This document shows, in pieces, positions 1-64,000 of a stretch of 64,000 nucleotides of DNA. This DNA comes from Candidatus Multivoradales bacterium. Lineage in GTDB: Bacteria > Acidobacteriota > Thermoanaerobaculia > Multivoradales > Multivoraceae. The position numbers were made by a program, and so were the translations under genes. The notes beneath the pieces were generated by a model that did not search any database, was not told the DNA's origin, and saw nothing but the letters and a program-made list of their open reading frames with translations. Numbering within the stretch: the first letter of the stretch is position 1; every line of letters starts with the position of its first letter. The stretch lies in the NCBI GenBank assembly GCA_965223325.1, contig CBDCWI010000002.1, forward strand, positions 3,968,001-4,032,000, given 5' to 3'.

Positions 1-1008
1 ATGACTGGTGCTACTGGTCAGGACGGTTCCTACCTCGCCGAGCTGTTGCTCGAGAAGGACTATGAAGTCTGGGGTATGGCGCGGCGCCTTTCGACTCCGA
101 ACGAGTGGCGGCTTCGCGACGTGCTCGACGGTCCCAACCGCGATCGCTTTCATCTGGTTGAAGGGGACCTGGGCGATTCTTCATCGATCTATCGTCTCCT
201 GGCTGAGATCCGCCCGCACGAGGTCTACAACCTGGCAGCGCAATCGCACGTTCAGGTTTCGTTCGAGGTGCCGGACTACACGGGTGATGTCACCGCCCTG
301 GGGTGCACGCGGCTGCTCGAGGCAATTCGTGTGCTGGGGCTCGACGCTCGCTTCTACCAGGCCTCGTCGTCGGAGATGTACGGCAAGGTTGTCGAAACGC
401 CGCAGACCGAGGCGACGCCCTTTCACCCACGAAGCCCCTACGCGGTGGCCAAGGTCTATGCGTTTCACATCACCCGGAACTATCGGGAGGCTTTCGGTCA
501 GTTCGCGGTCAATGGCATTCTTTTCAATCACGAGTCGCCGCGCCGTGGCGACACCTTCGTGACCCGCAAGATCACCCTTGGCGCAGCGGCGATTCGGGCG
601 GGCAGCCAGGAGACCCTACGGCTCGGCAATCTAGACGCGAGTCGAGACTGGGGGTTTGCTGGAGATTACGTCGAGGCGATGTGGCTGATGCTCCAGGCTG
701 AAGAGCCAGAGGACTACGTCGTTGCAATGGGCGAGACCCACACGGTGCGCGAGTTTTGCGAGCTGGCGTTTGGACGGGTGGGTCTACCGCTCGAGTGGCG
801 TGGCAAGGGCGTCGACGAGAAAGGCTATGGGCCCGGCGGCAAGCTGCTCGTCGAAGTCGATCCCCAGTTCTTTCGCCCGGCCGAGGTCGACTTCCTGCTT
901 GGAGACGCGACCAAAGCACGCGACGAAATCGGCTGGACGCCGAGGACGAGCTTCAAGGAGCTTGTCGAGATGATGGTCGACGCCGATATGGCCGACGCCC
1001 AGGCCTAG
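1..1008 (+). CDS. gmd: GDP-mannose 4,6-dehydratase (probably 5'-truncated at window edge)
   Basis: [54 protein letters not shown] and RDWG motifs. Confidence 0.96.
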
Positions 1009-2990
1009 CCGGCGGCGGTTGCACGCGGCCGAAAGAGCAGGATCGCCGCCTCTTCCTGAGCACCTTCGAGACGGGCGTCGTTGATGATCTCGGAGAGGAC
1101 CGTGATGATCTCAGCCTCGCGGCCGTCGCGCACCAGGTCGCCGAGTCGGTTCATGACGCGGTGCAGGTGAGCGGACTCGACCGGTTCGGCCATCAGGGTC
1201 GCGAAAATCTTGCTGTGGCGGGTGAGTCGGAAGTGCTCCCCCGACTGCTCGAGCTCCTCGCGCAGCTTCTCGCCAGGGCGAATACCGGTAATGAAGATGT
1301 CGATGTCTTCGCCCGGCCGTAGGCCCGACAACCGAATCATGTCGCGGGCGAGGTCGATGATCTTGACCGGTTCGCCCATGTCTAGCATGAGCACCTCGCC
1401 GGCGCGTCCCAGAGCGCCGGCCTGCAGGACCAGCCGCGACGCTTCGGGAATCGTCATGAAGTAGCGCACCATGTCTTCGTGGGTCACCGTGACCGGGCCA
1501 CCCCTCTCGATCTGCTCGCGGAAGATCGGTACCACCGATCCGGCCGAACCGAGAACGTTGCCGAAGCGCACGGCAACGAAGCGGGTTTCGGAACGTTTGT
1601 CGAGGTCCTGGATCACCAGTTCGGCGAGCCGCTTACTAGCACCCATGACCGACGAGGGGCGTACCGCCTTGTCGGTGGAGACCAAGACGAAGGAGCGTGT
1701 TCGATACTCGCTGGCCAGCTGGGCAACCATGCGTGTGCCGAAGACGTTGTTCTTGATCGCAACGGCAACGTTACGTTCGAGCAGGGGAACATGCTTGTGG
1801 GCGGCGGCGTGGAAGACGACCTCGGGTAGGTAGGTCTCGAAGGCGCCGCGCATGGCGGTCTCGTCGCCGACATCGATCACCAACGGGATGCACTCGAAGT
1901 CGTGGTCTTCCTGGATCATCTCGCGGTGAATCGCGAACAATGAGGGCTCCGAGCGCTCGATGAGGAGCAATCGATCGGGCTTGTAGGTCGCGATCTGGCG
2001 CACCAGCTCGGCGCCGATTGATCCGCCGGCGCCGGTCACCATGATGGTGCGTCCGGTGAGGAAGCGTTCGAGTCCCTTCTGGTCGATCTCGACCGGCGGT
2101 CTGCCAAGCAGGTCTTCGATCCGTACTTCACGTAGTCGTTGCACATTGACCGCCCCATCGAGCAGATCGGTCAGGTCCGGGATCACTTTGAGCTCGACGT
2201 CGAGGTGCTCGCAGAGGTCGACGAGCCGACGGATGACCCGTCGACTGGCGCGAGCACCGGTATAGACAACGAGTTCGATTTCGTTCTGGCGCACGACGGC
2301 CTCGAGGTCCGCGGTCGTGCCGAGGACCGGCGCACCACCAACACGTGTGCCAACGAGGTTCGCATCGTCATCGACGAAACCGACGACGTCGAGGCCCGAC
2401 TCAGGACGGTTTCGGCAGTCATCGGCCACCCGTGCCCCAGAGCGACCCGTTCCAACCAGAAGGGTGCGGCGGAGGCGACGGTGCGGTTCGGTCGACGCGG
2501 CTTCGAAACGCTCCCAGACGATGCGTCGCATCATGCGCAGCCCGAGAACACCGCCGAAGGCCAACGCGGTGTCGATCAGGATAATGGAAAGCGGGACACG
2601 CCATTCCTGCCAGGCTTCAGGTAGCCCAAGGCGGAGTGCGATGGCGGGGATCGCCGAGATCAGGCCAGCGCGCGCGAAGGCCTGGACCTCGCCTAGCGCT
2701 ACGTAGCGCCAGATGAATCGGTAGACCCCCAGCACGTAGAGGGTGACGAACTGCACAAGAACCACGAAGGGTGCCTGCACAAGGGCGTGGTTGAGGGCAT
2801 CGGCAGGAATGTTGAAGTCGAAGCGCAGCAGGTAGGCGGCTGCGAAGGCGGCGGCGAGAACGAGCAGATCGAGGAGGAACTGCATCTCGCGAGTGAGGTT
2901 CTTTTGCCAGATGTTGAGAAGCGAATTGGGCATTTCGAGGGAGTAGGGCTCGGCGGAGTTGGAGGAAAAGAGGTCGAGAGATGAACCCAA
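1005..2990 (-). CDS. CapD/PglF/WbpM-like membrane nucleoside-diphosphate sugar 4,6-dehydratase
   Basis: N-terminal TM helices; [50 protein letters not shown]. Start is TTG 2990 or ATG 2933. Confidence 0.93.
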
Positions 2991-3002
2991 CGGGCAAGGT
3001 CG

Positions 3003-3030
3003 AGTCTAGCATAGAAATACTAGAAAACAA
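3003..3030 (-). promoter_or_regulatory. sigma70-like promoter for the CapD-like gene
   Basis: Minus strand TTGTTT-16 nt-TAGACT with an extended -10 TG, in an AT-rich gap. Confidence 0.45.
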
Positions 3031-3064
3031 GCTTAAAAGAGTCTTGGGCCAGGGGGGGTCCCTC

Positions 3065-3712
3065 TCATGAGCTGAGTTCGAGGTCGCGGCGCGGGCGAAG
3101 CACTGCGACCAGGGTGGCCAAGAGCGTGCCGAGGTCGGTCAAACCGCTGCGTCGACGGCCGTACGCGAGGTAGCCCTCGAGCTTCTTCGGCAGGAGCTGC
3201 TGGCGATAGAAGTCCTCGGGGTTCTCTCCGTTCCGTCGGGCGGCTCGAAGCACGCCCTCCTCGTCGCGAAGCGTGATCGCGACGGGGTCGGTAATGCCCG
3301 GGCGCATCGCCAGGACCTCCTGCCAGCGCGGGTCGTCGAGGTCGACGTAGCGCTCGACCTCCGGCCTTGGTCCCACCAGGTCCATCTCGCCGCGCAGCAC
3401 ATTGATCAGCTGTGGGAGCTCGTCGCATTTGGTGGCGCGCAGCCACCGACCGACGGTGGTGATGCGCCGGTCTCCGGCTTCGGTGACCATCGGACCCCTG
3501 GTGGGTGCGCCGCCAACTTCGCTTCGCATGGTGCGAAACTTGAGAATCTCGAAGGGCTGTCCGCCGAGCCCGACTCGCCGCTGGCGAAACAGCACAGGGC
3601 CCGGTGAAGTCACCCGCACGGCGACTGCGGCGAGCAGCATGAGTGGAGAAAACAGCACCAGGGCGCCGGCTGCCCCCAGGAGCTGCACGCTGCGCGGCAG
3701 TCCACCGGTCAT
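3065..3712 (-). CDS. Bacterial sugar transferase (priming phosphoglycosyl transferase, small form)
   Basis: SPGPVLFRQ.RVG, KFRTM, DELPQLINVLRGEM.LVGPRP, RPGITD. Confidence 0.92.
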   Translation of the reverse strand: MTGGLPRSVQLLGAAGALVLFSPLMLLAAVAVRVTSPGPVLFRQRRVGLGGQPFEILKFRTMRSEVGGAPTRGPMVTEAGDRRITTVGRWLRATKCDELPQLINVLRGEMDLVGPRPEVERYVDLDDPRWQEVLAMRPGITDPVAITLRDEEGVLRAARRNGENPEDFYRQQLLPKKLEGYLAYGRRRSGLTDLGTLLATLVAVLRPRRDLELSS

Positions 3713-4944
3713 CGTGCCGCATCCTCGAGGAGCGACTGCAGAGTTCGGGTGACATGGGACACTTCTTCGTCACGCATCCCTGGGAAGACTGGCAGTGAGA
3801 TGAGACGCGGAAAGAGCGCCGTCGCCTGAGGAAGTTCGTCGGCCTGCCACCCCTGGTTCTCCGACCAGTAGGGGTGAAGATGGAGTGGGCGCCAGTGAAC
3901 GGAGAAGCCCACGCCGCGGCTGCGCAAGTCCTGGACGATCTCGTCGCGACTTCTGGTGAGCGTCTCGAGCCGCAGACGAATGGGAAACAGATGCCAGGAG
4001 TGAACGCGGTCATCGGGGTCAGGCGGACACTCGAACATCTCGTTGTCACTGAATTCATGCAGGTAGCGGCGTGCGATGGCCTCGCGCTCGCGGCGCATGG
4101 GCTCAGCGCGAGCTAGCTGGTGGAGGCCGATGGCGGCAGCAATGTCGGTGAGGTTGTACTTGTAGCCGGGAGCCAGGATTCGATAGTCCCACTGACCCGA
4201 GCCGGAGTAGCGCTTCCAGGCGTCCTTGGAAAGCCCATGCAGGGACATGAGACGCATCTCTTCGAGCAAGGTGGCATCGCTGGTGACGGCCATGCCACCT
4301 TCACCGGTGGTGATGGTCTTGTTGGCGTAGAAGGAAAAGCAGGAGACGCGCGCCGTGTTCTCGCCACAACGCTGGGTCAGAACGTTGCCGTTGTCGTCGG
4401 TTCGGGTGACCGCAGCTGGAAAGCTGTGGGCAGCATCTTCGACCATCCAGAGTTGGTGCTCGCGAGCGAAGTCTTCGAGCTCGGTCGGATCGATCAAGAG
4501 GCCCGCCACGTGTACCGGCAGCAAGCCAACCAGGGGGCCGGGCGCGGTGACTCCCAGGCGGCGTGGGAGGTCACCACTCCGCCACGCGGCGACCTTGCGA
4601 GCCGCGTCGGCCAGGCAGATGTTGCCGGTCGTTGGATCGCAGTCGACCAGCACGACGGTCGCGTGGCTGTAGCGCACGACCTCGGCGGTCGCCGCAAAGG
4701 TCATGGTGGGTACCAGGACCGCATCGTTGGGCTTCAGGCCGAGCGCGACAAGAGCCAGGTGGAGCGCCGCCGTACACGAGTTGACCGCCAGGGCATGCTC
4801 TGCGCCTACCGCCTCGGCAAACTGCTCCTCGAAGCGCCGGACACGTGGGCCGGTGGTCAACCACCCGGAGCGTAGGGCATCGCTGACTTCGCGGATCGCC
4901 TCTTCGGAGATCTGCGGTCTGAAGAAGGGCACTTCGATGGTCAT
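3709..4944 (-). CDS. DegT/DnrJ/EryC1/StrS family NDP-sugar aminotransferase
   Basis: SGWLTTGP, NSCTAALHL, EDAAH, FSFYANKTITTGEGG, GYKYNLTD. Start reassigned to ATG 4944 (MTIEVPFF), overlapping the upstream stop. Confidence 0.93.
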   Translation of the reverse strand: MTIEVPFFRPQISEEAIREVSDALRSGWLTTGPRVRRFEEQFAEAVGAEHALAVNSCTAALHLALVALGLKPNDAVLVPTMTFAATAEVVRYSHATVVLVDCDPTTGNICLADAARKVAAWRSGDLPRRLGVTAPGPLVGLLPVHVAGLLIDPTELEDFAREHQLWMVEDAAHSFPAAVTRTDDNGNVLTQRCGENTARVSCFSFYANKTITTGEGGMAVTSDATLLEEMRLMSLHGLSKDAWKRYSGSGQWDYRILAPGYKYNLTDIAAAIGLHQLARAEPMRREREAIARRYLHEFSDNEMFECPPDPDDRVHSWHLFPIRLRLETLTRSRDEIVQDLRSRGVGFSVHWRPLHLHPYWSENQGWQADELPQATALFPRLISLPVFPGMRDEEVSHVTRTLQSLLEDAAR

Positions 4945-6161
4945 GACGTGCCGCCCTCGGTAGCAGGCTCGGTGCCAGCGCGCGGCTTCGGCTGGCCTTT
5001 CGATGACACCCGGTGTGAAGCAGCTGACGGCCGCGTCGGCGACAGCGGTGTCGAGGAGAGTGCCCGCCGCCCGAGGTGCCTCAAGCGGCGCCACCAGAAA
5101 GGACCGCCTTCGACCTGACGTTCGACGACTCCCGGGTGTGCCCAGACGCGGCGCAACGCGGTGCGTGCGCCGGCGCGGGTTTCGCGACCTGCAAGCAGGC
5201 GTCGGCCGACGATCGAGCTCAGACGCACCGCGCTCGGGCCACGCTGCTCGAGAGTTCGAAGAAGTGCGGCTTCTCGGCCACGGAGAGTTGTCATGAGCCG
5301 GTCGCGGAGTCGCTTCTGTACTTCGTCTCCGGGCCAACAACGAGCTACGACGTGTGTCGAGAGCAAAACGGGGAGGCCGATGCCGAGGTCCTTGGCCCGT
5401 GTGGTCACCAGAGCGATGAACTGCTCGTCGTCCAGGTGGTCGGGTTTGGCCCGCGCGAGAAGGTGTACGTCCCACCAGTCGAGTAGGGACCGCGGTCGGT
5501 GCCCGAGCCAGGCATGGACGGCCGCGAGGATGAAGGCCCAGGCACGGTCGATAGTCCAGCCACCGTCCTCGCTCTCGATCCGGTCGGCCAGGATCAGCTC
5601 GACGGTGCGCTCAGGCAGCAGCGACCAGAGGCGGAAGTGGACCTCGAGAAGGTCGCCCTGCGGACTCTCTGCCGACCATGCGTACCCCTCTTCCTGGAGA
5701 TAGCGTTCGGAACGAACGCCGTTCCAGAGACTCTTCCAGGAAAGCCCTCCGAGTCTTGCCCGGACCACGGGGAGGTTCTGAGGGGAGACCAGAATGTCGA
5801 GATCTGACATGGGGCGGTCTTCGCGGCAGCGATGCGCCGCCGTAGCGGTATAGAGCCCCTTGATCGGGAGCCACACCACCTCAGACAACGCCTCCCTGAG
5901 AGCAGCGTGGGTTGCCTCCTGCCGCATCCATGCCGCGGTCGACGAGCGCAGAGCCTCTCGCCAAGCCTCGGGAACTTCGAAACCGTGGTCGGCGAGCCGG
6001 CGCGCCAGGGCCGGCCACAGGTCCGCCTGGTCACAGAGAGAGTCCGGCGAGCGGACGCACTCTTCGAGCGCATCCGGGTTCTGCGCCAGGGCCGAAGCGG
6101 CAAGTTCGAGGCTCTCCCACTCGCTATGCCCTGTTGCTTTCGCGTGACGGTGACGCGTCAT
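4941..6161 (-). CDS. NTP_transf_5-like (uncharacterised) nucleotidyltransferase family protein
   Basis: LPIKGL...RPMSDLDILV, LEVHFRL and a later LLDWWDV; typical KG..RxxxDxD pattern. Confidence 0.8.
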   Translation of the reverse strand: MTRHRHAKATGHSEWESLELAASALAQNPDALEECVRSPDSLCDQADLWPALARRLADHGFEVPEAWREALRSSTAAWMRQEATHAALREALSEVVWLPIKGLYTATAAHRCREDRPMSDLDILVSPQNLPVVRARLGGLSWKSLWNGVRSERYLQEEGYAWSAESPQGDLLEVHFRLWSLLPERTVELILADRIESEDGGWTIDRAWAFILAAVHAWLGHRPRSLLDWWDVHLLARAKPDHLDDEQFIALVTTRAKDLGIGLPVLLSTHVVARCWPGDEVQKRLRDRLMTTLRGREAALLRTLEQRGPSAVRLSSIVGRRLLAGRETRAGARTALRRVWAHPGVVERQVEGGPFWWRRLRHLGRRALSSTPLSPTRPSAASHRVSSKGQPKPRAGTEPATEGGTS

Positions 6162-6973
6162 GGCGAGCCACCCTCGTCAATGGGGTCCTCGGAGGGTTCG
6201 ATGATGGCCACCCAGTGCGTACGCAGGACAGGGAGCGTTTCGCTTGCGGCGACCAACAGCCGTCGCCACGATCCAGGCTCTCGGCCCAATATGCGACGCA
6301 GAATTGGTGGCGCCAGGGTCACGGCCCGCAAGTGAATGCGACAACCTGGAAAGAGCTCTTCCAGTTCCGCAGCGGAGACCCTTCGGACCGCAGGGTTCTT
6401 CGGGTTGTCTCTTCGCAGGTCGTACCAGACCAGGGCACCACGGTGATGTAGGACGCGGCGCGCCTCGCGGCAAACCAGGCTGCGCACGCGTGGATCGAGA
6501 ATCGACGAGACGACGGTGGAGAGAATCACCAGGTCGAAGGAAGCCTCGTTCCACGGCAGTGAAGTGGCGTCACCTTCCAGGATCTCGGCACCTTCGAACG
6601 CCCGCCGCGCCTGACTGGCACGTTCAGCGTCGAGGTCGATGCCTGAGATGTTGTGCGTCGGAATCCCCCAGGATGTGAGTTCGCCGAGCCAGCCGAGCCG
6701 CCCGCATCCCACCTCGAGGCAGCGACTGTGAGGCATCGGGAAGCGGCCCGCCTGATGCAACAGGCGTACGGCTTCGCGCGACCGTTCCTGTCGCATGTGC
6801 ATCTCAGCGGGCGAAGTGGCGGCGTAGCGCCCCACCGGCACCTCATTCGTGCGCCGGCGGTATTCGGCGAGGATCCTCTCTCGTTCAGTCCTCACGTGTG
6901 AAGGATCATCGGGAGCGGGCGCAGCGCGGCGGTGTGGTTGCGCCAGGGGAGAAGTATTGGATGCCGACGTCAT
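6158..6973 (-). CDS. Class I SAM-dependent methyltransferase
   Basis: LEVGCGRLG, GIDLD, GDATSLPW...SFDLV. Start reassigned to ATG 6973. Confidence 0.85.
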   Translation of the reverse strand: MTSASNTSPLAQPHRRAAPAPDDPSHVRTERERILAEYRRRTNEVPVGRYAATSPAEMHMRQERSREAVRLLHQAGRFPMPHSRCLEVGCGRLGWLGELTSWGIPTHNISGIDLDAERASQARRAFEGAEILEGDATSLPWNEASFDLVILSTVVSSILDPRVRSLVCREARRVLHHRGALVWYDLRRDNPKNPAVRRVSAAELEELFPGCRIHLRAVTLAPPILRRILGREPGSWRRLLVAASETLPVLRTHWVAIIEPSEDPIDEGGSP

Positions 6974-8169
6974 GTCAGTCCTCCGGTGACGTCTCGAGGT
7001 TTCGACTCGCTGGCTGCGGCGCTCCGGGCCGGTGGGCGACCCAACAGCGCTCTCGAGATGCTCCGTATGAGTTGTGGCGCAAAGCGCAGCAGGCCTGCGG
7101 TGAAGCCAAGGCCATACCCCACGTGCATGGCGGCGAACGCGCAGCAGAGCAGCGCGACGAGAGCGGGGGTTGAAGAGCCCTCCGTAGCGACAACCTCTGA
7201 CTCCTGATCGGTGACATCGGTGGTCCTTCTTCGGCGTCTCCACGCAACGTGAATGGCAGCCAACAGGCTGGCGCCAAGGTAGGACAGGACGATGGCCAGA
7301 AGAACACGCGGCTCGATGGGAAGCAGGCAAAGCCCGACGAGCAACGACATGACGAATGCGGCCGGCACGAATTGGCGCGCGCTCATCTGGCGGGGGTGCT
7401 TCTTCAGAACGCGGACCTTGAACCATCCGTACTGAAGGTACTGACGGAAGAGACGACCCATCGAAGGCCGCGACCAGTACCGTGACTTCAGGTCGGGGTG
7501 CAAGACGATGCGCTCGCCCAGCTTGCGCAAGCGGTAGTTGTACTCGTCGTCTTGATTGCGTACCAGCGTTTCGTCGAAAGGACCGGCGCGTTCGAGGGCG
7601 CGGCGGCGATAGGCTGGAAAGGCGACGGTGTCGACCTCTCGAGGTCCCAGCGCCCGGTCGCCAGGCTCTGCAACGCGAAACGCCGAGCCGCCAACGCCGA
7701 AGTGCGAGGCCATGGCGAGAGAGATCGCAGTTGGGGTCAGCCCGGGCTGACCACTGGCATCATGTGCGATCGTCTCCATCGCTCCGCCGACGCCGGCGGC
7801 GTTCGAGTGCTCGAGAAAGTCGACCGCCTTCGCGATGTAGTCCGGTGCGATGACACAATGGCCATCGACGCGCACGACGTAGGCGCCGCGTGCTCTGTCG
7901 ATGGCGGTGTTCCAGCCGGTCGGGACGATTCCCGGCGGGTTGTCGAGAATGTGCACGCGGTCGCTCGCCTCCGCCTTGCGAGCGGCGGCGAGAATGCGCG
8001 GGCGCGTGGCATCTGTCGACATCCCGTCGGCAATCAGGATCTCGACCCGATCGCGGGGATAGGTCTGTTCGAGAACCGCACCAAGGCTTCGCTCGATGAA
8101 GTCCGCCTCGTTGCGAATCGGCATGATGACGCTGACGAAGGGCACGTCGGTGCCGGTTGCTTCGCTCAT
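6970..8169 (-). CDS. GT2 glycosyltransferase (ExoA-like)
   Basis: SVIMPIRNE, ADGMSTD, RVDGH, RNQDDEYNYRL, C-terminal TM helices. ATG 8169 overlaps the upstream stop. Confidence 0.9.
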   Translation of the reverse strand: MSEATGTDVPFVSVIMPIRNEADFIERSLGAVLEQTYPRDRVEILIADGMSTDATRPRILAAARKAEASDRVHILDNPPGIVPTGWNTAIDRARGAYVVRVDGHCVIAPDYIAKAVDFLEHSNAAGVGGAMETIAHDASGQPGLTPTAISLAMASHFGVGGSAFRVAEPGDRALGPREVDTVAFPAYRRRALERAGPFDETLVRNQDDEYNYRLRKLGERIVLHPDLKSRYWSRPSMGRLFRQYLQYGWFKVRVLKKHPRQMSARQFVPAAFVMSLLVGLCLLPIEPRVLLAIVLSYLGASLLAAIHVAWRRRRRTTDVTDQESEVVATEGSSTPALVALLCCAFAAMHVGYGLGFTAGLLRFAPQLIRSISRALLGRPPARSAAASESKPRDVTGGLT

Positions 8170-9581
8170 CGTGAGGCGGCCTTCCGCTGGAGCGGTCTGG
8201 GGAGTTGACGCCACTCAATGGCGCACAGAGCGAAGAGAATGCTGATGGCGGCGATGCGCATGCCGGCGTGCATCATCGTTGCCAGAGACCAGGCGCAGAA
8301 CGTGAGGATGAAGGAACGCGTCATGATCGAAGGCGCCACGAGCCAGCGCGTTGCAATCGTGCCGAGGAGAATCAGAAGAGCCAGGACTCCGAAGGCGCCA
8401 TGTTCTGCGAGCAGACGGGTGTACTCGGTGTGGGGAGCGACGAACCAACCGGTCTTGAGGAAGCGTTCGTAGGATGCGAGCCCGGCGCCGGTTCCGAGGA
8501 CAGGGTTCTCGAGGAAGAGCTCGACGTCCTGCGACGCGATCTCGGCTCGTCCTGTGCTGTTGAGCGATGTGAAGCGTTCCTCGAACGCGCCTCCGGTGAA
8601 CGAATCAAGAGCTGGAATGGCGACGAAGTAGGCGAGGGCGAACGCGAACGAGAAGAACGCCAGGAACAAGGCGCGCTGGCGCGGCCTCCTGAGGTAGTGG
8701 GCGGTGAGGACGGCCAGGCAGATGGCCAGGTTGAAGACCCCTCCTCGAGAAAAGGTCAGGACCGCTTGCAAGAGCAGGCCAAGGGCGATTCCCGAATAGA
8801 TGAGTCGTGCAGAAAGCACGCGGGTGCGCATGAAGAGAAGCAGGAAGACAAGGGTTCCCGCGCATAGAAGAGCCGACACCTGGTTGGGGCCGTAGCCGCC
8901 GCTGGCGGTGAAGTTGGCGGCGTTGCCGAACGAGAAGGAGCTGGCCGTCAACGTGCCCCGTGCTGCCACGGCGCCGGTTGTCGTCGCCGCGAGGCCGATG
9001 GCGAGTAGGAGCTTGTCGAAGTCGATCTCGTACGATGCGACGCCCGAGAAAAAGCACAGCCCGATCCCGAGCGTCAGCGGCCCCGACAGGTTGAAGCTCA
9101 AGGCGTCTTTCGCGTTGGCGAGGCTCAGTAGAGAGATCGTCACGATGGCTCCAGGCAGGAGCGCGAGTAGATAGGCGGTAGCCCAGGGTGCTGCGCTGCC
9201 CAGACGGGAGCGACGAAGGCCGGCGATCAGCATGATCGCGATGGAGGCGTACTTCCCGAACTCCCACAGAAGGCTGGCCTCGGTCATGCGCCAGAAGACG
9301 TCGAAGCAGCCGATGTAGACGACCATGGCGGTCAAGCGATCCGCTCGCCGGCTGGTGATCGCAAGGTAGAGGCCGTAGCTCAAGGCAACCAGCCCGTGGA
9401 CGGTAGAAACAACGCTCGCCAGATCGGCAGCCGCCCCGAGGATCACATGGAGTCCGATGAGGGCCATGATCTGGAAACGCGAGAGCCTCGCCGTCGGCAG
9501 ACCGTGGGCCGTCATGGGTAGCGGTCTGGTGTTTGGCTGCCTGCGCCAGGTTGTTGGCAGGGTTGTAGTGGTGACCGTCAT
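8166..9581 (-). CDS. O-antigen ligase/Wzy-family membrane protein
   Basis: About 10 TM helices; GPNQ, TFSRGG, STGR, PVLGTGAG, APHTEYTRLLAEHG. Confidence 0.8.
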   Translation of the reverse strand: MTVTTTTLPTTWRRQPNTRPLPMTAHGLPTARLSRFQIMALIGLHVILGAAADLASVVSTVHGLVALSYGLYLAITSRRADRLTAMVVYIGCFDVFWRMTEASLLWEFGKYASIAIMLIAGLRRSRLGSAAPWATAYLLALLPGAIVTISLLSLANAKDALSFNLSGPLTLGIGLCFFSGVASYEIDFDKLLLAIGLAATTTGAVAARGTLTASSFSFGNAANFTASGGYGPNQVSALLCAGTLVFLLLFMRTRVLSARLIYSGIALGLLLQAVLTFSRGGVFNLAICLAVLTAHYLRRPRQRALFLAFFSFAFALAYFVAIPALDSFTGGAFEERFTSLNSTGRAEIASQDVELFLENPVLGTGAGLASYERFLKTGWFVAPHTEYTRLLAEHGAFGVLALLILLGTIATRWLVAPSIMTRSFILTFCAWSLATMMHAGMRIAAISILFALCAIEWRQLPRPLQRKAASR

Positions 9582-10885
9582 GCGGCGCGCTCCCGATCCT
9601 GCCGGTGTTCCTCGAGGGCCTGGCGGTAGAAGCGGTCGAAGCGTTCGGTCTGCTGATCGATCCTGAAGTGGTCGAGCACTCGCTGGCGGCCGGCCCGGCC
9701 GAACCGCACGCGGAGGTCACGCGCGTTGGCCAGTTTGTGCAGCTGGTTGGCGAGGGCCCGGGGATCTCGGCGCGGCACTACGAAACCGGTGACCCCGTCT
9801 TCGACGTTCTCTGCCAGGCCGGTGGCGTCGGTTGTCACCACCGGCAAACACATCGCCTGAGCCTCCAGAACCGCGTTGCAGAAGCCCTCGGAGACGGCGG
9901 TGTGGAGGAACACGTCGGCTCGGTCGAGGTGGTCCCTGGTCGACTCCGGTGATTGCCAGCCCAGCAGTCGCACCTGATCGCTCAGGCCGTATCGGTGCGC
10001 CTCGAAGGCGATCGCCTGGCGCTCGGGGCCATCACCAACGATTGACCACTGCACGTTCTGGCCTTTTCGCGCCAGTTCGGCGAGAGCCCGCACGCCATAG
10101 TGGTAGCCCTTCTTCCACACCAGTCGGCCAACCGAGACCAGGCGGAGACTCTGGTCGTCTGTCGTTTCCGACGGTCCAGAGGAGGGGGTGCGGGTGCCGG
10201 GCTTGAAGAACTCGGGGTCGATGGCCGGCGGGATCCTGTCTTTGACGAGGTCTGGAGGGCAGCCGCGTTGGCGCGCACGATGTGACAGCCCTTCGCCGAG
10301 TACATGAACGCGCGACAGGTGCGGCCAGACCTCGCGGTAGTGCTCGCGAAGGTCGGTCTCACCCTCGCGCAGGTCGAGACCGGCGTACTCGAGATCGAAG
10401 CCTCGGAAGCTGGCAGTGACGCAGATCCCCAGGAGGGCCCTCAAGTCGGCTCGGCCGCGGGCCTGTGCGCCAAACTCGAAGTGCACGATGTCCGGGCGCA
10501 AGGACATGACGGGCGCCTCGATCAGGAACGAACGCAGGGCCCCGCGTCGGTCCTCTTCAGAGCGGAGCCCGGCCCAGAACCGGTGCACTTGGCGAGGCTC
10601 TCGGAGCAAGGGGCCGAGCGCGGTGAAGATCGCTTTGAAACGGCCGATGCCGTGCCAGCTGGTGGCACTATGAATTCGACCCGCTACCCTGCGGTCGCGT
10701 AGAGCTGGTAGCGCATCGATGAGGTCGAAGTTGGCCTGGCGGCAGCAGACGTGTACGTCCCAGCCCAGATCGAGTAGGCCGGCGAAGCGACTGGCAATGA
10801 AGGTTTCCGAGCGCGAGGGAAACTCCTGGGTCAGCAGCAGGAGACGCCCTCTCTCGTCGGAGGATCGCTGTGGTCGAGCTTCCAT
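9578..10885 (-). CDS. GT4 glycosyltransferase
   Basis: SETFI, SVGRLVWKKG, SEGFCNAVLEAQA (EX7E). Confidence 0.9.
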   Translation of the reverse strand: MEARPQRSSDERGRLLLLTQEFPSRSETFIASRFAGLLDLGWDVHVCCRQANFDLIDALPALRDRRVAGRIHSATSWHGIGRFKAIFTALGPLLREPRQVHRFWAGLRSEEDRRGALRSFLIEAPVMSLRPDIVHFEFGAQARGRADLRALLGICVTASFRGFDLEYAGLDLREGETDLREHYREVWPHLSRVHVLGEGLSHRARQRGCPPDLVKDRIPPAIDPEFFKPGTRTPSSGPSETTDDQSLRLVSVGRLVWKKGYHYGVRALAELARKGQNVQWSIVGDGPERQAIAFEAHRYGLSDQVRLLGWQSPESTRDHLDRADVFLHTAVSEGFCNAVLEAQAMCLPVVTTDATGLAENVEDGVTGFVVPRRDPRALANQLHKLANARDLRVRFGRAGRQRVLDHFRIDQQTERFDRFYRQALEEHRQDRERAA

Positions 10886-10887
10886 GG

Positions 10888-12177
10888 TCAGCGGGCGCTC
10901 GCTCGAATCGGTTCGGCGACCGCTGCGTTTCGCGGAAGGTCCGGCGCGGGGCAGGTCGAGGCGGCGGAGAGCAGGAGGCCCTCGAAGTCGTCGAGCTGCT
11001 GGTCGAGCGAGAAACGCCGACAGATTGTCTGACGTGCCCTCGTGCCCAACGCCTGACGCAGTTGCGACGCGTCGGCGGCGCTGGTCAGCCGCAAGATCGC
11101 CTGGCCCATGGCGTCTGGATCGGCAGCCGGAACGAGCAGGCCATTGCTTTCGTGGTCGATCGCCTCAGCCGTGCCGTCGACATCGGTCGCAATGACGGGA
11201 AGTGCGCAGGCCATTGCCTCGAGCACGGCGTTCGAGATGCCTTCCGAAAGGCTCGCGTGCAAGAAGAGGTCAGCCGTCTGGAGGCGCGCCCGGATCTCCT
11301 CGACCGCGAGCTGTCCGGTGAGCCGGACGCGATCGGCGATCCCGAGATCGTGGGCGGCAAAGGCGATGCGTTGGCGATCCGGGCCCGCGCCGACAATCTC
11401 GAGCTCGACGTTGGCGCCCTGGTCGACGGCCTGGCTGAGGGCAACCAGAGCGTCCTCCCAGCCCTTTCGCCAGATCAGTGAACCCACGCCGACCAGCTTG
11501 TGTCGCTCAGACACCGGGTTCTCGCCGGCGGAAGGATCCCGAGGCTCGAAGAAGTGCGGATCGACTGCCGGAACGATGACCTGCGCCTTTTGAGGATCGA
11601 GGCCCAGCGTCTCCGCCGTCGTGAGCATGGCTTCTGAAACGCAGTGGACCCGCGAGGCGGCCCGGAAGGTGCGTTCCAGGGCTGCGGGAAGATGCGCCCG
11701 CTGGGGATCGTGGGGTGCGATCTGGACCTGTGAACCGCGGCAGCTGAGGACGACCGGGGTGGGCAGGAAGAAGACCGGTTCTCGTTGAATGGCACCTTCG
11801 TTCCAGGGGAAGTAGATGACGTCCCAACGTCTCGCCAGGAGTGGCAGAAGGCGACGAACTGCGGCCCGCCGATGGTCTGACGCCCAAGCCTGGCGGAGGA
11901 CCTGCCGGCCATGGTGCCCCCCTTTGATGAGCGCGCCGAAGAGCTGAGCTGCTGCGTGAACGGAGCGCCAATCGGTTGGCTGGGGAGCTAGCCTGAGGCT
12001 CGCGGGGAGTCGAGTACCAGGCGGTGCCGTCACCCACACTTCGTGTCCGCGGCCGGAAAGGCCCACCGCCAGCCTTTCCAGGAAGGTCGGCAGTGGAGGC
12101 GTGATCCCCGCAAAGACGACCCGCAGTTTCTTCGCGGGTGTTTCCTTTGGCGCAGCGGGGAGCGTTGTGCTGCTCAT
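10888..12177 (-). CDS. GT4 glycosyltransferase
   Basis: VGSLIWRKG, SEGISNAVLEAMAC (EX7E). Confidence 0.9.
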   Translation of the reverse strand: MSSTTLPAAPKETPAKKLRVVFAGITPPLPTFLERLAVGLSGRGHEVWVTAPPGTRLPASLRLAPQPTDWRSVHAAAQLFGALIKGGHHGRQVLRQAWASDHRRAAVRRLLPLLARRWDVIYFPWNEGAIQREPVFFLPTPVVLSCRGSQVQIAPHDPQRAHLPAALERTFRAASRVHCVSEAMLTTAETLGLDPQKAQVIVPAVDPHFFEPRDPSAGENPVSERHKLVGVGSLIWRKGWEDALVALSQAVDQGANVELEIVGAGPDRQRIAFAAHDLGIADRVRLTGQLAVEEIRARLQTADLFLHASLSEGISNAVLEAMACALPVIATDVDGTAEAIDHESNGLLVPAADPDAMGQAILRLTSAADASQLRQALGTRARQTICRRFSLDQQLDDFEGLLLSAASTCPAPDLPRNAAVAEPIRASAR

Positions 12178-13991
12178 GAGACACTCGCCTTCGAATCGAG
12201 ATGCCGTAGCGCGACGGCCGTCGTGAGAAGTATTGAGACGGTCCTGCCGTTGGCGCCGGAGGGGTTGCTATAGAAGTCGTCGAGCAGTTGGCTGATTGCC
12301 CGGGCCGATGTCATCTCGGGAAGCGGTGAGTCGGGCCCCAGGAGCGTGTCCTCGAGCTCGGGACGATGGCCCAGGAGCTGGACCTCCCAGTTGCGGATGG
12401 GCGCAGTCGCTCCGATGTTGAGCCGACGTTTCAGCCAGCCGAGAGCGCGGCGTGGGACTTGCAGGTCGTTGAAGCGCCGGTAGCGATAGAGATCAGCGTC
12501 GTAGGCCTGCCAGCGGACCGCGGCCAGGTCGGGTGCATGCCGCTTGAGGTATTCGATCTGGAGCTTGCGTTGGGCGAGCAGGGCAGGCGGCATGACCATC
12601 AGTTGGTCGGTCACCCGACGGTCGTAGAACGGGGTGCGTGGCCATGCCGCGTTCTCGTAGGCGCGCAGGCCAGAGAGTGTCCAACGGAATGACCATTGCT
12701 CGGTCTTCCAGGCCTTCCGTCGTAGGTCGGTGTTACGGATGTACGCCAGGCGCGCGACTTCGTTCTCGAGCATTGCGCGGGTGCTGCCGGCGGGATCGAA
12801 GCCTGCCTCTTGCGGCAGCATGTGTTCGAGGAGCCAGTGGTGACCGGCCTTGGTGGTCTTCTTCAAGATCTCCGGTACGTCGGTTGAGAGGTCGCCGGTT
12901 GCGACCTGTCCCGAGCTTCCGGAAGAGTCGAGCCAGACGTCTCCCCAGTGTGCAGCGATCACGCGATCGCCGAGCTCGGAGAGCTCGCGAATCAGCAATG
13001 CCTGACGAACCTGCGTGATGTCGCTAAAGCCTTGGGTGCGCTCGTGAACCGCGTCGAGAGCGGGGCGCGAGGCAAGTAACCCAGCTGGCACCTGGAATAT
13101 GGAAAGGGGGTAGCCGCGCCTTGCAGCTAGCTGGCCGGCGATTCTCGTCTCGACCGAATGCGGACCCCAGCCGTAGCTGTAGCACCGAAGCCGATCGCCG
13201 GCGAAGTGCTCTCTTGGAATCGCGGCGAGGGTGGAGCGTGAGTCGAGGCCGCCTGAGATGGGAACCAGAGTGCGGCGGTCACGGGTCTCTTCCGTGAGGA
13301 CCTCACGGAAGGTCGCTGCGAAGATCTCGATAGCCGAGTCGAGGTCGAGCGTGCGATCAACGTCTTCGGGCCATTCGAAGTGGCGCCTGCTACTTTGGCC
13401 GTCGAGGCCGAAGCACTCCTCGCTACCCGGGCGAACGAGACGGACCTCCCGCGCCCAGGTCTTCGAGCCGCAGAAGAAGCCGAACTGGTAGAAGGAGGCG
13501 ATCGCTGGCCAGTCGAGTCTTATTGAACCCAATTCGGACACCGCGTCGTCGAAGCGTGTACTCAGGATGACCTTTCCGGCACATCGGCTGGCGTACGCGT
13601 GGATGGTGCCGAACGGATCGGTTGCGACTCGCACCGTGTTGGACTCATGATCGATGGCGACCGCCAGGAAGCGCCCCGTCCAGGTTCGTGGCACGCCATC
13701 GCCGATCGCAAACGCCGCCAGCTGTGTGGAGGCACAGTTGTGGTTCAAGGTGTCGGCGGCGTCGCCAAGTAGCCAACCTGAGACCCGCGCGGTCGCGAGT
13801 GCGATCGTCGGCGTGCCGGGGCGTTGCGCTTCCGCGTTCGCCACCTGGACCACGGGGGCTGCGCCGGATCTTTGGTCCCAGACAACGGTGAGCCTTTCGA
13901 GGCCGAATCGTTGGATGCTTGCGGCCCTCGGATCGCGAACCGCATCGCGAGTCTCTAGAGCCGGGGCGTCTGGGATCGATAGGTTGGTCAT
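12174..13991 (-). CDS. Asparagine synthetase-related ATP pyrophosphatase (no N-terminal catalytic Cys)
   Basis: ATDPFG, PISGGLDSRS PP-loop, RTPFYD. Start reassigned to ATG 13991. Confidence 0.75.
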   Translation of the reverse strand: MTNLSIPDAPALETRDAVRDPRAASIQRFGLERLTVVWDQRSGAAPVVQVANAEAQRPGTPTIALATARVSGWLLGDAADTLNHNCASTQLAAFAIGDGVPRTWTGRFLAVAIDHESNTVRVATDPFGTIHAYASRCAGKVILSTRFDDAVSELGSIRLDWPAIASFYQFGFFCGSKTWAREVRLVRPGSEECFGLDGQSSRRHFEWPEDVDRTLDLDSAIEIFAATFREVLTEETRDRRTLVPISGGLDSRSTLAAIPREHFAGDRLRCYSYGWGPHSVETRIAGQLAARRGYPLSIFQVPAGLLASRPALDAVHERTQGFSDITQVRQALLIRELSELGDRVIAAHWGDVWLDSSGSSGQVATGDLSTDVPEILKKTTKAGHHWLLEHMLPQEAGFDPAGSTRAMLENEVARLAYIRNTDLRRKAWKTEQWSFRWTLSGLRAYENAAWPRTPFYDRRVTDQLMVMPPALLAQRKLQIEYLKRHAPDLAAVRWQAYDADLYRYRRFNDLQVPRRALGWLKRRLNIGATAPIRNWEVQLLGHRPELEDTLLGPDSPLPEMTSARAISQLLDDFYSNPSGANGRTVSILLTTAVALRHLDSKASVS

Positions 13992-14062
13992 GTGCTGCAC
14001 GCCGGAGACCGCTGGTCGAGGTGTCCTACAACCCGGCTCCGCCACATCGAGAGCCGCGCCCG

Positions 14063-15430
14063 TCAGCCGGTGCCGAGGATCTTCGCCACCCATCCGTCGA
14101 CCCACTCGTTGCGCTCGAGAGCGGGGAGGGCTCGTTTGAGGGTGCTCGCGGCACGAACTTCGTTGCCGGTTTCGAACAGCGCGATGGCGTAGTAGAAGAG
14201 GAGCTCCGGGTCGCGCTCGGGATCGCCGCCGCGCTCGACGTACGTCACCGTGTCTGCCCAGTGTGATCCGCGGTAGGCGAGTCGCGCCGTGAGGTGCTGG
14301 ACGGCTGATTCGCCTGGCTGTTGATCAGCTACCTGGCGTAGTTCCGTGAGGGTCGTGGCGATCTCTTCACGCGTCTTGGCCTGGACGAGGACTCGTCGGG
14401 CGTTGGCAACCACCGCTCGCTGCTCGGCCGTCAAACCCGCCGGGGGGATCTGACCCGTCTGAAGGTCGGCGACCGATGGCGTCGCGACATCGGCGCCGCC
14501 GGCCTCGACTGCGCTGACATCGGTGGTGGTTCGGGCGCCGCTCTCGGGAGAACTCTCTGGGTCCGCTCTGTTCTCGAGCTGGGCTGGAGCGGTTGACTGT
14601 GATGCGGCAACCTGGGGCGCCCGTGCCTCGTCCGCGGCCTGCTGTCGGGCAGCGCGCTCGGCAGCCTTCCTCTCTGCGCGTTCGCGGCGCTGGCGCTGGC
14701 GACGTTCCTTTCTCGTCTCAGGCGCTGGCTGCGGCACGTCCGCTAGGGCGCCTTCCGAAGGAGTCGTGCCCGTATGGGTCAGCTCAACGCCGCCTTCGGT
14801 CGCACTGGACTCCGACCCGGCGGTTTGGGGCGAAGCAACCTCGACGTCTTGCCCTCCCGCCGAGGATTCCTCTGCGACCTCGATCAAAGTCGCATCCTCA
14901 GGCTGCGACGCCTCGCTGGGCTTCTTCTTGCGGTCGCGCCTCTTCTTCTTCTTTCCGCCGGGTGCTTCTGGCGGCTCCTCTGCCAGATGAGCGAAGCCCT
15001 GGGTCGACGCCAGAAAACTCAAGGGCACGCGTTGTTTGATCGCGGTTTCGAATGCGCTTCGCGTTTCTTCCGGGATGTTTGCGGCGGTGTACGCGCCGAA
15101 CCGTTCCTCGGCGTCGAGCAGGCGGTCGAAGGCTCTCGAGAAGCCCGCTTCGTTACCTGCCCTCTTGTTGGCGACTGCCAGAAAGGTCAGACACTCGGCC
15201 AGCATTGGTGGCTCTTCCAGAAGTCCGAAACAGGCGATCTGGAACTCGGTGGCTGCCTCTTCGGGCTGTCCGCGCTCGAGGGCAAGCCGGCCGTCTCGCA
15301 GCCGTGCCATGTAGAAGGCATCGGCGGCAAAGGCCGGCAGCGCGGTCGACAACGCAACCACGACGGCGAGGAGACCCGCGTACTTCGGGGTGTGCCTGGC
15401 GAAAGGAGAACTGGGGCGCGGCGTCAGCAT
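14063..15430 (-). CDS. Exported TPR-like protein with a long low-complexity linker
   Basis: Signal peptide (ALPAFA), helical TPR-like ends, A/E/S/P/R-rich middle. Confidence 0.6.
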   Translation of the reverse strand: MLTPRPSSPFARHTPKYAGLLAVVVALSTALPAFAADAFYMARLRDGRLALERGQPEEAATEFQIACFGLLEEPPMLAECLTFLAVANKRAGNEAGFSRAFDRLLDAEERFGAYTAANIPEETRSAFETAIKQRVPLSFLASTQGFAHLAEEPPEAPGGKKKKRRDRKKKPSEASQPEDATLIEVAEESSAGGQDVEVASPQTAGSESSATEGGVELTHTGTTPSEGALADVPQPAPETRKERRQRQRRERAERKAAERAARQQAADEARAPQVAASQSTAPAQLENRADPESSPESGARTTTDVSAVEAGGADVATPSVADLQTGQIPPAGLTAEQRAVVANARRVLVQAKTREEIATTLTELRQVADQQPGESAVQHLTARLAYRGSHWADTVTYVERGGDPERDPELLFYYAIALFETGNEVRAASTLKRALPALERNEWVDGWVAKILGTG

Positions 15431-15501
15431 GGTGGGATTCCCGGTGGCTCGGTCAGTTGGGTCAGTGAGGAGAAAGAAGTCGAGGACGAAAGCGTTGGTC
15501 T

Positions 15502-16227
15502 TCAGGCCGCAACGAGCGCCCGGTTCTCGAGGACCGCGGCAGGGTTGTGGAGCGTCAGGAGATCAGCCAGGTCGCGGTCACAGCGGGTTGTGATCTCGTC
15601 GTACGCCTGGGCGAGAAGTGGTGGCCGGTGTTCGATGTCGTGGCAGTCGCTGGCGACGAAGTGGACCAGGCCGGCGCGCAGCATGCGGTGAACAGACTCT
15701 GAAGGGCCTAGCCCGAAGTCGCCTACGACGCTCGTTGCCGTGACCTGCATCAGAGCGCCGAGGTCGATCAGGTCGGCCACGCGTCCGAGGTCGTGGGCGA
15801 GCCAGAGAAGGCACTCAGGATGGGCGATGATCGGTTGAATCCCAGCGAGCCTGAGTTCGTAGACTGCGTCTTCTGGCGTTGGGTGCTCAGCCGTTCGACC
15901 CCATTCGAGGAGCAAGTAGCGGGTGTCGGCTAGCCGGTTGACGCCCAGGTCGTCGAGCGAGGAGGCCAGGAGCAGTTCGTTGTCGATGCGTACCTCGCCC
16001 CCGAGCTCGAGCCGCAGCAGTTCACCAATCTCCTGCCTGAGCTCGGTGAGCTTTTCTTCGAGTTCGCCGCGGTCGGTGTTGTCGAAGTGCGGGTGGCGCT
16101 GGTGGGGGGTAGCCACCATCGCGGTGATCCCCTGCGCGGCCGCGTGTTGGCACAGCGCTACCGCCTCCTCGAGGGTTGCGGGGCCGTCGTCGACGTTCGG
16201 CAGGATGTGACAGTGCAGGTCGATCAT
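15502..16227 (-). CDS. CpsB/CapC PHP-family protein tyrosine phosphatase
   Basis: MIDLHCHILP.VDDG, ATPH, IAHPE, VASDCH. Confidence 0.93.
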   Translation of the reverse strand: MIDLHCHILPNVDDGPATLEEAVALCQHAAAQGITAMVATPHQRHPHFDNTDRGELEEKLTELRQEIGELLRLELGGEVRIDNELLLASSLDDLGVNRLADTRYLLLEWGRTAEHPTPEDAVYELRLAGIQPIIAHPECLLWLAHDLGRVADLIDLGALMQVTATSVVGDFGLGPSESVHRMLRAGLVHFVASDCHDIEHRPPLLAQAYDEITTRCDRDLADLLTLHNPAAVLENRALVAA

Positions 16228-18479
16228 CAGGCCGCGCCCTTCTTGCGCTTCTTCTTGTCGCGCTCGCCCTGGTACTCGCCGTAGGCTTCGTAGTGGTAGT
16301 TGTAGGTCTTGCCGTAGGTGCCGGGGAGGGGGCGGAAACCGTTCAAGACGCCGCCCAGGATCTTGACGCTCGCCAGGCGCAGCCTCACGAGCGCGGCCTT
16401 CGCGTCTTCGCGCGACACCATTCCTGCTCGGACGCAGATCACCAGCCCGTCGGCCATCTGGCCAACCAGTGTCGAGTCGGTGACTGCCAGTGTTGGCGGT
16501 GTGTCGATGATGACCACGTCGAACATTTCGCGAACTCGCCGGACGTAGTAGCGCATGCGTTCTGACGAGATGAGCTCAGAGGGGTTTGGCGGTGTCGGGC
16601 CCGCGGTGCAGACTTTGAGGTTGGGGATCTCGCAGTCCTGGATCGACTCCTCGAGCTCACAACGGCCGACGAGGAAGTTGACGAGGCCGGCTCGATTCGA
16701 CATCCCGAAGACCTGATGGATGCGCGGCTTGCGCATGTCCGCGTCGATGACCAGGACGCGCTTACCGAGTTGCGCCATGACGACCGCCAGGTTGCAGGTG
16801 GTCGTGCTTTTGCCTTCGCCGGCAGTCGATGAGGTGACGCCGATGACCGAGAGGCCGTCCGCACTGGCATACAAGAGGGCCGTGCGAAGCGCGCGGTAGG
16901 CCTCAGAGATTGCCAGTCGTGGTCGTTTGAGCGGTACCAGCTCAGCGTCGATGTTCTTGTTCCTGGAGGACTTCGAGCCCCCGCCGTAGCCGCCATTGCG
17001 GGCATAGATGTTGCCGTAGCCGTAGCCGGCTCGGCCTGTTGAAAGATCGGGAATGACCGCCAGGGTGGCGATCGCCAGACGTTTCTCGAGCTCGTCGGGG
17101 GTCTTGATCGTGCGATCGAGGAACTCGATCAGGCAGATCATGATGAGAGCCAACCCGCCGCCGGCGGCGGTACCGAGAGCCAGGTGCCTGTTGAGGTCGG
17201 GGCCCGAGGGCGAGCCGGGGAGCAGGGCACGATCGATCTGCCGCACGGTCGACTGGTCGCTGCCACGAACGGCAACGTCGGTTGCCGACTGCTGTTGCTG
17301 AAGCTGGCGCAAGAGGGTCGTGCGGTTCTCGATCTCACTCTTGAGACTCTGGTACTCAACGGCTTGGGAACTGACGTCGAGTGATTCGCCCTTGAGCTGA
17401 GCGAGCTCCTGCTCGAGCGCAGCCTCCTGGCGGCGCGCGGTCTGGAACTCTCCGCGAGCGCTCTGCCGGACCTGGCCGGCCATCTCGTCGACGGTCGAGT
17501 TGTACTCGGCGCGCAGCTGTTGGATCTCGGTGTCGAGCTGCACCATGGTCGGAAAGTTCGGCTGGTAGGTGTCGAGCTTGGTGCTGTACTCGCGCTCTTT
17601 GGCCTGGAGCTGGGTTCGCAGGTCGGAAACTACGCCACCGCCGAGTGTGTCCGCGAGGGCTTCTTTGGGTGCCATCATCGCCTCGTTGTAGGCGGCTTCC
17701 GTTTCGATACGGCGCTTGCGGGCGGCGGCGTAGTCGCGGTTGGCGGTCTCGAGCCGCTGCAAGGTGACGTTGGCCTGCGGGTCGACGTTGATCAGGTCGA
17801 CATCGCGGCTGTACTGCTGCAAGCTCATCTGCTTCTCGGCGATCTCGCGCCGCAGGCCTTCGATTTCTTCCTTCAGAAATCCCGAGGCGTTGGTCGCCGA
17901 CTGGCGACGTTTGGTCTTGCCGTACTCGACGAATGCATCCGCGTAGCCGTTGGCGATACGGGTCACGAGTTCAGGGTCGCGACCGCGGTAGTCGAGGTCG
18001 ATCAGCTGCGTACCTTTGACCGGGCGTACCGTGAGGCCGCTGCGGACGCTGTCGGCGATGCGACCGAGATGAGCTTCGTCGGCGGCAGGCGTAGCCGCGC
18101 CTGCAGAGGCCTCGATACCCCCATAGGCTGGTTCCTCCCAGAGTCGCAGCAACTCCACAACGACCATTGCGAGGCCGCGGCTCTTCAGGATCTCCTGCTG
18201 CGTCGGATAGAACTCCGGGTTCCATCGTGGCTGCATCCAGTAGGCGTCAGTGGGTAGAGGTGATGCCGCCCGGCGCTCGATCTGGATGCGAGTGCGCGTC
18301 GTCCACGTTTCGGGAGTGTTGATGTAGCGGACGATGCCGGCAATCAGGCCGAGCACTGACAGCAGAACGATGAGCTTCCAGTGCCTCCGCAGTAGGTCGA
18401 AGACCTCGGAGATATGGAGCGCCTGTTCAGTCTCGTGACTGTCGTGGCTCGAGATGGGCTCTAGGTAGGAGTCGCGCAT
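16227..18479 (-). CDS. wzc: Wzc polysaccharide co-polymerase/BY-kinase
   Basis: Two TM helices around a coiled coil; EAYRALRT, GEGKST, IDADMRKP, IIDTPP; C-terminal Tyr cluster. Confidence 0.92.
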   Translation of the reverse strand: MRDSYLEPISSHDSHETEQALHISEVFDLLRRHWKLIVLLSVLGLIAGIVRYINTPETWTTRTRIQIERRAASPLPTDAYWMQPRWNPEFYPTQQEILKSRGLAMVVVELLRLWEEPAYGGIEASAGAATPAADEAHLGRIADSVRSGLTVRPVKGTQLIDLDYRGRDPELVTRIANGYADAFVEYGKTKRRQSATNASGFLKEEIEGLRREIAEKQMSLQQYSRDVDLINVDPQANVTLQRLETANRDYAAARKRRIETEAAYNEAMMAPKEALADTLGGGVVSDLRTQLQAKEREYSTKLDTYQPNFPTMVQLDTEIQQLRAEYNSTVDEMAGQVRQSARGEFQTARRQEAALEQELAQLKGESLDVSSQAVEYQSLKSEIENRTTLLRQLQQQQSATDVAVRGSDQSTVRQIDRALLPGSPSGPDLNRHLALGTAAGGGLALIMICLIEFLDRTIKTPDELEKRLAIATLAVIPDLSTGRAGYGYGNIYARNGGYGGGSKSSRNKNIDAELVPLKRPRLAISEAYRALRTALLYASADGLSVIGVTSSTAGEGKSTTTCNLAVVMAQLGKRVLVIDADMRKPRIHQVFGMSNRAGLVNFLVGRCELEESIQDCEIPNLKVCTAGPTPPNPSELISSERMRYYVRRVREMFDVVIIDTPPTLAVTDSTLVGQMADGLVICVRAGMVSREDAKAALVRLRLASVKILGGVLNGFRPLPGTYGKTYNYHYEAYGEYQGERDKKKRKKGAA

Positions 18480-18511
18480 TCGTTTGTGTAGTAGCTCAGA
18501 GGAAGAAAAAA

Positions 18512-19348
18512 CTAGAAGAAGGACTGCTTGACGAACACCACGTCTCCGGGGTGAAGTTCTGGGTCGGGTCGCCGTCCCGAGATCACCTGCTTGTAGTCGA
18601 CCTCGAACTCCTGTGTCTCGCCGTTTGGCCCCGCCCGTCGAACCGAGATCCTGCGGGCGGCGCGCTCGGTGAGTCCGCCAGCCTGTGCGATCACCGCAAG
18701 CAAGGTGATGCGCTGGCTACTGCTCCATCTGTAGAGACCTGGGCTCTCGACTTCGCCGAGACAGGAGACGGAAACCTCAACCGCCTCGGGCACGTTGACC
18801 AGATCGCCGGCGAAGATCGGGAGGTTGGCGCGCGGCTCACCGCGTAGGAAGAGATCGTCGATGCCGACTTCAATCTGGTCGGTGAGTCCGTTGCTGGCAG
18901 TTCGAATGACAAAGACCTTGCCGCCGTGGGATGGCGCGAGGCCGCCCGCGGCGGTAATGGCTTCGAGTAGGGTCCATCGACTTCCGAGGTCGAGTGCCCC
19001 GGGGTCTTTGACGGCGCCGATGACGTTGATCGGGCGCGAGCGATACTCGAGGATCTCGACGGTCACGGTCGCGCGACCCTCCTGGAGATAGCGTGACTCG
19101 AGTAGCCCGCGCAGTTCGGCTTCGACTTCCGAGCGTGTCCGGCCACCGACTTCGAAGTCGCCGAGGATGGGGAGCGACACACGCCCCATGTCGTCGACAC
19201 GGCCCTGTCCGTTCAGTTCGGGAGCTTCGAACACCTTGACCTGCAACATGTCTTTGGGGCCAATGGTGTAGGCGGAACTCTGGGCATGCGCTGCCACAGC
19301 GGCAGTGCTGAGTGTGATCACAACGATAAATCTAAGAATTCTTCGCAT
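18512..19348 (-). CDS. wza: Wza/OPX polysaccharide export protein with SLBB repeats
   Basis: YTIGPKD, G.VSLPILG, two SLBB repeats (AAGGL / QAGGL), PGDVVFV. Confidence 0.88.
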   Translation of the reverse strand: MRRILRFIVVITLSTAAVAAHAQSSAYTIGPKDMLQVKVFEAPELNGQGRVDDMGRVSLPILGDFEVGGRTRSEVEAELRGLLESRYLQEGRATVTVEILEYRSRPINVIGAVKDPGALDLGSRWTLLEAITAAGGLAPSHGGKVFVIRTASNGLTDQIEVGIDDLFLRGEPRANLPIFAGDLVNVPEAVEVSVSCLGEVESPGLYRWSSSQRITLLAVIAQAGGLTERAARRISVRRAGPNGETQEFEVDYKQVISGRRPDPELHPGDVVFVKQSFF

Positions 19349-19385
19349 CTGTATGATTCTAGAGACAATGAATGCAAGTTTTCAA
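19349..19385 (-). promoter_or_regulatory. sigma70-like promoter giving a probably leaderless wza transcript
   Basis: TTGAAA-18 nt-TAGAAT followed 7 nt later by the ATG; no Shine-Dalgarno. Confidence 0.5.
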
Positions 19386-19604
19386 ACGGTTTTCGGGCGG
19401 GGACAGGTGGAATCGGAGCACGAAAACAGCGTTAAACTTGTTTTATGTGTCGCGATGCCTGCGAATCGGCCGTCGAACACTAGATTTGCGAGAATCATGC
19501 CGTTTTGCAGTTCCCGCAAAACAGTGCTCTCGGGGCCGAGCGGGCCGTACAATGGCCAAACTGACACGACTCCGCTCAACCCCAATGGAGCGAGGAATCG
19601 CCCG

Positions 19605-20405
19605 ATGGAAACTCGTCATCACGCCCGCCTCTGCCCCCTGTTCCTCGGTGCCCTGGTGGTCGCAGCCCTCCCTGCGACCGCCCAGACCGTGAACATCAAT
19701 GGCAACGGGCACCACGAGACCAAGGAAGCAAGCGACAACTACGGTCACGCTTCACGACGCCACACGGAAGGCAACCCCTGGGGTTATGGCTGGTCGCATG
19801 TCGGAGGTCCAGTGCTTGACGACTACACCCCGGGCACTGGCTTGCCAGCTGATTGGTGGCGCTCCCCGCGGCATGCGACCGAGGCCTGGCAGCTGTTTGT
19901 GATCACCGATGACGATGGTCGACCTCTCCCCGGTCTCGTGCGCATCAAACAGGCGGCGAATCAACGGGCGAGTCGGCTGTTGCAAGCCAACGACACCGGA
20001 AGCGTTCTCGTGCGACTCAAGAAGCCGATGCGCACCCACGTCGTCGAGGTCGAACGTCTGGGCTACGAGACCGTGCGACTCATCTTGACCGGCGGTCGTC
20101 TCGAACGGCAGGAGCATGCGGTGGTCGTTCGTCGCGGCGACCGCGTGCGCACCGAAGTCCGTGCGCCCGACCAGCGCGGTGGCCCGGTTGGGAAACCCGC
20201 TCGCCTGTACGCACGCGCTCACAAAGCGCTCGCGGCGGGGAATCGCGAGGCAGCCCGCACGCGCCTGGAAGCGGCCATTGAGCTCTGGCCTCTAGCCGGC
20301 GGTCAGGTAGCAGTTGGGAGTACGCTTCTCGAATACCAGCCCTATCGAGATCTCGAGCACCTGGGCTTTCCTGTAAAGCCAGTCGAGCTACCGCGCAGCG
20401 ACTGA
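19605..20405 (+). CDS. Hypothetical exported protein with a C-terminal TPR-like helix pair
   Basis: GAGGA RBS before ATG 19605; signal peptide (LPATA/Q); TACAAT upstream. Confidence 0.55.
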   Translation: METRHHARLCPLFLGALVVAALPATAQTVNINGNGHHETKEASDNYGHASRRHTEGNPWGYGWSHVGGPVLDDYTPGTGLPADWWRSPRHATEAWQLFVITDDDGRPLPGLVRIKQAANQRASRLLQANDTGSVLVRLKKPMRTHVVEVERLGYETVRLILTGGRLERQEHAVVVRRGDRVRTEVRAPDQRGGPVGKPARLYARAHKALAAGNREAARTRLEAAIELWPLAGGQVAVGSTLLEYQPYRDLEHLGFPVKPVELPRSD

Positions 20406-20420
20406 ACGGTCGCAGGGCTC

Positions 20421-21734
20421 TCAGGGCCAGCCGAGCTCACCGAAGGTCAGGGTGAGCCCCAGGAAGGTAATCGTGCGGTCGAACCCTTCCAAGTTGGAAT
20501 CGTATTCACTGCGGTAGCCAACGATTCCGAACCTACGCCCTGGTGCGACGTTGAAGGTGATCGATCCGCCGAGAGTCGTTGTGTCGTCACTGCGCGCGCG
20601 TCCTGACGGCAGCGGTTCGTACTCCTGGTCGCCGGTCTCGCCATACGCCGAGAAAACCAACCGGGCGCCGAAGGGCACCTGAATCGAAAGACCGTTCTTC
20701 TGGTTGAGAAACCATGACCATTCCGGGTTGACCGCATAGCCCAGTTGACGCGAACCATAGGCGAAGAGTCCGAACCCGCGTTCGTTGGAGAGTCCGAAGC
20801 GAGCGCTGCCAGTGAGATCGTTGAAGGGCAAGAAGAGTGAGAGCGGGCCGTCGGGCTCGAGGTCGCGGTATGCCAAGGCAATGTCGGCATCGAAGGCGCG
20901 CCCCTCCCACACCAGGTCCAACACCGGCGCTTCACCGGAGTTCGAACGGTCGCTCGACGACCGCGGAAACTCGACCTTCGAGTGCTCGACACCTGCGGCG
21001 ACGTAGAGTCGCTCGGCGAGGATCACCGACATGCCGGTGCGGGCCAGGGTCTCGTCCCGGTCGAGTCGCGCCAGGTCCGGCAGCCGGGGATCGCTCTGAT
21101 CCTCGTCGAGCAGGTGCCGGTCTTCCTCGAAGGAAGCCCGTACGAACCAGTTGAGCGAGCGCGCGACCTGCACCTGAACCAAACCGTCGATGCGGTCTGC
21201 GCGATTGTTCACGTACTGCTGGAACTCGGGAGTCACAGCGGTTTGAAGATCGGTGCGCGTTGCGGTCCACTCGGTGGTGAAGCGGTTGAAGTAGCCGAAG
21301 AAGCCAGCGCCATACCTGCCGTTGACCCGTCGGCGCTCCGACAGGTCCTGCCACCAGACATATTCGGGTAGGACGTGTGCGGCCAGATAGGAACTCGGCC
21401 CCATGGGCAGGTAGAGCCGCAGGCCAGCACCCAGCGTTACGGTGAAGTCGGAGACCTCGTTGCCTTCCCTGTCGGAGTAGAGGTTGTCTACGTAGGCCGC
21501 GTCCTTGATTCCAATCCAGGGTTCGACGCGCACGCGCCCGACGTGCCAGCGTGCTTCCTCGACTGCGAGCTCGAGTTCTTCGCGTCGATCTGCGGTATCG
21601 AGGCGCCCGGCGCCAGGAACAGTCCAGGCGTCGAACTGCGCGCCGACCGGCCAGGCGAGAAGAAAGAGGAGGGCCGCCGGGGCGGCGCGCAAGGTAGTGG
21701 CAAACTCGGGTAGAGGACGGGCACTCGACCGCAT
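20421..21734 (-). CDS. Outer-membrane beta-barrel protein, polysaccharide-export associated
   Basis: Signal peptide, amphipathic beta strands, AYVDNLY and SDF.VT N-terminal pattern, locus context. Confidence 0.7.
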   Translation of the reverse strand: MRSSARPLPEFATTLRAAPAALLFLLAWPVGAQFDAWTVPGAGRLDTADRREELELAVEEARWHVGRVRVEPWIGIKDAAYVDNLYSDREGNEVSDFTVTLGAGLRLYLPMGPSSYLAAHVLPEYVWWQDLSERRRVNGRYGAGFFGYFNRFTTEWTATRTDLQTAVTPEFQQYVNNRADRIDGLVQVQVARSLNWFVRASFEEDRHLLDEDQSDPRLPDLARLDRDETLARTGMSVILAERLYVAAGVEHSKVEFPRSSSDRSNSGEAPVLDLVWEGRAFDADIALAYRDLEPDGPLSLFLPFNDLTGSARFGLSNERGFGLFAYGSRQLGYAVNPEWSWFLNQKNGLSIQVPFGARLVFSAYGETGDQEYEPLPSGRARSDDTTTLGGSITFNVAPGRRFGIVGYRSEYDSNLEGFDRTITFLGLTLTFGELGWP

Positions 21735-21912
21735 GGCACTTTCTCCGAAAGAATTCTTCGAATGGATCTCTCCGAGAGATCCCCGAAGAAGAAGGGGGGG
21801 GTGGCGGGTTCCGCAGTGGGAAGGCAGCTCCTGGTGGTGAGGGATCGAAGGGCCCAGGAGGGGGGGTGGCTAGTGCGAACCCCGTCATGGGGTACCCTCG
21901 GATCATAAGAGA

Positions 21913-23352
21913 ATGACTAGAAATAATGCCAATCAGAGTTTGGGTGCCCCTCGTCGCGCCGTATCAACCACGGCTGGCCGCCGGCGGCCGCGCCTCGCGG
22001 CCTCCCCGCGGTTCCTGGCGATTCTCACTGCGGCGCTGCTGCTGTGGGCGCCGCTTCCTTTTGCAAGCGTTGCCGTCGGAGCGCGGCTTGGTTTGACCGC
22101 GGGGGTCTGGCTGCTCTTCCTGCTGGCGTTGTGGACAGTGCAGAGAAGGCGACCGAAGCCCCCTCAGACAGCCATCCTCCTGATGCTCGGTCTGGTGGCG
22201 GTCGGTGTCGTTCAGTTCGTTCCCCTTCCGGCTGGACTCGTTCGACTCCTCTCACCTCTACGTTTCCGGCTGAGCGACTCCGCAGCCGAGGTGCTGGGGC
22301 CGGTCGAGAGCTTCCTCAGTCTCAGCCTGACGCCCGGCGTGACTGTGACGGTGACGTTCTGGCTCGCGACCCTCACAGCGGCGATCTACGTGGGCGCGGT
22401 GGCTGGTCGCGAGCGAACCTATCGACGGGTGGTAGCAGCCTCCGTTGTTCTGGCTGCGGTGCTGCAAGGCCTCTACGGCGCTTCGCGGTTGTACACCGAT
22501 CCGGAGCGCATTTGGGGTCTCGAGGTGGCGGGGGCCGGCGGACGGTTGCGCGGAACCTTCGTCAATCCCGATCACCTGGCCTTCTATGTCGGCTTGAGCC
22601 TGCCGATCGTCTTTGCGTGGTGCTGGTGGGCCTTCAACCGCGCCCGCCGCTTCGGCCGACTGCCGGCATTGATCATCGGTGTCGCACCTCCGGCTCTCTT
22701 GTGGTGCGTGCTGTTCGTGTTTCTGGCACTTTCCGGTTCGCGGGGCGGTCTGGCGGCGGCCGCCCTGGCGGTCACTGTCCAGGGTGGCCTGGTTGCCCTG
22801 TCCGTTCGCCGGTGGTGGTTGGTACCCATCGGGTTGGTTGCGGCGATCGTCGGTCTGGCGGCGGTCGCGATGACCAACAGTGAAGTAGGCCTTGGGCGGG
22901 TGGCGTCGACTTCGAGCTACGAGATGCGCTGGAACAAACGCTTCGAGGTGTATGACGCCAGCCTGGGGCTCGTTCCCGAAGCACCGCTTCTCGGAACCGG
23001 TTTCGGGTCTTTTCGCGACGCCTTCCCGGTCGTCCAGCCCCAGGGTCTCGGTGGCACCTGGTGGCACGCCCACTCGGATTGGCTGGAGGTGTTGGTGACC
23101 GGTGGCCTCGTCGGCCTGGTTCTGGTGGGCCTTCTGTTTGTGACCGGGGTCAGACGGCTGCTGCGGGTATTCCAGTATGGGCGGCGCAGTGAGGATCGGG
23201 CGGCGGGTCTGGCCGGGTTGGGCTTCTCAGTCGCGGCCGGAGCGCACTCGCTCGTCGACTTCGGGTCGACGATGCCCGCAAACGCGCTGACGCTGGCCAT
23301 TCTCTTCGGACTCGCCACGTCGTGTTCGTTGTCGTTGGTGGCGGACGAATGA
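21913..23352 (+). CDS. O-antigen ligase-family membrane protein
   Basis: APLPFAS, RLRGTFVNPDH, SGSRGG, PLLGTGFGSF, HAHSDWLE. Confidence 0.85.
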   Translation: MTRNNANQSLGAPRRAVSTTAGRRRPRLAASPRFLAILTAALLLWAPLPFASVAVGARLGLTAGVWLLFLLALWTVQRRRPKPPQTAILLMLGLVAVGVVQFVPLPAGLVRLLSPLRFRLSDSAAEVLGPVESFLSLSLTPGVTVTVTFWLATLTAAIYVGAVAGRERTYRRVVAASVVLAAVLQGLYGASRLYTDPERIWGLEVAGAGGRLRGTFVNPDHLAFYVGLSLPIVFAWCWWAFNRARRFGRLPALIIGVAPPALLWCVLFVFLALSGSRGGLAAAALAVTVQGGLVALSVRRWWLVPIGLVAAIVGLAAVAMTNSEVGLGRVASTSSYEMRWNKRFEVYDASLGLVPEAPLLGTGFGSFRDAFPVVQPQGLGGTWWHAHSDWLEVLVTGGLVGLVLVGLLFVTGVRRLLRVFQYGRRSEDRAAGLAGLGFSVAAGAHSLVDFGSTMPANALTLAILFGLATSCSLSLVADE

Positions 23353-23375
23353 GAACGCCGATCGGCCGGGGGGAC

Positions 23376-25022
23376 CTATTCGACTTCGATCAGACCAGGG
23401 CTGATGGTGCTGCCGGCAAGCTGGCGGATCTCAACCAGGTGCATACCCGGCTCGATGGGCTCGTCGGTTGCCATCGTGAAGCGCTTGGATTTGCGTCGCG
23501 CCGACACACCCCAGGGGCCCAGGAACCGTCCGTCGAGGAAGACCTCGACAGCACCACCCTCAGCCGACGCAGCGACTTCGAGTCGTAGGTTCGAGGCTTC
23601 GCGGGCGACGCGAATCTCATGCCGAAACAGCCTGTCGGGGAGGAGGGTCCAGCCGACAGCATCGAAGGTCATGCCGGCAGCTTTGTCGAGGGCTTCGGTG
23701 AGAGTCTCGAGAGCGCGCGTTTCGTTGCGCCTGGTGGCAACGCTCAAGCGGGCTTCGATCCATACCGGGTCGCGCCGAAACTCGCGCTCGGTCTCAGCGA
23801 GGGCGCTCGCCGCGAGGTCTGGCTCGTCACGTTCGAGATGGGCCCTGGCCTTGGCGACCCAATAGGTGTTCCAGTCGCGCTGCCAGCGGGTCTCGTGCCG
23901 GCGTTCGATTCCCTCGGCGGCAGAGAGATCGCCTGCGACCACCAGCGCCCGCGCCTCGGTCGCTGGGTCGACGCCGGTCGCCAGGCTGGCGAGTCGCTTC
24001 GTCGCCGGCCCATCGAAGACGCAGTCTCCAAACAGGCAGCGATCGAGTTGCCACTGCAGCCAGGTGAGAGCTGTACTGTGACCCGGTCCGGCCGGAATGG
24101 CCTCGACCGCGCGTGCTACGAGGCCGGCGAATCGGACGTCGGTCGGCGCTTGGAGAACGCGGACCAGACGCTCGCGACCGCGCATCGTGTCGCCACCTCG
24201 AACCCGCTGCAGCCCATCCTCGAGGCGTGATTGCGCCTCTTCGTAGTGTGCCTCGCGCCAGGCCTCGCGATTGCTCGAGAAGCGTCGCCAGTCGCCAGCG
24301 GTTGCTAGCAGGCGGCCGACCCGGTCGTGCGCGTAGACCGAGCGGGGGAGCAGCTCGAGTGCCTCGTCCATGTCGTCGTTGACCTGCAACCAGGGTCCGA
24401 TCATGCGGTCGAAGGTCGCCTGATCGAGGAGCGCGTCGTGCAGCATGGTTCGCGTCTGCTCACGCTTGTCTTCCGAAAGGACTGGCCAAACCTCGAGGTA
24501 GGCCATGGTGAGGAAGCGTTCAACTTCTCCGCCTGATGGAGCCAGCTCGAGGGCACGCTCGAGCGGAGCCTCCCACTCGCGGAAGTGGGTGATGAGTCGT
24601 TGGTCCCGTTCGATCGAGCGCTCGAGGTAGCGGGATCCTCCGAGCACCAGGGCGGCCTCCCAGGAGCTAGGGATTCCCTCGAGGGCATGGAACGCGAACT
24701 CTTGTGCTTGGCGGAGTCCGCCGACTCGACTCTCCATGAGAGCGACACGAGCATCAATGGACTCGAGCTCGGCGTACGCTCCGAGATCCAGGGCGTCGGC
24801 CAACAGCAAACGGCCAGCGGCAATCTTTGCGTGCGGGTGGTCAGCCTCGCCGGTGACGGTTCGGCGCGCCTCCGGCTGGCGGGCGAGAAGACCGAAGCCG
24901 TCGAGGGCAGCGACGACTTCGCCGCGGCCTAGACGGTTGTCGATGGAAAGCAGCAGAGTTCCAGCGAGTGCCAGGAGCGCGACCATGCCCAAGGCCAGGC
25001 GGTGCGTGAGGAGGGAGACCAT
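23376..25022 (-). CDS. Membrane-anchored helical/TPR-like hypothetical protein
   Basis: N-terminal TM anchor from ATG 25022, helical repeats, C-terminal beta domain. Confidence 0.6.
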   Translation of the reverse strand: MVSLLTHRLALGMVALLALAGTLLLSIDNRLGRGEVVAALDGFGLLARQPEARRTVTGEADHPHAKIAAGRLLLADALDLGAYAELESIDARVALMESRVGGLRQAQEFAFHALEGIPSSWEAALVLGGSRYLERSIERDQRLITHFREWEAPLERALELAPSGGEVERFLTMAYLEVWPVLSEDKREQTRTMLHDALLDQATFDRMIGPWLQVNDDMDEALELLPRSVYAHDRVGRLLATAGDWRRFSSNREAWREAHYEEAQSRLEDGLQRVRGGDTMRGRERLVRVLQAPTDVRFAGLVARAVEAIPAGPGHSTALTWLQWQLDRCLFGDCVFDGPATKRLASLATGVDPATEARALVVAGDLSAAEGIERRHETRWQRDWNTYWVAKARAHLERDEPDLAASALAETEREFRRDPVWIEARLSVATRRNETRALETLTEALDKAAGMTFDAVGWTLLPDRLFRHEIRVAREASNLRLEVAASAEGGAVEVFLDGRFLGPWGVSARRKSKRFTMATDEPIEPGMHLVEIRQLAGSTISPGLIEVE

Positions 25023-25424
25023 AGAGAGGAGTTGTAAAGTGCGCCCCAATGGGCTCTGAAGATCGGGGGCGGGGTTTGTGGCCTGGGGGCGATCAGGATG
25101 AATCGCCGCCGCGGTGGCTGCCAAGGATATCGAACCGGCCGCAGATCCGGACCCGGTTGCGGTTCTTCCCAGCATGAACCCTTTCCAAGAGGAGGCGCTG
25201 GCCGGATGGCGGCCCTCTTTGTATAGTCGCGTCGCCCCTCTCACCGAACTGGCCTCCGGGGCGGCCGCGTCTGGATTCGCGCTCACACAGCCAGACGCTC
25301 CTAGACATCAATCGACCACGTCCCCTCCCGGCCACTCTCACGCGGCACTGCTCGCCGCCCTAAGCAAGCGGACCGGAGACCTAGCGAGTTCTCCACAGGT
25401 CCCGCTCCATTGGAGACAACTCTC

Positions 25425-27149
25425 ATGACCGATTCCCTCATCGCGCCTCACGGCGGCGATCTCAAAGAACTCATCGCGCTACCTGAACGCCAGGCGGAGC
25501 TCAAGGAGGCGTCTCGCGAGTGGCCGTCCTGGGACCTGACGGCGCGTCAGGCGTGTGACCTGGAACTGTTGTTGTGTGGTGGCTTCTCGCCGCTCGATGG
25601 GTTCATGAACCAGGCCGACTTCAACGCGGTCTGTGACTCGATGCGCCTGGCCGACGGCACCCTGTGGCCGATGCCAATCACCCTGGATGTCACCGAAGAC
25701 GTCGCCGAGCAGCTTTCTTCTGGCTCGCAACTCGCGTTGCGCGACGACGAAGGCGTGATGGTGGCCTGTCTGAACGTCGACGACATCTGGGAGCACGACC
25801 GCGAGAAAGATGCCGAGAGCGTCTACGGTTCACTCGATCGTGCACACCCTGGTGTGGCCCACCTGTTCGAGCGCACCAACAACATTTCGGTGGGGGGCAT
25901 GCTCGAAGGTCTGCAGCTGCCGTCGCACTACGACTTTCCCAAGCTCCGCATGACGCCGGCCCGCCTGCGGCGTGAGTTCGAGCGTCTGGGCTGGCGCAAT
26001 GCGGTTGCCTTTCAGACTCGCAATCCGATGCATCGCGCGCACTACGAGCTCACCCTGCGGGCCGCACGGGACTTGGAGACCAACCTCTTGATCCATCCAG
26101 TCGTCGGCATGACAAAGCCCGGCGACCTCGACCACTACACGCGTGTTCGCTGCTACCAGCGGCTGATGGACAACTTCCCGGCCCACACCGCGATGCTCTC
26201 GCTCTTGCCCCTCGCCATGCGGATGGCAGGTCCCCGCGAGGCGGTCTGGCACGCGATCATCCGCAAGAACTACGGCGCAACGCACTTCATCGTCGGCCGT
26301 GACCATGCCGGCCCCGGCAACGATTCCAAGGGCAACCCCTTCTATGGTCCGTACGATGCCCAGGAACTCCTGAGCAAGCACGAAGAAGAGCTCGGAATCT
26401 CGATGGTGCCGTTCAAGATGATGGTCTATGTCGAACGGCGCGGCTCATATGAACCCCTCGATGAGGTCGAGGAGGGAACCCGGACCTTGTCGATCTCGGG
26501 TACCGACCTCCGACGCCGCCTGGCAGAGGGTCTCGAGATTCCCGAGTGGTTCACCTTTCCCGAAGTTGCCGAGGAGTTGCGTCGGACGCATCCGCCGCGC
26601 AGCGAACAGGGGTTCACGGTCTTCTTCACCGGATTGTCGGGTTCCGGAAAGTCAACGATCGCCAACGCCTTGATGGTCAAATTGCTCGAGGCGGGTGGGC
26701 GTCCGGTCACGCTTCTCGATGGCGATTTGGTGCGCAAGAACCTGTCCTCTGAACTGGGCTTTTCCAAAGAACACCGTGACATCAACATCCGTCGCATCGG
26801 TTGGGTGGCTTCGGAGATCACCAAGAACGGCGGCATTGCGATCTGTGCGCCGATCGCGCCTTACCGCAACGTACGGCTCGAGGTTCGCGAAGAGATTGAA
26901 CCGCTCGGTGGTTTCGCACTCGTGCACGTGGCGACTTCACTCGAAGTCTGTGAACAGCGAGATCGCAAGGGGCTCTACGCCAAGGCACGCGCCGGCATCA
27001 TCAAGGAGTTCACTGGCATCTCTGATCCCTACGAAGAGCCGGAGAACGCTGAGTTGGTCATCGACACCGCGGACTGCACTCCTGAGCAAGCCGCCCAGCA
27101 GATCATCCTGCACCTCGAGAGTGAGGGGTACATCGGAGCGCGCGCCTGA
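25425..27149 (+). CDS. sat: Bifunctional sulfate adenylyltransferase/APS kinase (Sat-CysC, PAPS synthesis)
   Basis: GGFSPL.GFM, FQTRNPMHRAH, VGRDHAG, FTGLSGSGKST, RDRKGLY, FTGISDPYE; GGAG RBS before ATG 25425. Confidence 0.95.
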   Translation: MTDSLIAPHGGDLKELIALPERQAELKEASREWPSWDLTARQACDLELLLCGGFSPLDGFMNQADFNAVCDSMRLADGTLWPMPITLDVTEDVAEQLSSGSQLALRDDEGVMVACLNVDDIWEHDREKDAESVYGSLDRAHPGVAHLFERTNNISVGGMLEGLQLPSHYDFPKLRMTPARLRREFERLGWRNAVAFQTRNPMHRAHYELTLRAARDLETNLLIHPVVGMTKPGDLDHYTRVRCYQRLMDNFPAHTAMLSLLPLAMRMAGPREAVWHAIIRKNYGATHFIVGRDHAGPGNDSKGNPFYGPYDAQELLSKHEEELGISMVPFKMMVYVERRGSYEPLDEVEEGTRTLSISGTDLRRRLAEGLEIPEWFTFPEVAEELRRTHPPRSEQGFTVFFTGLSGSGKSTIANALMVKLLEAGGRPVTLLDGDLVRKNLSSELGFSKEHRDINIRRIGWVASEITKNGGIAICAPIAPYRNVRLEVREEIEPLGGFALVHVATSLEVCEQRDRKGLYAKARAGIIKEFTGISDPYEEPENAELVIDTADCTPEQAAQQIILHLESEGYIGARA

Positions 27150-27193
27150 ATCGATCGACGAATCCCCTCCGCATCGCTGCCGTCGTAGGTGCG

Positions 27194-27547
27194 GTGCTGA
27201 TCGGAATCGCGTGTCTGGTGCCACTCGATGGGCTTGCCGGTAGCGGGCGCCTTGCTTCGGTGCTCGGGCGCCTGCCGGCCTGGCATTGGGACAAGGTCGC
27301 TCATGCCTTGGCCTTCGGCCTGCTTTCGGTGCTCGTCTTCCTCGCCTGGCGCGAGGGACCGATCGCCCATCGGGTGCGCGCGACGGTCGTGCTGGTCATC
27401 TCCTACTCACTGGTTCTAGAACTGCTTCAGTTCCCGTTGCCCTGGAGGTCTCTCGATTGGCGTGACGGCGTGGCGAACACCGTCGGTGTGCTGTTTTCAG
27501 TAGGATTGATGCGGGCATGGGAGCGACGACGCCGCGGTCATGGTTGA
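27194..27547 (+). CDS. VanZ-family small membrane protein
   Basis: DKVAHALAFG...ELLQ..LPWR...D..AN..G; start uncertain. Confidence 0.75.
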   Translation: MLIGIACLVPLDGLAGSGRLASVLGRLPAWHWDKVAHALAFGLLSVLVFLAWREGPIAHRVRATVVLVISYSLVLELLQFPLPWRSLDWRDGVANTVGVLFSVGLMRAWERRRRGHG

Positions 27548-27709
27548 GGGCTCGCTCACCAACCTCCAGAGCCTTTTCGGGGACGGGGACCGCGGCGTTC
27601 CGCTCCGCCGATCCGGCAGGGCAACGCTCGCGGCCCGTTTGCTCCGCCTGCACTCGTGATGCGCTCGTGTTCTCGATGGAAGTCGCCCGCACGGAGAGGA
27701 CGTTTTTAG

Positions 27710-29143
27710 ATGGCGAGGAAGAAGAGGGGCCGCAAGCCGGCGCGCACCGGAAAGTCCAGCCGGTCCGGTCGGCGCCGGCACCAGATGCCCGATTCGCACC
27801 GTGAAGGAGGCGGCTCCGCGATGGTGGGGCACACCGCGACCGCCGCATTGATTGCCACCGTCGTCATCCCGCCCCTGGTTCTCCTTCCGAGCCTGCACGA
27901 ACCGTTTCATTTGCCCAAGCTGCTCGCGAGCGAAGCGCTGGCGCTGGTTTCGATTGCTTTGGTTCTGTGGTCTCACCGTCGCGGGACGCTACCGGTTCCC
28001 AAGCACTGGTTCTCGGTACCCGCTGTACGCGTTGTTCTTCCGCTGTTCGTCGCTGCTCTCGTTTCTCTCCTGTTCACTGACCATCCGGCGCACACCCAGG
28101 AGGGAACCTGGTCCTTGGCTGTTGGGTGTGCTGCTCTGGTTGCCTGGGCAGTGGGGGTGCCGCGGCTGTCGCGCGTCTTCTACTTCTTGCTTCCGGTCGC
28201 GGCGCTGCTCGCGGTCGTTGGCATCCTGCAGACCTACGGGCGCGTGCCGACCTGGGGCGCGAGCGGTGGTGCGGATCGTCTCGGTGTGACCTCGCTCGCC
28301 GGAAGCGTCGGAGACTTCGCCGCCTACCTCGTTCTGCCGACTGTCCTGGCGCAATACTTCATCTGGCGAGGCTTTCTGCGCGCCGAACGTACGGCCAAAG
28401 AGCGTTGGTTGGGCGGCTTCGCTGTGATCGCTCTCGGGTGTGTCTTGTGGGCGGCCGTCGTCAGCCAGACTCTCGCTGCACTGGCCGCGCTGGCCATCGC
28501 GAGCCTCGCGCTCTGGGCCTTCCTTCTGCCGCCGCGGCGAGCCCTCTTGGTAACGGCGGTTGCCGTAACGGTCCTCGCTTCGGCCGTTCTCCTTGCCGAG
28601 CCCACCCGCGACCGCCTGATCGCCAAGACCGGTTCGGTTGCCGCCGGGCGCGTCGATCGGGTGCTTTCCGGACGTCTAGATGGCTGGAAGGCGGGCGCCT
28701 TCATGTTTTCGCAGCGGCCGGCAACGGGCGTCGGCCACGGTGCCTACGGTGCCTCGTTCGGAGGGGCCAAGCTCGGCCTGCATGAACGCGGCATCGAGCT
28801 GTACGACGGGCATCGCTTTCCCATCTTCGGCAATGCCCACAACGAGGTCATCGAAGTGGGCGCCGAGCTAGGCGTCCTTGGCCTCGGGGCTCTCGCCTGG
28901 GCGTTGTGGATCTTGCTGAAACGGGTACGCCGTCGCGTGAGGCTCGATCGGAGTGATCCGTCGAACGACGGGTATGGAGCCCTGGCCCTCGCCGGGCTTC
29001 TCGCCCTGGTCGTCTTGGGGAGCGCCTACTTTCCGTTTCGCATTGCACTGACCGCCTATCCGGCGATCCTGTTTCTGGGTTGGGTGTTGAGTCGGGATTT
29101 CCTGGACGAGGACGGCGCGACACAGGCGGAAGGTGCCCTCTGA
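27710..29143 (+). CDS. O-antigen ligase-family membrane protein
   Basis: EPFHLPK, multiple TM helices, R...W...M...P..GVG.G, NAHNEVIE..AELG. Confidence 0.8.
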   Translation: MARKKRGRKPARTGKSSRSGRRRHQMPDSHREGGGSAMVGHTATAALIATVVIPPLVLLPSLHEPFHLPKLLASEALALVSIALVLWSHRRGTLPVPKHWFSVPAVRVVLPLFVAALVSLLFTDHPAHTQEGTWSLAVGCAALVAWAVGVPRLSRVFYFLLPVAALLAVVGILQTYGRVPTWGASGGADRLGVTSLAGSVGDFAAYLVLPTVLAQYFIWRGFLRAERTAKERWLGGFAVIALGCVLWAAVVSQTLAALAALAIASLALWAFLLPPRRALLVTAVAVTVLASAVLLAEPTRDRLIAKTGSVAAGRVDRVLSGRLDGWKAGAFMFSQRPATGVGHGAYGASFGGAKLGLHERGIELYDGHRFPIFGNAHNEVIEVGAELGVLGLGALAWALWILLKRVRRRVRLDRSDPSNDGYGALALAGLLALVVLGSAYFPFRIALTAYPAILFLGWVLSRDFLDEDGATQAEGAL

Positions 29144-29676
29144 TGGCGAGCTCATCGAAGCCAGTGGCTGAGGGCGCCCGGGAGAGCATTCCGGCACGTT
29201 GGGTGGTGCTGCCGCTTTTGGTCGTGGTGTTGCTGGCCATCGCCCACGAGTGGCAGCGTGGTCGGGCACGCCTTACGGCGAGCCGTGCTTTGTCTGGTCT
29301 CGAATCTTCGGTTGCCCGTTCGCTCGCCACCGGCGGCGCCGCCGAGGCACAGTTGCAAGCCGGGGTTCAACTGCTGCGCAAGCTCGACGAGGAGAAGCTC
29401 GACCCGTCTGAGGTCGGTATTCCGATGGCTCTGGGAAGTCACTACCTGTTGCTCGAGTCACCTGACGCCGCGATTCGCTGGTACGAGACGGCATTGGCTC
29501 TCGAGACTCGACCCGAGATCCTGATCAACCTGGCGCGTGCCCATCGAATGGCGGGCAACGAGGAGCAGGCGCTGCTCTATCTCGAGCAGGCGCAGGTGCT
29601 CGACCCGTTGCGCTATTCGGCGAGTGCTACTGACGATGGTAGAACGCGGCGACGCAAGAAGAGGTCGGGCCGTTGA
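29143..29676 (+). CDS. Membrane-anchored TPR protein
   Basis: ATG 29143 overlaps the upstream TGA; one TM helix; two TPRs (A..WYE.AL, NLA.A...G..EQA). Confidence 0.7.
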   Translation: MASSSKPVAEGARESIPARWVVLPLLVVVLLAIAHEWQRGRARLTASRALSGLESSVARSLATGGAAEAQLQAGVQLLRKLDEEKLDPSEVGIPMALGSHYLLLESPDAAIRWYETALALETRPEILINLARAHRMAGNEEQALLYLEQAQVLDPLRYSASATDDGRTRRRKKRSGR

Positions 29677-30203
29677 GTCTGGAAGGCAACGGCGACAACT
29701 CCGCCACTGCGACATGGTTGCAAGCCGGCGCGGTTGAAGATTGCGGCCGCCGGCTCGCTCTGCTCGAGATGGCGCAGGATCTCGGTCAGCTCGAGTTGCT
29801 GGTTCGCGGTGACTGCATGGTGCCCCTGATCGTTGAGGGTGACAGGTTGGTGGTGGAACAAGAGAAGCGGTACTGGCCGGGAGACGTCGTTGCCTTCTTT
29901 GCGCACGACGGTCGTTTTCTGGTGCATCGGGTGATCGGCTATCGGCCGGTTGGCGGTCGACTGGGAGTCGTGACCGCTGCCGACCGCGCGCCCGGATGGG
30001 ACGATCCAGTGCCGGTGGGTGGGGTGCTCGGTCGTGTCGCGTCGATCAGCCGAGACGGTGAGCCCGCTGCGCTCGAGGTGTCACTGTCGAGGCGTGTCCT
30101 GGCCGCTTCGACTTTCGTTTCGGTCGCTGTGAGCCGTACTCTGAGGCGGCTCTTTCCATCGTCGGATGCAAAGGTGGGCTCTGACATTGAGGGTCAGCGA
30201 TGA
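29673..30203 (+). CDS. S24/S26 peptidase-like protein with a Cys at the catalytic position
   Basis: VRGDCMVPLI.EGD (cf. GxSMxP), GDVVAF, LVHRVI. Confidence 0.7.
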   Translation: MSLEGNGDNSATATWLQAGAVEDCGRRLALLEMAQDLGQLELLVRGDCMVPLIVEGDRLVVEQEKRYWPGDVVAFFAHDGRFLVHRVIGYRPVGGRLGVVTAADRAPGWDDPVPVGGVLGRVASISRDGEPAALEVSLSRRVLAASTFVSVAVSRTLRRLFPSSDAKVGSDIEGQR

Positions 30204-31147
30204 CGTTTGGTGAGCGCTTGCTGGTCAGTCCAGAGCTCTTTCCGGCCCGTGCGGCCGGGGAGCGCTGGGGAACTGAAGCGCTCTGGATCGACTTTGCGGG
30301 TGGCCCCTACTGCTTTCTGGGCCTGGCAGCGGATCAGTGCTCGGTGTTGCGCGAGCACTTCGGGGAGTTGGTCATTGGCGGCGCGCCTCCCGGGCAGGTC
30401 GATCATCTGCACGTCGATGTCTTTCGTGTCGAAGCAACAGACTGGCGCTCTTTCGACCTGGCGGGCTGGGAGTATGAAATGGATTTCGACTACTCCGAAC
30501 ACAGCGTTCGGCTGGTCGGCCTCGGTTTCATGGGGCGTCTCGAGTGGCGAAGGCCCGATACCCTTCGAGGCGCACTCTTCGTCGCCAGCAGGACCGCCGA
30601 GCCGCTGACCGGGGCCTTCGAGAACTTCTTTCGGGTCCTGGTGGCCTATCGCCTCCTGGCGCTCGGAGGGTTGCTCATCCACTCCGCCGGTGTAGTTCTA
30701 GGCGATGCGGTCCATCTGTTTCTGGGGCGCTCGGGAACTGGCAAGACGACCCTGTCCCGGCTGGCGCTCGACGCTGGGTTGTGCGTTCTCTCTGACGATG
30801 TCAATGCCGTCGTGCCTGACGAGCGGGGTCGTTTCGTGGCCGAGAAGCTCCCCTTCGCCGGCGAGCTCGGCCCCTCGGTCACCAGCAGCGATGCCTATCC
30901 GTTGGCGGGGGTCTGGCAGTTGGCGCAGGGAGAAGCACACGCCGTGCGCTCCGTCTCACCGTCACGAGCAGTGGCCAGCCTGCTGGTCTCGGCGCCGTTC
31001 ATCAACGCTGATCCTCATCGACAAGACCGACTGTTCGAGGTGGCGACCGCGATCGCTCACCAGGTTCCCAACGGCCACCTCGACTTTGCGCGCCAACCAG
31101 GCGTGTTCGCCCTCCTCAACAGTAAGAACCCGGAGCCTTCCGTATGA
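30200..31147 (+). CDS. HPr kinase-related P-loop kinase (ScmC/PadeK-like)
   Basis: LIHSAGV, GRSGTGKTT Walker A, LSDD, PFAGE. Confidence 0.8.
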   Translation: MTFGERLLVSPELFPARAAGERWGTEALWIDFAGGPYCFLGLAADQCSVLREHFGELVIGGAPPGQVDHLHVDVFRVEATDWRSFDLAGWEYEMDFDYSEHSVRLVGLGFMGRLEWRRPDTLRGALFVASRTAEPLTGAFENFFRVLVAYRLLALGGLLIHSAGVVLGDAVHLFLGRSGTGKTTLSRLALDAGLCVLSDDVNAVVPDERGRFVAEKLPFAGELGPSVTSSDAYPLAGVWQLAQGEAHAVRSVSPSRAVASLLVSAPFINADPHRQDRLFEVATAIAHQVPNGHLDFARQPGVFALLNSKNPEPSV

Positions 31148-31425
31148 CCGAGATCAAGAAACTCCACCGCGCAGGCGACGTGCGCTTTCGCGCCGTCGGT
31201 GGCGAGACCGTGGTCTTGCGGCAGAACGACGCTTTGGTACTGGTCCTCAACGAAGTCGGCGGCCGCGTGCTCGAGCTTGCCGACGGTCGGACCGAAAGTG
31301 AGATCGTCGACGAATTGATTGACGAATTCGAAGTCGAGCGCGCCGAACTCGAGGCCGACGTGAGTGCGTTCGTGACCGAGTTGATTGGAGAGGGCGTTGT
31401 CGTCGCCCAGGAGTCGCTCAGCTAG
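31144..31425 (+). CDS. PqqD-family RiPP recognition element (stand-alone RRE)
   Basis: 93 aa; VRFR.VGGE.VVL, LNEVG..V.EL.DG, I...L..EFEV....L..DV..F...L...G. Confidence 0.9.
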   Translation: MTEIKKLHRAGDVRFRAVGGETVVLRQNDALVLVLNEVGGRVLELADGRTESEIVDELIDEFEVERAELEADVSAFVTELIGEGVVVAQESLS

Positions 31426-32587
31426 CTAGGACTTTGAGTCGGCGGCGCGGGGTCGCGACTTTCTTCGGCCCGCTTCCGAGAGCGTGACCCTCCCTGTCGG
31501 TCGAGGGGGCGATCGGCTCGCCAGACTGAGCAGCCGCTTTGAGCTCGCCGCGCTTCTTCGCCGCGGCGTGAACTTCGAGCGGGTCGCCGGTACGACTTTC
31601 GGCTGCGCCCGGGCAGAACGACATCAGGTTCGCGTTGGGGCCAGACCTTTCGACTCTGACCAGAACTTCGCGGTTGAGATCGCGCAGGTCTCGAACCGGC
31701 TCGGCCTGCCAGATCTCGCGCAATGAGCTCTCCCTCAGGTTGCCTATGGAGCGTCGCCACTGTACACACGGGTAGACGTTGCCGAAGGGATCGATCGCCA
31801 GAGTCGAGGAGCCGGCGCCGCAGAAGCGAGTCCGCGGTGGTGGTTTCTGGGTGGACCTTGCGGGACTCTCCGTTGAGGGGCGTTGGGCCTGCTCTGCCCG
31901 CTCGCGGTCACGTGCAGCAGCGATGCGTTCGGCCTGGATCCGGAAGAGGCGTGCGACCGCCGCATCGGAGGCGCTGATGGCGAGCGGCTCGTCGTCACCA
32001 TCGTCACGAACGGTGACCTCGGGATCGATCTGCAGGGCGACACCGAGTCGATCGGCGATTGCGTACATGCCTTCGATCTGGTCTTCGTTCCAACGCGTGA
32101 GGGTCGAGTTGATCTTGAGACGCATGCCGCGGCCTTTGATCTCCTCGAGATTCTCGAGGAGGCGTTCGAAGCTGCCGGCGACCTGGGTCTGTTGGTCGTG
32201 GGTCGAGGCGCAGTCACCATGAAGGCTGACTTCGATCAGAAACGGGTCGACCTCGGAGTGGAGACGTTCGAGCATCGCGCCGCGCAGAGCATGGCCGTTC
32301 GACTTCACCCGCACCGCGAAGCCGCGCTCCCGGGCGTACGCACCGATCGTGAAAAAGTCCGGGTGAGCCAGTGGCTCCCCTCCCGAGAGAATCAGGTTGA
32401 GCGCCCCCATTTCGGCCAACGCATCGATCGTCTGGAGCCAGTCCGGGGTCTCGAGGGGCTGGCCCACCAACGACAGGTCGTTGTAGCAGAACCAGCAGTC
32501 GAGGTTGCAGCGGTAGGTGAGCTCGAAGAGGGCAGTAAACAGCCGCTCCTCTTCCCACAGGCGGGCGGCGATTTCGCGAAAGGCCAG
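31418..32587 (-). CDS. Radical SAM peptide maturase with Twitch/SPASM-like C-terminus
   Basis: ELTYRCNLDCWFCY, SGGEP, SNG, CGAG..TLAIDPFGNVYPC...IGNL, FCPG. Start placed at CTG 32587 behind an AAGGA RBS. Confidence 0.88.
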   Translation of the reverse strand: MAFREIAARLWEEERLFTALFELTYRCNLDCWFCYNDLSLVGQPLETPDWLQTIDALAEMGALNLILSGGEPLAHPDFFTIGAYARERGFAVRVKSNGHALRGAMLERLHSEVDPFLIEVSLHGDCASTHDQQTQVAGSFERLLENLEEIKGRGMRLKINSTLTRWNEDQIEGMYAIADRLGVALQIDPEVTVRDDGDDEPLAISASDAAVARLFRIQAERIAAARDRERAEQAQRPSTESPARSTQKPPPRTRFCGAGSSTLAIDPFGNVYPCVQWRRSIGNLRESSLREIWQAEPVRDLRDLNREVLVRVERSGPNANLMSFCPGAAESRTGDPLEVHAAAKKRGELKAAAQSGEPIAPSTDREGHALGSGPKKVATPRRRLKVLAS

Positions 32588-32652
32588 GGTGGAAGTCCTT
32601 CGGGAGTGGGGAGGGCGGGGAACCGCTTGGAGGGGTCGACGACCCTTAGGAC

Positions 32653-32823
32653 CTAGGAAGAAATCGGGCCGCCAGGGCAGCTGCCGTAGTCGGCTTTGCC
32701 GGGGCCTGAGCACACCGCGGCGACGACTTCGAGCGCCTCGCGCGACAGGATTACCGGGCGCTGGTAGCGTCGCCGGTCCTGCTTGGGGTCCTTCGCTTTG
32801 GGCTTTGGAACGGGCTTCTTCAT
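32653..32823 (-). CDS. Putative RiPP precursor peptide, 56 aa (absent from the ORF track)
   Basis: Hand translation: MKKPVPKPKAKDPKQDRRRYQRPVILSREALEVVAAVCSGPGKADYGSCPGGPISS*. GGAAG RBS 7 nt upstream; YxxPxI leader motif; directly upstream of the rSAM gene. Confidence 0.85.
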   Translation of the reverse strand: MKKPVPKPKAKDPKQDRRRYQRPVILSREALEVVAAVCSGPGKADYGSCPGGPISS

Positions 32824-32871
32824 GAGGTGACTTCCATCTACGCGGGAGGCGAGACCCTCCCGAGCCCAAAA

Positions 32872-32900
32872 ATCGTATCAAAACTATTATTTCTACTCAA
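32872..32900 (-). promoter_or_regulatory. sigma70-like promoter of the precursor-rSAM unit
   Basis: TTGAGT (32900-32895)-17 nt-TACGAT (32877-32872); 5'UTR hairpin CGGGAGG/CCTCCCG at 32843-32862. Confidence 0.65.
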
Positions 32901-32905
32901 GCTGG

Positions 32906-34330
32906 TCAGGTGCCCGGGCTGGTCAGGATGATCTTGATCGTTCGCAGCAGGATGGAGAGGTCCAACCAGAGGCTCCAGTTGGCCAGGTAGGCGAGGTCGT
33001 AGCGCAGTTTGTTACGGGCGCTCGAGTGGTAGTTGCCATTGACCTGCGCTAGGCCGGTCAGCCCTGGGGGCATCGCGAAGCGCTCGATGTAGCCGGGAAT
33101 CTCGTCGATGAACTGAGCGACGAAGCTCGGGCGCTCGGGCCGTGGACCCACCAGGCTCATCTCTCCCCGCAACACGTTGAGGAGCTGCGGGACCTCATCA
33201 AAGCGGCTGCGGCGCAGGAAGCGGCCCACCGGAGTGATACGGGGGTCTTCGGGACTGGCGAGGACGGCGCCGGTGCTGGATTCGGCGTCCACCACCATGG
33301 TGCGCAGCTTGAGCAACTCGAAGGGCTGTCGATCACGGCCGAGCCGCTTCTGGCGAAAAATCACCGGGCCTGGCGAGCTCCAACGCACTGCGATCGCCGC
33401 GACGATCATGAAGGGAATCGACAGGAAGAGCGCCAACGAAGCAACCACGACGTCGAAGGCACGTTTGAAGGGAAGGCTTGCGCGCCACTCCGAGGCCCGC
33501 ATGACCTCGATCAGCGCCATGTCGTGGACCGAGCGGAAGCGAGTGCGACCGATCAGGCTCTCGAAGGGACTGGGCAGGAGCAAGACGGTGCCTCGCTGAC
33601 TGGGCTGGCGCGCCATGCGGTCGATCAGACGCGTTTGCCAGTCGTCGGGTGAGGCGGCCATCACGATCATGTCGATGGTTCCGTCGTCGATGAGATCTGG
33701 CAGGTCCGCCACGCTGCCCAGGTGTGGTCCGAGCGTTTCCCTGGGGTGCCAGGTATCCCTTTCCCCGCCACGCGCGCGACGGCCTTCCTCGGGAATCGCC
33801 ACGTGCCCTCCGATGCGGAGTCCATGCCAGTGGTACCTCTCGATGTGCAGTGCCAGCTCCCGCGCCGCGTCGGAGGTGCCGATGATGGCGACCTTGCGCC
33901 ACTCGGTGGGTTGCAACTGCATGAGCAGCAGGCGAAACAGAAACAGCACGACCAGGTGAATAGGCCAGAACAGCACCAGCACCGATCGTGGAAAGGTGAG
34001 CTGAGACAAGAAGTAGAAGGCCATCAAGAGAAGCGTCTGAATGCTGACGACTGCCAACAGGCGGTTGAGAACCTCGAGGCGAGGTCTCGGGCGTCCGCCG
34101 TCGTAGAAACCAAACAACCACAGGAGCAGGTTCTGCGTGATCACGACCAGCAGCGAGGCGGTGCCGAAGAAGATCAGTCGCTCCTGCGGCAACAGCGCCT
34201 GAGTCAGTGGAATGGGCAGCGTAATGCGGACCAGAAACGCCAGGTAGAGCGACAAGAGCCCCACTGCAACATCGCCCGAGGCGCGCACGAGGCGAAAAAG
34301 CAGCCGAAGTTGGTTTGTTGCGGAATCCAT
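32906..34330 (-). CDS. Polyprenyl glycosylphosphotransferase (WcaJ/WbaP-like priming transferase)
   Basis: Four N-terminal TM helices, KRAFD, KLRTM, DPRITPVG.FLR..RFDEVPQL.NV..GEMSLVGPRPER, PGLTGLAQV, WSLWLD. Confidence 0.92.
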   Translation of the reverse strand: MDSATNQLRLLFRLVRASGDVAVGLLSLYLAFLVRITLPIPLTQALLPQERLIFFGTASLLVVITQNLLLWLFGFYDGGRPRPRLEVLNRLLAVVSIQTLLLMAFYFLSQLTFPRSVLVLFWPIHLVVLFLFRLLLMQLQPTEWRKVAIIGTSDAARELALHIERYHWHGLRIGGHVAIPEEGRRARGGERDTWHPRETLGPHLGSVADLPDLIDDGTIDMIVMAASPDDWQTRLIDRMARQPSQRGTVLLLPSPFESLIGRTRFRSVHDMALIEVMRASEWRASLPFKRAFDVVVASLALFLSIPFMIVAAIAVRWSSPGPVIFRQKRLGRDRQPFELLKLRTMVVDAESSTGAVLASPEDPRITPVGRFLRRSRFDEVPQLLNVLRGEMSLVGPRPERPSFVAQFIDEIPGYIERFAMPPGLTGLAQVNGNYHSSARNKLRYDLAYLANWSLWLDLSILLRTIKIILTSPGT

Positions 34331-34667
34331 ACGTGGGGTCTCTAGTGACAGCGCTATTGAAACGGGGCGCGAAACGAACCCGAGAGGCGAACCCGAGAAG
34401 CCCTGGGGCCGAACCTGAAGTGGCCTCCCCAGGGTCCCGCCAAGACCGTAGAATCCCTTTCATCGAGCGGCGACCAGCTCTAGCGACGCCGGATCCATGG
34501 CTGGCGTCGTTTCAGCTTAACCGCTCTGTTCGCGGAGCTTTAGCTTTTCCCAACGATTCCCTCGCTCTACCCTGGGGGTTGCCGAACCCTTTCCACGCCG
34601 ACCTAGCTTTGACCAGGGTCTAAGGCCATCTGACCATCTCGACCACCCTCCGTCTCGAGGTTTCCCG

Positions 34668-35621
34668 ATGAAAGTGATCGAACATCTGGCGCGCTCCGAG
34701 CGCCCCCTGATCAGTTTCGAGATCATTCCGCCGTTGCGAGGTGGCAACCTGAGCGGTCTGCTCGGCCTCATCGAGGATCTGGCGAAGTTCGAACCGCCCT
34801 TCATCGACATCACCAGCCACGCCGCCGAGGCGTTCTTCGAGGAGACCAAAGAGGGTGAGTTTCGTCGCCGGGTCAAGCGCAAGCGCCCCGGCACGCTCGG
34901 AATCTGCGCTCTGATCCAGAACAAGTATGGGATCGATGCCGTTCCTCATCTGCTCTGTCACGGGTTTTCGCGCGAAGAGACCGAAGACATGCTCATCGAG
35001 CTTACCTATCTGGGAATCGACAACGTGCTGGCGGTGCGCGGCGACTATCCGGGCTACGCCAAGCCGCTGGCCAACCACCGCACCGCCAACAGCTACGCGG
35101 TCGATCTGGTCAGCCAGATCGCCGATATGAATCGCGGAGTGTACCTGGAAGAGGGGCTCCTGGATGCCGAGCCAACGGACTTCTGCATTGGGGTCGGCGG
35201 CTATCCAGAGAAGCACTTCGAGGCTCCCAATCTGACGACCGACATCGAATACACCAAAGCGAAGGTCGAGGCTGGAGCCGACTACATCGTGACCCAGATG
35301 TTTTTCGACAACCAGCAGTACTTCGACTACGTCAAAGCCTGCCGCGCGGCTGGTATCGAAGTCCCCATCATCCCGGGCCTCAAGATCGTCACCAGTCGCA
35401 AACACCTGCAGACCCTGCCGTCGAACTTCTACGTCGACTTGCCGGACGATCTCGTGGGCGAGATCGGCGATGCGCCCAGCAAGCACGTGCGGGAGATCGG
35501 CGTGCGTTGGGCACTCGACCAGAGCCGAGAGTTGCTCGACTGGGGAGTGCCATCGGTGCACTTCTACGTCATGCAGAGCTCGGCGGCGATCAAGCCGCTC
35601 CTCGACCAATTGGATATTTGA
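34668..35621 (+). CDS. metF: 5,10-methylenetetrahydrofolate reductase
   Basis: SFEIIPP, RPGT, VPHLLC, LAVRGD, GGYPEKH, TQMFFD, HFY. Confidence 0.93.
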   Translation: MKVIEHLARSERPLISFEIIPPLRGGNLSGLLGLIEDLAKFEPPFIDITSHAAEAFFEETKEGEFRRRVKRKRPGTLGICALIQNKYGIDAVPHLLCHGFSREETEDMLIELTYLGIDNVLAVRGDYPGYAKPLANHRTANSYAVDLVSQIADMNRGVYLEEGLLDAEPTDFCIGVGGYPEKHFEAPNLTTDIEYTKAKVEAGADYIVTQMFFDNQQYFDYVKACRAAGIEVPIIPGLKIVTSRKHLQTLPSNFYVDLPDDLVGEIGDAPSKHVREIGVRWALDQSRELLDWGVPSVHFYVMQSSAAIKPLLDQLDI

Positions 35622-35655
35622 GGCCCCTTAGCCTCAGCCGAGAAAAACGCCAGTC

Positions 35656-38600
35656 ATGAACCCAATCTCTCTGGAAGCCTTGAGGGCAGTCAAAGCGCCC
35701 GCCTCGCCGCGTCCCGAGGACGCTGATGCGCGCCGTCGAGCACTTTTCGAGGCGCTCGAGGAGCGCATTCTGGTTCTCGATGGGGCGACTGGTACGGCGA
35801 TGCAAGGCCAGGACCTCGGACCGGAAGACTTCGGTGGCGAAGAGCTCGAGGGGTGCAACGAGATCCTCTGCGTTACGCGCCCTGATGTGGTTCTCGACGT
35901 GCATCGTCACTATCTTGCAGCGGGCGCCGACATCGTCGAAACCAACACCTTCGGCGCCACACCCCTCGTGCTCGCCGAGTACGACCTGGCCGAACGTGCC
36001 TTCGAGCTGAACAAGCTGGCTGCCCAACTCGCGCGCTCGGCATGTACCGAGTTCGACGACGAAAAAGCGCGGTTCGTCTGCGGGTCGATGGGGCCGACGA
36101 CGAAGGCCATCTCGGTCACCGGCGGCGTCACCTTCGAAGAGCTCATCGAGCACTATCGCATCGAAGCGCTCGGGCTGATGGCAGGCGGCGTCGACTACCT
36201 GCTACTCGAAACCTGCCAGGACACCCGCAACGTCAAGGCTGGGCTCCTCGGAATCGATGGTGCCGTCCGGGAGCTTGGCTTCGAAGTACCGGTGGCGGTT
36301 TCGGTGACCATCGAAACCATGGGCACGATGCTGGGCGGTCAAGACGCTGAGGCGCTGGCCGTTTCTCTGATGCACCGCGAGCTACTCTACGTCGGCCTCA
36401 ACTGTGCCACCGGCCCCGAGCTCATGGCAGATCATCTGCGAACGCTTTCCGAGCTCGTGCGTACCCGAGTCGCCTGCGTTCCCAATGCCGGCCTTCCCGA
36501 CGAGGATGGCGAGTACAACGAGGGCCCCGAGGCGTTTCGGGAGGTTTTCGGTCGCTTCCTCGACGCGGGTTGGCTCAACCTCGTCGGCGGCTGTTGTGGC
36601 ACCACCGCCGCTCACGTCGCCGAACTGGTTGCGCTGAGCGCCGGCCGCACGCCACGGGTGGTACCGGCTCATCGCCGCGCTCTAGTCTCGGGGCTCGAAG
36701 CGGTGGAGCTCACCGAAGACAACCGTCCGCTCCTGGTTGGTGAACGCACTAACGTCCTCGGGAGCCGCAAGTTCAAGCGACTGATCGCGGAAGAGAGCTT
36801 CGAGGCCGCTGCCGAAGTCGGGCGCGCACAGGTTCGAGGCGGTGCGCAGGTAATCGACGTCTGCCTGCAAGACACGGAGCGCGACGAGCTCGCAGACATG
36901 GAAGCCTTCCTCGACCGCCTGGTGCGCCTGGTCAAGGTTCCGCTGATGATCGACTCGACCGATCACGAGGTGATGCATCGGGCCCTGACCTGGTGTCAGG
37001 GCAAAGCGATCCTCAACTCGATCAACCTCGAAGACGGCATCGAACGTTTCGAACACGTCGTCCCATTGGCAAAGCGATTCGGCGCCGCCCTCGTGGTTGG
37101 TTTGATCGACGAGCAGGGGATGGCGGTGAGCGTGGAGCGCAAGCTCGAAGTCGCGCAGCGGAGCTACGAGCTTCTCACCGGCGACTACGGTGTCCTGCCT
37201 GAAGACATCTGGTGGGATCCACTGGTGTTTCCCTGCGGTACTGGCGACGAGAACTACGTTGGCTCGGCGAAGGCAACCATTGATGGTGTGGCTGCGGTGC
37301 GTGGCGCCTTTCCGGGGACTCGCACCATCCTCGGCATCTCGAATGTCAGCTTCGGCCTTCCCAACGCCGGCCGCGAAGTTCTCAACTCGGCGTTTCTCTT
37401 CGCCTGCACACGCGCCGGGCTCGACGCGGCCATCGTCAACACCGAGAAGCTCGCGCGCTATGCCGACATCCCAGCCGAGGAGCGGATGCTTGCCGAGCGC
37501 CTGCTCAGCCTCGAGGTTGGTGATGTTGCAGCTTCGGAGACCGCAGTCGAAGAATTCACAGCGCACTTTCGTGGTCGCAAGTCGACCGTCGGCGCCGTCG
37601 AGCGTGCCGACCTTCCGTTGGGCGAGCGGCTCGCGCGTAACATCGTCGAAGGCACCAAAGAAGGGCTTGCCGAGGATCTCGACGCAGCACTGGCGGATCC
37701 AGCCTGGCCGCAGCCTCTTGACATCATCAATGGACCATTGATGACCGGTATGGCGGAAGTCGGTCGCCTCTTCAACGACAACGAGCTGATCGTTGCCGAG
37801 GTTTTGCAGAGCGCCGAGGTCATGAAGGCGGCGGTGTCACAGCTCGAACCGCACATGGAGTCGTCGGGGGCGTCGGCCAGCCGCGGCAAGGTGGTCTTGG
37901 CGACGGTGAAAGGTGACGTTCACGACATCGGCAAGAATCTGGTCGACATCATCCTGAGCAACAACGGCTTCGAGGTCGTCAATCTCGGAATCAAGGTGCC
38001 GAGTGAGCAGTTGATTCAAGCGGTGCGTGAGCACCAGCCGGACGTTCTCGGTCTTTCGGGTCTTCTGGTCAAGAGCGCGCAGCAGATGGTGCTGTCGGCC
38101 GGCGATATGCAAGCCGTAGGTGTCGACCCCGATTTGATTGTCGGTGGCGCAGCACTGACCCGTCGGTTCACGCACAAGAAGATCGCGCCGGCCTACGGTG
38201 GGTTCTGCACCTACGCCAAGGATGCGATGCATGGCCTCGACCTCGTCGAACAGCTCTGCGACGCGAGCCGTCGCGCACAGCTCATCGAGCAGGTTGCCGA
38301 GGTACAAAGGGCCGACCAGGAGGCACCGGAGAACGCGTCCCGCAAGGCACGTGTGGTTTCAGAAACCCGGTCGGCCGACGTGCGTCTCGACCTTGTGCCA
38401 CCCCGGCCGCCCGACCTCGAGCGCCATCGCGAAACCCTGGTCCTCGACGAGGTCTGGGAGCAGCTCAACCCGCAGATGCTCTTTGGCAAGCACCTGGGTT
38501 TCAAGGGGTCGGTCGCCAAGGCACAGGCCAATGGCGACGCGAAGTTGGCGAAGCTCGAGGAGATCGTCGGTGAGCTGAAACAACTAGCGCGCGACGGTGC

Positions 38601-39168
38601 CCTCGAGGTGGAGGCGGTCTGGCGCTTCTTCCCAGCACGAGCCGAGGGCAACGCGTTGGTCTTGTTCGATCCTGACGCCGAAGGTCGCGAAGCGGCACGC
38701 TTCGATCTGCCGCGGCAGGCGGGCGAGAACGGCCACTGCCTCGCCGACTATGTCCTCGCGGGCGACCATGTCGCCCTCTTTGTGACCACCGCGCGCGGTG
38801 CCCGCGAACGCGCCGAGCGATGGAAGAGTGAAGGTGAGTACTTGAAGAGCCACGGTATTGCCGCTCTCGCTCTCGAGACCGCCGAAGCCGCCGCCGAGCT
38901 GGTGCACATGCGCATGCGGGCGGCCTGGGGATTCGCCGACCCGCCGGAGATGACGCCGCGAGAACGCTTCGCGGCACGCTATCGCGGCAAGCGCTACAGT
39001 TTTGGCTATCCCGCCTGTCCGGACTTGGCAGATCAGCGCGCACTGTTTGCAGCGCTCGAGCCGGAGGACGTGGGCGTTCGCCTCACCGAGGGCGACATGA
39101 TGGATCCGGAGGCCTCGGTGTCGGCCCTCGTCTTTCATCATCCTGACGCCAAGTACTTCGGCGTCTGA
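35656..39168 (+). CDS. metH: Cobalamin-dependent methionine synthase
   Basis: LDGATGT, GLNC, GGCCGT, GERTN, TVKGDVHDIGKN, RYSFGYPACPD. Confidence 0.96.
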   Translation: MNPISLEALRAVKAPASPRPEDADARRRALFEALEERILVLDGATGTAMQGQDLGPEDFGGEELEGCNEILCVTRPDVVLDVHRHYLAAGADIVETNTFGATPLVLAEYDLAERAFELNKLAAQLARSACTEFDDEKARFVCGSMGPTTKAISVTGGVTFEELIEHYRIEALGLMAGGVDYLLLETCQDTRNVKAGLLGIDGAVRELGFEVPVAVSVTIETMGTMLGGQDAEALAVSLMHRELLYVGLNCATGPELMADHLRTLSELVRTRVACVPNAGLPDEDGEYNEGPEAFREVFGRFLDAGWLNLVGGCCGTTAAHVAELVALSAGRTPRVVPAHRRALVSGLEAVELTEDNRPLLVGERTNVLGSRKFKRLIAEESFEAAAEVGRAQVRGGAQVIDVCLQDTERDELADMEAFLDRLVRLVKVPLMIDSTDHEVMHRALTWCQGKAILNSINLEDGIERFEHVVPLAKRFGAALVVGLIDEQGMAVSVERKLEVAQRSYELLTGDYGVLPEDIWWDPLVFPCGTGDENYVGSAKATIDGVAAVRGAFPGTRTILGISNVSFGLPNAGREVLNSAFLFACTRAGLDAAIVNTEKLARYADIPAEERMLAERLLSLEVGDVAASETAVEEFTAHFRGRKSTVGAVERADLPLGERLARNIVEGTKEGLAEDLDAALADPAWPQPLDIINGPLMTGMAEVGRLFNDNELIVAEVLQSAEVMKAAVSQLEPHMESSGASASRGKVVLATVKGDVHDIGKNLVDIILSNNGFEVVNLGIKVPSEQLIQAVREHQPDVLGLSGLLVKSAQQMVLSAGDMQAVGVDPDLIVGGAALTRRFTHKKIAPAYGGFCTYAKDAMHGLDLVEQLCDASRRAQLIEQVAEVQRADQEAPENASRKARVVSETRSADVRLDLVPPRPPDLERHRETLVLDEVWEQLNPQMLFGKHLGFKGSVAKAQANGDAKLAKLEEIVGELKQLARDGALEVEAVWRFFPARAEGNALVLFDPDAEGREAARFDLPRQAGENGHCLADYVLAGDHVALFVTTARGARERAERWKSEGEYLKSHGIAALALETAEAAAELVHMRMRAAWGFADPPEMTPRERFAARYRGKRYSFGYPACPDLADQRALFAALEPEDVGVRLTEGDMMDPEASVSALVFHHPDAKYFGV

Positions 39169-39172
39169 GCGG

Positions 39173-39985
39173 ATGTCACACCCCGAGCCGCTCTGGGCAG
39201 AGGAGTTGGAGACCGCGCGGGCCGCACTGCGAGCGGCAGGCGATCTCGTCCTGCCGATGTTTCGCCAGGCGATCGCGGTTGACAACAAGAACCAGAACGA
39301 TTTCGATCCGGTCACTGCGGCCGACCGGGACGCGGAACGCCTTATTCGTCGTGAGCTCGAGAGGGAGTTTCCGGACGACGCGATCCTCGGCGAGGAAGAA
39401 GGAGAGCGCAGCGGTAGGAGTGGTCGCACCTGGATTCTCGACCCGATCGACGGGACCCGTGCTTTCGTCGCCGGGTTTCCACTTTGGGGCATGCTGCTGG
39501 GGCTCGAAGTGGACGATCGTCCGGTGCTCGGGTTGATGCATCAACCCTTCCTCGGCGAGACGTTCTCGGGCGTCGCTGGGGCGGGCGGGTCGTATGAGCG
39601 CCGCATCGGTGACGTCGTCGTCGAGCGTCCGCTTGCGGGCTCGAAAGTCGGAGATCTGGCCGAAGCGACGCTCTCGTCGACCACGCCGGAGCTCTTTGGT
39701 ACTCCGCGCACCTCGGATGCCTTCGCGCGCCTGTGCAGTGCCACCCGCATGACCCGTTACGGCTCCGACTGCTACGCCTATTGCCTGCTCGCTCTGGGGA
39801 CCGTCGATCTGGTCGTCGAGGAAGGCCTCAAGGCGGTCGACATCGCACCGCTCATCCCGATTATCGAGGCGGCCGGCGGTGTGGTGACGAGCGAAACCGG
39901 AGGCTCGGCGGCCCAGGGCGGTTTTGTCGTCGCAGCCGCCAACCCGGCTCTCCACCGGCAGGCCCTCGCCCTGCTAGACCTCTAG
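39173..39985 (+). CDS. hisN: Histidinol-phosphatase, inositol monophosphatase family
   Basis: FDPVTAAD, GEE, WILDPIDGT, DCYAYCLLA.G. Confidence 0.85.
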   Translation: MSHPEPLWAEELETARAALRAAGDLVLPMFRQAIAVDNKNQNDFDPVTAADRDAERLIRRELEREFPDDAILGEEEGERSGRSGRTWILDPIDGTRAFVAGFPLWGMLLGLEVDDRPVLGLMHQPFLGETFSGVAGAGGSYERRIGDVVVERPLAGSKVGDLAEATLSSTTPELFGTPRTSDAFARLCSATRMTRYGSDCYAYCLLALGTVDLVVEEGLKAVDIAPLIPIIEAAGGVVTSETGGSAAQGGFVVAAANPALHRQALALLDL

Positions 39986-40000
39986 CTGGGCTGCCAGGTC

Positions 40001-41539
40001 TCAGGGTGACGGCGGATTGAGCCGACGGTCGAACTCTGGCGGCGCGCGTTCGAACGAGGCACGATGATGCGCTACCGTGCTCTCGATCGCGGCCACCACT
40101 TCGGGGTGTTCGGCGGCAACGTCGAAGCGCTCCTCCGGATCGCGGTGGAGGTCGTAGAGAAGCGGAGGGTCGTGCTCGGCGCGCGCCGGGGGCGCGCCAT
40201 AGGCGCCTTCGGTGACGAAGTGCAGCTTGAACCGCCCCTGCCGCCAAGCGCGTAGTTCGCCGCTGCGGTAATACGCGATTCCCTCGTCTGATGCGGGTTC
40301 TCGGTCCCTTAGAAGGGGCATCAGATCTGTTCCGTCGAGGCTGATCTCCTCCGGTGCCGGAACGCCGGCCAGCGCCAGGGCGGTGGGGAAGATATCGAGG
40401 GTGCTCCTGGGTACGCTCGACACCCCAGGCGCGATCACACCCGGCCACCAGAAGATCGCCGGCACTCGCATGCCACCCTCGAAGGTCTCGCCTTTGCCGC
40501 CGCGCAAGAGTCCGGCGCTGCCGCCGTGCTGGTTGAGGGTGCGCCAGGGCCCGTTGTCGCTGGTGAAGACCACCAGCGTGTTCTCGGCCAATCCACCTTG
40601 GCGAAGCGCTTGGGCGATTCGGCCGACGTTGGCGTCGAGCTCTTCAATGACGTCGCCGTAGAGGCCCGCGAGGCTCTGGCCCTCGAAGTCGGCGCTCCGG
40701 AACAGGGGCACGTGCGGCATGGTGTAAGGAACGTAGAGCAGAAACGGTCGCGAGTCGGCCTGGCGTTGTTTCAGAAACTGGAGCGCGCGATCCGTGTAGC
40801 GCTCGGTCAAGGTGGTCTGGTCGGCGGGTCGCTCGACGGTTCGATCTTCGAACGTATCGCCGGTGCGGCGGCTTTCAAAGAGCGGTACGTTCCAGAAGTC
40901 GACCTCAGGTGCGAAGTAGGCAGCACGCTTCTTTGCCCGGTCGGCGGCGAGGTCTTCGGTGCGCCCGCTAGCGACCGCTCGCAGGGTCTCTGGAAAGTCC
41001 ATGCCGACTTCCCAGTCCATGTCGTTCGAGTAGGGCAGACCGAGCCATTCATCGAAACCATGGCGGGTCGGCCACGCCTCGGGGCGGTCGCCGAGGTGCC
41101 ATTTACCAAAAACCGCCGTCGCGTAGCCAGCGTCGCGGAGCACCTCGGCGAGAGTCAGCTCGCGTTCCGGCAGACCTCCGGGGTCGTCCGGAAAATACAC
41201 CCCGATGCGTTCGCCGTAGAGTCCCGTGCGCACCGGCAGGCGGCCGGTGAGGAGGGCACCGCGACTCGGTGAACACACCGGCGCGGCGACGTAGAAGTCG
41301 GTCATGCGCAGACCTTCACGTGCCATCTGGTCGAGGTGGGGTGTGCGGATCGTTGGGTGACCGAAACTGCCAAGGTCGCCGTAACCGAGATCGTCGGCAA
41401 ACAGGATCACGATGTTGGGGGGTGTCGGGCTTTCGTTCGCCCCCTGTTCGGCGACGCTCTGTGGGTCGCATGCCGCCAGAAGAAGTGCGCCCCAAGCGAG
41501 CACGGCGAGTCTGATCCCCGTTGCTCCGGGCCCTTTCAT
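40001..41539 (-). CDS. Arylsulfatase (formylglycine-dependent), probable lipoprotein
   Basis: LLAAC lipobox, PNIV..FADDLGYGD, CSPSRGALLTG, GKWHLG, SDNG. Start reassigned to ATG 41539. Confidence 0.92.
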   Translation of the reverse strand: MKGPGATGIRLAVLAWGALLLAACDPQSVAEQGANESPTPPNIVILFADDLGYGDLGSFGHPTIRTPHLDQMAREGLRMTDFYVAAPVCSPSRGALLTGRLPVRTGLYGERIGVYFPDDPGGLPERELTLAEVLRDAGYATAVFGKWHLGDRPEAWPTRHGFDEWLGLPYSNDMDWEVGMDFPETLRAVASGRTEDLAADRAKKRAAYFAPEVDFWNVPLFESRRTGDTFEDRTVERPADQTTLTERYTDRALQFLKQRQADSRPFLLYVPYTMPHVPLFRSADFEGQSLAGLYGDVIEELDANVGRIAQALRQGGLAENTLVVFTSDNGPWRTLNQHGGSAGLLRGGKGETFEGGMRVPAIFWWPGVIAPGVSSVPRSTLDIFPTALALAGVPAPEEISLDGTDLMPLLRDREPASDEGIAYYRSGELRAWRQGRFKLHFVTEGAYGAPPARAEHDPPLLYDLHRDPEERFDVAAEHPEVVAAIESTVAHHRASFERAPPEFDRRLNPPSP

Positions 41540-41543
41540 CGCC

Positions 41544-43128
41544 CTAGTCCTGTGGCTGATCGAAGCGTGGAACAAGCGTCGCCCCCGTATCGTCGATGCG
41601 TTCCTGAAGAGCCGTCCACATCGAGTTGAAGAGCGAACGCAGTTCTTCATCGTCGGTGCCTTCTCCGAACAGATCGAGCAACACCGGAACGCGCAGTCTG
41701 GGCCCCAGCACCCGTGAATCAATGTTGCCGATCCCGGCTCGGGTGCGATAGTCCGCGATGAGGTTGTGGCGTTCCTCCGGGTCCCGTGCGAGGTCGTAGA
41801 GCTCCCAGCCATCCCAGACGCCGTGCGTGACGATGAGTTTGTGCGTGTCGGTACGGAGCGCGAAGGTGGTGGGGGTTTGAGGGAACGCCCACTCCCAGAA
41901 GTACTCGTAGAGAAACGAAGAGCGCCACGGCGGCCGTCCCTCGGGTGCGGCCTCGAGCAGTGGAACGAAAGACCGCCCGTCGATTGCCTCAGGCTGTACG
42001 GTACCGGCCATGTCGATGAAGGTGGGTGCGAAGTCAATGTTGAGCACCATTTCTGGTCGTCGGGTGGGTTCGGTGCCCGGAACCCGAACGATCAGCGGCA
42101 CGCGAATCGACGCCTCGTAGGCGGTCCGTTTGTCGATCAGGCCGTGTTCGCCGAACTGAAACCCGTTGTCTGACGTGAAGACGACGACCGTGCGTTGGTC
42201 GAGGCCCAGCCTTCCAAGCGCTTCGAGTAGCCGTCCCGTCGAGTCGTCGACGGCGCGCAGGGCCTCGGCGTAGTCGCGCGTAAAGGTACCCATATCGCTC
42301 GTGCGGTTGTACATGCCGTCGACGCCGTGCCAGCTCATGCGTTGTGCGCGCACCCAATCGGGTTTGCCACGGTAGTTCTCGTCGTTGTCTGCCATCGACT
42401 CGGGAAATGGATACGCACGGTCTTTGTAGCTTCCGGCATGGCGGGTTGCGGGTTGAAAGGGTGAATGCACCGCCTTGTGAGACAGGTAGAGCAGGAAGGG
42501 CTGCTTCTTTTGTGCGGCACTCTCGAGGAACTCGATTGCATGATCGGTCAGCCGGTCGGTGATGTAGCCGTCACCGGCGACCCGCTTGCCATCGATGTTG
42601 AAAGCCTGATCGACATAGGTTCCCTGGCCGGGGAACGATACCCATCGGTTCCAGCCCGGCCGCGGTGAGTCGTTCTCGCCGCCCATGTGCCACTTGCCGA
42701 TGAAGGCCGTGTCGTAGCCTGCGGCTTGCAGCGCAGTTCCGAATGTTGGTAGCTCGGGCTCGAGCGGTACTCGGTTGGCCAGCACGCCGTGTTTGTGCGC
42801 CAGTTGACCGGTGAGGATCGAGGCGCGGCTCGGAGAGCACAGTGAGGTGGTCACGAAAGCGTTCTCGAAGACGACGCTCTCGCTGGCGAGGCGGTCGAGG
42901 TGGGGTGTTTCAAAGAACGTGTTGCCGAGCGCGCGCGCGCCATCGAAGCGTTGATCATCGGTGAGGATGAAAACGATCGACGGACGATCGAGCGTGGTCT
43001 CGGCCTGGGCAGGACTGCTCAGTCCATGCGAAGACCAGGAAGATCGAAAGCGTCAGGCAAAGGAGCGTTCGGCGTTTGCAGGCGGCTGTTCCCAGCGGCA
43101 CGCTGGTTCTGGCTCTCGGAGATGGCAT
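41544..43128 (-). pseudogene. Sulfatase (N-acetylglucosamine-6-sulfatase-like) with a frameshift in the signal-peptide region
   Basis: The catalytic frame extends upstream of 42854 (AQAETTLDRPSIVFILTDDQRFD...CSPSRASILTG), but the signal peptide from ATG 43128 is in another frame; shift near 43026. Confidence 0.7.
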
Positions 43129-43175
43129 TCGGCAAGCTAACATGCCGCGCTACCGGAGGAGAGCCCACCTCGAGT

Positions 43176-45140
43176 TCAGTTGTCGGCTCGTGATCCCAGC
43201 CATGCGTTGCGCCGTGCGGACACCTCGCCGGTCACCGCGCGTCCCAGGTCTTCGAAACGACGCACGGACAGCGTCGGATCGGCGGCAGTCGTGATCGAGA
43301 CCCGGCGTTCTTCGCCATCGCGGAACCGCACCAGGGCCTCCACGACGTCGCCAGGCTCGTGAGTCGCGAGGACCTCCTCGAGGTCTGCGCGGTGCTTCAA
43401 CTCGCGGTCCGCCAGCCGCAAGATCGCGTCGCCACGATCGAGGTCGGCCACGTAGAGCGGTGAACCGTGGGTTGTGCCGGAGTCGAGGAGAGCACCCGTC
43501 ATGCCGAAAGAGAGCGTCGCGTGGCCGAGCCATGCCCGATCCGGATTCTGCTGGGTGAGGGCGAAACCGAAGGGCTCGAGCAAGCCGTCGAAGTCCGGGG
43601 CTTCGCCGCCGTCGATGGACCGGCGGAAGAAGTCGTCTGCTAATGACGCTCCTGCGAACTCGACCAGCGAGGCCCGTAGATCTCCCAGGGTGTAGGGGAT
43701 TTCTGGATCTCCGTAGGCCCGCCAGAGAGACGCCATCCAGTCGTCGAGTGTCAGTTCCCTCTCTAGCCGCAGTTTCAGATCGAGCCACAGACCCAGAGCA
43801 TCACCCCAGCTGTAGTAGTGCAAGTAGGTGTTGTGACGGTTGGTCGGGTCCGCCCACACGCCGCGATCGAAGAAGGCGGCCTGTTGACTGGCGAGGCGTG
43901 GCGATGAAACACGAGGGGCCGGACTCTTTGCCATCGTGTTGATGACGTTGGACAGATTGGCGGCGTAGCGCTGGTGTGACCAGAGGCCAGCGCGAGTGAG
44001 GATCAGCCCGGTGTAGTGGTTGGTGAAACCCTCGGCAAACCACAGCGCTTCCGAGGACTCGAGGCGTGCGAAGTCGAACGGCTCGAGGTCGGCCGGGCGC
44101 AGCCGCTCCACATTCCAGGCGTGGAAGAACTCGTGCACCGCGGTGGCGATGAGGTCGGTAGCGGACGTCGCAAGGGGTCGCGGTGAAGTGAGCGGAGTCG
44201 AGTTTCGGTGTTCCATCGCATCGCCGCGCGCCCAGGGCAGGTAGTCAGCGAAGAAGGTGTAGGTGCCGTAGTCGAAACGCGGGAGCTCACCCCAGACCGC
44301 CGTCGTTTCTGCAACCAGCGCCCGCAGATTCGTGACGTAGAGCGCGGCGTCTTCTGCGGTGCCCTGATGGTGGATGGCGAACCGGAACTCAGCCTGACGG
44401 CCGTTCTCACCGGCACTCCATGAAGACCACTCGAGCGGTCCGATCTCTGTTGGTGAGTCGAGAAAGTACTGAAGGTCGTGGGCCCGAAAACGATGGGGTT
44501 GATCGGTCGGCGCCAGTTGGGTGGCGACGCTCCAGTCCGGGTCCGGGAGGTCGACGAGGAGTTCGATCGGTCGTTCTTCGAGGCCGGCAGCCCAGGCGAA
44601 GGTGGCGGGCATGTTGAGGTGGGCGTGCGTACGATCGATGGCGGTGTAGGTGCCGTCGATCTGATCTCCGTAGAGTGTGTAGCGCAGCAGGACCGTGCCC
44701 TCGTGGTATGGCACCAGCCAGCCGTGCGGACCTTCGTTTAGAACCTCGAGCGGCGCACCGTCTGCTGTTTCGGCCTCGACCGCCGAGACGTTCTTGGCGA
44801 ACTCGTGCAGGCGATAGCGGCCGGGTGAGGAACGGCTCATGCGAACCTCGAGCGGGCCGGGGGGCAAGTCCCTCCAGATCACGGTAACCAGCGCCTCGTG
44901 ATGCACGCGGTTGCTGAGGTCTAGGTGGTACTCGATCGGCGCCAGTTCGGCGGGTTGTTCTCTCGCCTGTGCTTCGGTCGCCAGTGCTTCGGTCGCCACC
45001 GCGTCGCTCGTTTCGGCGACCGGCTCCTCTTGCGCGTCTGCGCGCACGCAGAAGCTGGCCGCGCCAACGACAAGGGCCAGCGCGGCGGTTGAAACGAAAG
45101 ACCTGTCGGAAAGAGTCGAGCAAAGCGGGCGGTGCCTCAT
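43176..45140 (-). CDS. M61 glycyl aminopeptidase family metallopeptidase with PDZ domain
   Basis: SPGRY, MEHRNST, HEFFHAWNVER.RP, LWFAEGFT, C-terminal PDZ. Confidence 0.92.
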   Translation of the reverse strand: MRHRPLCSTLSDRSFVSTAALALVVGAASFCVRADAQEEPVAETSDAVATEALATEAQAREQPAELAPIEYHLDLSNRVHHEALVTVIWRDLPPGPLEVRMSRSSPGRYRLHEFAKNVSAVEAETADGAPLEVLNEGPHGWLVPYHEGTVLLRYTLYGDQIDGTYTAIDRTHAHLNMPATFAWAAGLEERPIELLVDLPDPDWSVATQLAPTDQPHRFRAHDLQYFLDSPTEIGPLEWSSWSAGENGRQAEFRFAIHHQGTAEDAALYVTNLRALVAETTAVWGELPRFDYGTYTFFADYLPWARGDAMEHRNSTPLTSPRPLATSATDLIATAVHEFFHAWNVERLRPADLEPFDFARLESSEALWFAEGFTNHYTGLILTRAGLWSHQRYAANLSNVINTMAKSPAPRVSSPRLASQQAAFFDRGVWADPTNRHNTYLHYYSWGDALGLWLDLKLRLERELTLDDWMASLWRAYGDPEIPYTLGDLRASLVEFAGASLADDFFRRSIDGGEAPDFDGLLEPFGFALTQQNPDRAWLGHATLSFGMTGALLDSGTTHGSPLYVADLDRGDAILRLADRELKHRADLEEVLATHEPGDVVEALVRFRDGEERRVSITTAADPTLSVRRFEDLGRAVTGEVSARRNAWLGSRADN

Positions 45141-45162
45141 GCCGCTAGCCTATAGAAGCCCT

Positions 45163-48100
45163 CTACGGTCTCTCGCTCGACCACTCGCTGGTGTCTGAAG
45201 ACTCAAACGAGTCGGCGAACAAGATGCCAGTGTCTGCACAAGCGAAGCTTGCGGGTGTCAACACGAGCGACCATTCATCGAGGGTTCCCGGGTCAGGACT
45301 CACGTGGTCGGCGACAAAGAGGTGCCAGTCGCCTGCCGCATTGTCGCCTTCGTAGCCGGCCATCTGATCGACTGGGTCGCTGCCGGAAAGCGCCGGCGAG
45401 TTGAGCGACGGCAACCAGCTGCCAGTGAACGGAGCCTGGGTCTCGGTTGCCACCAGCAGGTCGTTGGCGGAGTCGCCGTCGATGGTGGTGTCGGTAAAGT
45501 CCTCGCCACAGTTGCCACCAAGCGCGAGGCTGCCCTCGCAGGCGCCGGCGAGCCGGTAGATGACGTCGGTTCCGAAGCCGTTCGGGGCGCGCGGCATGAC
45601 CGTCAGGTCGCCGACCCAGGTATGCGACAGCCCGTCGATGCGCACGTCGGCGTCGGTGACTTTGAAGGTGTCCGGGACGTTCAGAGTGTCAAAGGCGCCG
45701 CTGCCCCTCCCGTCGGGAATCGAGAGCGGGGTACTCAGATCGCGGGTATAGGTCGAGGGGGTGCCGGGGCCCACCTCCCCGCCGAGCCAGATCGAGACCG
45801 CGACTTCGCCCGAGCCGAGACTGCTCGAGGTGTCGATGACGAACTCGGCCAGTCGGCCGCATTCGATCGCTGGGAGGACGAACTCGAAGCTGTCACCAGT
45901 CGCCTGGCCGCCGGCGGCTATCGGGCCGAAGGCCGCGGAGTCGTCGTAGATGGTGCCGAGCAGGATCGAACCTTCGTCGACCGTAGAAAGCGTTGCGGTG
46001 GCGCCCGCGATGTCGCGGCTGGAGTGGCTCCATGGGTTGCGGAGCGTGACGGTCAATCGGATGCGTTCGCCGGGCTCGGGGAAACCATTGCCGTTACCCA
46101 CCGAGTCATCGATGGAAAACATGGCGGCTTCCAGCTGCGGAACGTCGAAGGACTCCTTGACGCCGTAGTGCTCGCTCGCTGCTCGTGACGTCGTCGCACC
46201 GAAACCGAGGCCGCGATCGGCGAAACCAGCCCATATCGAGCCTTCGTTGGCGCATGCGTTGGTAGCGCAGTCGGCGTCGAGGATCGCGTCCCGGGCATCG
46301 ATGAAGGTGGGATCGGCGGGCGTCATCTTGAGCCCGTCGGTGACCAGCTGGAGCATGATCTCGTTGCCGAGTGCAACGTCATCACCGTTGGCTTCAATGA
46401 TGCGTTGGCGGACTTCCCACAACGCCAGCGCCCAGACCTCGCCGGCGTTGTGAACTTCCGATGCGCCGCCGGCGTTGAAGTCGAGTGGGCTGGTGGTGAT
46501 TCCGCCGCTGGTGTCGATGAGGATGTTGTCGGTGTCACCGAATGTCAGTGGGTTGACCGCGTTGTCGGTGCTGTAGGGGAAGCGCCGGATGCCATACAGG
46601 TAGTTGTCAGTCAGTCCGGCGAGCTGGTAGGTGGCGTAGGCGCCCGAGGCGTAGCTCGCCCCTGGTGCGTCGCCTGCGGTTGGGTTGAGCAGCGCAAGAG
46701 CATAGAAGTCACTCCACCCTTCGCCCATCGCTCCGCCCTGTGCCCAATTGAGGCCTGTGCCGTTGCCGACCAGACGGTTGCTGGTGCCGTGAGTGAGTTC
46801 GTGGATGACGATCTCCGCATCGAGACTGCCGTCACGATCGGGAGACGAACCGTCGAAGACGAACATCTGCATGCGCCCGGAGGACCCATCGGGAGGTGTC
46901 GAGAAGTTGGCGTTGTTGGTTCCGCTGCCATCGTGGGCCTCGGCGAGCACCCGGTCGCCGCCCGAACCCTGTCCGGTCGAGTTCACCTCTTCGAAGTTGC
47001 CCGAGGCCTCGTCGAACCCCAGAGAGTGCAGACGGTCGTGGTACCAGTTGGTGACGTAGAAGAGCTGGGTGACGGCCCCACGACGGAACGGGGCCACCAG
47101 AGGCGCGTCGCCAGCGTCCGGGTCACCCGCTGAAGGTGCCGGCGTGTAGTCGTAGTCGCGCGGCGCACTCCCCAGGAAGTCGCGGTCGCGACCGTTGGTG
47201 TCCGGGTTGCCGGTTGGCCGTCCGGTCGCGTCGAGCAGGGCGTCCGGCAGGTTGTCGGCGTCGGTGTCGAGGTAGGCATCGACGTTGTTCCCAGTGGTGG
47301 TGCTGACGCCGTTCGCCAGCCAGCCTTCCGGGCTTGCCGCCGAATCGTAGGCGTCGAGCATCGATACGACGGTGCGCGCAATCTCAGCCGGCTGCGTTCC
47401 ATCGCCCGGGTCGAGCGTCGTCGGCGAAAGCGGCGCTGGGTTGTCAGCCGGGGTGACCCCGTCGGCCTGAACGTAGACCGAGAAGCGCGCGTCGTGGAGC
47501 GAGGGTGCACCGCGGGTTGTCAACCGCTCTGCGTCTTCTGTTGCGCCGAGGTGGCTGCGAATGTTCTTGCGCCAGAGCAACGTGCCGTCGACGGCGGAGT
47601 GAAGGCTGATCCAATCGCCAGGGCCATCGGTGAACGTGATGTGCGCCCAGGCCGGAACCAGTTCTCCACCGGCGAGGGGAAACAAGACTTGCCACGACTT
47701 GACCGGTCCGCGCACGCGCGTGCTGGACACTGCCAGGTGGTCGGCTGAAAGGCGGCGGATGGCCTGCCGCTCGAGGTTGATGCCGAGATCGGAGAGGGCG
47801 TGGTTGAGGCTCTCTTCAGCAGACAGGGTAAACGCCGGCGCCGCGGTGCGCGACGAGCCCGGCACCAGGCGGCCGACAGTACGACGTACGCGGTTTTGAC
47901 GGTCGAAGAAGACCTTCATCTCACCCTGGAACACCGGCAGCCCGCCAACCCGCTGCTCCAGTCGAACCATGCCGAGGCCGGTTGGAGACAGGCTCTCGCC
48001 AACCACCGTGAGAGCTTCCCGGTTGGTACCGATTCCGTAGAGGTCGGCGTGTTCGATCAGGAACGAGAGCGCCAGGTCAGAGGGTGAACGGCCGAGCTCA

Positions 48101-48459
48101 CCAGCGGTCAGCGCACCGCGACGCGCGCTGACCACCTCGGTCATCCCAAGGGCCCCGCGCTGGGCCTCTGCATAGGCTGACTCCTCGCGGAGTCGGTCGA
48201 GCGCGTGGTCGAAAGCGCGATTGCGCATCTCGCTGGTCGCCGCCAGGCTACGCGAATCGCCACCTACCGACTGCCGGACCGCTGCCAGCTCCTGGTCGCC
48301 GATGAGCCGGATGTCGTAGTTGCCGAGCGCCGCCTCGTACCGGTTTTCAGGTTGAAGTGGTGCGCGTTGGGCGGCGACACTGGACGTCCACGCGACCAGC
48401 GCAGCGAAGAGAACGATGGGAAGGGGAGCAGAGCGACGAAAGCTGGACGAGAGAGACAT
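45163..48459 (-). CDS. M36 (fungalysin) metallopeptidase with FTP propeptide, P-domain and C-terminal FADSFES tail
   Basis: Signal peptide from ATG 48459; GFDEASGNF, NNANF.TPPDG, HELTHG, MGEGWSD, HNAGEVW, HTWVGDL. Confidence 0.9.
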   Translation of the reverse strand: MSLSSSFRRSAPLPIVLFAALVAWTSSVAAQRAPLQPENRYEAALGNYDIRLIGDQELAAVRQSVGGDSRSLAATSEMRNRAFDHALDRLREESAYAEAQRGALGMTEVVSARRGALTAGELGRSPSDLALSFLIEHADLYGIGTNREALTVVGESLSPTGLGMVRLEQRVGGLPVFQGEMKVFFDRQNRVRRTVGRLVPGSSRTAAPAFTLSAEESLNHALSDLGINLERQAIRRLSADHLAVSSTRVRGPVKSWQVLFPLAGGELVPAWAHITFTDGPGDWISLHSAVDGTLLWRKNIRSHLGATEDAERLTTRGAPSLHDARFSVYVQADGVTPADNPAPLSPTTLDPGDGTQPAEIARTVVSMLDAYDSAASPEGWLANGVSTTTGNNVDAYLDTDADNLPDALLDATGRPTGNPDTNGRDRDFLGSAPRDYDYTPAPSAGDPDAGDAPLVAPFRRGAVTQLFYVTNWYHDRLHSLGFDEASGNFEEVNSTGQGSGGDRVLAEAHDGSGTNNANFSTPPDGSSGRMQMFVFDGSSPDRDGSLDAEIVIHELTHGTSNRLVGNGTGLNWAQGGAMGEGWSDFYALALLNPTAGDAPGASYASGAYATYQLAGLTDNYLYGIRRFPYSTDNAVNPLTFGDTDNILIDTSGGITTSPLDFNAGGASEVHNAGEVWALALWEVRQRIIEANGDDVALGNEIMLQLVTDGLKMTPADPTFIDARDAILDADCATNACANEGSIWAGFADRGLGFGATTSRAASEHYGVKESFDVPQLEAAMFSIDDSVGNGNGFPEPGERIRLTVTLRNPWSHSSRDIAGATATLSTVDEGSILLGTIYDDSAAFGPIAAGGQATGDSFEFVLPAIECGRLAEFVIDTSSSLGSGEVAVSIWLGGEVGPGTPSTYTRDLSTPLSIPDGRGSGAFDTLNVPDTFKVTDADVRIDGLSHTWVGDLTVMPRAPNGFGTDVIYRLAGACEGSLALGGNCGEDFTDTTIDGDSANDLLVATETQAPFTGSWLPSLNSPALSGSDPVDQMAGYEGDNAAGDWHLFVADHVSPDPGTLDEWSLVLTPASFACADTGILFADSFESSDTSEWSSERP

Positions 48460-48591
48460 GAGTGGGGTCCTCGGGCAGAAGCCCGTCAAAACAACATATT
48501 CGACTAATTCTATTCTTTCTAGCCTCAAATCCGAAATCCGGCTGGGCCTGCACAGGTACAGTGAGGCGATCAACCAAGAGAGGAGTCGCCC

Positions 48592-49188
48592 GTGAAGACC
48601 TTCATCCACCCGCTGTCCTTGGCCTTTGTACTGGCTGTGGCGGTCCTGGTCGCTCTGCCCCTGGCCGCCGAAGTTCCCTCCGCCGACGTGCAGATCGCGG
48701 CCGCTCTGCAGGCCGCGCCGGCCGACCGGCGCGCCGAGGCCGGCGTCCTCGGCTATGACGAGTCCGGAAAGCTCGTGACCCTTCGCGCGGCCAAGAACGA
48801 CCTCATTTGCCTCGGCGACACCCCGGGCGACGACCGTTGGAGTGTCGCCTGCTACCACGAGTCGCTCGAGCCGTACATGGCCCGCGGTCGTGAGTTGAAT
48901 GCTGAGGGGGTCACCGGCAAGGAGCGCAACGACCTGCGCTGGAAAGAAATTGCCGACGGCAAGCTCGACATGCCACGCGAACCGCGCACCCTCTACGTCA
49001 TGAACGGCGACGGCTACGATAGCGACAAAGACGAGGTCGAGAACGCGTATGTTCGTTGGGTCATCTACATGCCCTATGCGACGCCGGAGTCCACCGGTCT
49101 GAGTGCCAAACCCGTCGAAGGAGCACCCTGGCTGATGTTCCCCGGCACAGCGGGTGCGCACGTGATGATCAATCCGCCGCGCCCTTGA
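48592..49188 (+). CDS. Hypothetical exported protein
   Basis: AGGAG RBS, signal peptide, GC3-rich coding pattern; VACYH and PWLM.PGT.GAHVMI segments. Confidence 0.75.
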   Translation: MKTFIHPLSLAFVLAVAVLVALPLAAEVPSADVQIAAALQAAPADRRAEAGVLGYDESGKLVTLRAAKNDLICLGDTPGDDRWSVACYHESLEPYMARGRELNAEGVTGKERNDLRWKEIADGKLDMPREPRTLYVMNGDGYDSDKDEVENAYVRWVIYMPYATPESTGLSAKPVEGAPWLMFPGTAGAHVMINPPRP

Positions 49189-50219
49189 AGGTCGGCACAA
49201 CGCTTCCGCAGGCGCGCCTGCCGGAAGTCGCGGCTGCCGCACAGAAGGCCGAGCAGGACGGCTACGACGGCGTCGTCACCCTCGACAACCGCCACGAGCC
49301 GTTCCTGGCTCTCGGCATCGCCGCCGTCAACACCAAGCGCCTGGGACTGGCCACCGGCATCGCGGTGGCGTTCCCGCGCAGCCCAATGGTGGTGGCGATG
49401 ACCGCTTGGGATCTGCAGGCAGCGTCCGGCGGGCGTTTCTCTCTCGGCCTCGGGAGCCAGATCAAGCCGCATATCGAACGCCGCTTCAGCACACCCTGGA
49501 GCGCGCCAGCTCCGCGCATGCGCGAGTACATCGAAAGTCTGCGCGCGATCTGGCATGCGTGGTCAACCAGCGAGAAGCTCGACTACCAGGGGAAGTACTA
49601 CAAGTTCTCCTTGATGACCCCCAACTTCACGCCCGAAGCCCTCGCCGGACCCCCTCCTCCGATCTCCGTTGCAGCCGTCGGTCCACGCATGCTCGAGATG
49701 GCCGCAGCCTGTTCAGACGGAGTGCGCCTCCACGCGTTCAACACCCGTACCTACCTCGAACAAACCGTCATGCCGATTCTCGACAGAGGCCTCGAGGCCC
49801 GCGGGATGGACCGTTCGCAGTTCGAAGTCTCGGGCGGTGGGTTCCTCTGCACCGGCCCAGACGACGAAGCCGTGGATTCTCGTCTCGACTGGATCAGGAA
49901 ACGCGTCGGCTTCTACGGCTCCACCCCGTCGTACTGGCCGGTGCTGGCTGCGCACGGCAAGGAAGACCTCGGCCGCGAGCTCAGGCAACTGACCCGCGAA
50001 GGCAAGTGGGACGAGCTCCCCCGTCGTGTCGACGACGACACCGTACGGCTCTTCGCCGCGGTCGGCCGCCATGACGAGATTGAGGGCGCGGTGCGCGAGC
50101 GTTTCGGCGGTCTGGTCGATGCGATCGGCGCCAGCGCGTCAGCTGACATTCCAGGCGACCTTCCGCCTGGCTTGATAGAGGACCTGCAGGCGATTCCCAC
50201 GCGGAGAGGGGCGCAGTAG
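49185..50219 (+). CDS. Luciferase-like (LLM) oxidoreductase, probably F420-dependent (TIGR03617-like)
   Basis: HEPFL, AFPRSPM..A..AWDL, GRFSLGLGSQIK.HIERRF, FYGSTPSY. TTG 49185 overlaps the upstream TGA. Confidence 0.85.
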   Translation: MKVGTTLPQARLPEVAAAAQKAEQDGYDGVVTLDNRHEPFLALGIAAVNTKRLGLATGIAVAFPRSPMVVAMTAWDLQAASGGRFSLGLGSQIKPHIERRFSTPWSAPAPRMREYIESLRAIWHAWSTSEKLDYQGKYYKFSLMTPNFTPEALAGPPPPISVAAVGPRMLEMAAACSDGVRLHAFNTRTYLEQTVMPILDRGLEARGMDRSQFEVSGGGFLCTGPDDEAVDSRLDWIRKRVGFYGSTPSYWPVLAAHGKEDLGRELRQLTREGKWDELPRRVDDDTVRLFAAVGRHDEIEGAVRERFGGLVDAIGASASADIPGDLPPGLIEDLQAIPTRRGAQ

Positions 50220-50271
50220 CCCGTCGGTGGCAGTGACGCCGTCAAAAGGCTCGGGGCGTAGGGGCCAGGCG

Positions 50272-51738
50272 TCACTCGCCCGCCGTGCCCTCACGAATGG
50301 AGTACAGGTGGCCGCGGGTCCTGATCAAGAGCCGGTCTCCGACCAGAGCCGGTGTTGCGAGAACCATTTCATCGAGCGGGTTTTCGCCCAGCTGCTCGAA
50401 CTCGTCGCCGGTCCCGAATACGAAGGTGGTGCCCTCTTCGTCGATCGCGAAAATGCGGTCGCGGTAGGCCCAGGGTGAGGAGGTGAAGGCACCGGCTGAG
50501 CCTTCGACTCGGGCGCGGTAGAGGCGCTCTCCGGTCGATGCGTCGTAGCGCGCAAAGATGCCGCGGTCGTAGACCACCCATAGCGAGTCGCCCATCGCTA
50601 CTGGGGTGGGGATGTAGGTCCCGGCGACGCGGTTGTAGAAGACGACGTGCTCACTTTTTGTCTTGTTGTCTGCCAAGGTGAGGTCGCCAGAGGCTCCTGG
50701 GCGGATGGCGGCGATTGGGCGATTCTCGTCGCCGTGCACTCCGGAGACGAGGTAGAGCAGACCGTTGTGGGCGAATGGGCTTGGTGCCGGCAGGATGGAG
50801 TGCCCCGACATCCGCCAGAGTTCTCGGCCTTCGAGGTCGTAGCTGACGACTGTGTAGGGGCCCTGAGTGACGAGCTCGGTGCGGTCTTTGGACTTCCACA
50901 GGAAAGGTGTTGTCCAACCGCTGCGGCGGATGGGCTGGCTCGGTGGTGCGAGCTCGCGCTTGGTGCGCCAGAGTTCTTTGCCGTCTCGGACGTTGAAGGC
51001 GGCAACGAATTGCTCCTCCTGGTTGTCGTTGAGGATGAACAGTCTGTCGCCCTCGAGGGCCGGCGAGCCACCGGTGCCGAAGTCGAGGTAGACCGGGTGG
51101 GCTTCGAGCAGGGTCGACCAGTTCTGTTTCCCGTCGAAGGTGTAGGACCACAGGCCGAGGTTGCCGACGTAGATGTAGACGTTCTCGCCGTCGCTGATAG
51201 GTGTTTCCGAGGTGTAGGAGTTCTTGCGGTGCCGCCCGCCGGGTGGCGGTCCGGCGTGGAACCTCTGGCGCCAGAGTTCTTTGCCGCTCTCGAGGTCATA
51301 GGAGAGCAGCCAATACTCGAGCTCGATCTCGTCGGGCATCTCCATGTCGCGCTCTTCGAGCTTGGCGATCGCCTCTTCCTGGCTCAGTCCGTCCTTCATG
51401 AGCTCGGCCAGGTAGTCGTTGCTGTACTCGGTGCCAATCTCCGGCGGCTTCATCGCTGTCTTGCTGGTTGCGGTGGTCAAGAAGACATGGCCCCGGACGA
51501 CGATCGGTGAAGACCACCCCATGCCGGGCACTTCCGTTTTCCACTCGACGTTCTCGGTCGTCGACCAGGTGAGCGGTAGATCCTTATTCGCCGAAACGCG
51601 GTTGGCGTTCTGGCCACGGAAGCCCGGCCAGTCGGTGGTGTCGTCTTCGGCTGGCGCTGCGAGCAGAGTCGCGGGGGCAAGAAGCAGACACAGTGAGGCG
51701 ACCAGGAGGGGCGCTCCGAGCTTGCGTAGGGTGAGCAT
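50272..51738 (-). CDS. Exported PQQ-binding-like beta-propeller protein
   Basis: DWPGFRG, WS...NV.WK..VPG.GWSSPIV, repeated G..LW motifs, ATPA. Confidence 0.85.
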   Translation of the reverse strand: MLTLRKLGAPLLVASLCLLLAPATLLAAPAEDDTTDWPGFRGQNANRVSANKDLPLTWSTTENVEWKTEVPGMGWSSPIVVRGHVFLTTATSKTAMKPPEIGTEYSNDYLAELMKDGLSQEEAIAKLEERDMEMPDEIELEYWLLSYDLESGKELWRQRFHAGPPPGGRHRKNSYTSETPISDGENVYIYVGNLGLWSYTFDGKQNWSTLLEAHPVYLDFGTGGSPALEGDRLFILNDNQEEQFVAAFNVRDGKELWRTKRELAPPSQPIRRSGWTTPFLWKSKDRTELVTQGPYTVVSYDLEGRELWRMSGHSILPAPSPFAHNGLLYLVSGVHGDENRPIAAIRPGASGDLTLADNKTKSEHVVFYNRVAGTYIPTPVAMGDSLWVVYDRGIFARYDASTGERLYRARVEGSAGAFTSSPWAYRDRIFAIDEEGTTFVFGTGDEFEQLGENPLDEMVLATPALVGDRLLIRTRGHLYSIREGTAGE

Positions 51739-51788
51739 TCACACAGGTTATCGGCTCGCGATAGAGCCGGCCGCATAAACTCCGAATC

Positions 51789-53477
51789 GTGAAGATGTTT
51801 GCGGGCGAGATCGCCTCGATTCTTGCTACCAAGGGCCAGCGGCCCCGTATCGGTGTTCTGGTGCGGTTCGTGATCACCCTCCTGGTGATGGTGAGCGTCT
51901 ATGCCGTTGTCTTCCGCTTCCTGATGGCGCGCGAGGGTCAGGATCAGACCTGGGTGACTTCGTTCTATTGGGTGCTGACCGTGATGTCGACGCTTGGCTT
52001 TGGCGACATTACGTTTCATACCGACGCCGGCCGGCTGTTCTCGATGCTGGTGTTGGCGAGCGGCATGCTTTTTCTGCTCGTGTTGCTGCCGTTTCTCTTC
52101 ATCGAGTTCTTCTACCAACCTTGGCTGGCGTCGCAGAGTGCGTCGCGAACGCCGCGGGTGCTCAAACCGGGGACTCGGGGTCACGTCATCATCACCCACT
52201 TCGATGCGGTGACCGCGGCGCTCATCGAACGGCTCGACCGCTACCACCAGCGCTATGCACTTCTGGTGGCTGATGCCGAGGAGGCGCTGCGCCTGTATGA
52301 CCATGGCTACAAGGTTGTCGTGGGGGAGTTCGACAACCCCGAGACCTACCGCGACCTTCGAGTGGATGGCGCGGCTTTGGTAGTCGCGACGGGAACCGAT
52401 CCTGAGAACACTCTGGTTGCGTCGACGGTTCTTGGTGTCGCCGAGGCGACGCGGGTGGTCGCGACTGCGGACGACGCGGCTTCGATCGACATCTTGACGC
52501 TCGCCGGTTGCCGGGACGTGATTCACCTGCCGAGTCTCATGGCGTCGTCGTTGGCGCGACGGGTCGGTGGCGATCGCTGTACGCACACCATCGGCGCCTT
52601 CGGTGAGCTGCACATCGCAGAGGTCAATGTCGACGGCACCGAGCTGGTCGGTAGAACGATCCGCGAGAGCGGCGTGCGCCAGAAGACCGGTCTCGGCATC
52701 GTCGGCGTTTGGGATCGGGGTGCCTTCGAACCCGCGATGCCTGATGTGGTCATCACGGAGGGGTCGGTGCTGCTGCTTGCCGGAACCGCACAACAGCTCG
52801 CCAGCTACGACGAGGTGTTCGGCCACCGTGACGAGCCCGACGGGTTGGTCCTGGTGATCGGCGGCGGGCGGGTCGGGCGGCTGACTTCGCGCGTGCTCAC
52901 CGGGCGCCGCATCGCGCACCGGGTGGTCGAGCGCGATGCGACGCGCCCCGGACAAACCGAGCACTGGGTGATCGGCAACGCGGCCGAGCTCAGCGTTCTG
53001 AGAGAGGCAGGCATCGACGAGGCCTCGACGGTGATCATTACCACCCACGATGACGACATGAACGTCTATCTGACGCTCTACTGTCGCAAGCTACGGGAGT
53101 CGGCGAAGATCCTGAGCCGCGCGACGGACCAGCGCAATGTCGCTTCGATTCATCGTGCGGGGGCCGACTTCGTGCTTTCTTACGCTTCAATGGGTGCGGG
53201 TGCGCTGTTCAACTCGCTCGATCTTGGGTCGGTGATGGATGTCGCCGAAGGCCTGGTGTTGTTTAGGAGAAGGGTGCCTGATGGGATTCACGGCAAGCTT
53301 CTCCGCGACAGTGCCATCCGCCAGCGAGTCGGCGCGACGGTGGTTGCCCTCGAGCACTCCGACGGCAGGCGAGAGATCAGTCCACCCGCTGAAACTCTCC
53401 TCAAGCGCTCACAGCGCCTCATTCTGGTGGGCAGTCCCGAGAACGAGCAGCGCTTCGTCGACGAGTTCTCCGCCTAG
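51789..53477 (+). CDS. Potassium channel protein with tandem TrkA-N/TrkA-C (RCK) domains
   Basis: TVMSTLGFGDI pore motif, IGGGRVG, two RCK repeats. Confidence 0.9.
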   Translation: MKMFAGEIASILATKGQRPRIGVLVRFVITLLVMVSVYAVVFRFLMAREGQDQTWVTSFYWVLTVMSTLGFGDITFHTDAGRLFSMLVLASGMLFLLVLLPFLFIEFFYQPWLASQSASRTPRVLKPGTRGHVIITHFDAVTAALIERLDRYHQRYALLVADAEEALRLYDHGYKVVVGEFDNPETYRDLRVDGAALVVATGTDPENTLVASTVLGVAEATRVVATADDAASIDILTLAGCRDVIHLPSLMASSLARRVGGDRCTHTIGAFGELHIAEVNVDGTELVGRTIRESGVRQKTGLGIVGVWDRGAFEPAMPDVVITEGSVLLLAGTAQQLASYDEVFGHRDEPDGLVLVIGGGRVGRLTSRVLTGRRIAHRVVERDATRPGQTEHWVIGNAAELSVLREAGIDEASTVIITTHDDDMNVYLTLYCRKLRESAKILSRATDQRNVASIHRAGADFVLSYASMGAGALFNSLDLGSVMDVAEGLVLFRRRVPDGIHGKLLRDSAIRQRVGATVVALEHSDGRREISPPAETLLKRSQRLILVGSPENEQRFVDEFSA

Positions 53478-53526
53478 GCCCGCCTGGAGAAGGGCTCCGA
53501 GATCTGCTCGCGGCCTGCGTTGGGGA

Positions 53527-53555
53527 TTGACTTCCGACCGGTCGGAACTTAGGAT
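53527..53555 (+). promoter_or_regulatory. sigma70 promoter with an embedded palindromic TetR operator
   Basis: TTGACT-17 nt-TAGGAT; perfect 16-bp palindrome TTCCGACCGGTCGGAA at 53532-53547. Confidence 0.75.
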
Positions 53556-53607
53556 TCCTTGGCTCTGGACTGGCCGATTCTGGCCGGTCTTCGGTCCCCC
53601 TCCCTCC

Positions 53608-54243
53608 ATGTCGCAAGTCCAACCCAGTTCCTCCGATCCGACCCCGCGTGAGCGTTTGCATGCCGAGGCGTTGGCCCTGTTTGCCGAGCGTGGCTACGCC
53701 GGCGCTTCGATGGCGGAGCTGGCGCGTCGCCTGGCGATTCGCAAGCCGAGTCTCTACAACTACATCGACTCCAAGGAAGACCTGCTCGCCGAGCTGGTGG
53801 AGTCGTCGCTCGAGCGCTGGGAAGAGCGGGCAATCTCGGCGCTCGAAGGCGAGGGCGATCCGGAGACGTTGCTGCGGCTTCACTTCGAGGCGATTCTGCG
53901 CTTCGCAGCGTCGAATCGCTCGGCCGTGGCGTTGATCGAACTGGCCGATCGCCACCTCGACGCGCCAGTGGCCGAGCGCGTGCGGCGGCTTCTCTCGGAG
54001 CATCGCGGGCACTACCAGGAGCGCATGCGGCTGTTCTTCGCGGACGCGCAGCAGGCAGGTGTGGTCGACGGGGATCCTGAAGCGCTCCTCGCCTTCTGGT
54101 TCGTGGTGCTCGAGGGTTCTTTGATGACGGAGCTGCGGAGCCTTCCGGACGACCCGGCGCACGAGGTGGCAACGAAACCGCCGCAGGATGTCCCCTGGCG
54201 GTTCGTCTGGCGAGCCCTTTCTGGTCGGGAGCCGGCGTCATGA
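53608..54243 (+). CDS. TetR/AcrR family transcriptional regulator
   Basis: ALALFAERGY...SM.ELA..L.I.KPSLYNY..SKEDL. Start reassigned to ATG 53608. Confidence 0.9.
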   Translation: MSQVQPSSSDPTPRERLHAEALALFAERGYAGASMAELARRLAIRKPSLYNYIDSKEDLLAELVESSLERWEERAISALEGEGDPETLLRLHFEAILRFAASNRSAVALIELADRHLDAPVAERVRRLLSEHRGHYQERMRLFFADAQQAGVVDGDPEALLAFWFVVLEGSLMTELRSLPDDPAHEVATKPPQDVPWRFVWRALSGREPAS

Positions 54244-55655
54244 GGTTTTGCCTTCGACCATCGACTCCTCTCGTCTGGGTGCTCCTGTTCGCTTGCCTGC
54301 TTCTTGCTGTCGGCCGACTCGGGGCGGACGAGACCGTCGAGCGCATCGACCTCGAGCGCGCTGTTGCCCTGGCACTCGAGCGAAACGCCGGACTCCAAAC
54401 CGCGGTTGAACGGCGCAATGAAGTGGTTGCTGGGATGCGCGACGCGAAGTCACAGGCCTGGCCGCAGTTCAACCTGGTTTCAGGATGGACGCGCTCGCAG
54501 AACCCGTCGCTGCTCAACAGTCCAGACTTCAGCGAGTTTCTCGAGAACTTTCCTGGCGGGGAGTTCTCGCCGCGCGAGCAGGAGTTGTGGAACATCTCGC
54601 TCGAAGTGCGGCAACTGATCTACAACTTCGGCAAGCTGCAGTCGGGCCTGGAGCTGGCGCGCGTTGTGGTCGAGTTCACCGAAGCCCAGATCGATGCGGC
54701 TCGCCTCGAGACGGCGCGCCAGGCAGCGATTGCCTACTACCGCGCGCTCCAGGCCGCGGAGTCGGCGACGGTGATCGAGATTCAGGAGCGCACCCGCCTG
54801 GAAGCGCTCGAGCTCGTCGAGGCGCGCTATGACCTGCGGGAAGCTACGGAGCTCGAGCGCCTGCGCGCGGAGGCTTCGTTGGCCGAAGTGCGCCCGACGG
54901 TGGCCAGACTGCGCGGCAATATCGACGTCAGTGAGAGTGCGCTGCGCTACGTCCTGGGCCTGGAGGCGGCAACGCCGCTCGAACTCGTGGATCTCCGAGA
55001 TCCCACACCGCGGGACCTACCAGAGCTCGAAGAGCTGCTCGAGATCGCGCTGTCGAATCGGCCCGAGGTGCGCGACTTGAACCGCCAGTCCTATGCGCTC
55101 GATCTTCAAAAAGAAGTCGTCGCCGCCGACGCACGGCCTGAGATCAACCTCTACGGGCGTTATGGACGGCAGGCGCGGTTGATCGACGACCTCGAAGACC
55201 CCCTATTCGCTGACTGGTTGGTGAACCTCGGTCTGTCCTGGAGCCTGTTCGATGGCGGTGCCCGCAAAGCGCAAATCGGCGCGCTCGACAGTCAATCGCG
55301 TCAGATCGATTGGCAGCTACGCGATCTCAGGAGTCGTATCGCCCTCGACCTCGAAACCGCGATCGCCGAGTACCAGACCGCCGTCTTTACCTGGCGGGCG
55401 AGCGAGACGGCAGCCTCGGCCGCCGCCGAAGCGGCGCGGGTGGCGGAGCAGTCCTACCGCCAGGGGGTGGCGCTCCAAACCGACTGGCTCGATGCGCAGG
55501 AGCTCGAGACCACCTCGCGGGTGCGGGCGGTGGAGAGTTCCTTCGAGGTTCTGGTGCGCGAGTCGGATCTCCTGGTCGCGCTCGGCCTGTACCCAACAGC
55601 CTCGTGGGATGACCTCGGGAGCAGCCCCTTCCTCAGTCCGGAGACCCCCGAATGA
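54240..55655 (+). CDS. TolC-family outer membrane factor
   Basis: Signal peptide, duplicated OEP repeats (ALERN / ALSNRPE, LFDGG). Confidence 0.9.
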   Translation: MRFCLRPSTPLVWVLLFACLLLAVGRLGADETVERIDLERAVALALERNAGLQTAVERRNEVVAGMRDAKSQAWPQFNLVSGWTRSQNPSLLNSPDFSEFLENFPGGEFSPREQELWNISLEVRQLIYNFGKLQSGLELARVVVEFTEAQIDAARLETARQAAIAYYRALQAAESATVIEIQERTRLEALELVEARYDLREATELERLRAEASLAEVRPTVARLRGNIDVSESALRYVLGLEAATPLELVDLRDPTPRDLPELEELLEIALSNRPEVRDLNRQSYALDLQKEVVAADARPEINLYGRYGRQARLIDDLEDPLFADWLVNLGLSWSLFDGGARKAQIGALDSQSRQIDWQLRDLRSRIALDLETAIAEYQTAVFTWRASETAASAAAEAARVAEQSYRQGVALQTDWLDAQELETTSRVRAVESSFEVLVRESDLLVALGLYPTASWDDLGSSPFLSPETPE

Positions 55656-56758
55656 TCGCCCGCCTGCTGACTTTCCTCTTTGTGTTTGCACTCATTTCGG
55701 GAATCGCTGCCTGCGGTGGCGAACCCGAAAGCACGGCAACCGACGACTCGGCGACCGCAATCGAGACTCCACCAACGAGGGTCAAGGTTCGCCAGCCCGA
55801 CCAGGAAGATGCGGTTGTTCTGGTGGAACTGCCGGCCGATCTGAAACCGCGCCGCCGCGCGACCCTGGCGGCAGAAGTCCCGGGCAAAGTCGAGGCGCTC
55901 CACTTCGACGAGTCGAGTGTCGTGGGCGCGGGCAGGGAGCTCGCGCAAATCGACACCCGCGCCCTCGAACAACAGGTTGCCGAAGCACAGGCGATGGCGC
56001 GCCAGAGCAAGATTGCCTTCGATACGGCCGAGAAACTGTTCGAGCAGCGCACGATCACCAACACACAGATGCTCGAAGCGACCACCGCGCGCGATGTCGC
56101 AGAGGCGCGCCTGCGCTCTGCCGAGTTGCAGCTTTCGAAGTCGGTCCTGCGCGCACCCTGGCGGGGAAGAGTGGGCAAGAAGTACGTCGAGGTCGGCGAC
56201 TTCGTCTCACCGGGTCAACCTGTTGCCGAACTCCTCGACACGCGAAGGCTCGAGGTTCATGCGCCTGCTCCGGCATCCTCCGTGCCGACCCTGGCAGCCG
56301 GTCTTTCTGTCGAGCTGCGCATCGACGGCTACGCAGGCCAGACGTTTCCAGCCACGATCACCCGGCTCGGGACAGAGCTCGACGCGGCCACCCGCACACT
56401 CGATGTCATTGCCGACCTCGACAACTCGGCGGGCCACCTGCGACCCGGCATGACCGCTCGCATGGTGGTGCCACGCGAACGGATCGCGGGCGCGTTGCTG
56501 GTACCGCTCGACGCTTTCATCGAAGTGGGTGACGAGACGGTGGTTTATGTGGTCGACACCAGCAGTCGGGTGCCCGTCGCTAGCCAGCGCAAGGTCGAGC
56601 TCGGGCCAGTGATTGGAGAGCGGGTGGTCGTCACATCGGGTCTCGAGCCCACCGACCAGGTGATCGTTGAAGGTCGGTTCCAGGTCGCCGAAGGGCAGCG
56701 CGTCGACCCTGAGATCGAAGCGCCGGAACCTCTAGTGGCGGGAGTTCCCGAGTCGTGA
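55652..56758 (+). CDS. RND periplasmic adaptor (membrane fusion protein), lipoprotein
   Basis: IAAC lipobox, AEVPGKV, RAPW.G.V, LRPGM, SGL..TD.VIVEG. Confidence 0.9.
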   Translation: MIARLLTFLFVFALISGIAACGGEPESTATDDSATAIETPPTRVKVRQPDQEDAVVLVELPADLKPRRRATLAAEVPGKVEALHFDESSVVGAGRELAQIDTRALEQQVAEAQAMARQSKIAFDTAEKLFEQRTITNTQMLEATTARDVAEARLRSAELQLSKSVLRAPWRGRVGKKYVEVGDFVSPGQPVAELLDTRRLEVHAPAPASSVPTLAAGLSVELRIDGYAGQTFPATITRLGTELDAATRTLDVIADLDNSAGHLRPGMTARMVVPRERIAGALLVPLDAFIEVGDETVVYVVDTSSRVPVASQRKVELGPVIGERVVVTSGLEPTDQVIVEGRFQVAEGQRVDPEIEAPEPLVAGVPES

Positions 56759-59700
56759 CGCTGACTGGCATCTCTCTTCGTCACCGCACGACGGTCTTCT
56801 TCTTGATGACCGGTGTGTTCCTCCTCGGTGTGCTGGCCTATGCCGGTCTGCCACGTGAGAGCAATCCCGACGTCCAGATCCCCTATGTGCTGGTGATCAC
56901 GCCCTATCCGGGCGCTTCGCCGGTCGACGTCGAGCGCCAGGTGACCCAGCGCATCGAACGTGAGATCCAGGGCGTCGATGGTCTCGTGACCCTACGCTCG
57001 ACGTCGCTCGAAGGCGTCTCCTCGATCAACGCTGAGTTCGCCTCTGGCGGTGACGTCGATGCTGCGCTCCAGAAGGTGCGCGACCGCGTCGAGCGGGCGA
57101 AGCCCGACCTGCCGCGCGACGCCGAAGAGCCGATCGTCCAGGAGATCAACTTCTCGAACTTCCCGGTCTTGCAGCTCAACCTGGCTGGAGATGTCGGGCC
57201 GATGGTGCTCAAGCAGATCGCCGACCAGATGGAAGACGAGATCGAGGTCATCCCCGGGGTACTCGGGGTCGATGTGATCGGTGGCGTCGAACGGGAAGTT
57301 CAAGTCGACGTCGATCCCGAGCGATTGCGGCTCTATGGCCTTGCGCTGCGCGACGTGGTGGCGGCGGTTCAAGGCGAGAACGTTTCGGTCCCCGGCGGCT
57401 CGCTCGACCTCGGCGACCAGACGTTCTCGGTGCGGGTGCCCGGCGAGGTGACCGACCCGCTTGCCGTGGGTGATTTTGTGATTCGCGCTCCCGGTGGTTT
57501 GCCGGTTTTTGTGCGCGACGTCGCTCTGGTGCGCTTCGGCTGGAAGGATCGCTCTTCGTACTCGCGCATCAACGGGCGCGAGTCGGTAACGCTCTCGGTT
57601 CAGAAGCGCGCTGGCGCCAACGTCATCGAGACCGTCGGAGCGATCAAAGAGCTCGTCGATGAGCGTCGTCGGAGCTGGCCGGAGAGCGTCGAAGTTGCGG
57701 TGATGAGTGACGAGAGCGCTGAGATCGAGCGCATGATCGGCGACCTCGAGAACAACATTCTCTCGGGCCTGGTTCTCGTCGTGCTGGTCCTCATGTTCTT
57801 TCTCGGCTTACGAAACGCGTTCTTTGTTGGGTTGGCGATCCCGTTCTCGATGCTGGTCACCTTCGTGGTGCTCGATCTCTTCGGCCTGACCCTCAACATG
57901 ACGGTGCTCTTCGGCCTGGTGCTCTCGGTGGGCATGCTGGTTGACAACGCGGTGGTGGTGATCGAGAACATCTACCGCTACATCCAGGAAGGTGAAACGC
58001 CCTACGAGGCAGCCCGCCGGGGCACGCTCGAAGTCGGCGGTGCGGTGACCGTCTCGACGTTGACGACGGTGGGGGCCTTTCTACCGCTCGCCTTCTGGCC
58101 GGGGATCATGGGCCAGTTCATGCGCTACATGCCGATTACGGTTTCGATCGCTCTTTTGTCTTCGCTCCTGGTCGCGTTGACGGTCAACCCGGTTCTCTGC
58201 GCGGCATTCCTGCGTCGTGATGAGCGTCCCGAAGATGAACGCAAGAAGCCGCTCGCCGAACGGCTCGAAGAGCGCTTTCTGGTTCCCTACCGCAGGGTTC
58301 TAGAGCGTGCGCTGGCGCATCGAGCGCGGGTGATTCTTGGGACCTTTGCTCTTTTCGCTCTGGTTCTGGTGTTGTTTGGCTTCTTCAACCACGGGGTGGA
58401 GTTCGTTCCCGAAACCGACCCATCACGTATCTGGATCGATGTGGACGCGCCACCAGGTACGCGCCTGGAGCGCACCGATGAGCGCCTCCAGGAGCTGGCG
58501 TCGCGCCTCGGGGGCCTTCCAGACGTTTCCTTCCTCGCCAGCGCCAGCGGTGCCGGCAGTCAGAACGATGCCTCACGGCCATCGCAGATCGGCGGCAACG
58601 ACGGTGGCGCCGGCGACTCGAACGTCGGGCGCCTTTCGATCGAGCTCGAGCCGCTCGAAGAACGAACACAGAACTCCAATCTAACGATGGACGAAGCGCG
58701 CCGGCAGGTCGAGGGCGCCCCCGGGGTCGAGATCGAGATCAGCCGTAAGACCCAGGGGCCGCCTACCGGTGATGCCGTCGCACTCGAGATCTATGGGCCA
58801 GACTTCGCGACTCTGGGCCAACTCGCCGAGCGTATCCAGCAGAAGGTGGCCGACATCCCCGGCGTATTGGCCTCAGACGATGACTTCGATCTTGCCCGCC
58901 CCGAGTTGCGCATCCAGGTCGACCGCACGCGTGCCGCGCGTCTGGGAATCTCGACCGGAGTTGTCGCCTCGACGATTCGTACCGCGGTCAACGGCACCGA
59001 AGCTTCGACCTTTAGACAGGGCGACGACGACATCGACATCACCGTGCGACTAGCCGAGGCCTTCCGCGACTCGATCGAAGACCTCGAAGGTCTGACCGTC
59101 GCCAGCAATGAGGGGCAGCTCATTCCGTTGGGCGAGATCGCCACCGTCGAACGAAGCGTTGCGTTGCCAGCGATCAACCGCAAGGATCGCCAGCGGGTCG
59201 TGACGTTGACCGCCGAAGTGGCGTCAACTCGCGTTGTCGGGCCGGTGCGTGAAGAAACTCTGCGGCGGATCAACGCAGACCCGGCGTTTCTGCCGCACGG
59301 CTACTCGGTGGGATGGGGTGGCCAGAACGAGATGGAAGAGGAAGCCCGCGGTTTTCTTGGCTGGGCCTTTCTCTACGGGGTGCTTCTGGTCATGGCACTG
59401 ATTCTCGCCAAGTTCGACTCCTTCGCGATGCCCGCGATCATTTCGACATCGGTTTTCATGTCCTTGATCGGTGTCTTCCTCGGTCTACTGGTCACCGGCC
59501 TACCATTCGGCATGATCATGACGTCAGTTGGCGTGATCTCTCTGGCTGGCATCGTCGTCAACAATGCGATCGTGCTGCTCGACTACGGCGAACAACTCGT
59601 CGAACGTGGCTTCTCGCGTTCCGAGATCGTTATGCGCACCGGCATGCGGCGCGCGCGCCCGGTGGTTCTCACGGCGGTGACCACGATTCTCGGCCTCATC

Positions 59701-59961
59701 CCGCTCTCGACGGGCTACGGCTTCGACTTTCGCAACTTTCAGTTCGTCGCCGGCGGCGAGAGCTCACAGTTCTGGAGTGCGATGGGCGCCGCGGTGATCT
59801 TCGGCCTCGGCTTCGCGACTTTCTTGACACTCATCCTGGTGCCTGTCCTCTACGACATTCTGCTCGAGCGTCGCGAACGAAAAGCGGACCGCGAAAAGCC
59901 TCATCTGCCGCGGCGCGTTCCCGATGCGCGGGTGCTGACGGCGATCTGGCCCGGCGAATAG
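56755..59961 (+). CDS. RND efflux permease (AcrB/SwrC-like)
   Basis: YPGASP, GMLVDNAVVVIENI, GIVVNNAIVL.D, R.RPVVLT..TT. Confidence 0.93.
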   Translation: MTLTGISLRHRTTVFFLMTGVFLLGVLAYAGLPRESNPDVQIPYVLVITPYPGASPVDVERQVTQRIEREIQGVDGLVTLRSTSLEGVSSINAEFASGGDVDAALQKVRDRVERAKPDLPRDAEEPIVQEINFSNFPVLQLNLAGDVGPMVLKQIADQMEDEIEVIPGVLGVDVIGGVEREVQVDVDPERLRLYGLALRDVVAAVQGENVSVPGGSLDLGDQTFSVRVPGEVTDPLAVGDFVIRAPGGLPVFVRDVALVRFGWKDRSSYSRINGRESVTLSVQKRAGANVIETVGAIKELVDERRRSWPESVEVAVMSDESAEIERMIGDLENNILSGLVLVVLVLMFFLGLRNAFFVGLAIPFSMLVTFVVLDLFGLTLNMTVLFGLVLSVGMLVDNAVVVIENIYRYIQEGETPYEAARRGTLEVGGAVTVSTLTTVGAFLPLAFWPGIMGQFMRYMPITVSIALLSSLLVALTVNPVLCAAFLRRDERPEDERKKPLAERLEERFLVPYRRVLERALAHRARVILGTFALFALVLVLFGFFNHGVEFVPETDPSRIWIDVDAPPGTRLERTDERLQELASRLGGLPDVSFLASASGAGSQNDASRPSQIGGNDGGAGDSNVGRLSIELEPLEERTQNSNLTMDEARRQVEGAPGVEIEISRKTQGPPTGDAVALEIYGPDFATLGQLAERIQQKVADIPGVLASDDDFDLARPELRIQVDRTRAARLGISTGVVASTIRTAVNGTEASTFRQGDDDIDITVRLAEAFRDSIEDLEGLTVASNEGQLIPLGEIATVERSVALPAINRKDRQRVVTLTAEVASTRVVGPVREETLRRINADPAFLPHGYSVGWGGQNEMEEEARGFLGWAFLYGVLLVMALILAKFDSFAMPAIISTSVFMSLIGVFLGLLVTGLPFGMIMTSVGVISLAGIVVNNAIVLLDYGEQLVERGFSRSEIVMRTGMRRARPVVLTAVTTILGLIPLSTGYGFDFRNFQFVAGGESSQFWSAMGAAVIFGLGFATFLTLILVPVLYDILLERRERKADREKPHLPRRVPDARVLTAIWPGE

Positions 59962-60037
59962 CAGACCGCGAGCACGGCGCCGGTGAAGTCGAGGGCCAGC
60001 AGGCACCGTATACTGTCTTCTCAGGTCGGAGCCCCGA

Positions 60038-60250
60038 ATGTCCCACCAAATCAAGATCCTCACGAAGCGGTCCCGCGGGCAGAGTCACATAGAAGACAGC
60101 GCCGTCTTGCAAAGAACCATCTACCGGCTGCGGGGTGTGGGCGTAGCTCCACGAGGGGTTCACCGCTTCCCGAGCCACGAGGAAGCGCAGCAGTGGCAGA
60201 TCCGCCAGATGGCGCGTATTCACGCCCGCCAGAAGTCGAAGACCTCGTAG
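60038..60250 (+). CDS. Small basic hypothetical protein (70 aa), partner of the downstream nucleotidyltransferase
   Basis: GGAG RBS; PRGVHRFPSHEEAQQW segment; overlaps the downstream gene. Confidence 0.55.
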   Translation: MSHQIKILTKRSRGQSHIEDSAVLQRTIYRLRGVGVAPRGVHRFPSHEEAQQWQIRQMARIHARQKSKTS

Positions 60251-60696
60251 AGCTGTGTAGGCGGCTGAACGAAGCGGAAGCGAGCTACCTGCTGATCGGT
60301 GGCTTTGCGGTCATTCTCCATGGCTTCGTCCGTGGTACGAAGGACATCGATCTCCTCGTCGATGCCTCTCCCGAGAATATCGAGAAGGTGAAACGAGCAC
60401 TTGCCTACCTGCCGGACAACGCCGCTTTGGAGGTCACTTCCGAAGATGTCGAGCGCTACGCCGTCGTGAGGGTTGCCGACGAAATCGTTGTCGATCTGAT
60501 GGCAAGAGCTTGCGGGATCGACTTTGAGGAAGCGATCAGGTCTGGCGGGCGCGAGGCCTTCGCGCTTGATGAAGTGGAGATTCCGCTGGCTACGATGGAG
60601 CTCCTCATTCGCACCAAGAACACAGTTCGCCCGTCGGACGCCATGGATGTCGAGTACCTCCGACTCCGACTGGCCGAGGAAACACCTCCAGGCTGA
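60193..60696 (+). CDS. Nucleotidyltransferase-fold protein (GG.A..HG..R.T.DID type)
   Basis: YLLIGGFAVILHG..RGTKDIDLLV, L..TK..RPSD..D. GTG 60193 with GAGGA RBS. Confidence 0.8.
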   Translation: MADPPDGAYSRPPEVEDLVELCRRLNEAEASYLLIGGFAVILHGFVRGTKDIDLLVDASPENIEKVKRALAYLPDNAALEVTSEDVERYAVVRVADEIVVDLMARACGIDFEEAIRSGGREAFALDEVEIPLATMELLIRTKNTVRPSDAMDVEYLRLRLAEETPPG

Positions 60697-60702
60697 ATGG
60701 GC

Positions 60703-61332
60703 TTAGCCAGTCACGGCTTTCCTGAACGCCTCCTGCCGGATCGTTCCGTAGACCGCATCGAGTAGCGAATCAGAGAGCGACTCGAAGTAGTTCTCGTCTT
60801 TGTACGAGCGGCCGAAGCGCTTGGCCGATCCATTGGCGAGACCCTCCCAGACGACTTCGCCGCTCTTGTTCTTGACCTTCCACAGCATGCTGACCTCACC
60901 TCGGTAGGTACTCTCCTCTTCACAGAAGAATCGCCGCAGCTCGCCTTCGATGATGATGTCGCCGCCCGACTCCGTGGTTTGCAGCCCGAAGCTCTCGAAA
61001 ACGCCGACGATGTTCTCAGTGACGAAGGCGGGGACGTCATCGGGAGTGGTGACGAGCTTGGGCTCGTCGTCTTCGATGTTCTCGCCGATCTTCTCCGTTT
61101 CGTTGCGACCGTCGACCAGCGGCTCGATCTGGAACTTGATCGAGGTCATCCCGGTGAGGTTGATCGAGTCGAGGTCGGCGATGTCCGTCGTCGGGCTCCA
61201 GACCAGGGAGATGCCTTCGTTCCTGCTGTCGCCTTTCTTCTTTTTCTTTTTCTTCTGCGCGTCGGCCGGCGCGGCGCCGAGGAGGGCGATGGCTAGCGCT
61301 CCGATGGTGAAGAGTGAGAGGGACTTGTTCAT
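60703..61332 (-). CDS. Hypothetical exported protein (YajG-like alpha/beta domain possible)
   Basis: AGGAG RBS, signal peptide (ADA/Q), poly-Lys N-terminus. Confidence 0.7.
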   Translation of the reverse strand: MNKSLSLFTIGALAIALLGAAPADAQKKKKKKKGDSRNEGISLVWSPTTDIADLDSINLTGMTSIKFQIEPLVDGRNETEKIGENIEDDEPKLVTTPDDVPAFVTENIVGVFESFGLQTTESGGDIIIEGELRRFFCEEESTYRGEVSMLWKVKNKSGEVVWEGLANGSAKRFGRSYKDENYFESLSDSLLDAVYGTIRQEAFRKAVTG

Positions 61333-61441
61333 CTTGCGTTTCTCCTGGCAGATGCGTGCGTCCCCAGGCTCCGAAGGAGCTGGGAGTTGAGACAGACTCT
61401 CGGGTCACGGCAATGAACCGCAAAATACCAGAGCCAGCCTC

Positions 61442-62719
61442 TCAGGCAGCGGCAGCTCGTTTCGCAATGCGTCCCACCGTCAAGCCTTGAACGAGGATCG
61501 AGAAGGCAACCACCACATAGGTCATGAATAAGATCAGTCCGCGCTCGTCGGAGGCCGGCAACGACAAGGCGAGCGCGATCGAAATGCCGCCGCGCAGGCC
61601 GCCCCAGGTGAGCAGGGTGACCGTGTAGGGCGGGTAACCAGTGCGCCGACCCAGAAGCGCAATCGGCGGACCGACGGCCAGGAGCCGTACCAGGAGCACA
61701 ACTGGCAGTGCGATGGCTGCGGCAATGACGTGTTCAATCTTGAAGCTCAGAACCAGCACCTCCATGCCGATCAACACGAAGAGCACGCCGTTGAGAACCT
61801 CATCGATCAATTCCCAGAACATGTCGAGGTGCTCGCGCGTGCGTTCAGACATGGCGAACAAGCGGCCACGGTTGCCGAGGAAGAGGCCAGCCACGACCAT
61901 CGCCAGGGGCCCCGAGGTGTGCAGCGCACCGGCCAGGGCATAGCCGCCCATGACGACCGCGAGGGTAATCAGGACTTCGACGCTGTAGTCGTCGATCGAC
62001 TTCAGCATCCAGTAGGCCAGAAGGCCGATCGCGAGCCCGAGCAGAATGCCGCCGCCAGCCTCGATCAAGAACATCTGCGCGACTTCGGCGGCGCCAAGCG
62101 ATGCGTCGCCGTGTCCTCCGTCGCTGTGCCCGGAGGATCCGTGTCCACCGGCGCCGAGCAGTGTGGCGAGGACCCCGAAGACCACGACCCCGACTCCGTC
62201 GTTGAACAGCGACTCGCCAACGATCAAGGTCTCGACCCGCTGCGGCGCCTTTGCCTGGCGCAGCAAGCCGAGCACTGCGATCGGATCGGTGGGCGAGATC
62301 AACGCACCGAAAACCAACGCCCACAGGAAAGGGATCGGGTAGCCGACCAGGCCGAGCAGCCACCAGACAACGATGCCGATTGTGAACGTCGAGAAGATCA
62401 CCCCGAGCAACGCCAGGATGGCGATCGCCGGCGCCTGCTCGCGCAGCGAACCGATATCGACGTGTAGCGCTCCTGCGAACAGCAGAAACGACAACATGCC
62501 CTGCATCAACAGGCGGTCGAAGTCCAGGCTCTCGACCAGGAGAACAACCGATTCGCGCACCGGCGCGGCGGCGGCCCCGGCGATGATGAGAAGGAGCGAA
62601 ACCACCAGAGCGCCAAGCATCACGCCGATCACCGTCGGTAGGTTGAGCAGCTTTTCGTTGGCGTAGCTGAACAGGGCCGTCAGCGTGATGATGATCGCGG
62701 CGGCGACAAAGAGATCCAT
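61442..62719 (-). CDS. nhaP: CPA1 Na+/H+ antiporter
   Basis: ISPTDPIAV, GESLFNDG, WGGLRGGISIALAL. Confidence 0.9.
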   Translation of the reverse strand: MDLFVAAAIIITLTALFSYANEKLLNLPTVIGVMLGALVVSLLLIIAGAAAAPVRESVVLLVESLDFDRLLMQGMLSFLLFAGALHVDIGSLREQAPAIAILALLGVIFSTFTIGIVVWWLLGLVGYPIPFLWALVFGALISPTDPIAVLGLLRQAKAPQRVETLIVGESLFNDGVGVVVFGVLATLLGAGGHGSSGHSDGGHGDASLGAAEVAQMFLIEAGGGILLGLAIGLLAYWMLKSIDDYSVEVLITLAVVMGGYALAGALHTSGPLAMVVAGLFLGNRGRLFAMSERTREHLDMFWELIDEVLNGVLFVLIGMEVLVLSFKIEHVIAAAIALPVVLLVRLLAVGPPIALLGRRTGYPPYTVTLLTWGGLRGGISIALALSLPASDERGLILFMTYVVVAFSILVQGLTVGRIAKRAAAA

Positions 62720-62784
62720 AGGCCGGGAGCCTACAACGCCATGCCCCGAGACCCTCGACCGGAGATGGGTATCATCGCGGAGCG

Positions 62785-63342
62785 ATGACCTGGATCAAGA
62801 CCATTGCAACAGGCGACGCCGGGTTTGACCTCCGGCAGCTCTATGAAGCGGCCGCCGACCCGGAGACCGGTGAGCTCGACAACATCATGCGGGTTCACTC
62901 GCTTCATCCCGAGGGCCTGCGCACCCACCTCGAACTCTATGCCGCAGTCATGCGTGGCACGAAGTCGTTGCGCAAGGTCGAGCGTGAGCTGGTCGCCCTG
63001 GTGGTGAGTCAGGTCAACGAGTGCCACTACTGAATCACCCATCACCGGCGCGGTCTGCGGCGGTTGCTCAGAGACGAAGCGCTCCTCGAGGCGATAGAGA
63101 GCGACTGGCGGAGCTCCGGGCTCGATGCCCGTCGCCAGGCAATGCTGGCCTACGCCGAGAAGCTGACACTCACACCGGGCGCGATGGCAGAGAGCGATGT
63201 TCTAGCCCTTCGGTCTGCGGGTTTCAGCGATCGTGATGTGCTCGATATCGCGGAGGTCACCGCCTACTACGCCTACGTCAACCGTATCGCCGACGGGCTT
63301 GGCGTAGCGCTCGAAACCGCCAGCGAGAGTACCGACACCTAG
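62785..63342 (+). CDS. AhpD/CMD-family peroxidase-related selenoprotein (CxxU), 185 aa
   Basis: Track ORFs 62785-63033 and 63064-63342 are in frame across a single TGA (63031-63033): VSQVNECHY-U-ITHHRRGL... Confidence 0.85.
63044..63064 (+). promoter_or_regulatory. Bacterial SECIS element
   Basis: Stem ACCGGCGC/GCGGCGGT (one G-G mismatch) with apical GGTCT loop starting 19 nt after the UGA. Confidence 0.75.
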
Positions 63343-63408
63343 GCTAGTCTGGATCGACCGTGGTCGTGACCCTTGTGGGTCGGCCGCTCGTTTAGGAGCC
63401 GCTCCCCG

Positions 63409-64000
63409 TTGTCCATTCCGCTAGTTGAAGGCGTCCGCCTGACCCACCGTTTCAACCCCGAGCTTGGCGCTGGCTCTGTCGTGGGTGTCGACGGGCGAAG
63501 CGTCATCGTGCGCTTTCCCGACTCCGGAACCGAGCTGCGCCTTGCCGCGTCGACCGATGCGCTCATTCCGTTCGTGCTCGAGCCGGGCACTCGTGCCCGT
63601 CACGTGCCGACGGGCAGGTCGGTGATTGTTGAGGAGGTTCTAGCCGACGGGGAAGCGGTGCGGCTGCTCGACGGTCAAGTCGTCGAAGAGTCTGAACTGT
63701 GGCCTGAGCCACCGGCCGACGGTCTGGTGGAGCGGCTTGCTGCGGGCAAGATCAACAATCTCGAGCGCTTCGCCATGCGCCTCGATTCGTTTCGGTTGGC
63801 ACAGCTGCGTGAAGCCGACGGGCTGGGGTCGTTTCTCGGTGGGCGTATTCGCCTGTTCCCGCACCAGCTCTACGCTGCCGAACGTGCCACCCAGTCCGAT
63901 CCGGTGCGTTGGCTGCTGGCCGACGAGGTGGGGCTGGGAAAGACAGTCGAAGCTTGCCTGATTCTCAATCACCTTCTGCGCACCGGGCGTGCCAGTCGCA
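63409..64000 (+). CDS. RapA/HepA-like SNF2 helicase, N-terminal part (runs off the window)
   Basis: AGGAG RBS plus TTG 63409; HRFNPELG.G, GGRIRLFPHQL, RWLLADEVGLGKTVEA. Confidence 0.85.
   Translation, partial: MSIPLVEGVRLTHRFNPELGAGSVVGVDGRSVIVRFPDSGTELRLAASTDALIPFVLEPGTRARHVPTGRSVIVEEVLADGEAVRLLDGQVVEESELWPEPPADGLVERLAAGKINNLERFAMRLDSFRLAQLREADGLGSFLGGRIRLFPHQLYAAERATQSDPVRWLLADEVGLGKTVEACLILNHLLRTGRASR

Follow-up and report, generated by a model that had tools for sequence, protein, structure and literature searches.

A probable ribosomal-peptide maturation cassette, conserved across a phylum and set within a polysaccharide locus in Multivoradales

What is a small, previously uncalled peptide gene doing beside a radical SAM enzyme, a recognition element and a kinase-like protein in the midst of a polysaccharide locus? 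The stretch of DNA in which this question arises (64,000 nucleotides from Candidatus Multivoradales bacterium, phylum Acidobacteriota; hereafter the window) carries five genes and a 56-residue precursor that are real, conserved as a set and co-occur across the phylum. We consider it likely that they form a ribosomal-peptide (RiPP) maturation cassette of a widespread family, working through the steps proposed below. A preliminary description had called the locus a RiPP-type cassette with an uncharacterised product; this holds, and no description of the product was found in the literature searched.

On the plus strand, a Wzy_C (O-antigen-ligase-like) membrane protein (27710-29143; Pfam PF04932, 51 bits) is followed by a membrane-anchored TPR protein (29080/29143-29676; Pfam match), whose ATG at 29143 has one base in common with the Wzy_C stop codon; a fused Wzy_C+TPR protein of 854 residues occurs in one relative (L109). 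Then come an S24/S26-fold peptidase (29673-30203; PF00717, 25.1 bits, where the cut-off is 23.3), a kinase-like P-loop protein from the PEPCK/HprK superfamily (30200-31147; recognised by motifs and predicted fold) and a PqqD-type RiPP recognition element (RRE; 31144-31425; PF05402, 56.9 bits), with 4-nt overlaps between consecutive genes at 29673, 30200 and 31144. The peptidase, kinase-like and PqqD genes are translationally coupled to the Wzy_C-TPR protein within the polysaccharide locus. On the minus strand, a radical SAM gene (about 32587-31418; PF04055, 65.7 bits; PF13186 SPASM, 43.6 bits) converges with PqqD and overlaps its stop by 8 nt, and the precursor gene (32823-32653; an ORF with homologues) has GGAAG 7 nt ahead of its ATG. 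Further upstream on that strand lies a WcaJ-like polyprenyl glycosylphosphotransferase (34330-32906; TIGR03025, 388 bits, above cut-off), and the other flank holds Wza (19348-18512), Wzc (18479-16227), glycosyltransferases and two more Wzy_C genes. Gene calls and domain searches thereby recover the arrangement given in the preliminary description, namely two convergent units with head-to-tail overlaps, the plus-strand enzymes with their Wzy_C/TPR neighbours, polysaccharide genes on both sides and no ABC exporter beside the cassette (no ABC transporter domain among the window ORFs scanned). Its minus-strand promoter was not confirmed in the form given: a sigma-70 consensus scan of 29000-33500 returned 0 promoter-like sites, and what stands is a candidate extended -10-like block, TGnTAYGAT (32880-32872, minus strand), upstream of the peptide gene and shared with a same-genus relative.

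To judge by its homologues, the 56-residue ORF is a genuine precursor gene, as had been claimed, and not a chance ORF. We searched 41 relatives, the window's own genome counted, for the radical SAM enzyme and found an orthologue (E <= 1e-102) in 12. Strong matches to the peptide profile (E <= 1.5e-11) occur in 11 of these 12 genomes, where the homologues are intact, end in Ser-stop and either adjoin the enzyme gene or share its genome, and in 0 of the other 29, so that precursor and enzyme go together among these relatives. Three weak matches (E 1e-3 to 6e-3) all lack the motif. R-x-x-Y-x-x-P-x-[IL] and E-x-x-E occur in the leader, and the core has two Cys with a single Lys between them and ends in Ser; Y20, P23, E29, E32, A35, C38, K43, C49 and S56 are invariant in 14 of 14 precursors. 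The family comprises 878 cluster representatives (E <= 1e-3). Among the best 150 of these 878, the last residue is Ser in 149 and Thr in one, all 150 have two Cys with Lys between, and the spacing from Lys to the second Cys is 5 in 122; D or N frequently stands two residues after the Lys. The family's leader is of the lasso/LPP type, YxxPx[IL] (LPP, linear polyphosphorylated peptides), and YxxPxL is described as a motif of lasso-peptide leaders (PMC6784204).

The association extends well beyond close relatives. In a sample of 401 genomes of the phylum (an unpublished one, G189, included), the kinase-like gene is present in 140 and the peptide in 67, every one of which also has the kinase-like gene; a relative of the radical SAM enzyme (E <= 1e-50) occurs in 123 genomes, among them 65 of the 67. 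When 20 loci were fetched around kinase-like genes, radical SAM and PqqD genes lay adjacent in 18, and 16 had between one and three peptide genes. An S24-like peptidase was encoded at 9 and missing from 11, so leader removal at the latter may fall to another enzyme.

The radical SAM enzyme combines a CX3CX2C motif with a C-terminal, Twitch-like domain in which just three Cys are conserved; residues 30/34/37 and 259/277/328 are Cys in 12 of 12 orthologues. Its probable start is a CTG at 32587 with AAGGA 8 nt upstream: from the stop of the peptide gene to the cluster motif there is no ATG, GTG or TTG, and orthologues begin M-[AS]-F where the window has L-A-F. The same letters occur in contigs of 4 runs. 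For the PqqD protein, the closest solved structure is TbiB1 (5v1u; E 7.8e-13), followed by other lasso RREs. A predicted complex of the RRE with the peptide scored 0.57 against 0.01 for the best control, with at least 93% contact agreement between runs and a partner pLDDT of at least 54. Note that we count this as weak support: in calibration 116 of 157 solved complexes passed the mark, as did 2 of 215 mismatches, but scores of 0.60 or below comprised only 18 of the 157 plus both passing mismatches, and likeness to solved RRE-leader complexes may contribute to the score.

In the kinase-like protein, H161, G-x-S-G-x-G-K-T and L-S-D-D are invariant in 12 of 12 sequences, and its model (pLDDT 85.4) has a PEPCK fold (Z 14.5 over 261 residues). 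It reaches no HprK model, Pfam HPr-kinase is absent at E <= 0.01, and the best structural matches are PEP carboxykinases, so that motifs and analogy are the basis for predicting that it phosphorylates Ser of the precursor. The soluble peptidase, with its Cys(Ser)-His-Asp set, is predicted to be the leader peptidase. Its fold is that of the LexA C-domain and signal peptidases (Foldseek E 6.8e-5), and it matches the archaeal-type signal peptidase model TIGR02228 at 33.7 bits, under the cut-off; in the motif G-x-[C/S]-M-x-P, 7 of 8 sequences have Cys and the eighth has Ser, and H85, R86, D104 and D110 are invariant.

How might these parts work together? Like the recognition elements of lasso and LPP systems, the PqqD-type protein would bind the YxxPx[IL] leader, and the radical SAM/Twitch enzyme would then cross-link the core, the most likely outcome being thioether bridges that start at the two invariant Cys; K-x5-C is fixed in spacing and D/N is frequent two residues past the Lys, which suggests that the bridge acceptor lies in that loop. 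The PEPCK/HprK-superfamily kinase would phosphorylate a Ser, most likely the invariant C-terminal one, and HprK-like kinases are described as phosphorylating the conserved C-terminal Ser of lasso precursors (PMC9266682). Finally, the soluble signal-peptidase-like Cys/Ser-His-Asp enzyme would cut off the leader held by the RRE, in the manner of LppS. Through most of the phylum, the mature peptide would work with a secreted C25 cysteine peptidase encoded by a neighbouring gene; in the window genome that gene is not at the locus and the cassette is coupled to the Wzy_C-TPR membrane protein instead. Given this coupling within a polysaccharide locus, the window's product probably acts at the cell envelope, and the window copy could be reduced or rewired, the C25 gene being absent from the locus and no exporter lying nearby.

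Is the peptide, then, part of glycan synthesis, as the preliminary description proposed, or does it serve the peptidase? The glycan tie stands for the window and for part of its order: Wzy_C/TPR genes adjoin the cassette here and at 7 of 12 loci from this order (six of the window's family, one of a second family), as does WcaJ in 5 of the 12. Outside the order it fails, with Wzy_C/TPR beside the cassette in 0 of 19 fetched loci and, by crude gene calls, no member of the Wzy_C, WcaJ or glycosyltransferase families at any of the 19 over some 7 kb; four loci inside the order (L020, L022, L026, L028) also lack these families. The tie is local, seen only in two families of Multivoradales. The Wzy_C family includes O-antigen ligases and O-oligosaccharyltransferases, and the matured peptide might be a building block or acceptor of surface polysaccharide, with the Wzy_C-TPR protein and the WcaJ-like transferase attaching or building glycan, for example on a phosphorylated C-terminal Ser. 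The chain of start-stop overlaps from TPR to PqqD, the one-base Wzy_C-TPR overlap, the synteny within the order and the nearby PAPS-synthesis gene, Wza, Wzc and glycosyltransferases are all consistent with this, and there are precedents in pseudomycoidin, with hexoses on the phosphorylated C-terminal Ser (PMC9266682), and in LPP clusters, found within capsule loci and induced together with an EPS gene (PMC13381572). We nevertheless regard it as unlikely in view of the loci devoid of glycan neighbours, and because the modifying enzymes are cytoplasmic whereas Wzy_C enzymes act on the membrane's outer face and no exporter is seen. The conserved neighbour across the phylum is, rather, a large secreted C25 (PorU/gingipain-like) peptidase, found by Pfam in 14 of 20 loci and by tblastn, no more than 1.5 kb away, at 23 of 29 peptide loci other than the window's (a set whose genomes partly coincide with those of the 20 loci). 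In two relatives the C25 and peptide genes have been duplicated together as a unit; all 14 C25 proteins compared keep G-H-G and the catalytic Cys, and signal peptides are visible at the N-termini. Perhaps the matured peptide exists for the peptidase, either as a tight-binding loop inhibitor or chaperone presenting the invariant Lys between two bridged Cys, or as substrate or acceptor in sortase-like transpeptidation. Adjacency, joint duplication, intact catalytic residues and a loop Lys at fixed spacing to the second Cys make this a possibility to be taken seriously, as does the top NCBIfam match of the C25 proteins, the T9SS sortase PorU (206 bits); we hold it only tentatively, since the 420-bit PorU cut-off is not reached, the C25 proteins are secreted while the peptide has no visible export route, and neither the window genome nor its genus has a C25 gene adjacent to the cassette (8 lie elsewhere in the window genome). 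A search of that genome for T9SS C-terminal sorting domains gave no match, but neither did the controls. As for the earlier claim of a complete pathway, maturation genes and precursor are indeed present; with the neighbour conserved outside the order missing here, completeness is doubtful.

Might the window copy instead be a remnant that has lost its C25 partner and the ATG of its radical SAM gene, the latter having been inverted? The missing C25 gene would fit, as would the CTG where orthologues have ATG and a gene order unlike that of the same-genus relative, whose radical SAM gene is co-directional with PqqD. Yet the five proteins and the peptide retain every invariant residue in open frames, a good AAGGA precedes the CTG and the promoter-like block is conserved, which makes decay improbable. 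More improbable still is that the peptide gives rise to a small redox cofactor, like mycofactocin or PQQ, made from few invariant residues at or near the C-terminus. The architecture (PqqD-type chaperone, radical SAM enzyme, peptidase) and the invariant C-terminal residue are reminiscent of such pathways, and mycofactocin maturase is the third-best NCBIfam match of the enzyme, but the models stay far under their cut-offs (MftC 101 bits against 265; PqqE 88 against 381), conservation covers about 19 core residues with fixed spacings rather than one or two, and the kinase and secreted protease have no counterpart there. We give least credence to membership of a known class, be it a SynChlorMet cassette, which the preliminary description thought the locus resembled, or a lasso peptide with tailoring enzymes. 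The Scm matches lie 5 to 6 times under cut-off (ScmC 22.7 against 125 bits, ScmD 20.3 against 100, ScmE 73.2 against 400, ScmF 62.7 against 400) and there is one radical SAM gene, not two, so that the cassette is not a SynChlorMet member and the resemblance was not borne out. The leader motif and B1-like RRE are lasso-type, a PF14907 nucleotidyltransferase lies elsewhere in the window, as does a weak Asn-synthase-like gene, and the nearest Pfam-bearing Atlas clusters are lasso precursor families (0.77-0.80; a lead only). However, the conserved module contains no macrolactam synthetase or B2 peptidase (0 of 20 loci), and the Asn-synthase-like gene lies 17 kb off within the EPS operon, its family being absent among the scanned neighbours at the 20 loci.

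Set beside known systems, the cassette shares with SynChlorMet (NCBIfam TIGR04248-TIGR04251), likewise known from bioinformatics only, the combination of an ScmC-type kinase-like protein, a PqqD relative and a radical SAM/SPASM enzyme, but SynChlorMet has two such enzymes and a different precursor family. Thioether RiPPs made by radical SAM SPASM/Twitch enzymes (sactipeptides and ranthipeptides, with maturases such as StsB, PapB and the Twitch-type SkfB) also pair a Cys-containing core with an RRE-guided maturase bearing a C-terminal auxiliary-cluster domain. The best scores are nonetheless far under cut-off (StsB 100 against 625; PapB 62 against 340), and here the conserved C-terminal Cys number only three, the RRE stands alone as its own protein, and the pathway also has a kinase and a signal-peptidase-like enzyme. 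Phosphorylated lasso peptides (paeninodin, pseudomycoidin; kinases PadeK, ThcoK, PsmK), by the accounts drawn on here, have a kinase that modifies a conserved C-terminal Ser while the precursor is still linear (predicted in our case), a B1-type RRE, a YxxP leader and possible later glycosylation of the phosphate; our conserved module has neither macrolactam synthetase nor B2 peptidase, and its class-defining step would be the radical SAM reaction.

The closest characterised system, going by the text of Popov et al. 2026 (PMC13381572), is that of the LPP of Bacillota. It comprises the precursor LppA, the RRE LppB, the HprK-like kinase LppK, which phosphorylates a Ser, and the archaeal-type signal-peptidase-like leader peptidase LppS, a SpI-like enzyme whose cleavage of the leader depends on the RRE; a YxxP motif is present in that leader, and such kinase, RRE and signal-peptidase-like clusters are embedded in Bacillota capsule loci (PMC13381572). 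Alike in the present cassette are the trio of discrete PqqD-type RRE, HprK-like kinase and soluble SpI-like peptidase, the YxxPx[LVI] leader and the capsule/EPS setting, and even the catalytic spacings are close (C48-H85-D110, 37 and 25, against S29-H68-D93 in LppS, 39 and 25; PMC13381572). The peptidase nucleophile, however, is Cys in 7 of 8 of our sequences (Ser in LppS), no MsbA-like exporter or NTP transferase adjoins the window cassette, and the usual neighbour of the present family is the secreted C25 peptidase. LPP cores are variable and phosphorylated at Ser3 of the core, not at the C-terminus (PMC13381572), whereas the precursor here is short, with an invariant Cys pair, a single Lys and Ser as its last residue; the phosphosite in our precursor may therefore be a Ser other than the C-terminal one. 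Most distinctively, the conserved core of our cassette adds a radical SAM/Twitch enzyme, where the text of the LPP paper, supplements aside, contains neither 'radical' nor 'rSAM' (PMC13381572), and while LPP are stated there to be restricted to Bacillota, the present cassette belongs to a different, high-GC phylum.

The ORF list and two profile scans bear out the gene anatomy that the preliminary description had read from this locus. On the plus strand, the gene for a Wzy_C protein (27710-29143) is followed by that of a membrane-anchored TPR protein, whose ATG at 29143 has one base in common with the Wzy_C stop, and then by genes for an S24-like peptidase (29673-30203), a 315-aa P-loop kinase-like protein (30200-31147) and PqqD (31144-31425), with 4-nt start/stop overlaps joining the TPR, peptidase, P-loop and PqqD genes. 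On the minus strand, the 56-aa precursor ORF (32823-32653) lies upstream of the gene for a radical SAM (rSAM) enzyme, which probably starts at 32587 with a CTG codon, ends at 31418 and is convergent with the PqqD gene, its end overlapping the PqqD stop by 8 nt. The cassette is flanked by a WcaJ-like phosphotransferase (34330-32906, minus strand) and by a bifunctional ATP-sulfurylase/APS-kinase for PAPS synthesis (25410-27149). The region upstream holds a complete polysaccharide locus, in which Wza, Wzc and CpsB are joined by three glycosyltransferases and two further Wzy_C genes. Neither an ABC exporter nor an ABC domain was seen among the window ORFs scanned. As for the promoter proposed for the peptide gene, a sigma-70 consensus scan returned none, whereas a conserved TGnTAYGAT block is present at 32880-32872 and is kept in a same-genus relative. 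No RNA run is on record for this stretch.

Inside the polysaccharide (EPS) locus, 24 kb from the cassette, we also find a PF14907 'uncharacterised nucleotidyltransferase' (4941-6161), which belongs to the family of the NTP transferases of lasso peptides and of the linear polyphosphorylated peptides (LPP) of Bacillota, and a protein of 643 aa (12174-14105) that weakly matches Asn synthase and lies 17 kb from the cassette. A 636-aa protein (23376-25286, minus strand) has no Pfam or NCBIfam match; relatives in the window's family keep its gene in synteny with the cassette and the sulfurylase/APS-kinase gene. At 43176-49242 on the minus strand, a 1359-aa M36 fungalysin-like metallopeptidase adjoins an M61 glycyl aminopeptidase that carries a PDZ domain.

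Is the 56-aa ORF a genuine precursor? Orthologues of the rSAM enzyme occur in 12 of 41 relatives, the window's own genome included (47-58% identity, E <= 1e-102), and a combination of tblastn and a motif scan placed a small homologous ORF beside the rSAM gene in five of these 12 genomes, with two copies in two of them. A profile of seven peptides extended this to strong matches in 11 of the 12, in five cases at a distant locus, which bears out the ORF as the genuine precursor it had been taken for; the one rSAM-orthologue genome without a strong match is fragmented into 500 contigs, and the contig that carries its rSAM gene is 3.8 kb long. In other genomes the profile made three weak matches, all lacking the motif. 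Where the precursor gene is far from the enzymes in the window's family (five genomes, loci L137-L141), it adjoins the gene of a sigma-54-dependent response regulator; in four of these five an FHA-GAF-PP2C phosphatase is nearby, and at least three have, next to it, a protein of ~600 aa without any family.

In a 14-sequence alignment of the peptide the invariant columns are Y20, P23, E29, E32, A35, C38, K43, C49 and the C-terminal S56, and Y20 and P23 are followed by I, L or V, as in the LPP-type leader motif [Y/W]xxPx[LVIFA]. A profile search of 1.84 billion representatives recovered 878 representatives at 50% identity with E <= 1e-3, of which 137 reach E <= 1e-10: the peptide family that the cassette defines is very large. 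Among the best 150 of the 878, nearly all are 43-106 aa long with a match that reaches the C-terminus, one protein of 714 aa carrying the match at its C-terminal end. In each of these 150 a Lys lies between two Cys, the C-terminal residue is Ser in 149 and Thr in one, the spacing from Lys to the second Cys is five in 122, and 114 have seven residues after the second Cys. The first Cys is mostly preceded by A-A-V or A-A-T, and inspection of the peptide by eye revealed no Tat or Sec signal and no lipobox.

The rSAM enzyme scores above cut-off with both PF04055 (65.7 bits) and PF13186 (43.6 bits) and, with its cluster motif and Cys-rich C-terminal domain, belongs to the radical SAM SPASM/Twitch peptide maturases. 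All 12 orthologues keep CX3CX2C plus just three further Cys, and because only these three are conserved at the C-terminal end we read the domain as Twitch-like rather than as a full SPASM domain, in line with the preliminary description, though the Pfam SPASM model matches. The orthologues start M-[AS]-F; the window has CTG (32587) at this place, with AAGGA 8 nt upstream, and the interval from the peptide stop to the cluster motif contains no ATG, GTG or TTG. The letters at this start are identical in contigs of four sequencing runs, from which the assembly itself may have been made.

PqqD has as its closest solved relatives lasso-peptide recognition elements (RREs; TbiB1, E 7.8e-13) and RREs of the 'PqqD family', and a predicted PqqD-peptide complex, scoring 0.57 against 0.01 for the best control, lends weak support to their pairing. 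The 315-aa P-loop protein is a member of the PEPCK/HprK superfamily: a His, G-x-S-G-x-G-K-T and L-S-D-D are kept in 12 of 12 orthologues, and both domains of its model (pLDDT 85) resemble PEP carboxykinase, with 261 residues aligned at Z 14.5 and rmsd 4.5. The HprK models of Pfam and NCBIfam gave no match to it at E <= 0.01. The peptidase has a LexA/signal-peptidase fold, with invariant His-Arg and Asp residues and a nucleophile motif G-x-[C/S]-M-x-P that holds Cys in seven of eight sequences; TIGR02228 matches it at 33.7 bits (cut-off 51.85).

How widely do these genes travel together? We sampled the phylum evenly with 401 genomes, of which one (G189) is unpublished. The kinase-like family is found in 140 and the peptide in 67, about one sixth, all of which are kinase-positive; an rSAM relative (E <= 1e-50) is present in 123, and these take in 65 of the 67 with the peptide. 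We then surveyed, with local profiles, the loci of 20 kinase-like genes from 20 genomes. PqqD and rSAM genes are adjacent in 18 of these and one to three peptide genes are present in 16, the usual order being peptidase, kinase, PqqD, rSAM and then the peptide or peptides. Precursor, RRE, kinase and rSAM gene are co-conserved; the S24-like peptidase is present in nine of the 20 loci, and the proposed link to polysaccharide genes does not hold outside the order, where polysaccharide families appear in none of 19 loci among the ORFs called within ~7 kb. Some small genomes (G210:C6, G256:C36, G266:C116) have three or four tandem kinase-like paralogues and two rSAM copies, which suggests multi-cassette arrays.

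Within the order such a link is seen: Wzy_C/TPR genes lie beside the cassette in seven of 12 loci, and only in this order, and WcaJ in five of 12. The usual neighbour is a different one. Pfam searches of the neighbours put a large Peptidase_C25 protein (778-1567 aa) beside the module at 14 of the 20 loci, and of 29 non-window peptide loci 23 have a C25 match by tblastn no more than 1.5 kb away, two sets that have genomes in common. In four same-order relatives the C25 gene ends just ahead of the peptide gene, and in two of the four the C25-peptide pair is duplicated. The catalytic residues, G-H-G plus Cys, are kept in 14 of 14 C25 proteins, and signal peptides are present. Among NCBIfam models, that of the T9SS sortase PorU (NF033707) matches them best, at 206 bits in relatives and 209 in the window's genome, which falls short of the cut-off of 420 and hence of membership; the T9SS sorting-domain model TIGR04183 has no match in the window's genome, and likewise none in any control genome. 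An apparent fusion of peptide and C25 protein in one relative was discarded, because the long open frame and the C25 match there are in different frames.

In the window and its genus the C25 gene is absent from the cassette locus. The window's genome carries eight C25 genes elsewhere (contigs C1 and C2; loci L129-L136), none near the cassette; the open frames that hold them measure 3755-4573 aa for six and ~1360 aa for the other two. Set against L109, a relative from a second family, the window seems to show that relative's arrangement with C25 lost and the rSAM gene inverted; a search for inverted repeats on either side of that gene, as traces of such an inversion, yielded just short imperfect pairs of at most 16 nt at the relevant places. 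Other genes also recur in these neighbourhoods. An ECF-type sigma factor gene directly adjoins the C25 gene in four loci (L116, L117, L120, L123). Sulfatase genes, often TPR-fused, lie near the cassette in five (L113, L116, L118, L119, L124) and at 40001-42037 in the window, and in the window's family the PAPS-synthesis gene adjoins the cassette; sulfation of glycan or peptide is conceivable.

Most likely, the cassette yields a cross-linked, Ser-phosphorylated peptide of ~19 residues. The invariant Cys of the peptide suggest the cross-linking chemistry of the rSAM enzyme, while by analogy with LPP and lasso systems the RRE, kinase and peptidase would fill the roles of their counterparts there. 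The near-constant pairing with a large secreted C25 peptidase points to a cell-envelope or protease-control role rather than to a classic secreted antibiotic, and partnership with C25 peptidases, tentative as it is, forms the best-supported lead to the role of the peptide family. A tie of the product to surface glycan, as a local adaptation in this order, is possible but rather unlikely. Still more speculatively, and in our view improbably, the matured peptide might be an envelope adaptor, not an antibiotic: an rSAM-bridged loop would offer its invariant Lys as a handle for the secreted, sortase-like C25 peptidase, for which the peptide could be acceptor, substrate or inhibitor, and its phosphorylated C-terminal Ser would serve a glycan or lipid carrier in the same way. 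If this were true, a ribosomal peptide would link surface proteolysis or protein anchoring with polysaccharide synthesis, and the C25 neighbourhoods of the phylum and the Wzy_C-TPR/WcaJ neighbourhoods of this order would be two halves of one function. The invariant Y, P, two Cys, Lys and C-terminal Ser make for predictions directly testable by mass spectrometry and mutagenesis.

Could the cassette belong to a system already described? The likeness to the SynChlorMet (Scm) cassette seen in the preliminary description fails on scores: ScmC (TIGR04249) matches at 22.7 bits (E 5.2e-5, cut-off 125) and ScmD (TIGR04248) at 20.3 (cut-off 100), and the matches to ScmE (73.2 bits) and ScmF (62.7; cut-off 400 each) both come from the single rSAM gene, so that we reject membership. 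Models for GeoRSP, mycofactocin, PQQ, sactipeptides and ranthipeptides are likewise far under their cut-offs; MftC, for instance, reaches 101 bits (cut-off 265) and PqqE 88 (cut-off 381), which places the enzyme outside the mycofactocin and PQQ systems. The recurrent nearby sulfatase genes raise the idea of an anSME-like sulfatase maturase, which we reject because it is the peptide and PqqD that the rSAM gene accompanies, and no sulfatase-maturase model is among the best 25 of 66 NCBIfam matches. A lasso peptide might be suspected from the leader, whose motif is the YxxPxL described for lasso precursors (PMC6784204). In lasso precursors the C-terminal Ser is conserved and is phosphorylated by HprK-like kinases (PMC9266682). 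The conserved module, however, has neither an Asn-synthase-like macrolactam synthetase nor a transglutaminase-like B2 peptidase, families absent among the neighbours scanned in the 20 loci and next to the window cassette, and on this ground we reject the lasso reading.

Our search of open-access papers and preprints found no description of the cassette or its product. The closest comparison is with the LPP family, which Popov et al. (2026, PMC13381572) place in capsule loci, with a YxxP leader, experimentally demonstrated Ser polyphosphorylation and RRE-dependent leader cleavage, and a final product and role stated there to be unknown. Like LPP, the cassette combines a discrete RRE with a [Y/W]xxPx[LVIFA] leader. 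Its peptidase may be a counterpart of LppS, the LPP peptidase: the fold, His and Asp agree and the spacing matches the Ser-His-Asp set reported for LppS, but Cys is the usual nucleophile and the archaeal-type signal-peptidase model TIGR02228 stays under its cut-off. Its kinase-like protein may likewise correspond to LppK, the HprK-like kinase of LPP, having the P-loop, His and LSDD motifs and the PEPCK-superfamily fold but no HprK model match. An LPP core is further defined by an NTP transferase together with an exporter of the MsbA-like kind and no other class-defining enzyme, and here the cassette departs from it: no ABC domain is seen in the window ORFs scanned, the PF14907 gene is 24 kb off and an rSAM gene is part of the core in 18 of 20 loci. 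Radical SAM goes unmentioned in the text of PMC13381572. The cassette would unite two maturation logics previously studied separately, rSAM cross-linking on the one hand and, as described in 2026 for the LPP of Bacillota, a kinase with signal-peptidase-like processing on the other.

Follow-up and report, generated by a model that had tools for sequence, protein, structure and literature searches.

A probable RiPP precursor gene with radical-SAM, PqqD, kinase-like and signal-peptidase-like partners in a polysaccharide locus of Thermoanaerobaculia

Published systems closest to the locus

The closest published system, as far as its description goes, is that of the linear polyphosphorylated peptides (LPP) of Bacillota. 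LPP clusters are described as encoding a signal-peptidase-like protein (LppS), an RRE (LppB) and an HprK-like protein (LppK); the LPP leader carries a Tyr at position -16 and is cleaved after residue -1, and the phosphorylated residue is Ser3 of the core (Nat Commun 2026; PMC13381572). A second point of reference is given by paeninodin and pseudomycoidin, for which it is outlined that HprK-family kinases phosphorylate the C-terminal Ser and that the phosphate subsequently receives a hexose (PMC6993621).

Analyzing a 64,000-nucleotide stretch of DNA from an acidobacterium (the window), we found a related set of genes around a short ORF on the minus strand (32653..32823; ATG at 32823, TAG at 32655-32653). 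Its 56 codons before the TAG translate into MKKPVPKPKAKDPKQDRRRYQRPVILSREALEVVAAVCSGPGKADYGSCPGGPISS. Most likely, this peptide is the precursor of a modified peptide whose biosynthetic proteins, a radical-SAM enzyme (rSAM), a chaperone that binds the peptide, a protein resembling kinases and a protease resembling signal peptidases, are encoded within a polysaccharide cluster. As judged from sequence, we put the probability that the ORF is expressed and encodes a RiPP precursor, with a pathway conserved in Thermoanaerobaculia (Acidobacteriota), at roughly 0.75.

Several features are shared with LPP clusters, LppS, LppB and LppK being likened here by their published description rather than by direct sequence comparison. 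As reported for LPP, the locus has a discrete PqqD-type RRE and a putative HprK-like kinase and is embedded among polysaccharide genes. The peptidase is likewise of the archaeal/Sec11 type, with S29, H68 and D93 of LppS corresponding to C48, H85 and D110 in our protein and a His-Asp spacing of 25 in both, and the leaders have in common a Y-x-x-P-x-[V/I]-L element whose Tyr precedes the cleavage site, a predicted one in our case, by 16 residues. In contrast, a radical-SAM enzyme is added here, whereas the text of the LPP paper mentions no radical SAM, SPASM or Acidobacteria (PMC13381572; its supplements may list non-Bacillota signal-peptidase clusters). The core of our peptide is short and almost invariant, containing a pair of Cys, a single Lys and a Ser at its end, whereas LPP cores are described as variable. 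Because its third position is the invariant Cys38, and not the phosphorylated Ser3, the LPP analogy is silent on the phosphate site. The systems further differ in the peptidase nucleophile, which is Cys in 50 of 65 orthologues here, in the lack of an NTP transferase or MsbA-like pump among the window ORFs scanned, and in the host phylum, Acidobacteriota as opposed to Bacillota.

With paeninodin and pseudomycoidin, the locus shares a Y/WxxP leader together with a discrete RRE, a putative HprK-related kinase and a precursor ending in Ser, as these are depicted for the two peptides (PMC6993621). Different from them, the conserved cluster contains neither a macrolactam synthetase nor a B2 cysteine peptidase, employs another leader-peptidase family and includes an rSAM. 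The core also departs from the lasso pattern: positions 7-9 lack a conserved acidic residue, and the first acidic one is found at core position 10, where most relatives have Asn. Given that the conserved array holds no C or B2 protein and the core no acidic residue at positions 7-9, we ruled out a lasso peptide; the only Asn-synthase-like ORF lies 18 kb away, in the polysaccharide locus. Our literature searches found no description of an acidobacterial rSAM/PqqD/kinase/peptide system.

Conservation of the hidden reading frame

The peptide ORF sits in another frame within a 487-aa ORF (31418..32881) that carries the rSAM domain. It had been noticed as a hidden 56-aa frame in a previous inspection of this DNA, the sequence-only reading, and is present as described there. 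Its mere existence is within chance, as 118 ORFs of at least 40 aa occur in the GC-rich 14 kb between 26000 and 40000. A GGAAG element located 7 nt 5' of the ATG (32831..32835, minus strand) could serve as a Shine-Dalgarno sequence, and purine-rich stretches precede the starts of the orthologues, too. In the AT-rich spacer after the stop codon of the upstream gene, the hexamers TTGAGT (32900-32895) and TACGAT (32877-32872) are spaced by 17 nt and weakly resemble a promoter (32872..32900, minus strand); together, they match 8 of 12 consensus positions, and a promoter scan with a threshold of 9/12 made no call. The 5' untranslated region contains a 7-bp stem-loop (32843..32862, minus strand) within a 52-nt stretch folding at -20.9 kcal/mol, and a 5-bp stem-loop, GGGTC/GACCC, separates the stop codon of the peptide from the start of the rSAM gene (32633..32645, minus strand). 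Compared to shuffled sequence, fold stability yielded z-scores of -1.59 for the 52-nt stretch, -0.57 for the 5-bp stem-loop and -1.07 for a further fold, none of them exceptional. Thus, the ribosome-binding site, promoter and hairpins that the sequence-only reading listed all exist as sequences, but because the scan was negative and the folds fell within the shuffle range, we dropped the promoter and hairpins as support for the gene.

Conservation of the translated frame, on the other hand, is far beyond chance. Searching with a peptide profile returned 264 proteins at E ≤1e-3, every one of them unnamed or 'hypothetical' and the taxon-labelled members belonging to Thermoanaerobaculia. A further 67 peptides came from 65 additional loci, mostly of Thermoanaerobaculia MAGs; all 67 end in Ser, and Ala35 is kept in 64/64. 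In 19/19 orthologues from 14 genomes, Y20, P23, E29, E32, A35, C38, K43, C49 and S56 are invariant, while among the best 120 of the 264 database matches P23, L31, E32, A35, C38, K43, C49, G52, P53, I54 and S56 occur in 120/120 and position 20 is Tyr in 107 and Trp in 13. The residues to which the sequence-only reading had drawn attention (Y20/P23, C38, K43, C49 and the terminal Ser) are therefore all invariant in the orthologues and, apart from the Tyr/Trp exchange at position 20, fixed in the larger set. Purifying selection was evident in each of the 171 sequence pairs, where pN was below pS (means of 0.348 and 0.675), with per-codon-position differences of 0.393, 0.315 and 0.589 for positions 1, 2 and 3. 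The codon-level constraint on which the earlier proposal hinged is hence present in this frame. Two more specific suggestions fared worse. Tyr46, put forward as an aromatic crosslink site, is Tyr in only 1 and Pro in 105 of the best 120 of 264 relatives, and we ruled it out as a conserved site. Position 45, put forward as an acceptor Asp, proved to be Asn in 105 of the same 120 and Asp in 9, with Ser or Thr in some genomes, such that the residue may act as an acceptor, but Asp as such is not singled out for this role.

The conserved region comprises all of residues 17-56. Such conservation is atypical for antibiotic-type RiPPs and counts against the reading as a RiPP precursor. Neither Pfam nor NCBIfam has a model matching the precursor, and the peptide profile found only a chance-level match among solved structures (E 1.7). 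In the Protein Atlas, the peptide lies closest to clusters that all lack a name, and the closest ones bearing a name are weak (DUF5972, 0.81; Subterisin, 0.77). A second copy was not found in this genome, the next best match having an E of 0.1.

With regard to its organization, the peptide has a hydrophilic, Lys/Pro-rich N-terminus without a signal peptide, whereas its C-terminal part consists of a C-x10-C loop followed by 7 residues ending in Ser. The leader element Y/W-x-x-P-x-[ILV] is invariant and reads Y20-x-x-P23-x-I-L in the window peptide. Because Y20 lies 16 residues before the invariant A35, in the same Tyr(-16) register as in the LPP leader, we place the probable cleavage site after Ala35, with a predicted leader of residues 1-35 (32823-32719, minus strand) and a predicted core of 21 residues, 36-56 (32718-32656, minus strand). 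This boundary agrees with the former estimate of a core starting near A35-C38.

The distribution of the peptide follows that of the rSAM. Of 61 relative genomes, 16 contain an rSAM orthologue, and 15 of these 16 also contain the peptide: 13 at E ≤1e-3, one at 0.00101 and one at E 0.03 that lies beside the rSAM and matches the profile at 6e-10. In the sixteenth, the rSAM is located at a contig edge. In the 45 relatives lacking the rSAM, the peptide was found in none (0/45 at E ≤1e-3). Taken together, the frame is conserved and linked to rSAM and PqqD, and it keeps the YxxP element, which bears out the initial proposal of a small gene with features of an RRE-dependent precursor.

Enzymes and architecture of the conserved locus

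To describe the gene neighborhood, we used a synteny set of 80 rSAM loci that was gathered with the rSAM alignment. The peptide is found in 65 of the 80 loci, in 55 of them convergent with the rSAM and less than 500 bp from its 3' end, and the PqqD, kinase and peptidase genes are found in 76, 72 and 65, respectively. In the canonical locus, genes for a Wzy-like protein, a TPR protein, a signal-peptidase-like protease, an ScmC/HprK-like kinase, PqqD and the rSAM face those for a priming sugar transferase (SugT), a C25-domain protein and the peptide, which follow each other in this order in relatives. Compared to this arrangement, the rSAM gene of the window is inverted and now lies downstream of the peptide; in 5 genomes, peptide and rSAM are on different contigs, a point against the RiPP-precursor reading. 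SugT, a polyprenyl glycosylphosphotransferase (32906..34330, minus strand; NCBIfam TIGR03025, 388 bits, above the cut-off of 295.55), shares its strand with the peptide and is encoded by the immediately preceding gene. The co-directional array begins with Wzy2, a Wzy_C membrane protein of the O-antigen ligase/O-oligosaccharyltransferase family (27710..29143, plus strand; Pfam Wzy_C 1.6e-13; 41/80 loci), and includes the TPR protein in the same operon (29080..29676, plus strand; 41/80 loci). The conserved flank contributes a second Wzy_C protein, Wzy1 (21913-23352, plus strand; 26/80 loci), a 636-aa protein without assigned function (23376-25286, minus strand; 32/80 loci) and an ATP sulfurylase/APS kinase, CysNC (25410-27149, plus strand; 5/80 loci), and an exopolysaccharide locus occupies 6970-21734. 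A Pfam scan of 20 window ORFs, which are all but a few smaller ones between 6970 and 34330, revealed no exporter, NTP transferase or ABC/MsbA-like pump, again a point against the RiPP-precursor reading.

The radical-SAM enzyme (31418..32587, minus strand; Pfam Radical_SAM 7.4e-18, SPASM 3.5e-11) would be 389 aa long if translated from CTG 32587, which is probably its start. In 12 of 13 relatives, an ATG, GTG or TTG start is found 25-30 residues before the CxxxCxxC motif, whereas for the thirteenth only a CTG is available at that place, or a GTG slightly further downstream. The ATG of the sister genome aligns with the CTG of the window, which is preceded by GAAGGA 8 nt upstream, and the rSAM frame contains no ATG, GTG or TTG between 32713 and the motif. 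With this probable start, the long N-terminal extension over the peptide would be spurious, as the sequence-only reading had maintained; in relatives, moreover, the peptide is mostly off the rSAM strand.

Nine orthologues share the invariant cysteines C27, C31 and C34 and, beyond these, only C256, C274 and C325. The seven-Cys SPASM motif stands for two auxiliary clusters. In the nine orthologues, this motif is absent and no CxxCx5Cx3C block occurs, and the Pfam SPASM match covers model positions 1-54 of 67. The C-terminal domain thus looks like a reduced, twitch-like version with a single auxiliary cluster. Among solved structures, PqqE is the best relative of the rSAM profile (1.3e-22), and SkfB (5.5e-15) and CteB (8.4e-10) are among the others. 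The best NCBIfam matches were AhbD, NirJ, MftC, StsB and PqqE, all far under their cut-offs, with scores of 101 against 265 for MftC, 88.2 against 381.35 for PqqE and 100 against 625 for StsB; PapB (62 against 340) and AlbA (58 against 850) behaved alike. An auxiliary-cluster rSAM, a Cys-bearing core and an RRE are shared with the sactipeptide and ranthipeptide systems of StsB, PapB, AlbA, SkfB and CteB, from which the locus differs in that its RRE is a separate protein and its maturase scores far under the family cut-offs. At residue 45, four positions ahead of Cys49, Asn, Asp, Ser or Thr occurs, and these are the acceptor kinds known for non-alpha thioethers. The product of PqqE is a C-C bond and not a thioether.

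The PqqD gene (31144..31425, plus strand) encodes a discrete PqqD-family RiPP recognition element of 93 aa (Pfam PqqD 2.6e-15). Its best solved relative is the lasso leader-binding RRE TbiB1 (2.8e-12), and its best curated matches are GeoRSP PqqD (5e-12) and ScmD (4.6e-4). A complex predicted for PqqD and the peptide lent weak support to their binding with a score of 0.55, the best of three controls reaching 0.01; as similar RRE-leader complexes have been solved, this pass may reflect likeness only. Of 80 solved complexes, 58 attained the mark used in this prediction, as did 2 of 110 mismatched pairs, but marks at ≤0.60 comprise only 7 of the 80 solved complexes and both passing mismatches. 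Between runs, at least 88% of the contacts were shared, and the pLDDT of the partner was at least 55.

The kinase-like protein (30200..31147, plus strand; 315 aa) matches NCBIfam ScmC at 5.2e-5, below the cut-off. It has a PEPCK-type P-loop and a PEPCK-like fold, and the top 50 Foldseek matches are PEPCKs, not HprK/P. In the Atlas, the clusters closest to it go by the names ScmC or HprK-related kinase A, and these neighbours carry Pfam ScmC. Since Pfam Hpr_kinase_C matched 0/9 orthologues and PEPCKs dominate the Foldseek result, we did not take the protein for a true HprK and refer to it as ScmC/HprK-related only. SynChlorMet (SCM) and GeoRSP are rSAM/SPASM plus PqqD cassettes, and they provide the best curated matches of both the kinase-like (ScmC) and the PqqD protein (GeoRSP PqqD, ScmD). 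However, scores of 22.7 against 125 for ScmC and 46.2 against 100 for GeoRSP PqqD place the window proteins outside those equivalogs.

The signal-peptidase-like protease (29673..30203, plus strand) appears to be a soluble clan SF enzyme of the archaeal/Sec11 type. It matches Peptidase_S24 at 1.5e-5 and sigpep_I_arch at 3e-8 (33.7 bits, under the cut-off of 51.85), and at the profile level SpsB (1.8e-4) and SEC11A (3.1e-4), with a clan SF fold. Cys48 takes the nucleophile position, and His85, Asp104 and Asp110 are invariant. Among 65 orthologues, the nucleophile position is occupied by Ser in 13, Cys being the residue in the 50 referred to above. The kinase-like protein, the protease, the polysaccharide context and the C25 partner were all absent from the sequence-only reading, and these overlooked genes change the probable meaning of the invariant terminal Ser.

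Proposed pathway and competing readings

In the pathway that we propose, the discrete PqqD protein would bind the leader via Y20-x-x-P23-x-I-L, as in lasso and LPP pathways, and the single-auxiliary-cluster rSAM would modify the conserved Cys38...Lys43...Cys49 loop. The likeliest products are one or two intramolecular Cys crosslinks, for example from Cys49 to residue 45. The ScmC/HprK-like kinase may phosphorylate a serine, the best candidate being the invariant C-terminal Ser56 by analogy to paeninodin and pseudomycoidin, and the phosphate or the Ser may afterwards bear a sugar from the surrounding polysaccharide machinery. Finally, the soluble signal-peptidase-like protease would cut the leader after the invariant Ala35 to release the 21-residue core.

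An unlikely alternative is that the peptide chiefly serves as acceptor of en-bloc O-glycosylation. Here, Wzy1 or Wzy2 would move a SugT-primed, lipid-linked glycan onto the C-terminal Ser, and Cys38 and Cys49 would close a disulfide loop. This scenario is compatible with the RiPP-precursor reading and differs from it only in the fate of Ser56 and the cysteines. TfpO and TfpM are Wzy_C-domain proteins of 420-470 aa that are described as glycosylating a C-terminal Ser or Thr after the pilin disulfide loop, TfpO depending on a certain minimum distance from the second Cys of the disulfide to the end of the protein (PMC9829042). Our peptide likewise has a C-x10-C loop and 7 residues that end in Ser, Wzy_C proteins of 477-479 aa belong to the same conserved array, and SugT lies directly upstream of the peptide operon. 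However, such transferases are periplasmic, whereas the peptide lacks a signal peptide and no exporter is present among the window ORFs scanned. Furthermore, the Wzy_C proteins could be mere polymerases or ligases of the exopolysaccharide locus, and the rSAM and kinase would have no role.

Of 14 loci, 7 have a C25-domain protein as the nearest neighbour of the peptide, mostly encoded just 5' of it in the same orientation; this hints at another partner and counts against the RiPP-precursor reading. One may ask whether the peptide is a dedicated partner (subunit, inhibitor or substrate) of secreted C25-domain proteins that is matured by the rSAM set, for which QhpC, a small crosslinked subunit matured by an rSAM, offers a comparison. 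Three genomes carry two or three tandem copies of the C25-peptide pair next to just one set of rSAM, PqqD and kinase genes, and C25 occurs in 43/80 rSAM loci. Nevertheless, we regard this possibility as doubtful: in this window and in the sister genome no C25 gene adjoins the peptide, the 8 C25 genes of this genome are located elsewhere while the peptide is single-copy, and the C25 proteins (about 1400-1580 aa) have signal-peptide-like N-termini, which the peptide does not. Equally doubtful is a more speculative product, a peptide-glycan conjugate in which the rSAM-crosslinked 21-residue peptide, phosphorylated at Ser56, would be joined by Wzy_C to a lipid-linked polysaccharide. The peptide might then be a primer, cap or anchor of the exopolysaccharide, and C25 (gingipain/PorU-family) might process or transfer it.

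Slightly less probable still is that the peptide gives rise to a conserved small-molecule cofactor or signal, in the way that PqqA does to PQQ and MftA to mycofactocin. The product would then retain only a few residues and would not be a peptide natural product. As in the PQQ pathway, a small precursor is combined with a separate PqqD protein, an arrangement also found for mycofactocin; PqqE is the closest solved relative of the rSAM, MftC and PqqE are among its best NCBIfam models, and a core that is almost invariant over the best 120 of 264 relatives is what a single fixed product would lead one to expect. Against this, the rSAM falls far short of the PqqE and MftC equivalogs by the scores given above, it is missing the full SPASM Cys set, and the peptide has no Glu-x3-Tyr core. 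Among the ORFs scanned, no companion gene of the PQQ or mycofactocin pathway (PqqB, PqqC or MftD/E/F-like) was found. In addition, the leader peptidase, kinase and glycan genes fit a decorated peptide better, and loci with two or three peptide copies occur, each copy with its own C25 protein. Least credible by far is that the ORF stays open merely by chance in GC-rich DNA, or that it belongs to a longer rSAM starting from TTG 32881 or GTG 32713, for although short ORFs are abundant and the rSAM frame has no further standard start codon before its motif, the frame is under purifying selection, 55/80 loci have the peptide homologue and the rSAM on opposite strands, and the rSAM starts of relatives support the CTG.

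With the RiPP-precursor reading as the preferred one, the locus defines a large unnamed precursor family of 264 database proteins without a Pfam or NCBIfam model, as well as a conserved locus of 10 genes in Thermoanaerobaculia, a lineage that is abundant in soil and has hardly been cultured. It corrects the rSAM annotation to a probable CTG start without the long N-terminal extension and offers Y20, P23, A35, C38, K43, C49 and S56 as residues for testing. The logic of signal peptidase, RRE and HprK kinase, published in 2026 for LPP, would be extended beyond Bacillota, with a radical-SAM step and a peptidase Cys being added. In sum, the fixed core, the fixed terminal Ser and the steady association with polysaccharide genes suggest a physiological role, in the envelope, the matrix or signalling, and not a variable antibiotic.

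A conserved peptide gene under purifying selection

The sequence-only reading had placed a precursor peptide beside a radical-SAM enzyme (rSAM) gene. Our analysis recovered the same 56 residues on the minus strand, from an ATG at 32823 to a TAG at 32655-32653, in a frame different from that of the enclosing 487-aa ORF (31418..32881, TTG start). The radical-SAM enzyme makes up the C-terminal 390 residues of that ORF. The proposed local signals were likewise all present: GGAAG lies 7 nt ahead of the ATG, TTGAGT and TACGAT hexamers separated by 17 nt occupy the AT-rich spacer right behind the stop codon of the polyprenyl glycosylphosphotransferase gene SugT, and the peptide gene is flanked by a 5' hairpin of 7 bp and a small one formed by GGGTC/GACCC. 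As evidence, these signals fared less well: the hexamers agree with the promoter consensus at 8 of 12 positions, a promoter scan over this region called no promoter, and the hairpin z-scores against shuffles were -1.59, -1.07 and -0.57. The interval 26000-40000 holds 118 ORFs with a length of 40 aa or more, and taken singly, neither the ORF nor the hexamers nor the hairpins exceed chance.

Searching 61 related genomes in six frames returned peptide matches reaching E 6e-12, and 19 peptides of 53-64 aa were extracted from 14 genomes, each with a start codon and most with a purine-rich stretch upstream of it. In their alignment, residues 1 to ~16 were variable and G52 was nearly invariant, while Y20, P23, E29, E32, A35, C38, K43, C49 and the C-terminal Ser were invariant, which includes all the residues put forward for checking (Y20/P23, C38, K43, C49 and the terminal Ser). 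Codon-level constraint, named in advance as one of the points on which the peptide could fail, was present as well. Using Nei-Gojobori counts over the conserved part of the alignment, pN was below pS in 171/171 pairs (means 0.348 and 0.675), and we therefore regard the frame as being under purifying selection; differences were highest at third codon positions (0.589, compared to 0.393 at first and 0.315 at second positions). According to these data, the peptide ORF is a real gene under purifying selection.

The peptide has no Pfam or NCBIfam model. Its profile matched 264 proteins in a large protein collection at E <=1e-3, all unnamed or labeled 'hypothetical protein' and none carrying a Pfam domain; taxon labels are few, and those present are Thermoanaerobaculia. 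The exact 56-aa protein of the window is in this collection and has therefore previously been called by a gene caller. Among the best 120 of the 264 sequences, P23, L31, E32, A35, C38, K43, C49, G52, P53, I54 and S56 were found in 120/120, position 20 was Tyr in 107 and Trp in 13, and position 45 was Asn in 105 and Asp in 9. Position 46, proposed as an aromatic crosslink site on the strength of Y46, was Pro in 105 and Tyr in a single sequence, and we abandon this assignment.

Co-occurrence with the radical-SAM gene and locus layout

An rSAM orthologue (E <=1e-40) was present in 16 of the 61 relatives. The peptide was detected at E <=1e-3 in 13 of these 16 and at E 0.00101 in one further rSAM-bearing genome. 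The peptide of genome G060, which adjoins the rSAM, scored E 0.03 by single query and 6e-10 by family profile; it keeps the leader, K-x5-C and the terminal Ser-Ser, the remaining core being divergent. In the sixteenth genome, 225 nt separate the rSAM from the edge of its contig, and no peptide was found in the remaining sequence. Of the rSAM-less relatives, 0/45 had a match at E <=1e-3, weaker matches there containing stop codons or representing Arg/Pro-rich stretches within long frames. Five genomes carry the peptide on one contig and their single rSAM orthologue on another.

We extended the analysis by an rSAM-alignment scan of species-representative genomes, examining the best 80 of 401 confirmed loci, nearly all labeled Thermoanaerobaculia, Acidobacteriota or Holophagales MAGs. 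With the peptide profile, 65 of the 80 loci yielded 67 peptides in all. The peptide was convergent with the rSAM and within 500 bp of its 3' end in 55 loci, convergent but farther off in four, downstream on the same strand in four, far upstream in one, and on the opposite strand overlapping the end of the rSAM match in one; no peptide was seen in six loci with <600 bp of contig past the rSAM and in nine whose contig continues. The canonical array comprises Wzy1 (a Wzy_C protein), an unknown protein on the opposite strand, Wzy2 (a second Wzy_C protein), a TPR protein, the peptidase, a kinase-like protein, PqqD and the rSAM, and faces SugT, a C25-domain protein and the peptide. In the same 80 loci, many of them interrupted by contig ends, we counted PqqD in 76, the kinase-like protein in 72, the peptidase in 65, the C25-domain protein in 43, TPR and Wzy2 in 41 each, and SugT in 21. 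The peptide thus co-occurs with the rSAM, PqqD, the kinase-like protein and the peptidase, supporting the main claim of a precursor peptide beside its rSAM.

In the window, SugT (32906-34330, TIGR03025, above cut-off), the peptide and the rSAM follow each other on the minus strand. Five plus-strand genes converge on them, encoding a Wzy_C membrane protein (27710-29143), a TPR protein (29080-29676), a Peptidase_S24/archaeal signal-peptidase-like protein (29673-30203), a P-loop protein with ScmC as its sole curated match (30200-31147) and the PqqD protein (31144-31425). Farther left of the array lie an ATP sulfurylase/APS kinase, another Wzy_C protein and an unknown 636-aa protein (23376-25286, minus strand) that is without Pfam or NCBIfam match and is kept between two Wzy_C genes in 32 of the best 80 of 401 loci. 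Two adjoining ORFs at 40001-42854 (minus strand), read as sulfatase-like from their translations, lie within a few kb of the gene for ATP sulfurylase/APS kinase. A Wzx/Wzy-type exopolysaccharide locus spans 6970-21734. Its glycosyltransferases are a GT2 and two GT4 proteins, and it also codes for a third Wzy_C protein, an Asn-synthase-like protein, a CpsB phosphatase, a tyrosine kinase resembling Wzc and an exporter resembling Wza; ORFs 14063-15430 and 20421-21734 lack a Pfam match.

C25-domain proteins adjoin the peptide in 7 of 14 loci (L033, L034 and L037, from genomes G055, G045 and G042, as well as L031, L035, L036 and L039). These are secreted proteins of ~1400-1580 aa with a C-terminal Peptidase_C25 (gingipain-family) domain, usually immediately upstream of the peptide, and in three genomes the C25-peptide pair is repeated in tandem two to three times beside one rSAM/PqqD/kinase set. 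The source genome outside the window (loci L042-L049) has eight Peptidase_C25 matches, of which six fall within ORFs 3755-4573 aa long and two within ORFs of ~1360 aa; none lies in the window or adjoins a peptide copy.

The rSAM gene and its partner proteins

In 12 of 13 relatives, an ATG, GTG or TTG start precedes the CxxxCxxC motif of the rSAM by 25-30 residues; the thirteenth (locus L050) offers only a CTG at that place, or a GTG a few codons later. Between CxxxCxxC and the GTG at 32713, which lies within the peptide gene, the window frame has no ATG, GTG or TTG. The sister genome's rSAM begins M-A-F-R-D-I, aligning with L(CTG)-A-F-R-E-I in the window, GAAGGA lies 8 nt ahead of this CTG, and the 98 codons upstream of it have no counterpart in any relative compared. 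For these reasons, CTG 32587 is the probable start codon of the rSAM gene (31418-32587, minus strand), and the N-terminal extension over the peptide is in all likelihood spurious, as previously suggested. The window and one other genome (G037, locus L039), whose rSAM has a normal ATG start, share a layout seen in none of the best 80 of 401 loci: the peptide gene immediately precedes the rSAM gene and is read in the same direction. In both genomes, the rSAM appears to have been inverted out of the PqqD operon and now follows the peptide. After the core domain, only C256, C274 and C325 are invariant, and the rSAM alignment lacks the CxxCx5Cx3C block found in full SPASM domains; the C-terminal domain, labeled SPASM by Pfam, probably binds one auxiliary cluster in a twitch-like manner. 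The best solved relative is PqqE (1.3e-22), followed by BlsE, SkfB, CteB and BtrN, and all NCBIfam matches fall far under cut-offs.

Among solved structures, the PqqD protein matched best to the lasso leader-binding TbiB1 (2.8e-12), followed by other lasso/PqqD-family RREs. Complex prediction with the peptide scored 0.55 against 0.01 for the best control, which lends weak support, since most passes at or below 0.60 are false unless the pairing is likely beforehand, and since a pass may reflect likeness to similar complexes already solved. The P-loop kinase-like protein (model pLDDT 86.9) best matched PEP carboxykinases (E from 8.8e-7, TM 0.4-0.5), and 0/9 orthologues matched Pfam Hpr_kinase_C; its Atlas neighbours, mostly from Acidobacteriota, fall in clusters named 'HprK-related kinase A' or 'ScmC', which we take as a lead only. 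A 41-sequence profile of the peptidase matched S. aureus SpsB (1.8e-4), human SEC11A (3.1e-4) and LexA (0.02), and its model (pLDDT 84.9) matched the C-domains of LexA, UmuD and lambda repressor as well as SEC11A/C, SipA and SpsB; no membrane segment was seen in it. His85, Asp104 and Asp110 are invariant in its orthologues, and the nucleophile position (G-x-C-M-x-P) is Cys in 50/65 and Ser in 13/65; in the window it is Cys. Such a Cys/His/Asp variant of the Sec11-type signal-peptidase fold seemingly does not feature in the text of PMC13381572, whose enzyme uses Ser29.

A putative LPP-like maturation pathway

The closest published system found is the family of linear polyphosphorylated peptides (LPP) of Bacillota (PMC13381572). 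[quoted passage not shown] The leader begins Y-x-x-P-x-V-L with Tyr at -16; LppB presents it to LppS, which cuts after residue -1, and LppK polyphosphorylates core Ser3 (PMC13381572). Similarly, Y20 of the window peptide lies exactly 16 residues before the invariant Ala35, and the His-to-Asp spacing is 25 in both LppS and the window peptidase (H85 to D110). In contrast to LPP, the locus studied here contains an rSAM, the terms radical SAM, SPASM and Acidobacteria being absent from the PMC13381572 text; the core is short and nearly invariant, with Cys rather than Ser at core position 3; the peptidase nucleophile is usually Cys rather than Ser (S29 in LppS); and a scan of 20 window ORFs turned up neither an NTP transferase nor a pump. 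Literature searches returned no account of an acidobacterial peptide/rSAM system, though the supplements of the LPP paper might list related clusters.

We propose that PqqD is likely to bind the leader via its Y/W-x-x-P element and that the signal-peptidase-like enzyme probably removes it after Ala35. Two independent lines point to cleavage between Ala35 and Ala36, namely the small residues at -1 and -3, as is typical for clan SF peptidases, and the Tyr(-16) register of LPP. Of the 67 peptides from the best 80 of 401 loci, 64 match the strict pattern, with Ala at -1 before 'x-x-C' in 64/64 and Ala (48), Leu (6), Thr (5), Ile (2) or Phe, Gly or Val (1 each) at -3. The C-terminal Ser is present in 67/67, and the kinase-like protein may plausibly phosphorylate a Ser, most likely Ser56. 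Two precedents exist for this invariant residue: the C-terminal Ser of paeninodin and pseudomycoidin is phosphorylated by HprK-family kinases and then receives a hexose on the phosphate (PMC6993621), and the pilin C-terminal Ser/Thr behind a disulfide loop is glycosylated by the Wzy_C-domain transferases TfpO and TfpM (PMC9829042). For the rSAM, our favoured reading is that it forms crosslinks from Cys38, Cys49 or both inside the loop, to which we assign a probability of no more than about 0.4; residue 45, four before Cys49, was Asn, Asp, Ser or Thr throughout the peptides examined. In sum, we rate the system as an LPP-like signal-peptidase/RRE/kinase pathway that would have acquired a radical-SAM step and become fixed in a polysaccharide locus of Thermoanaerobaculia.
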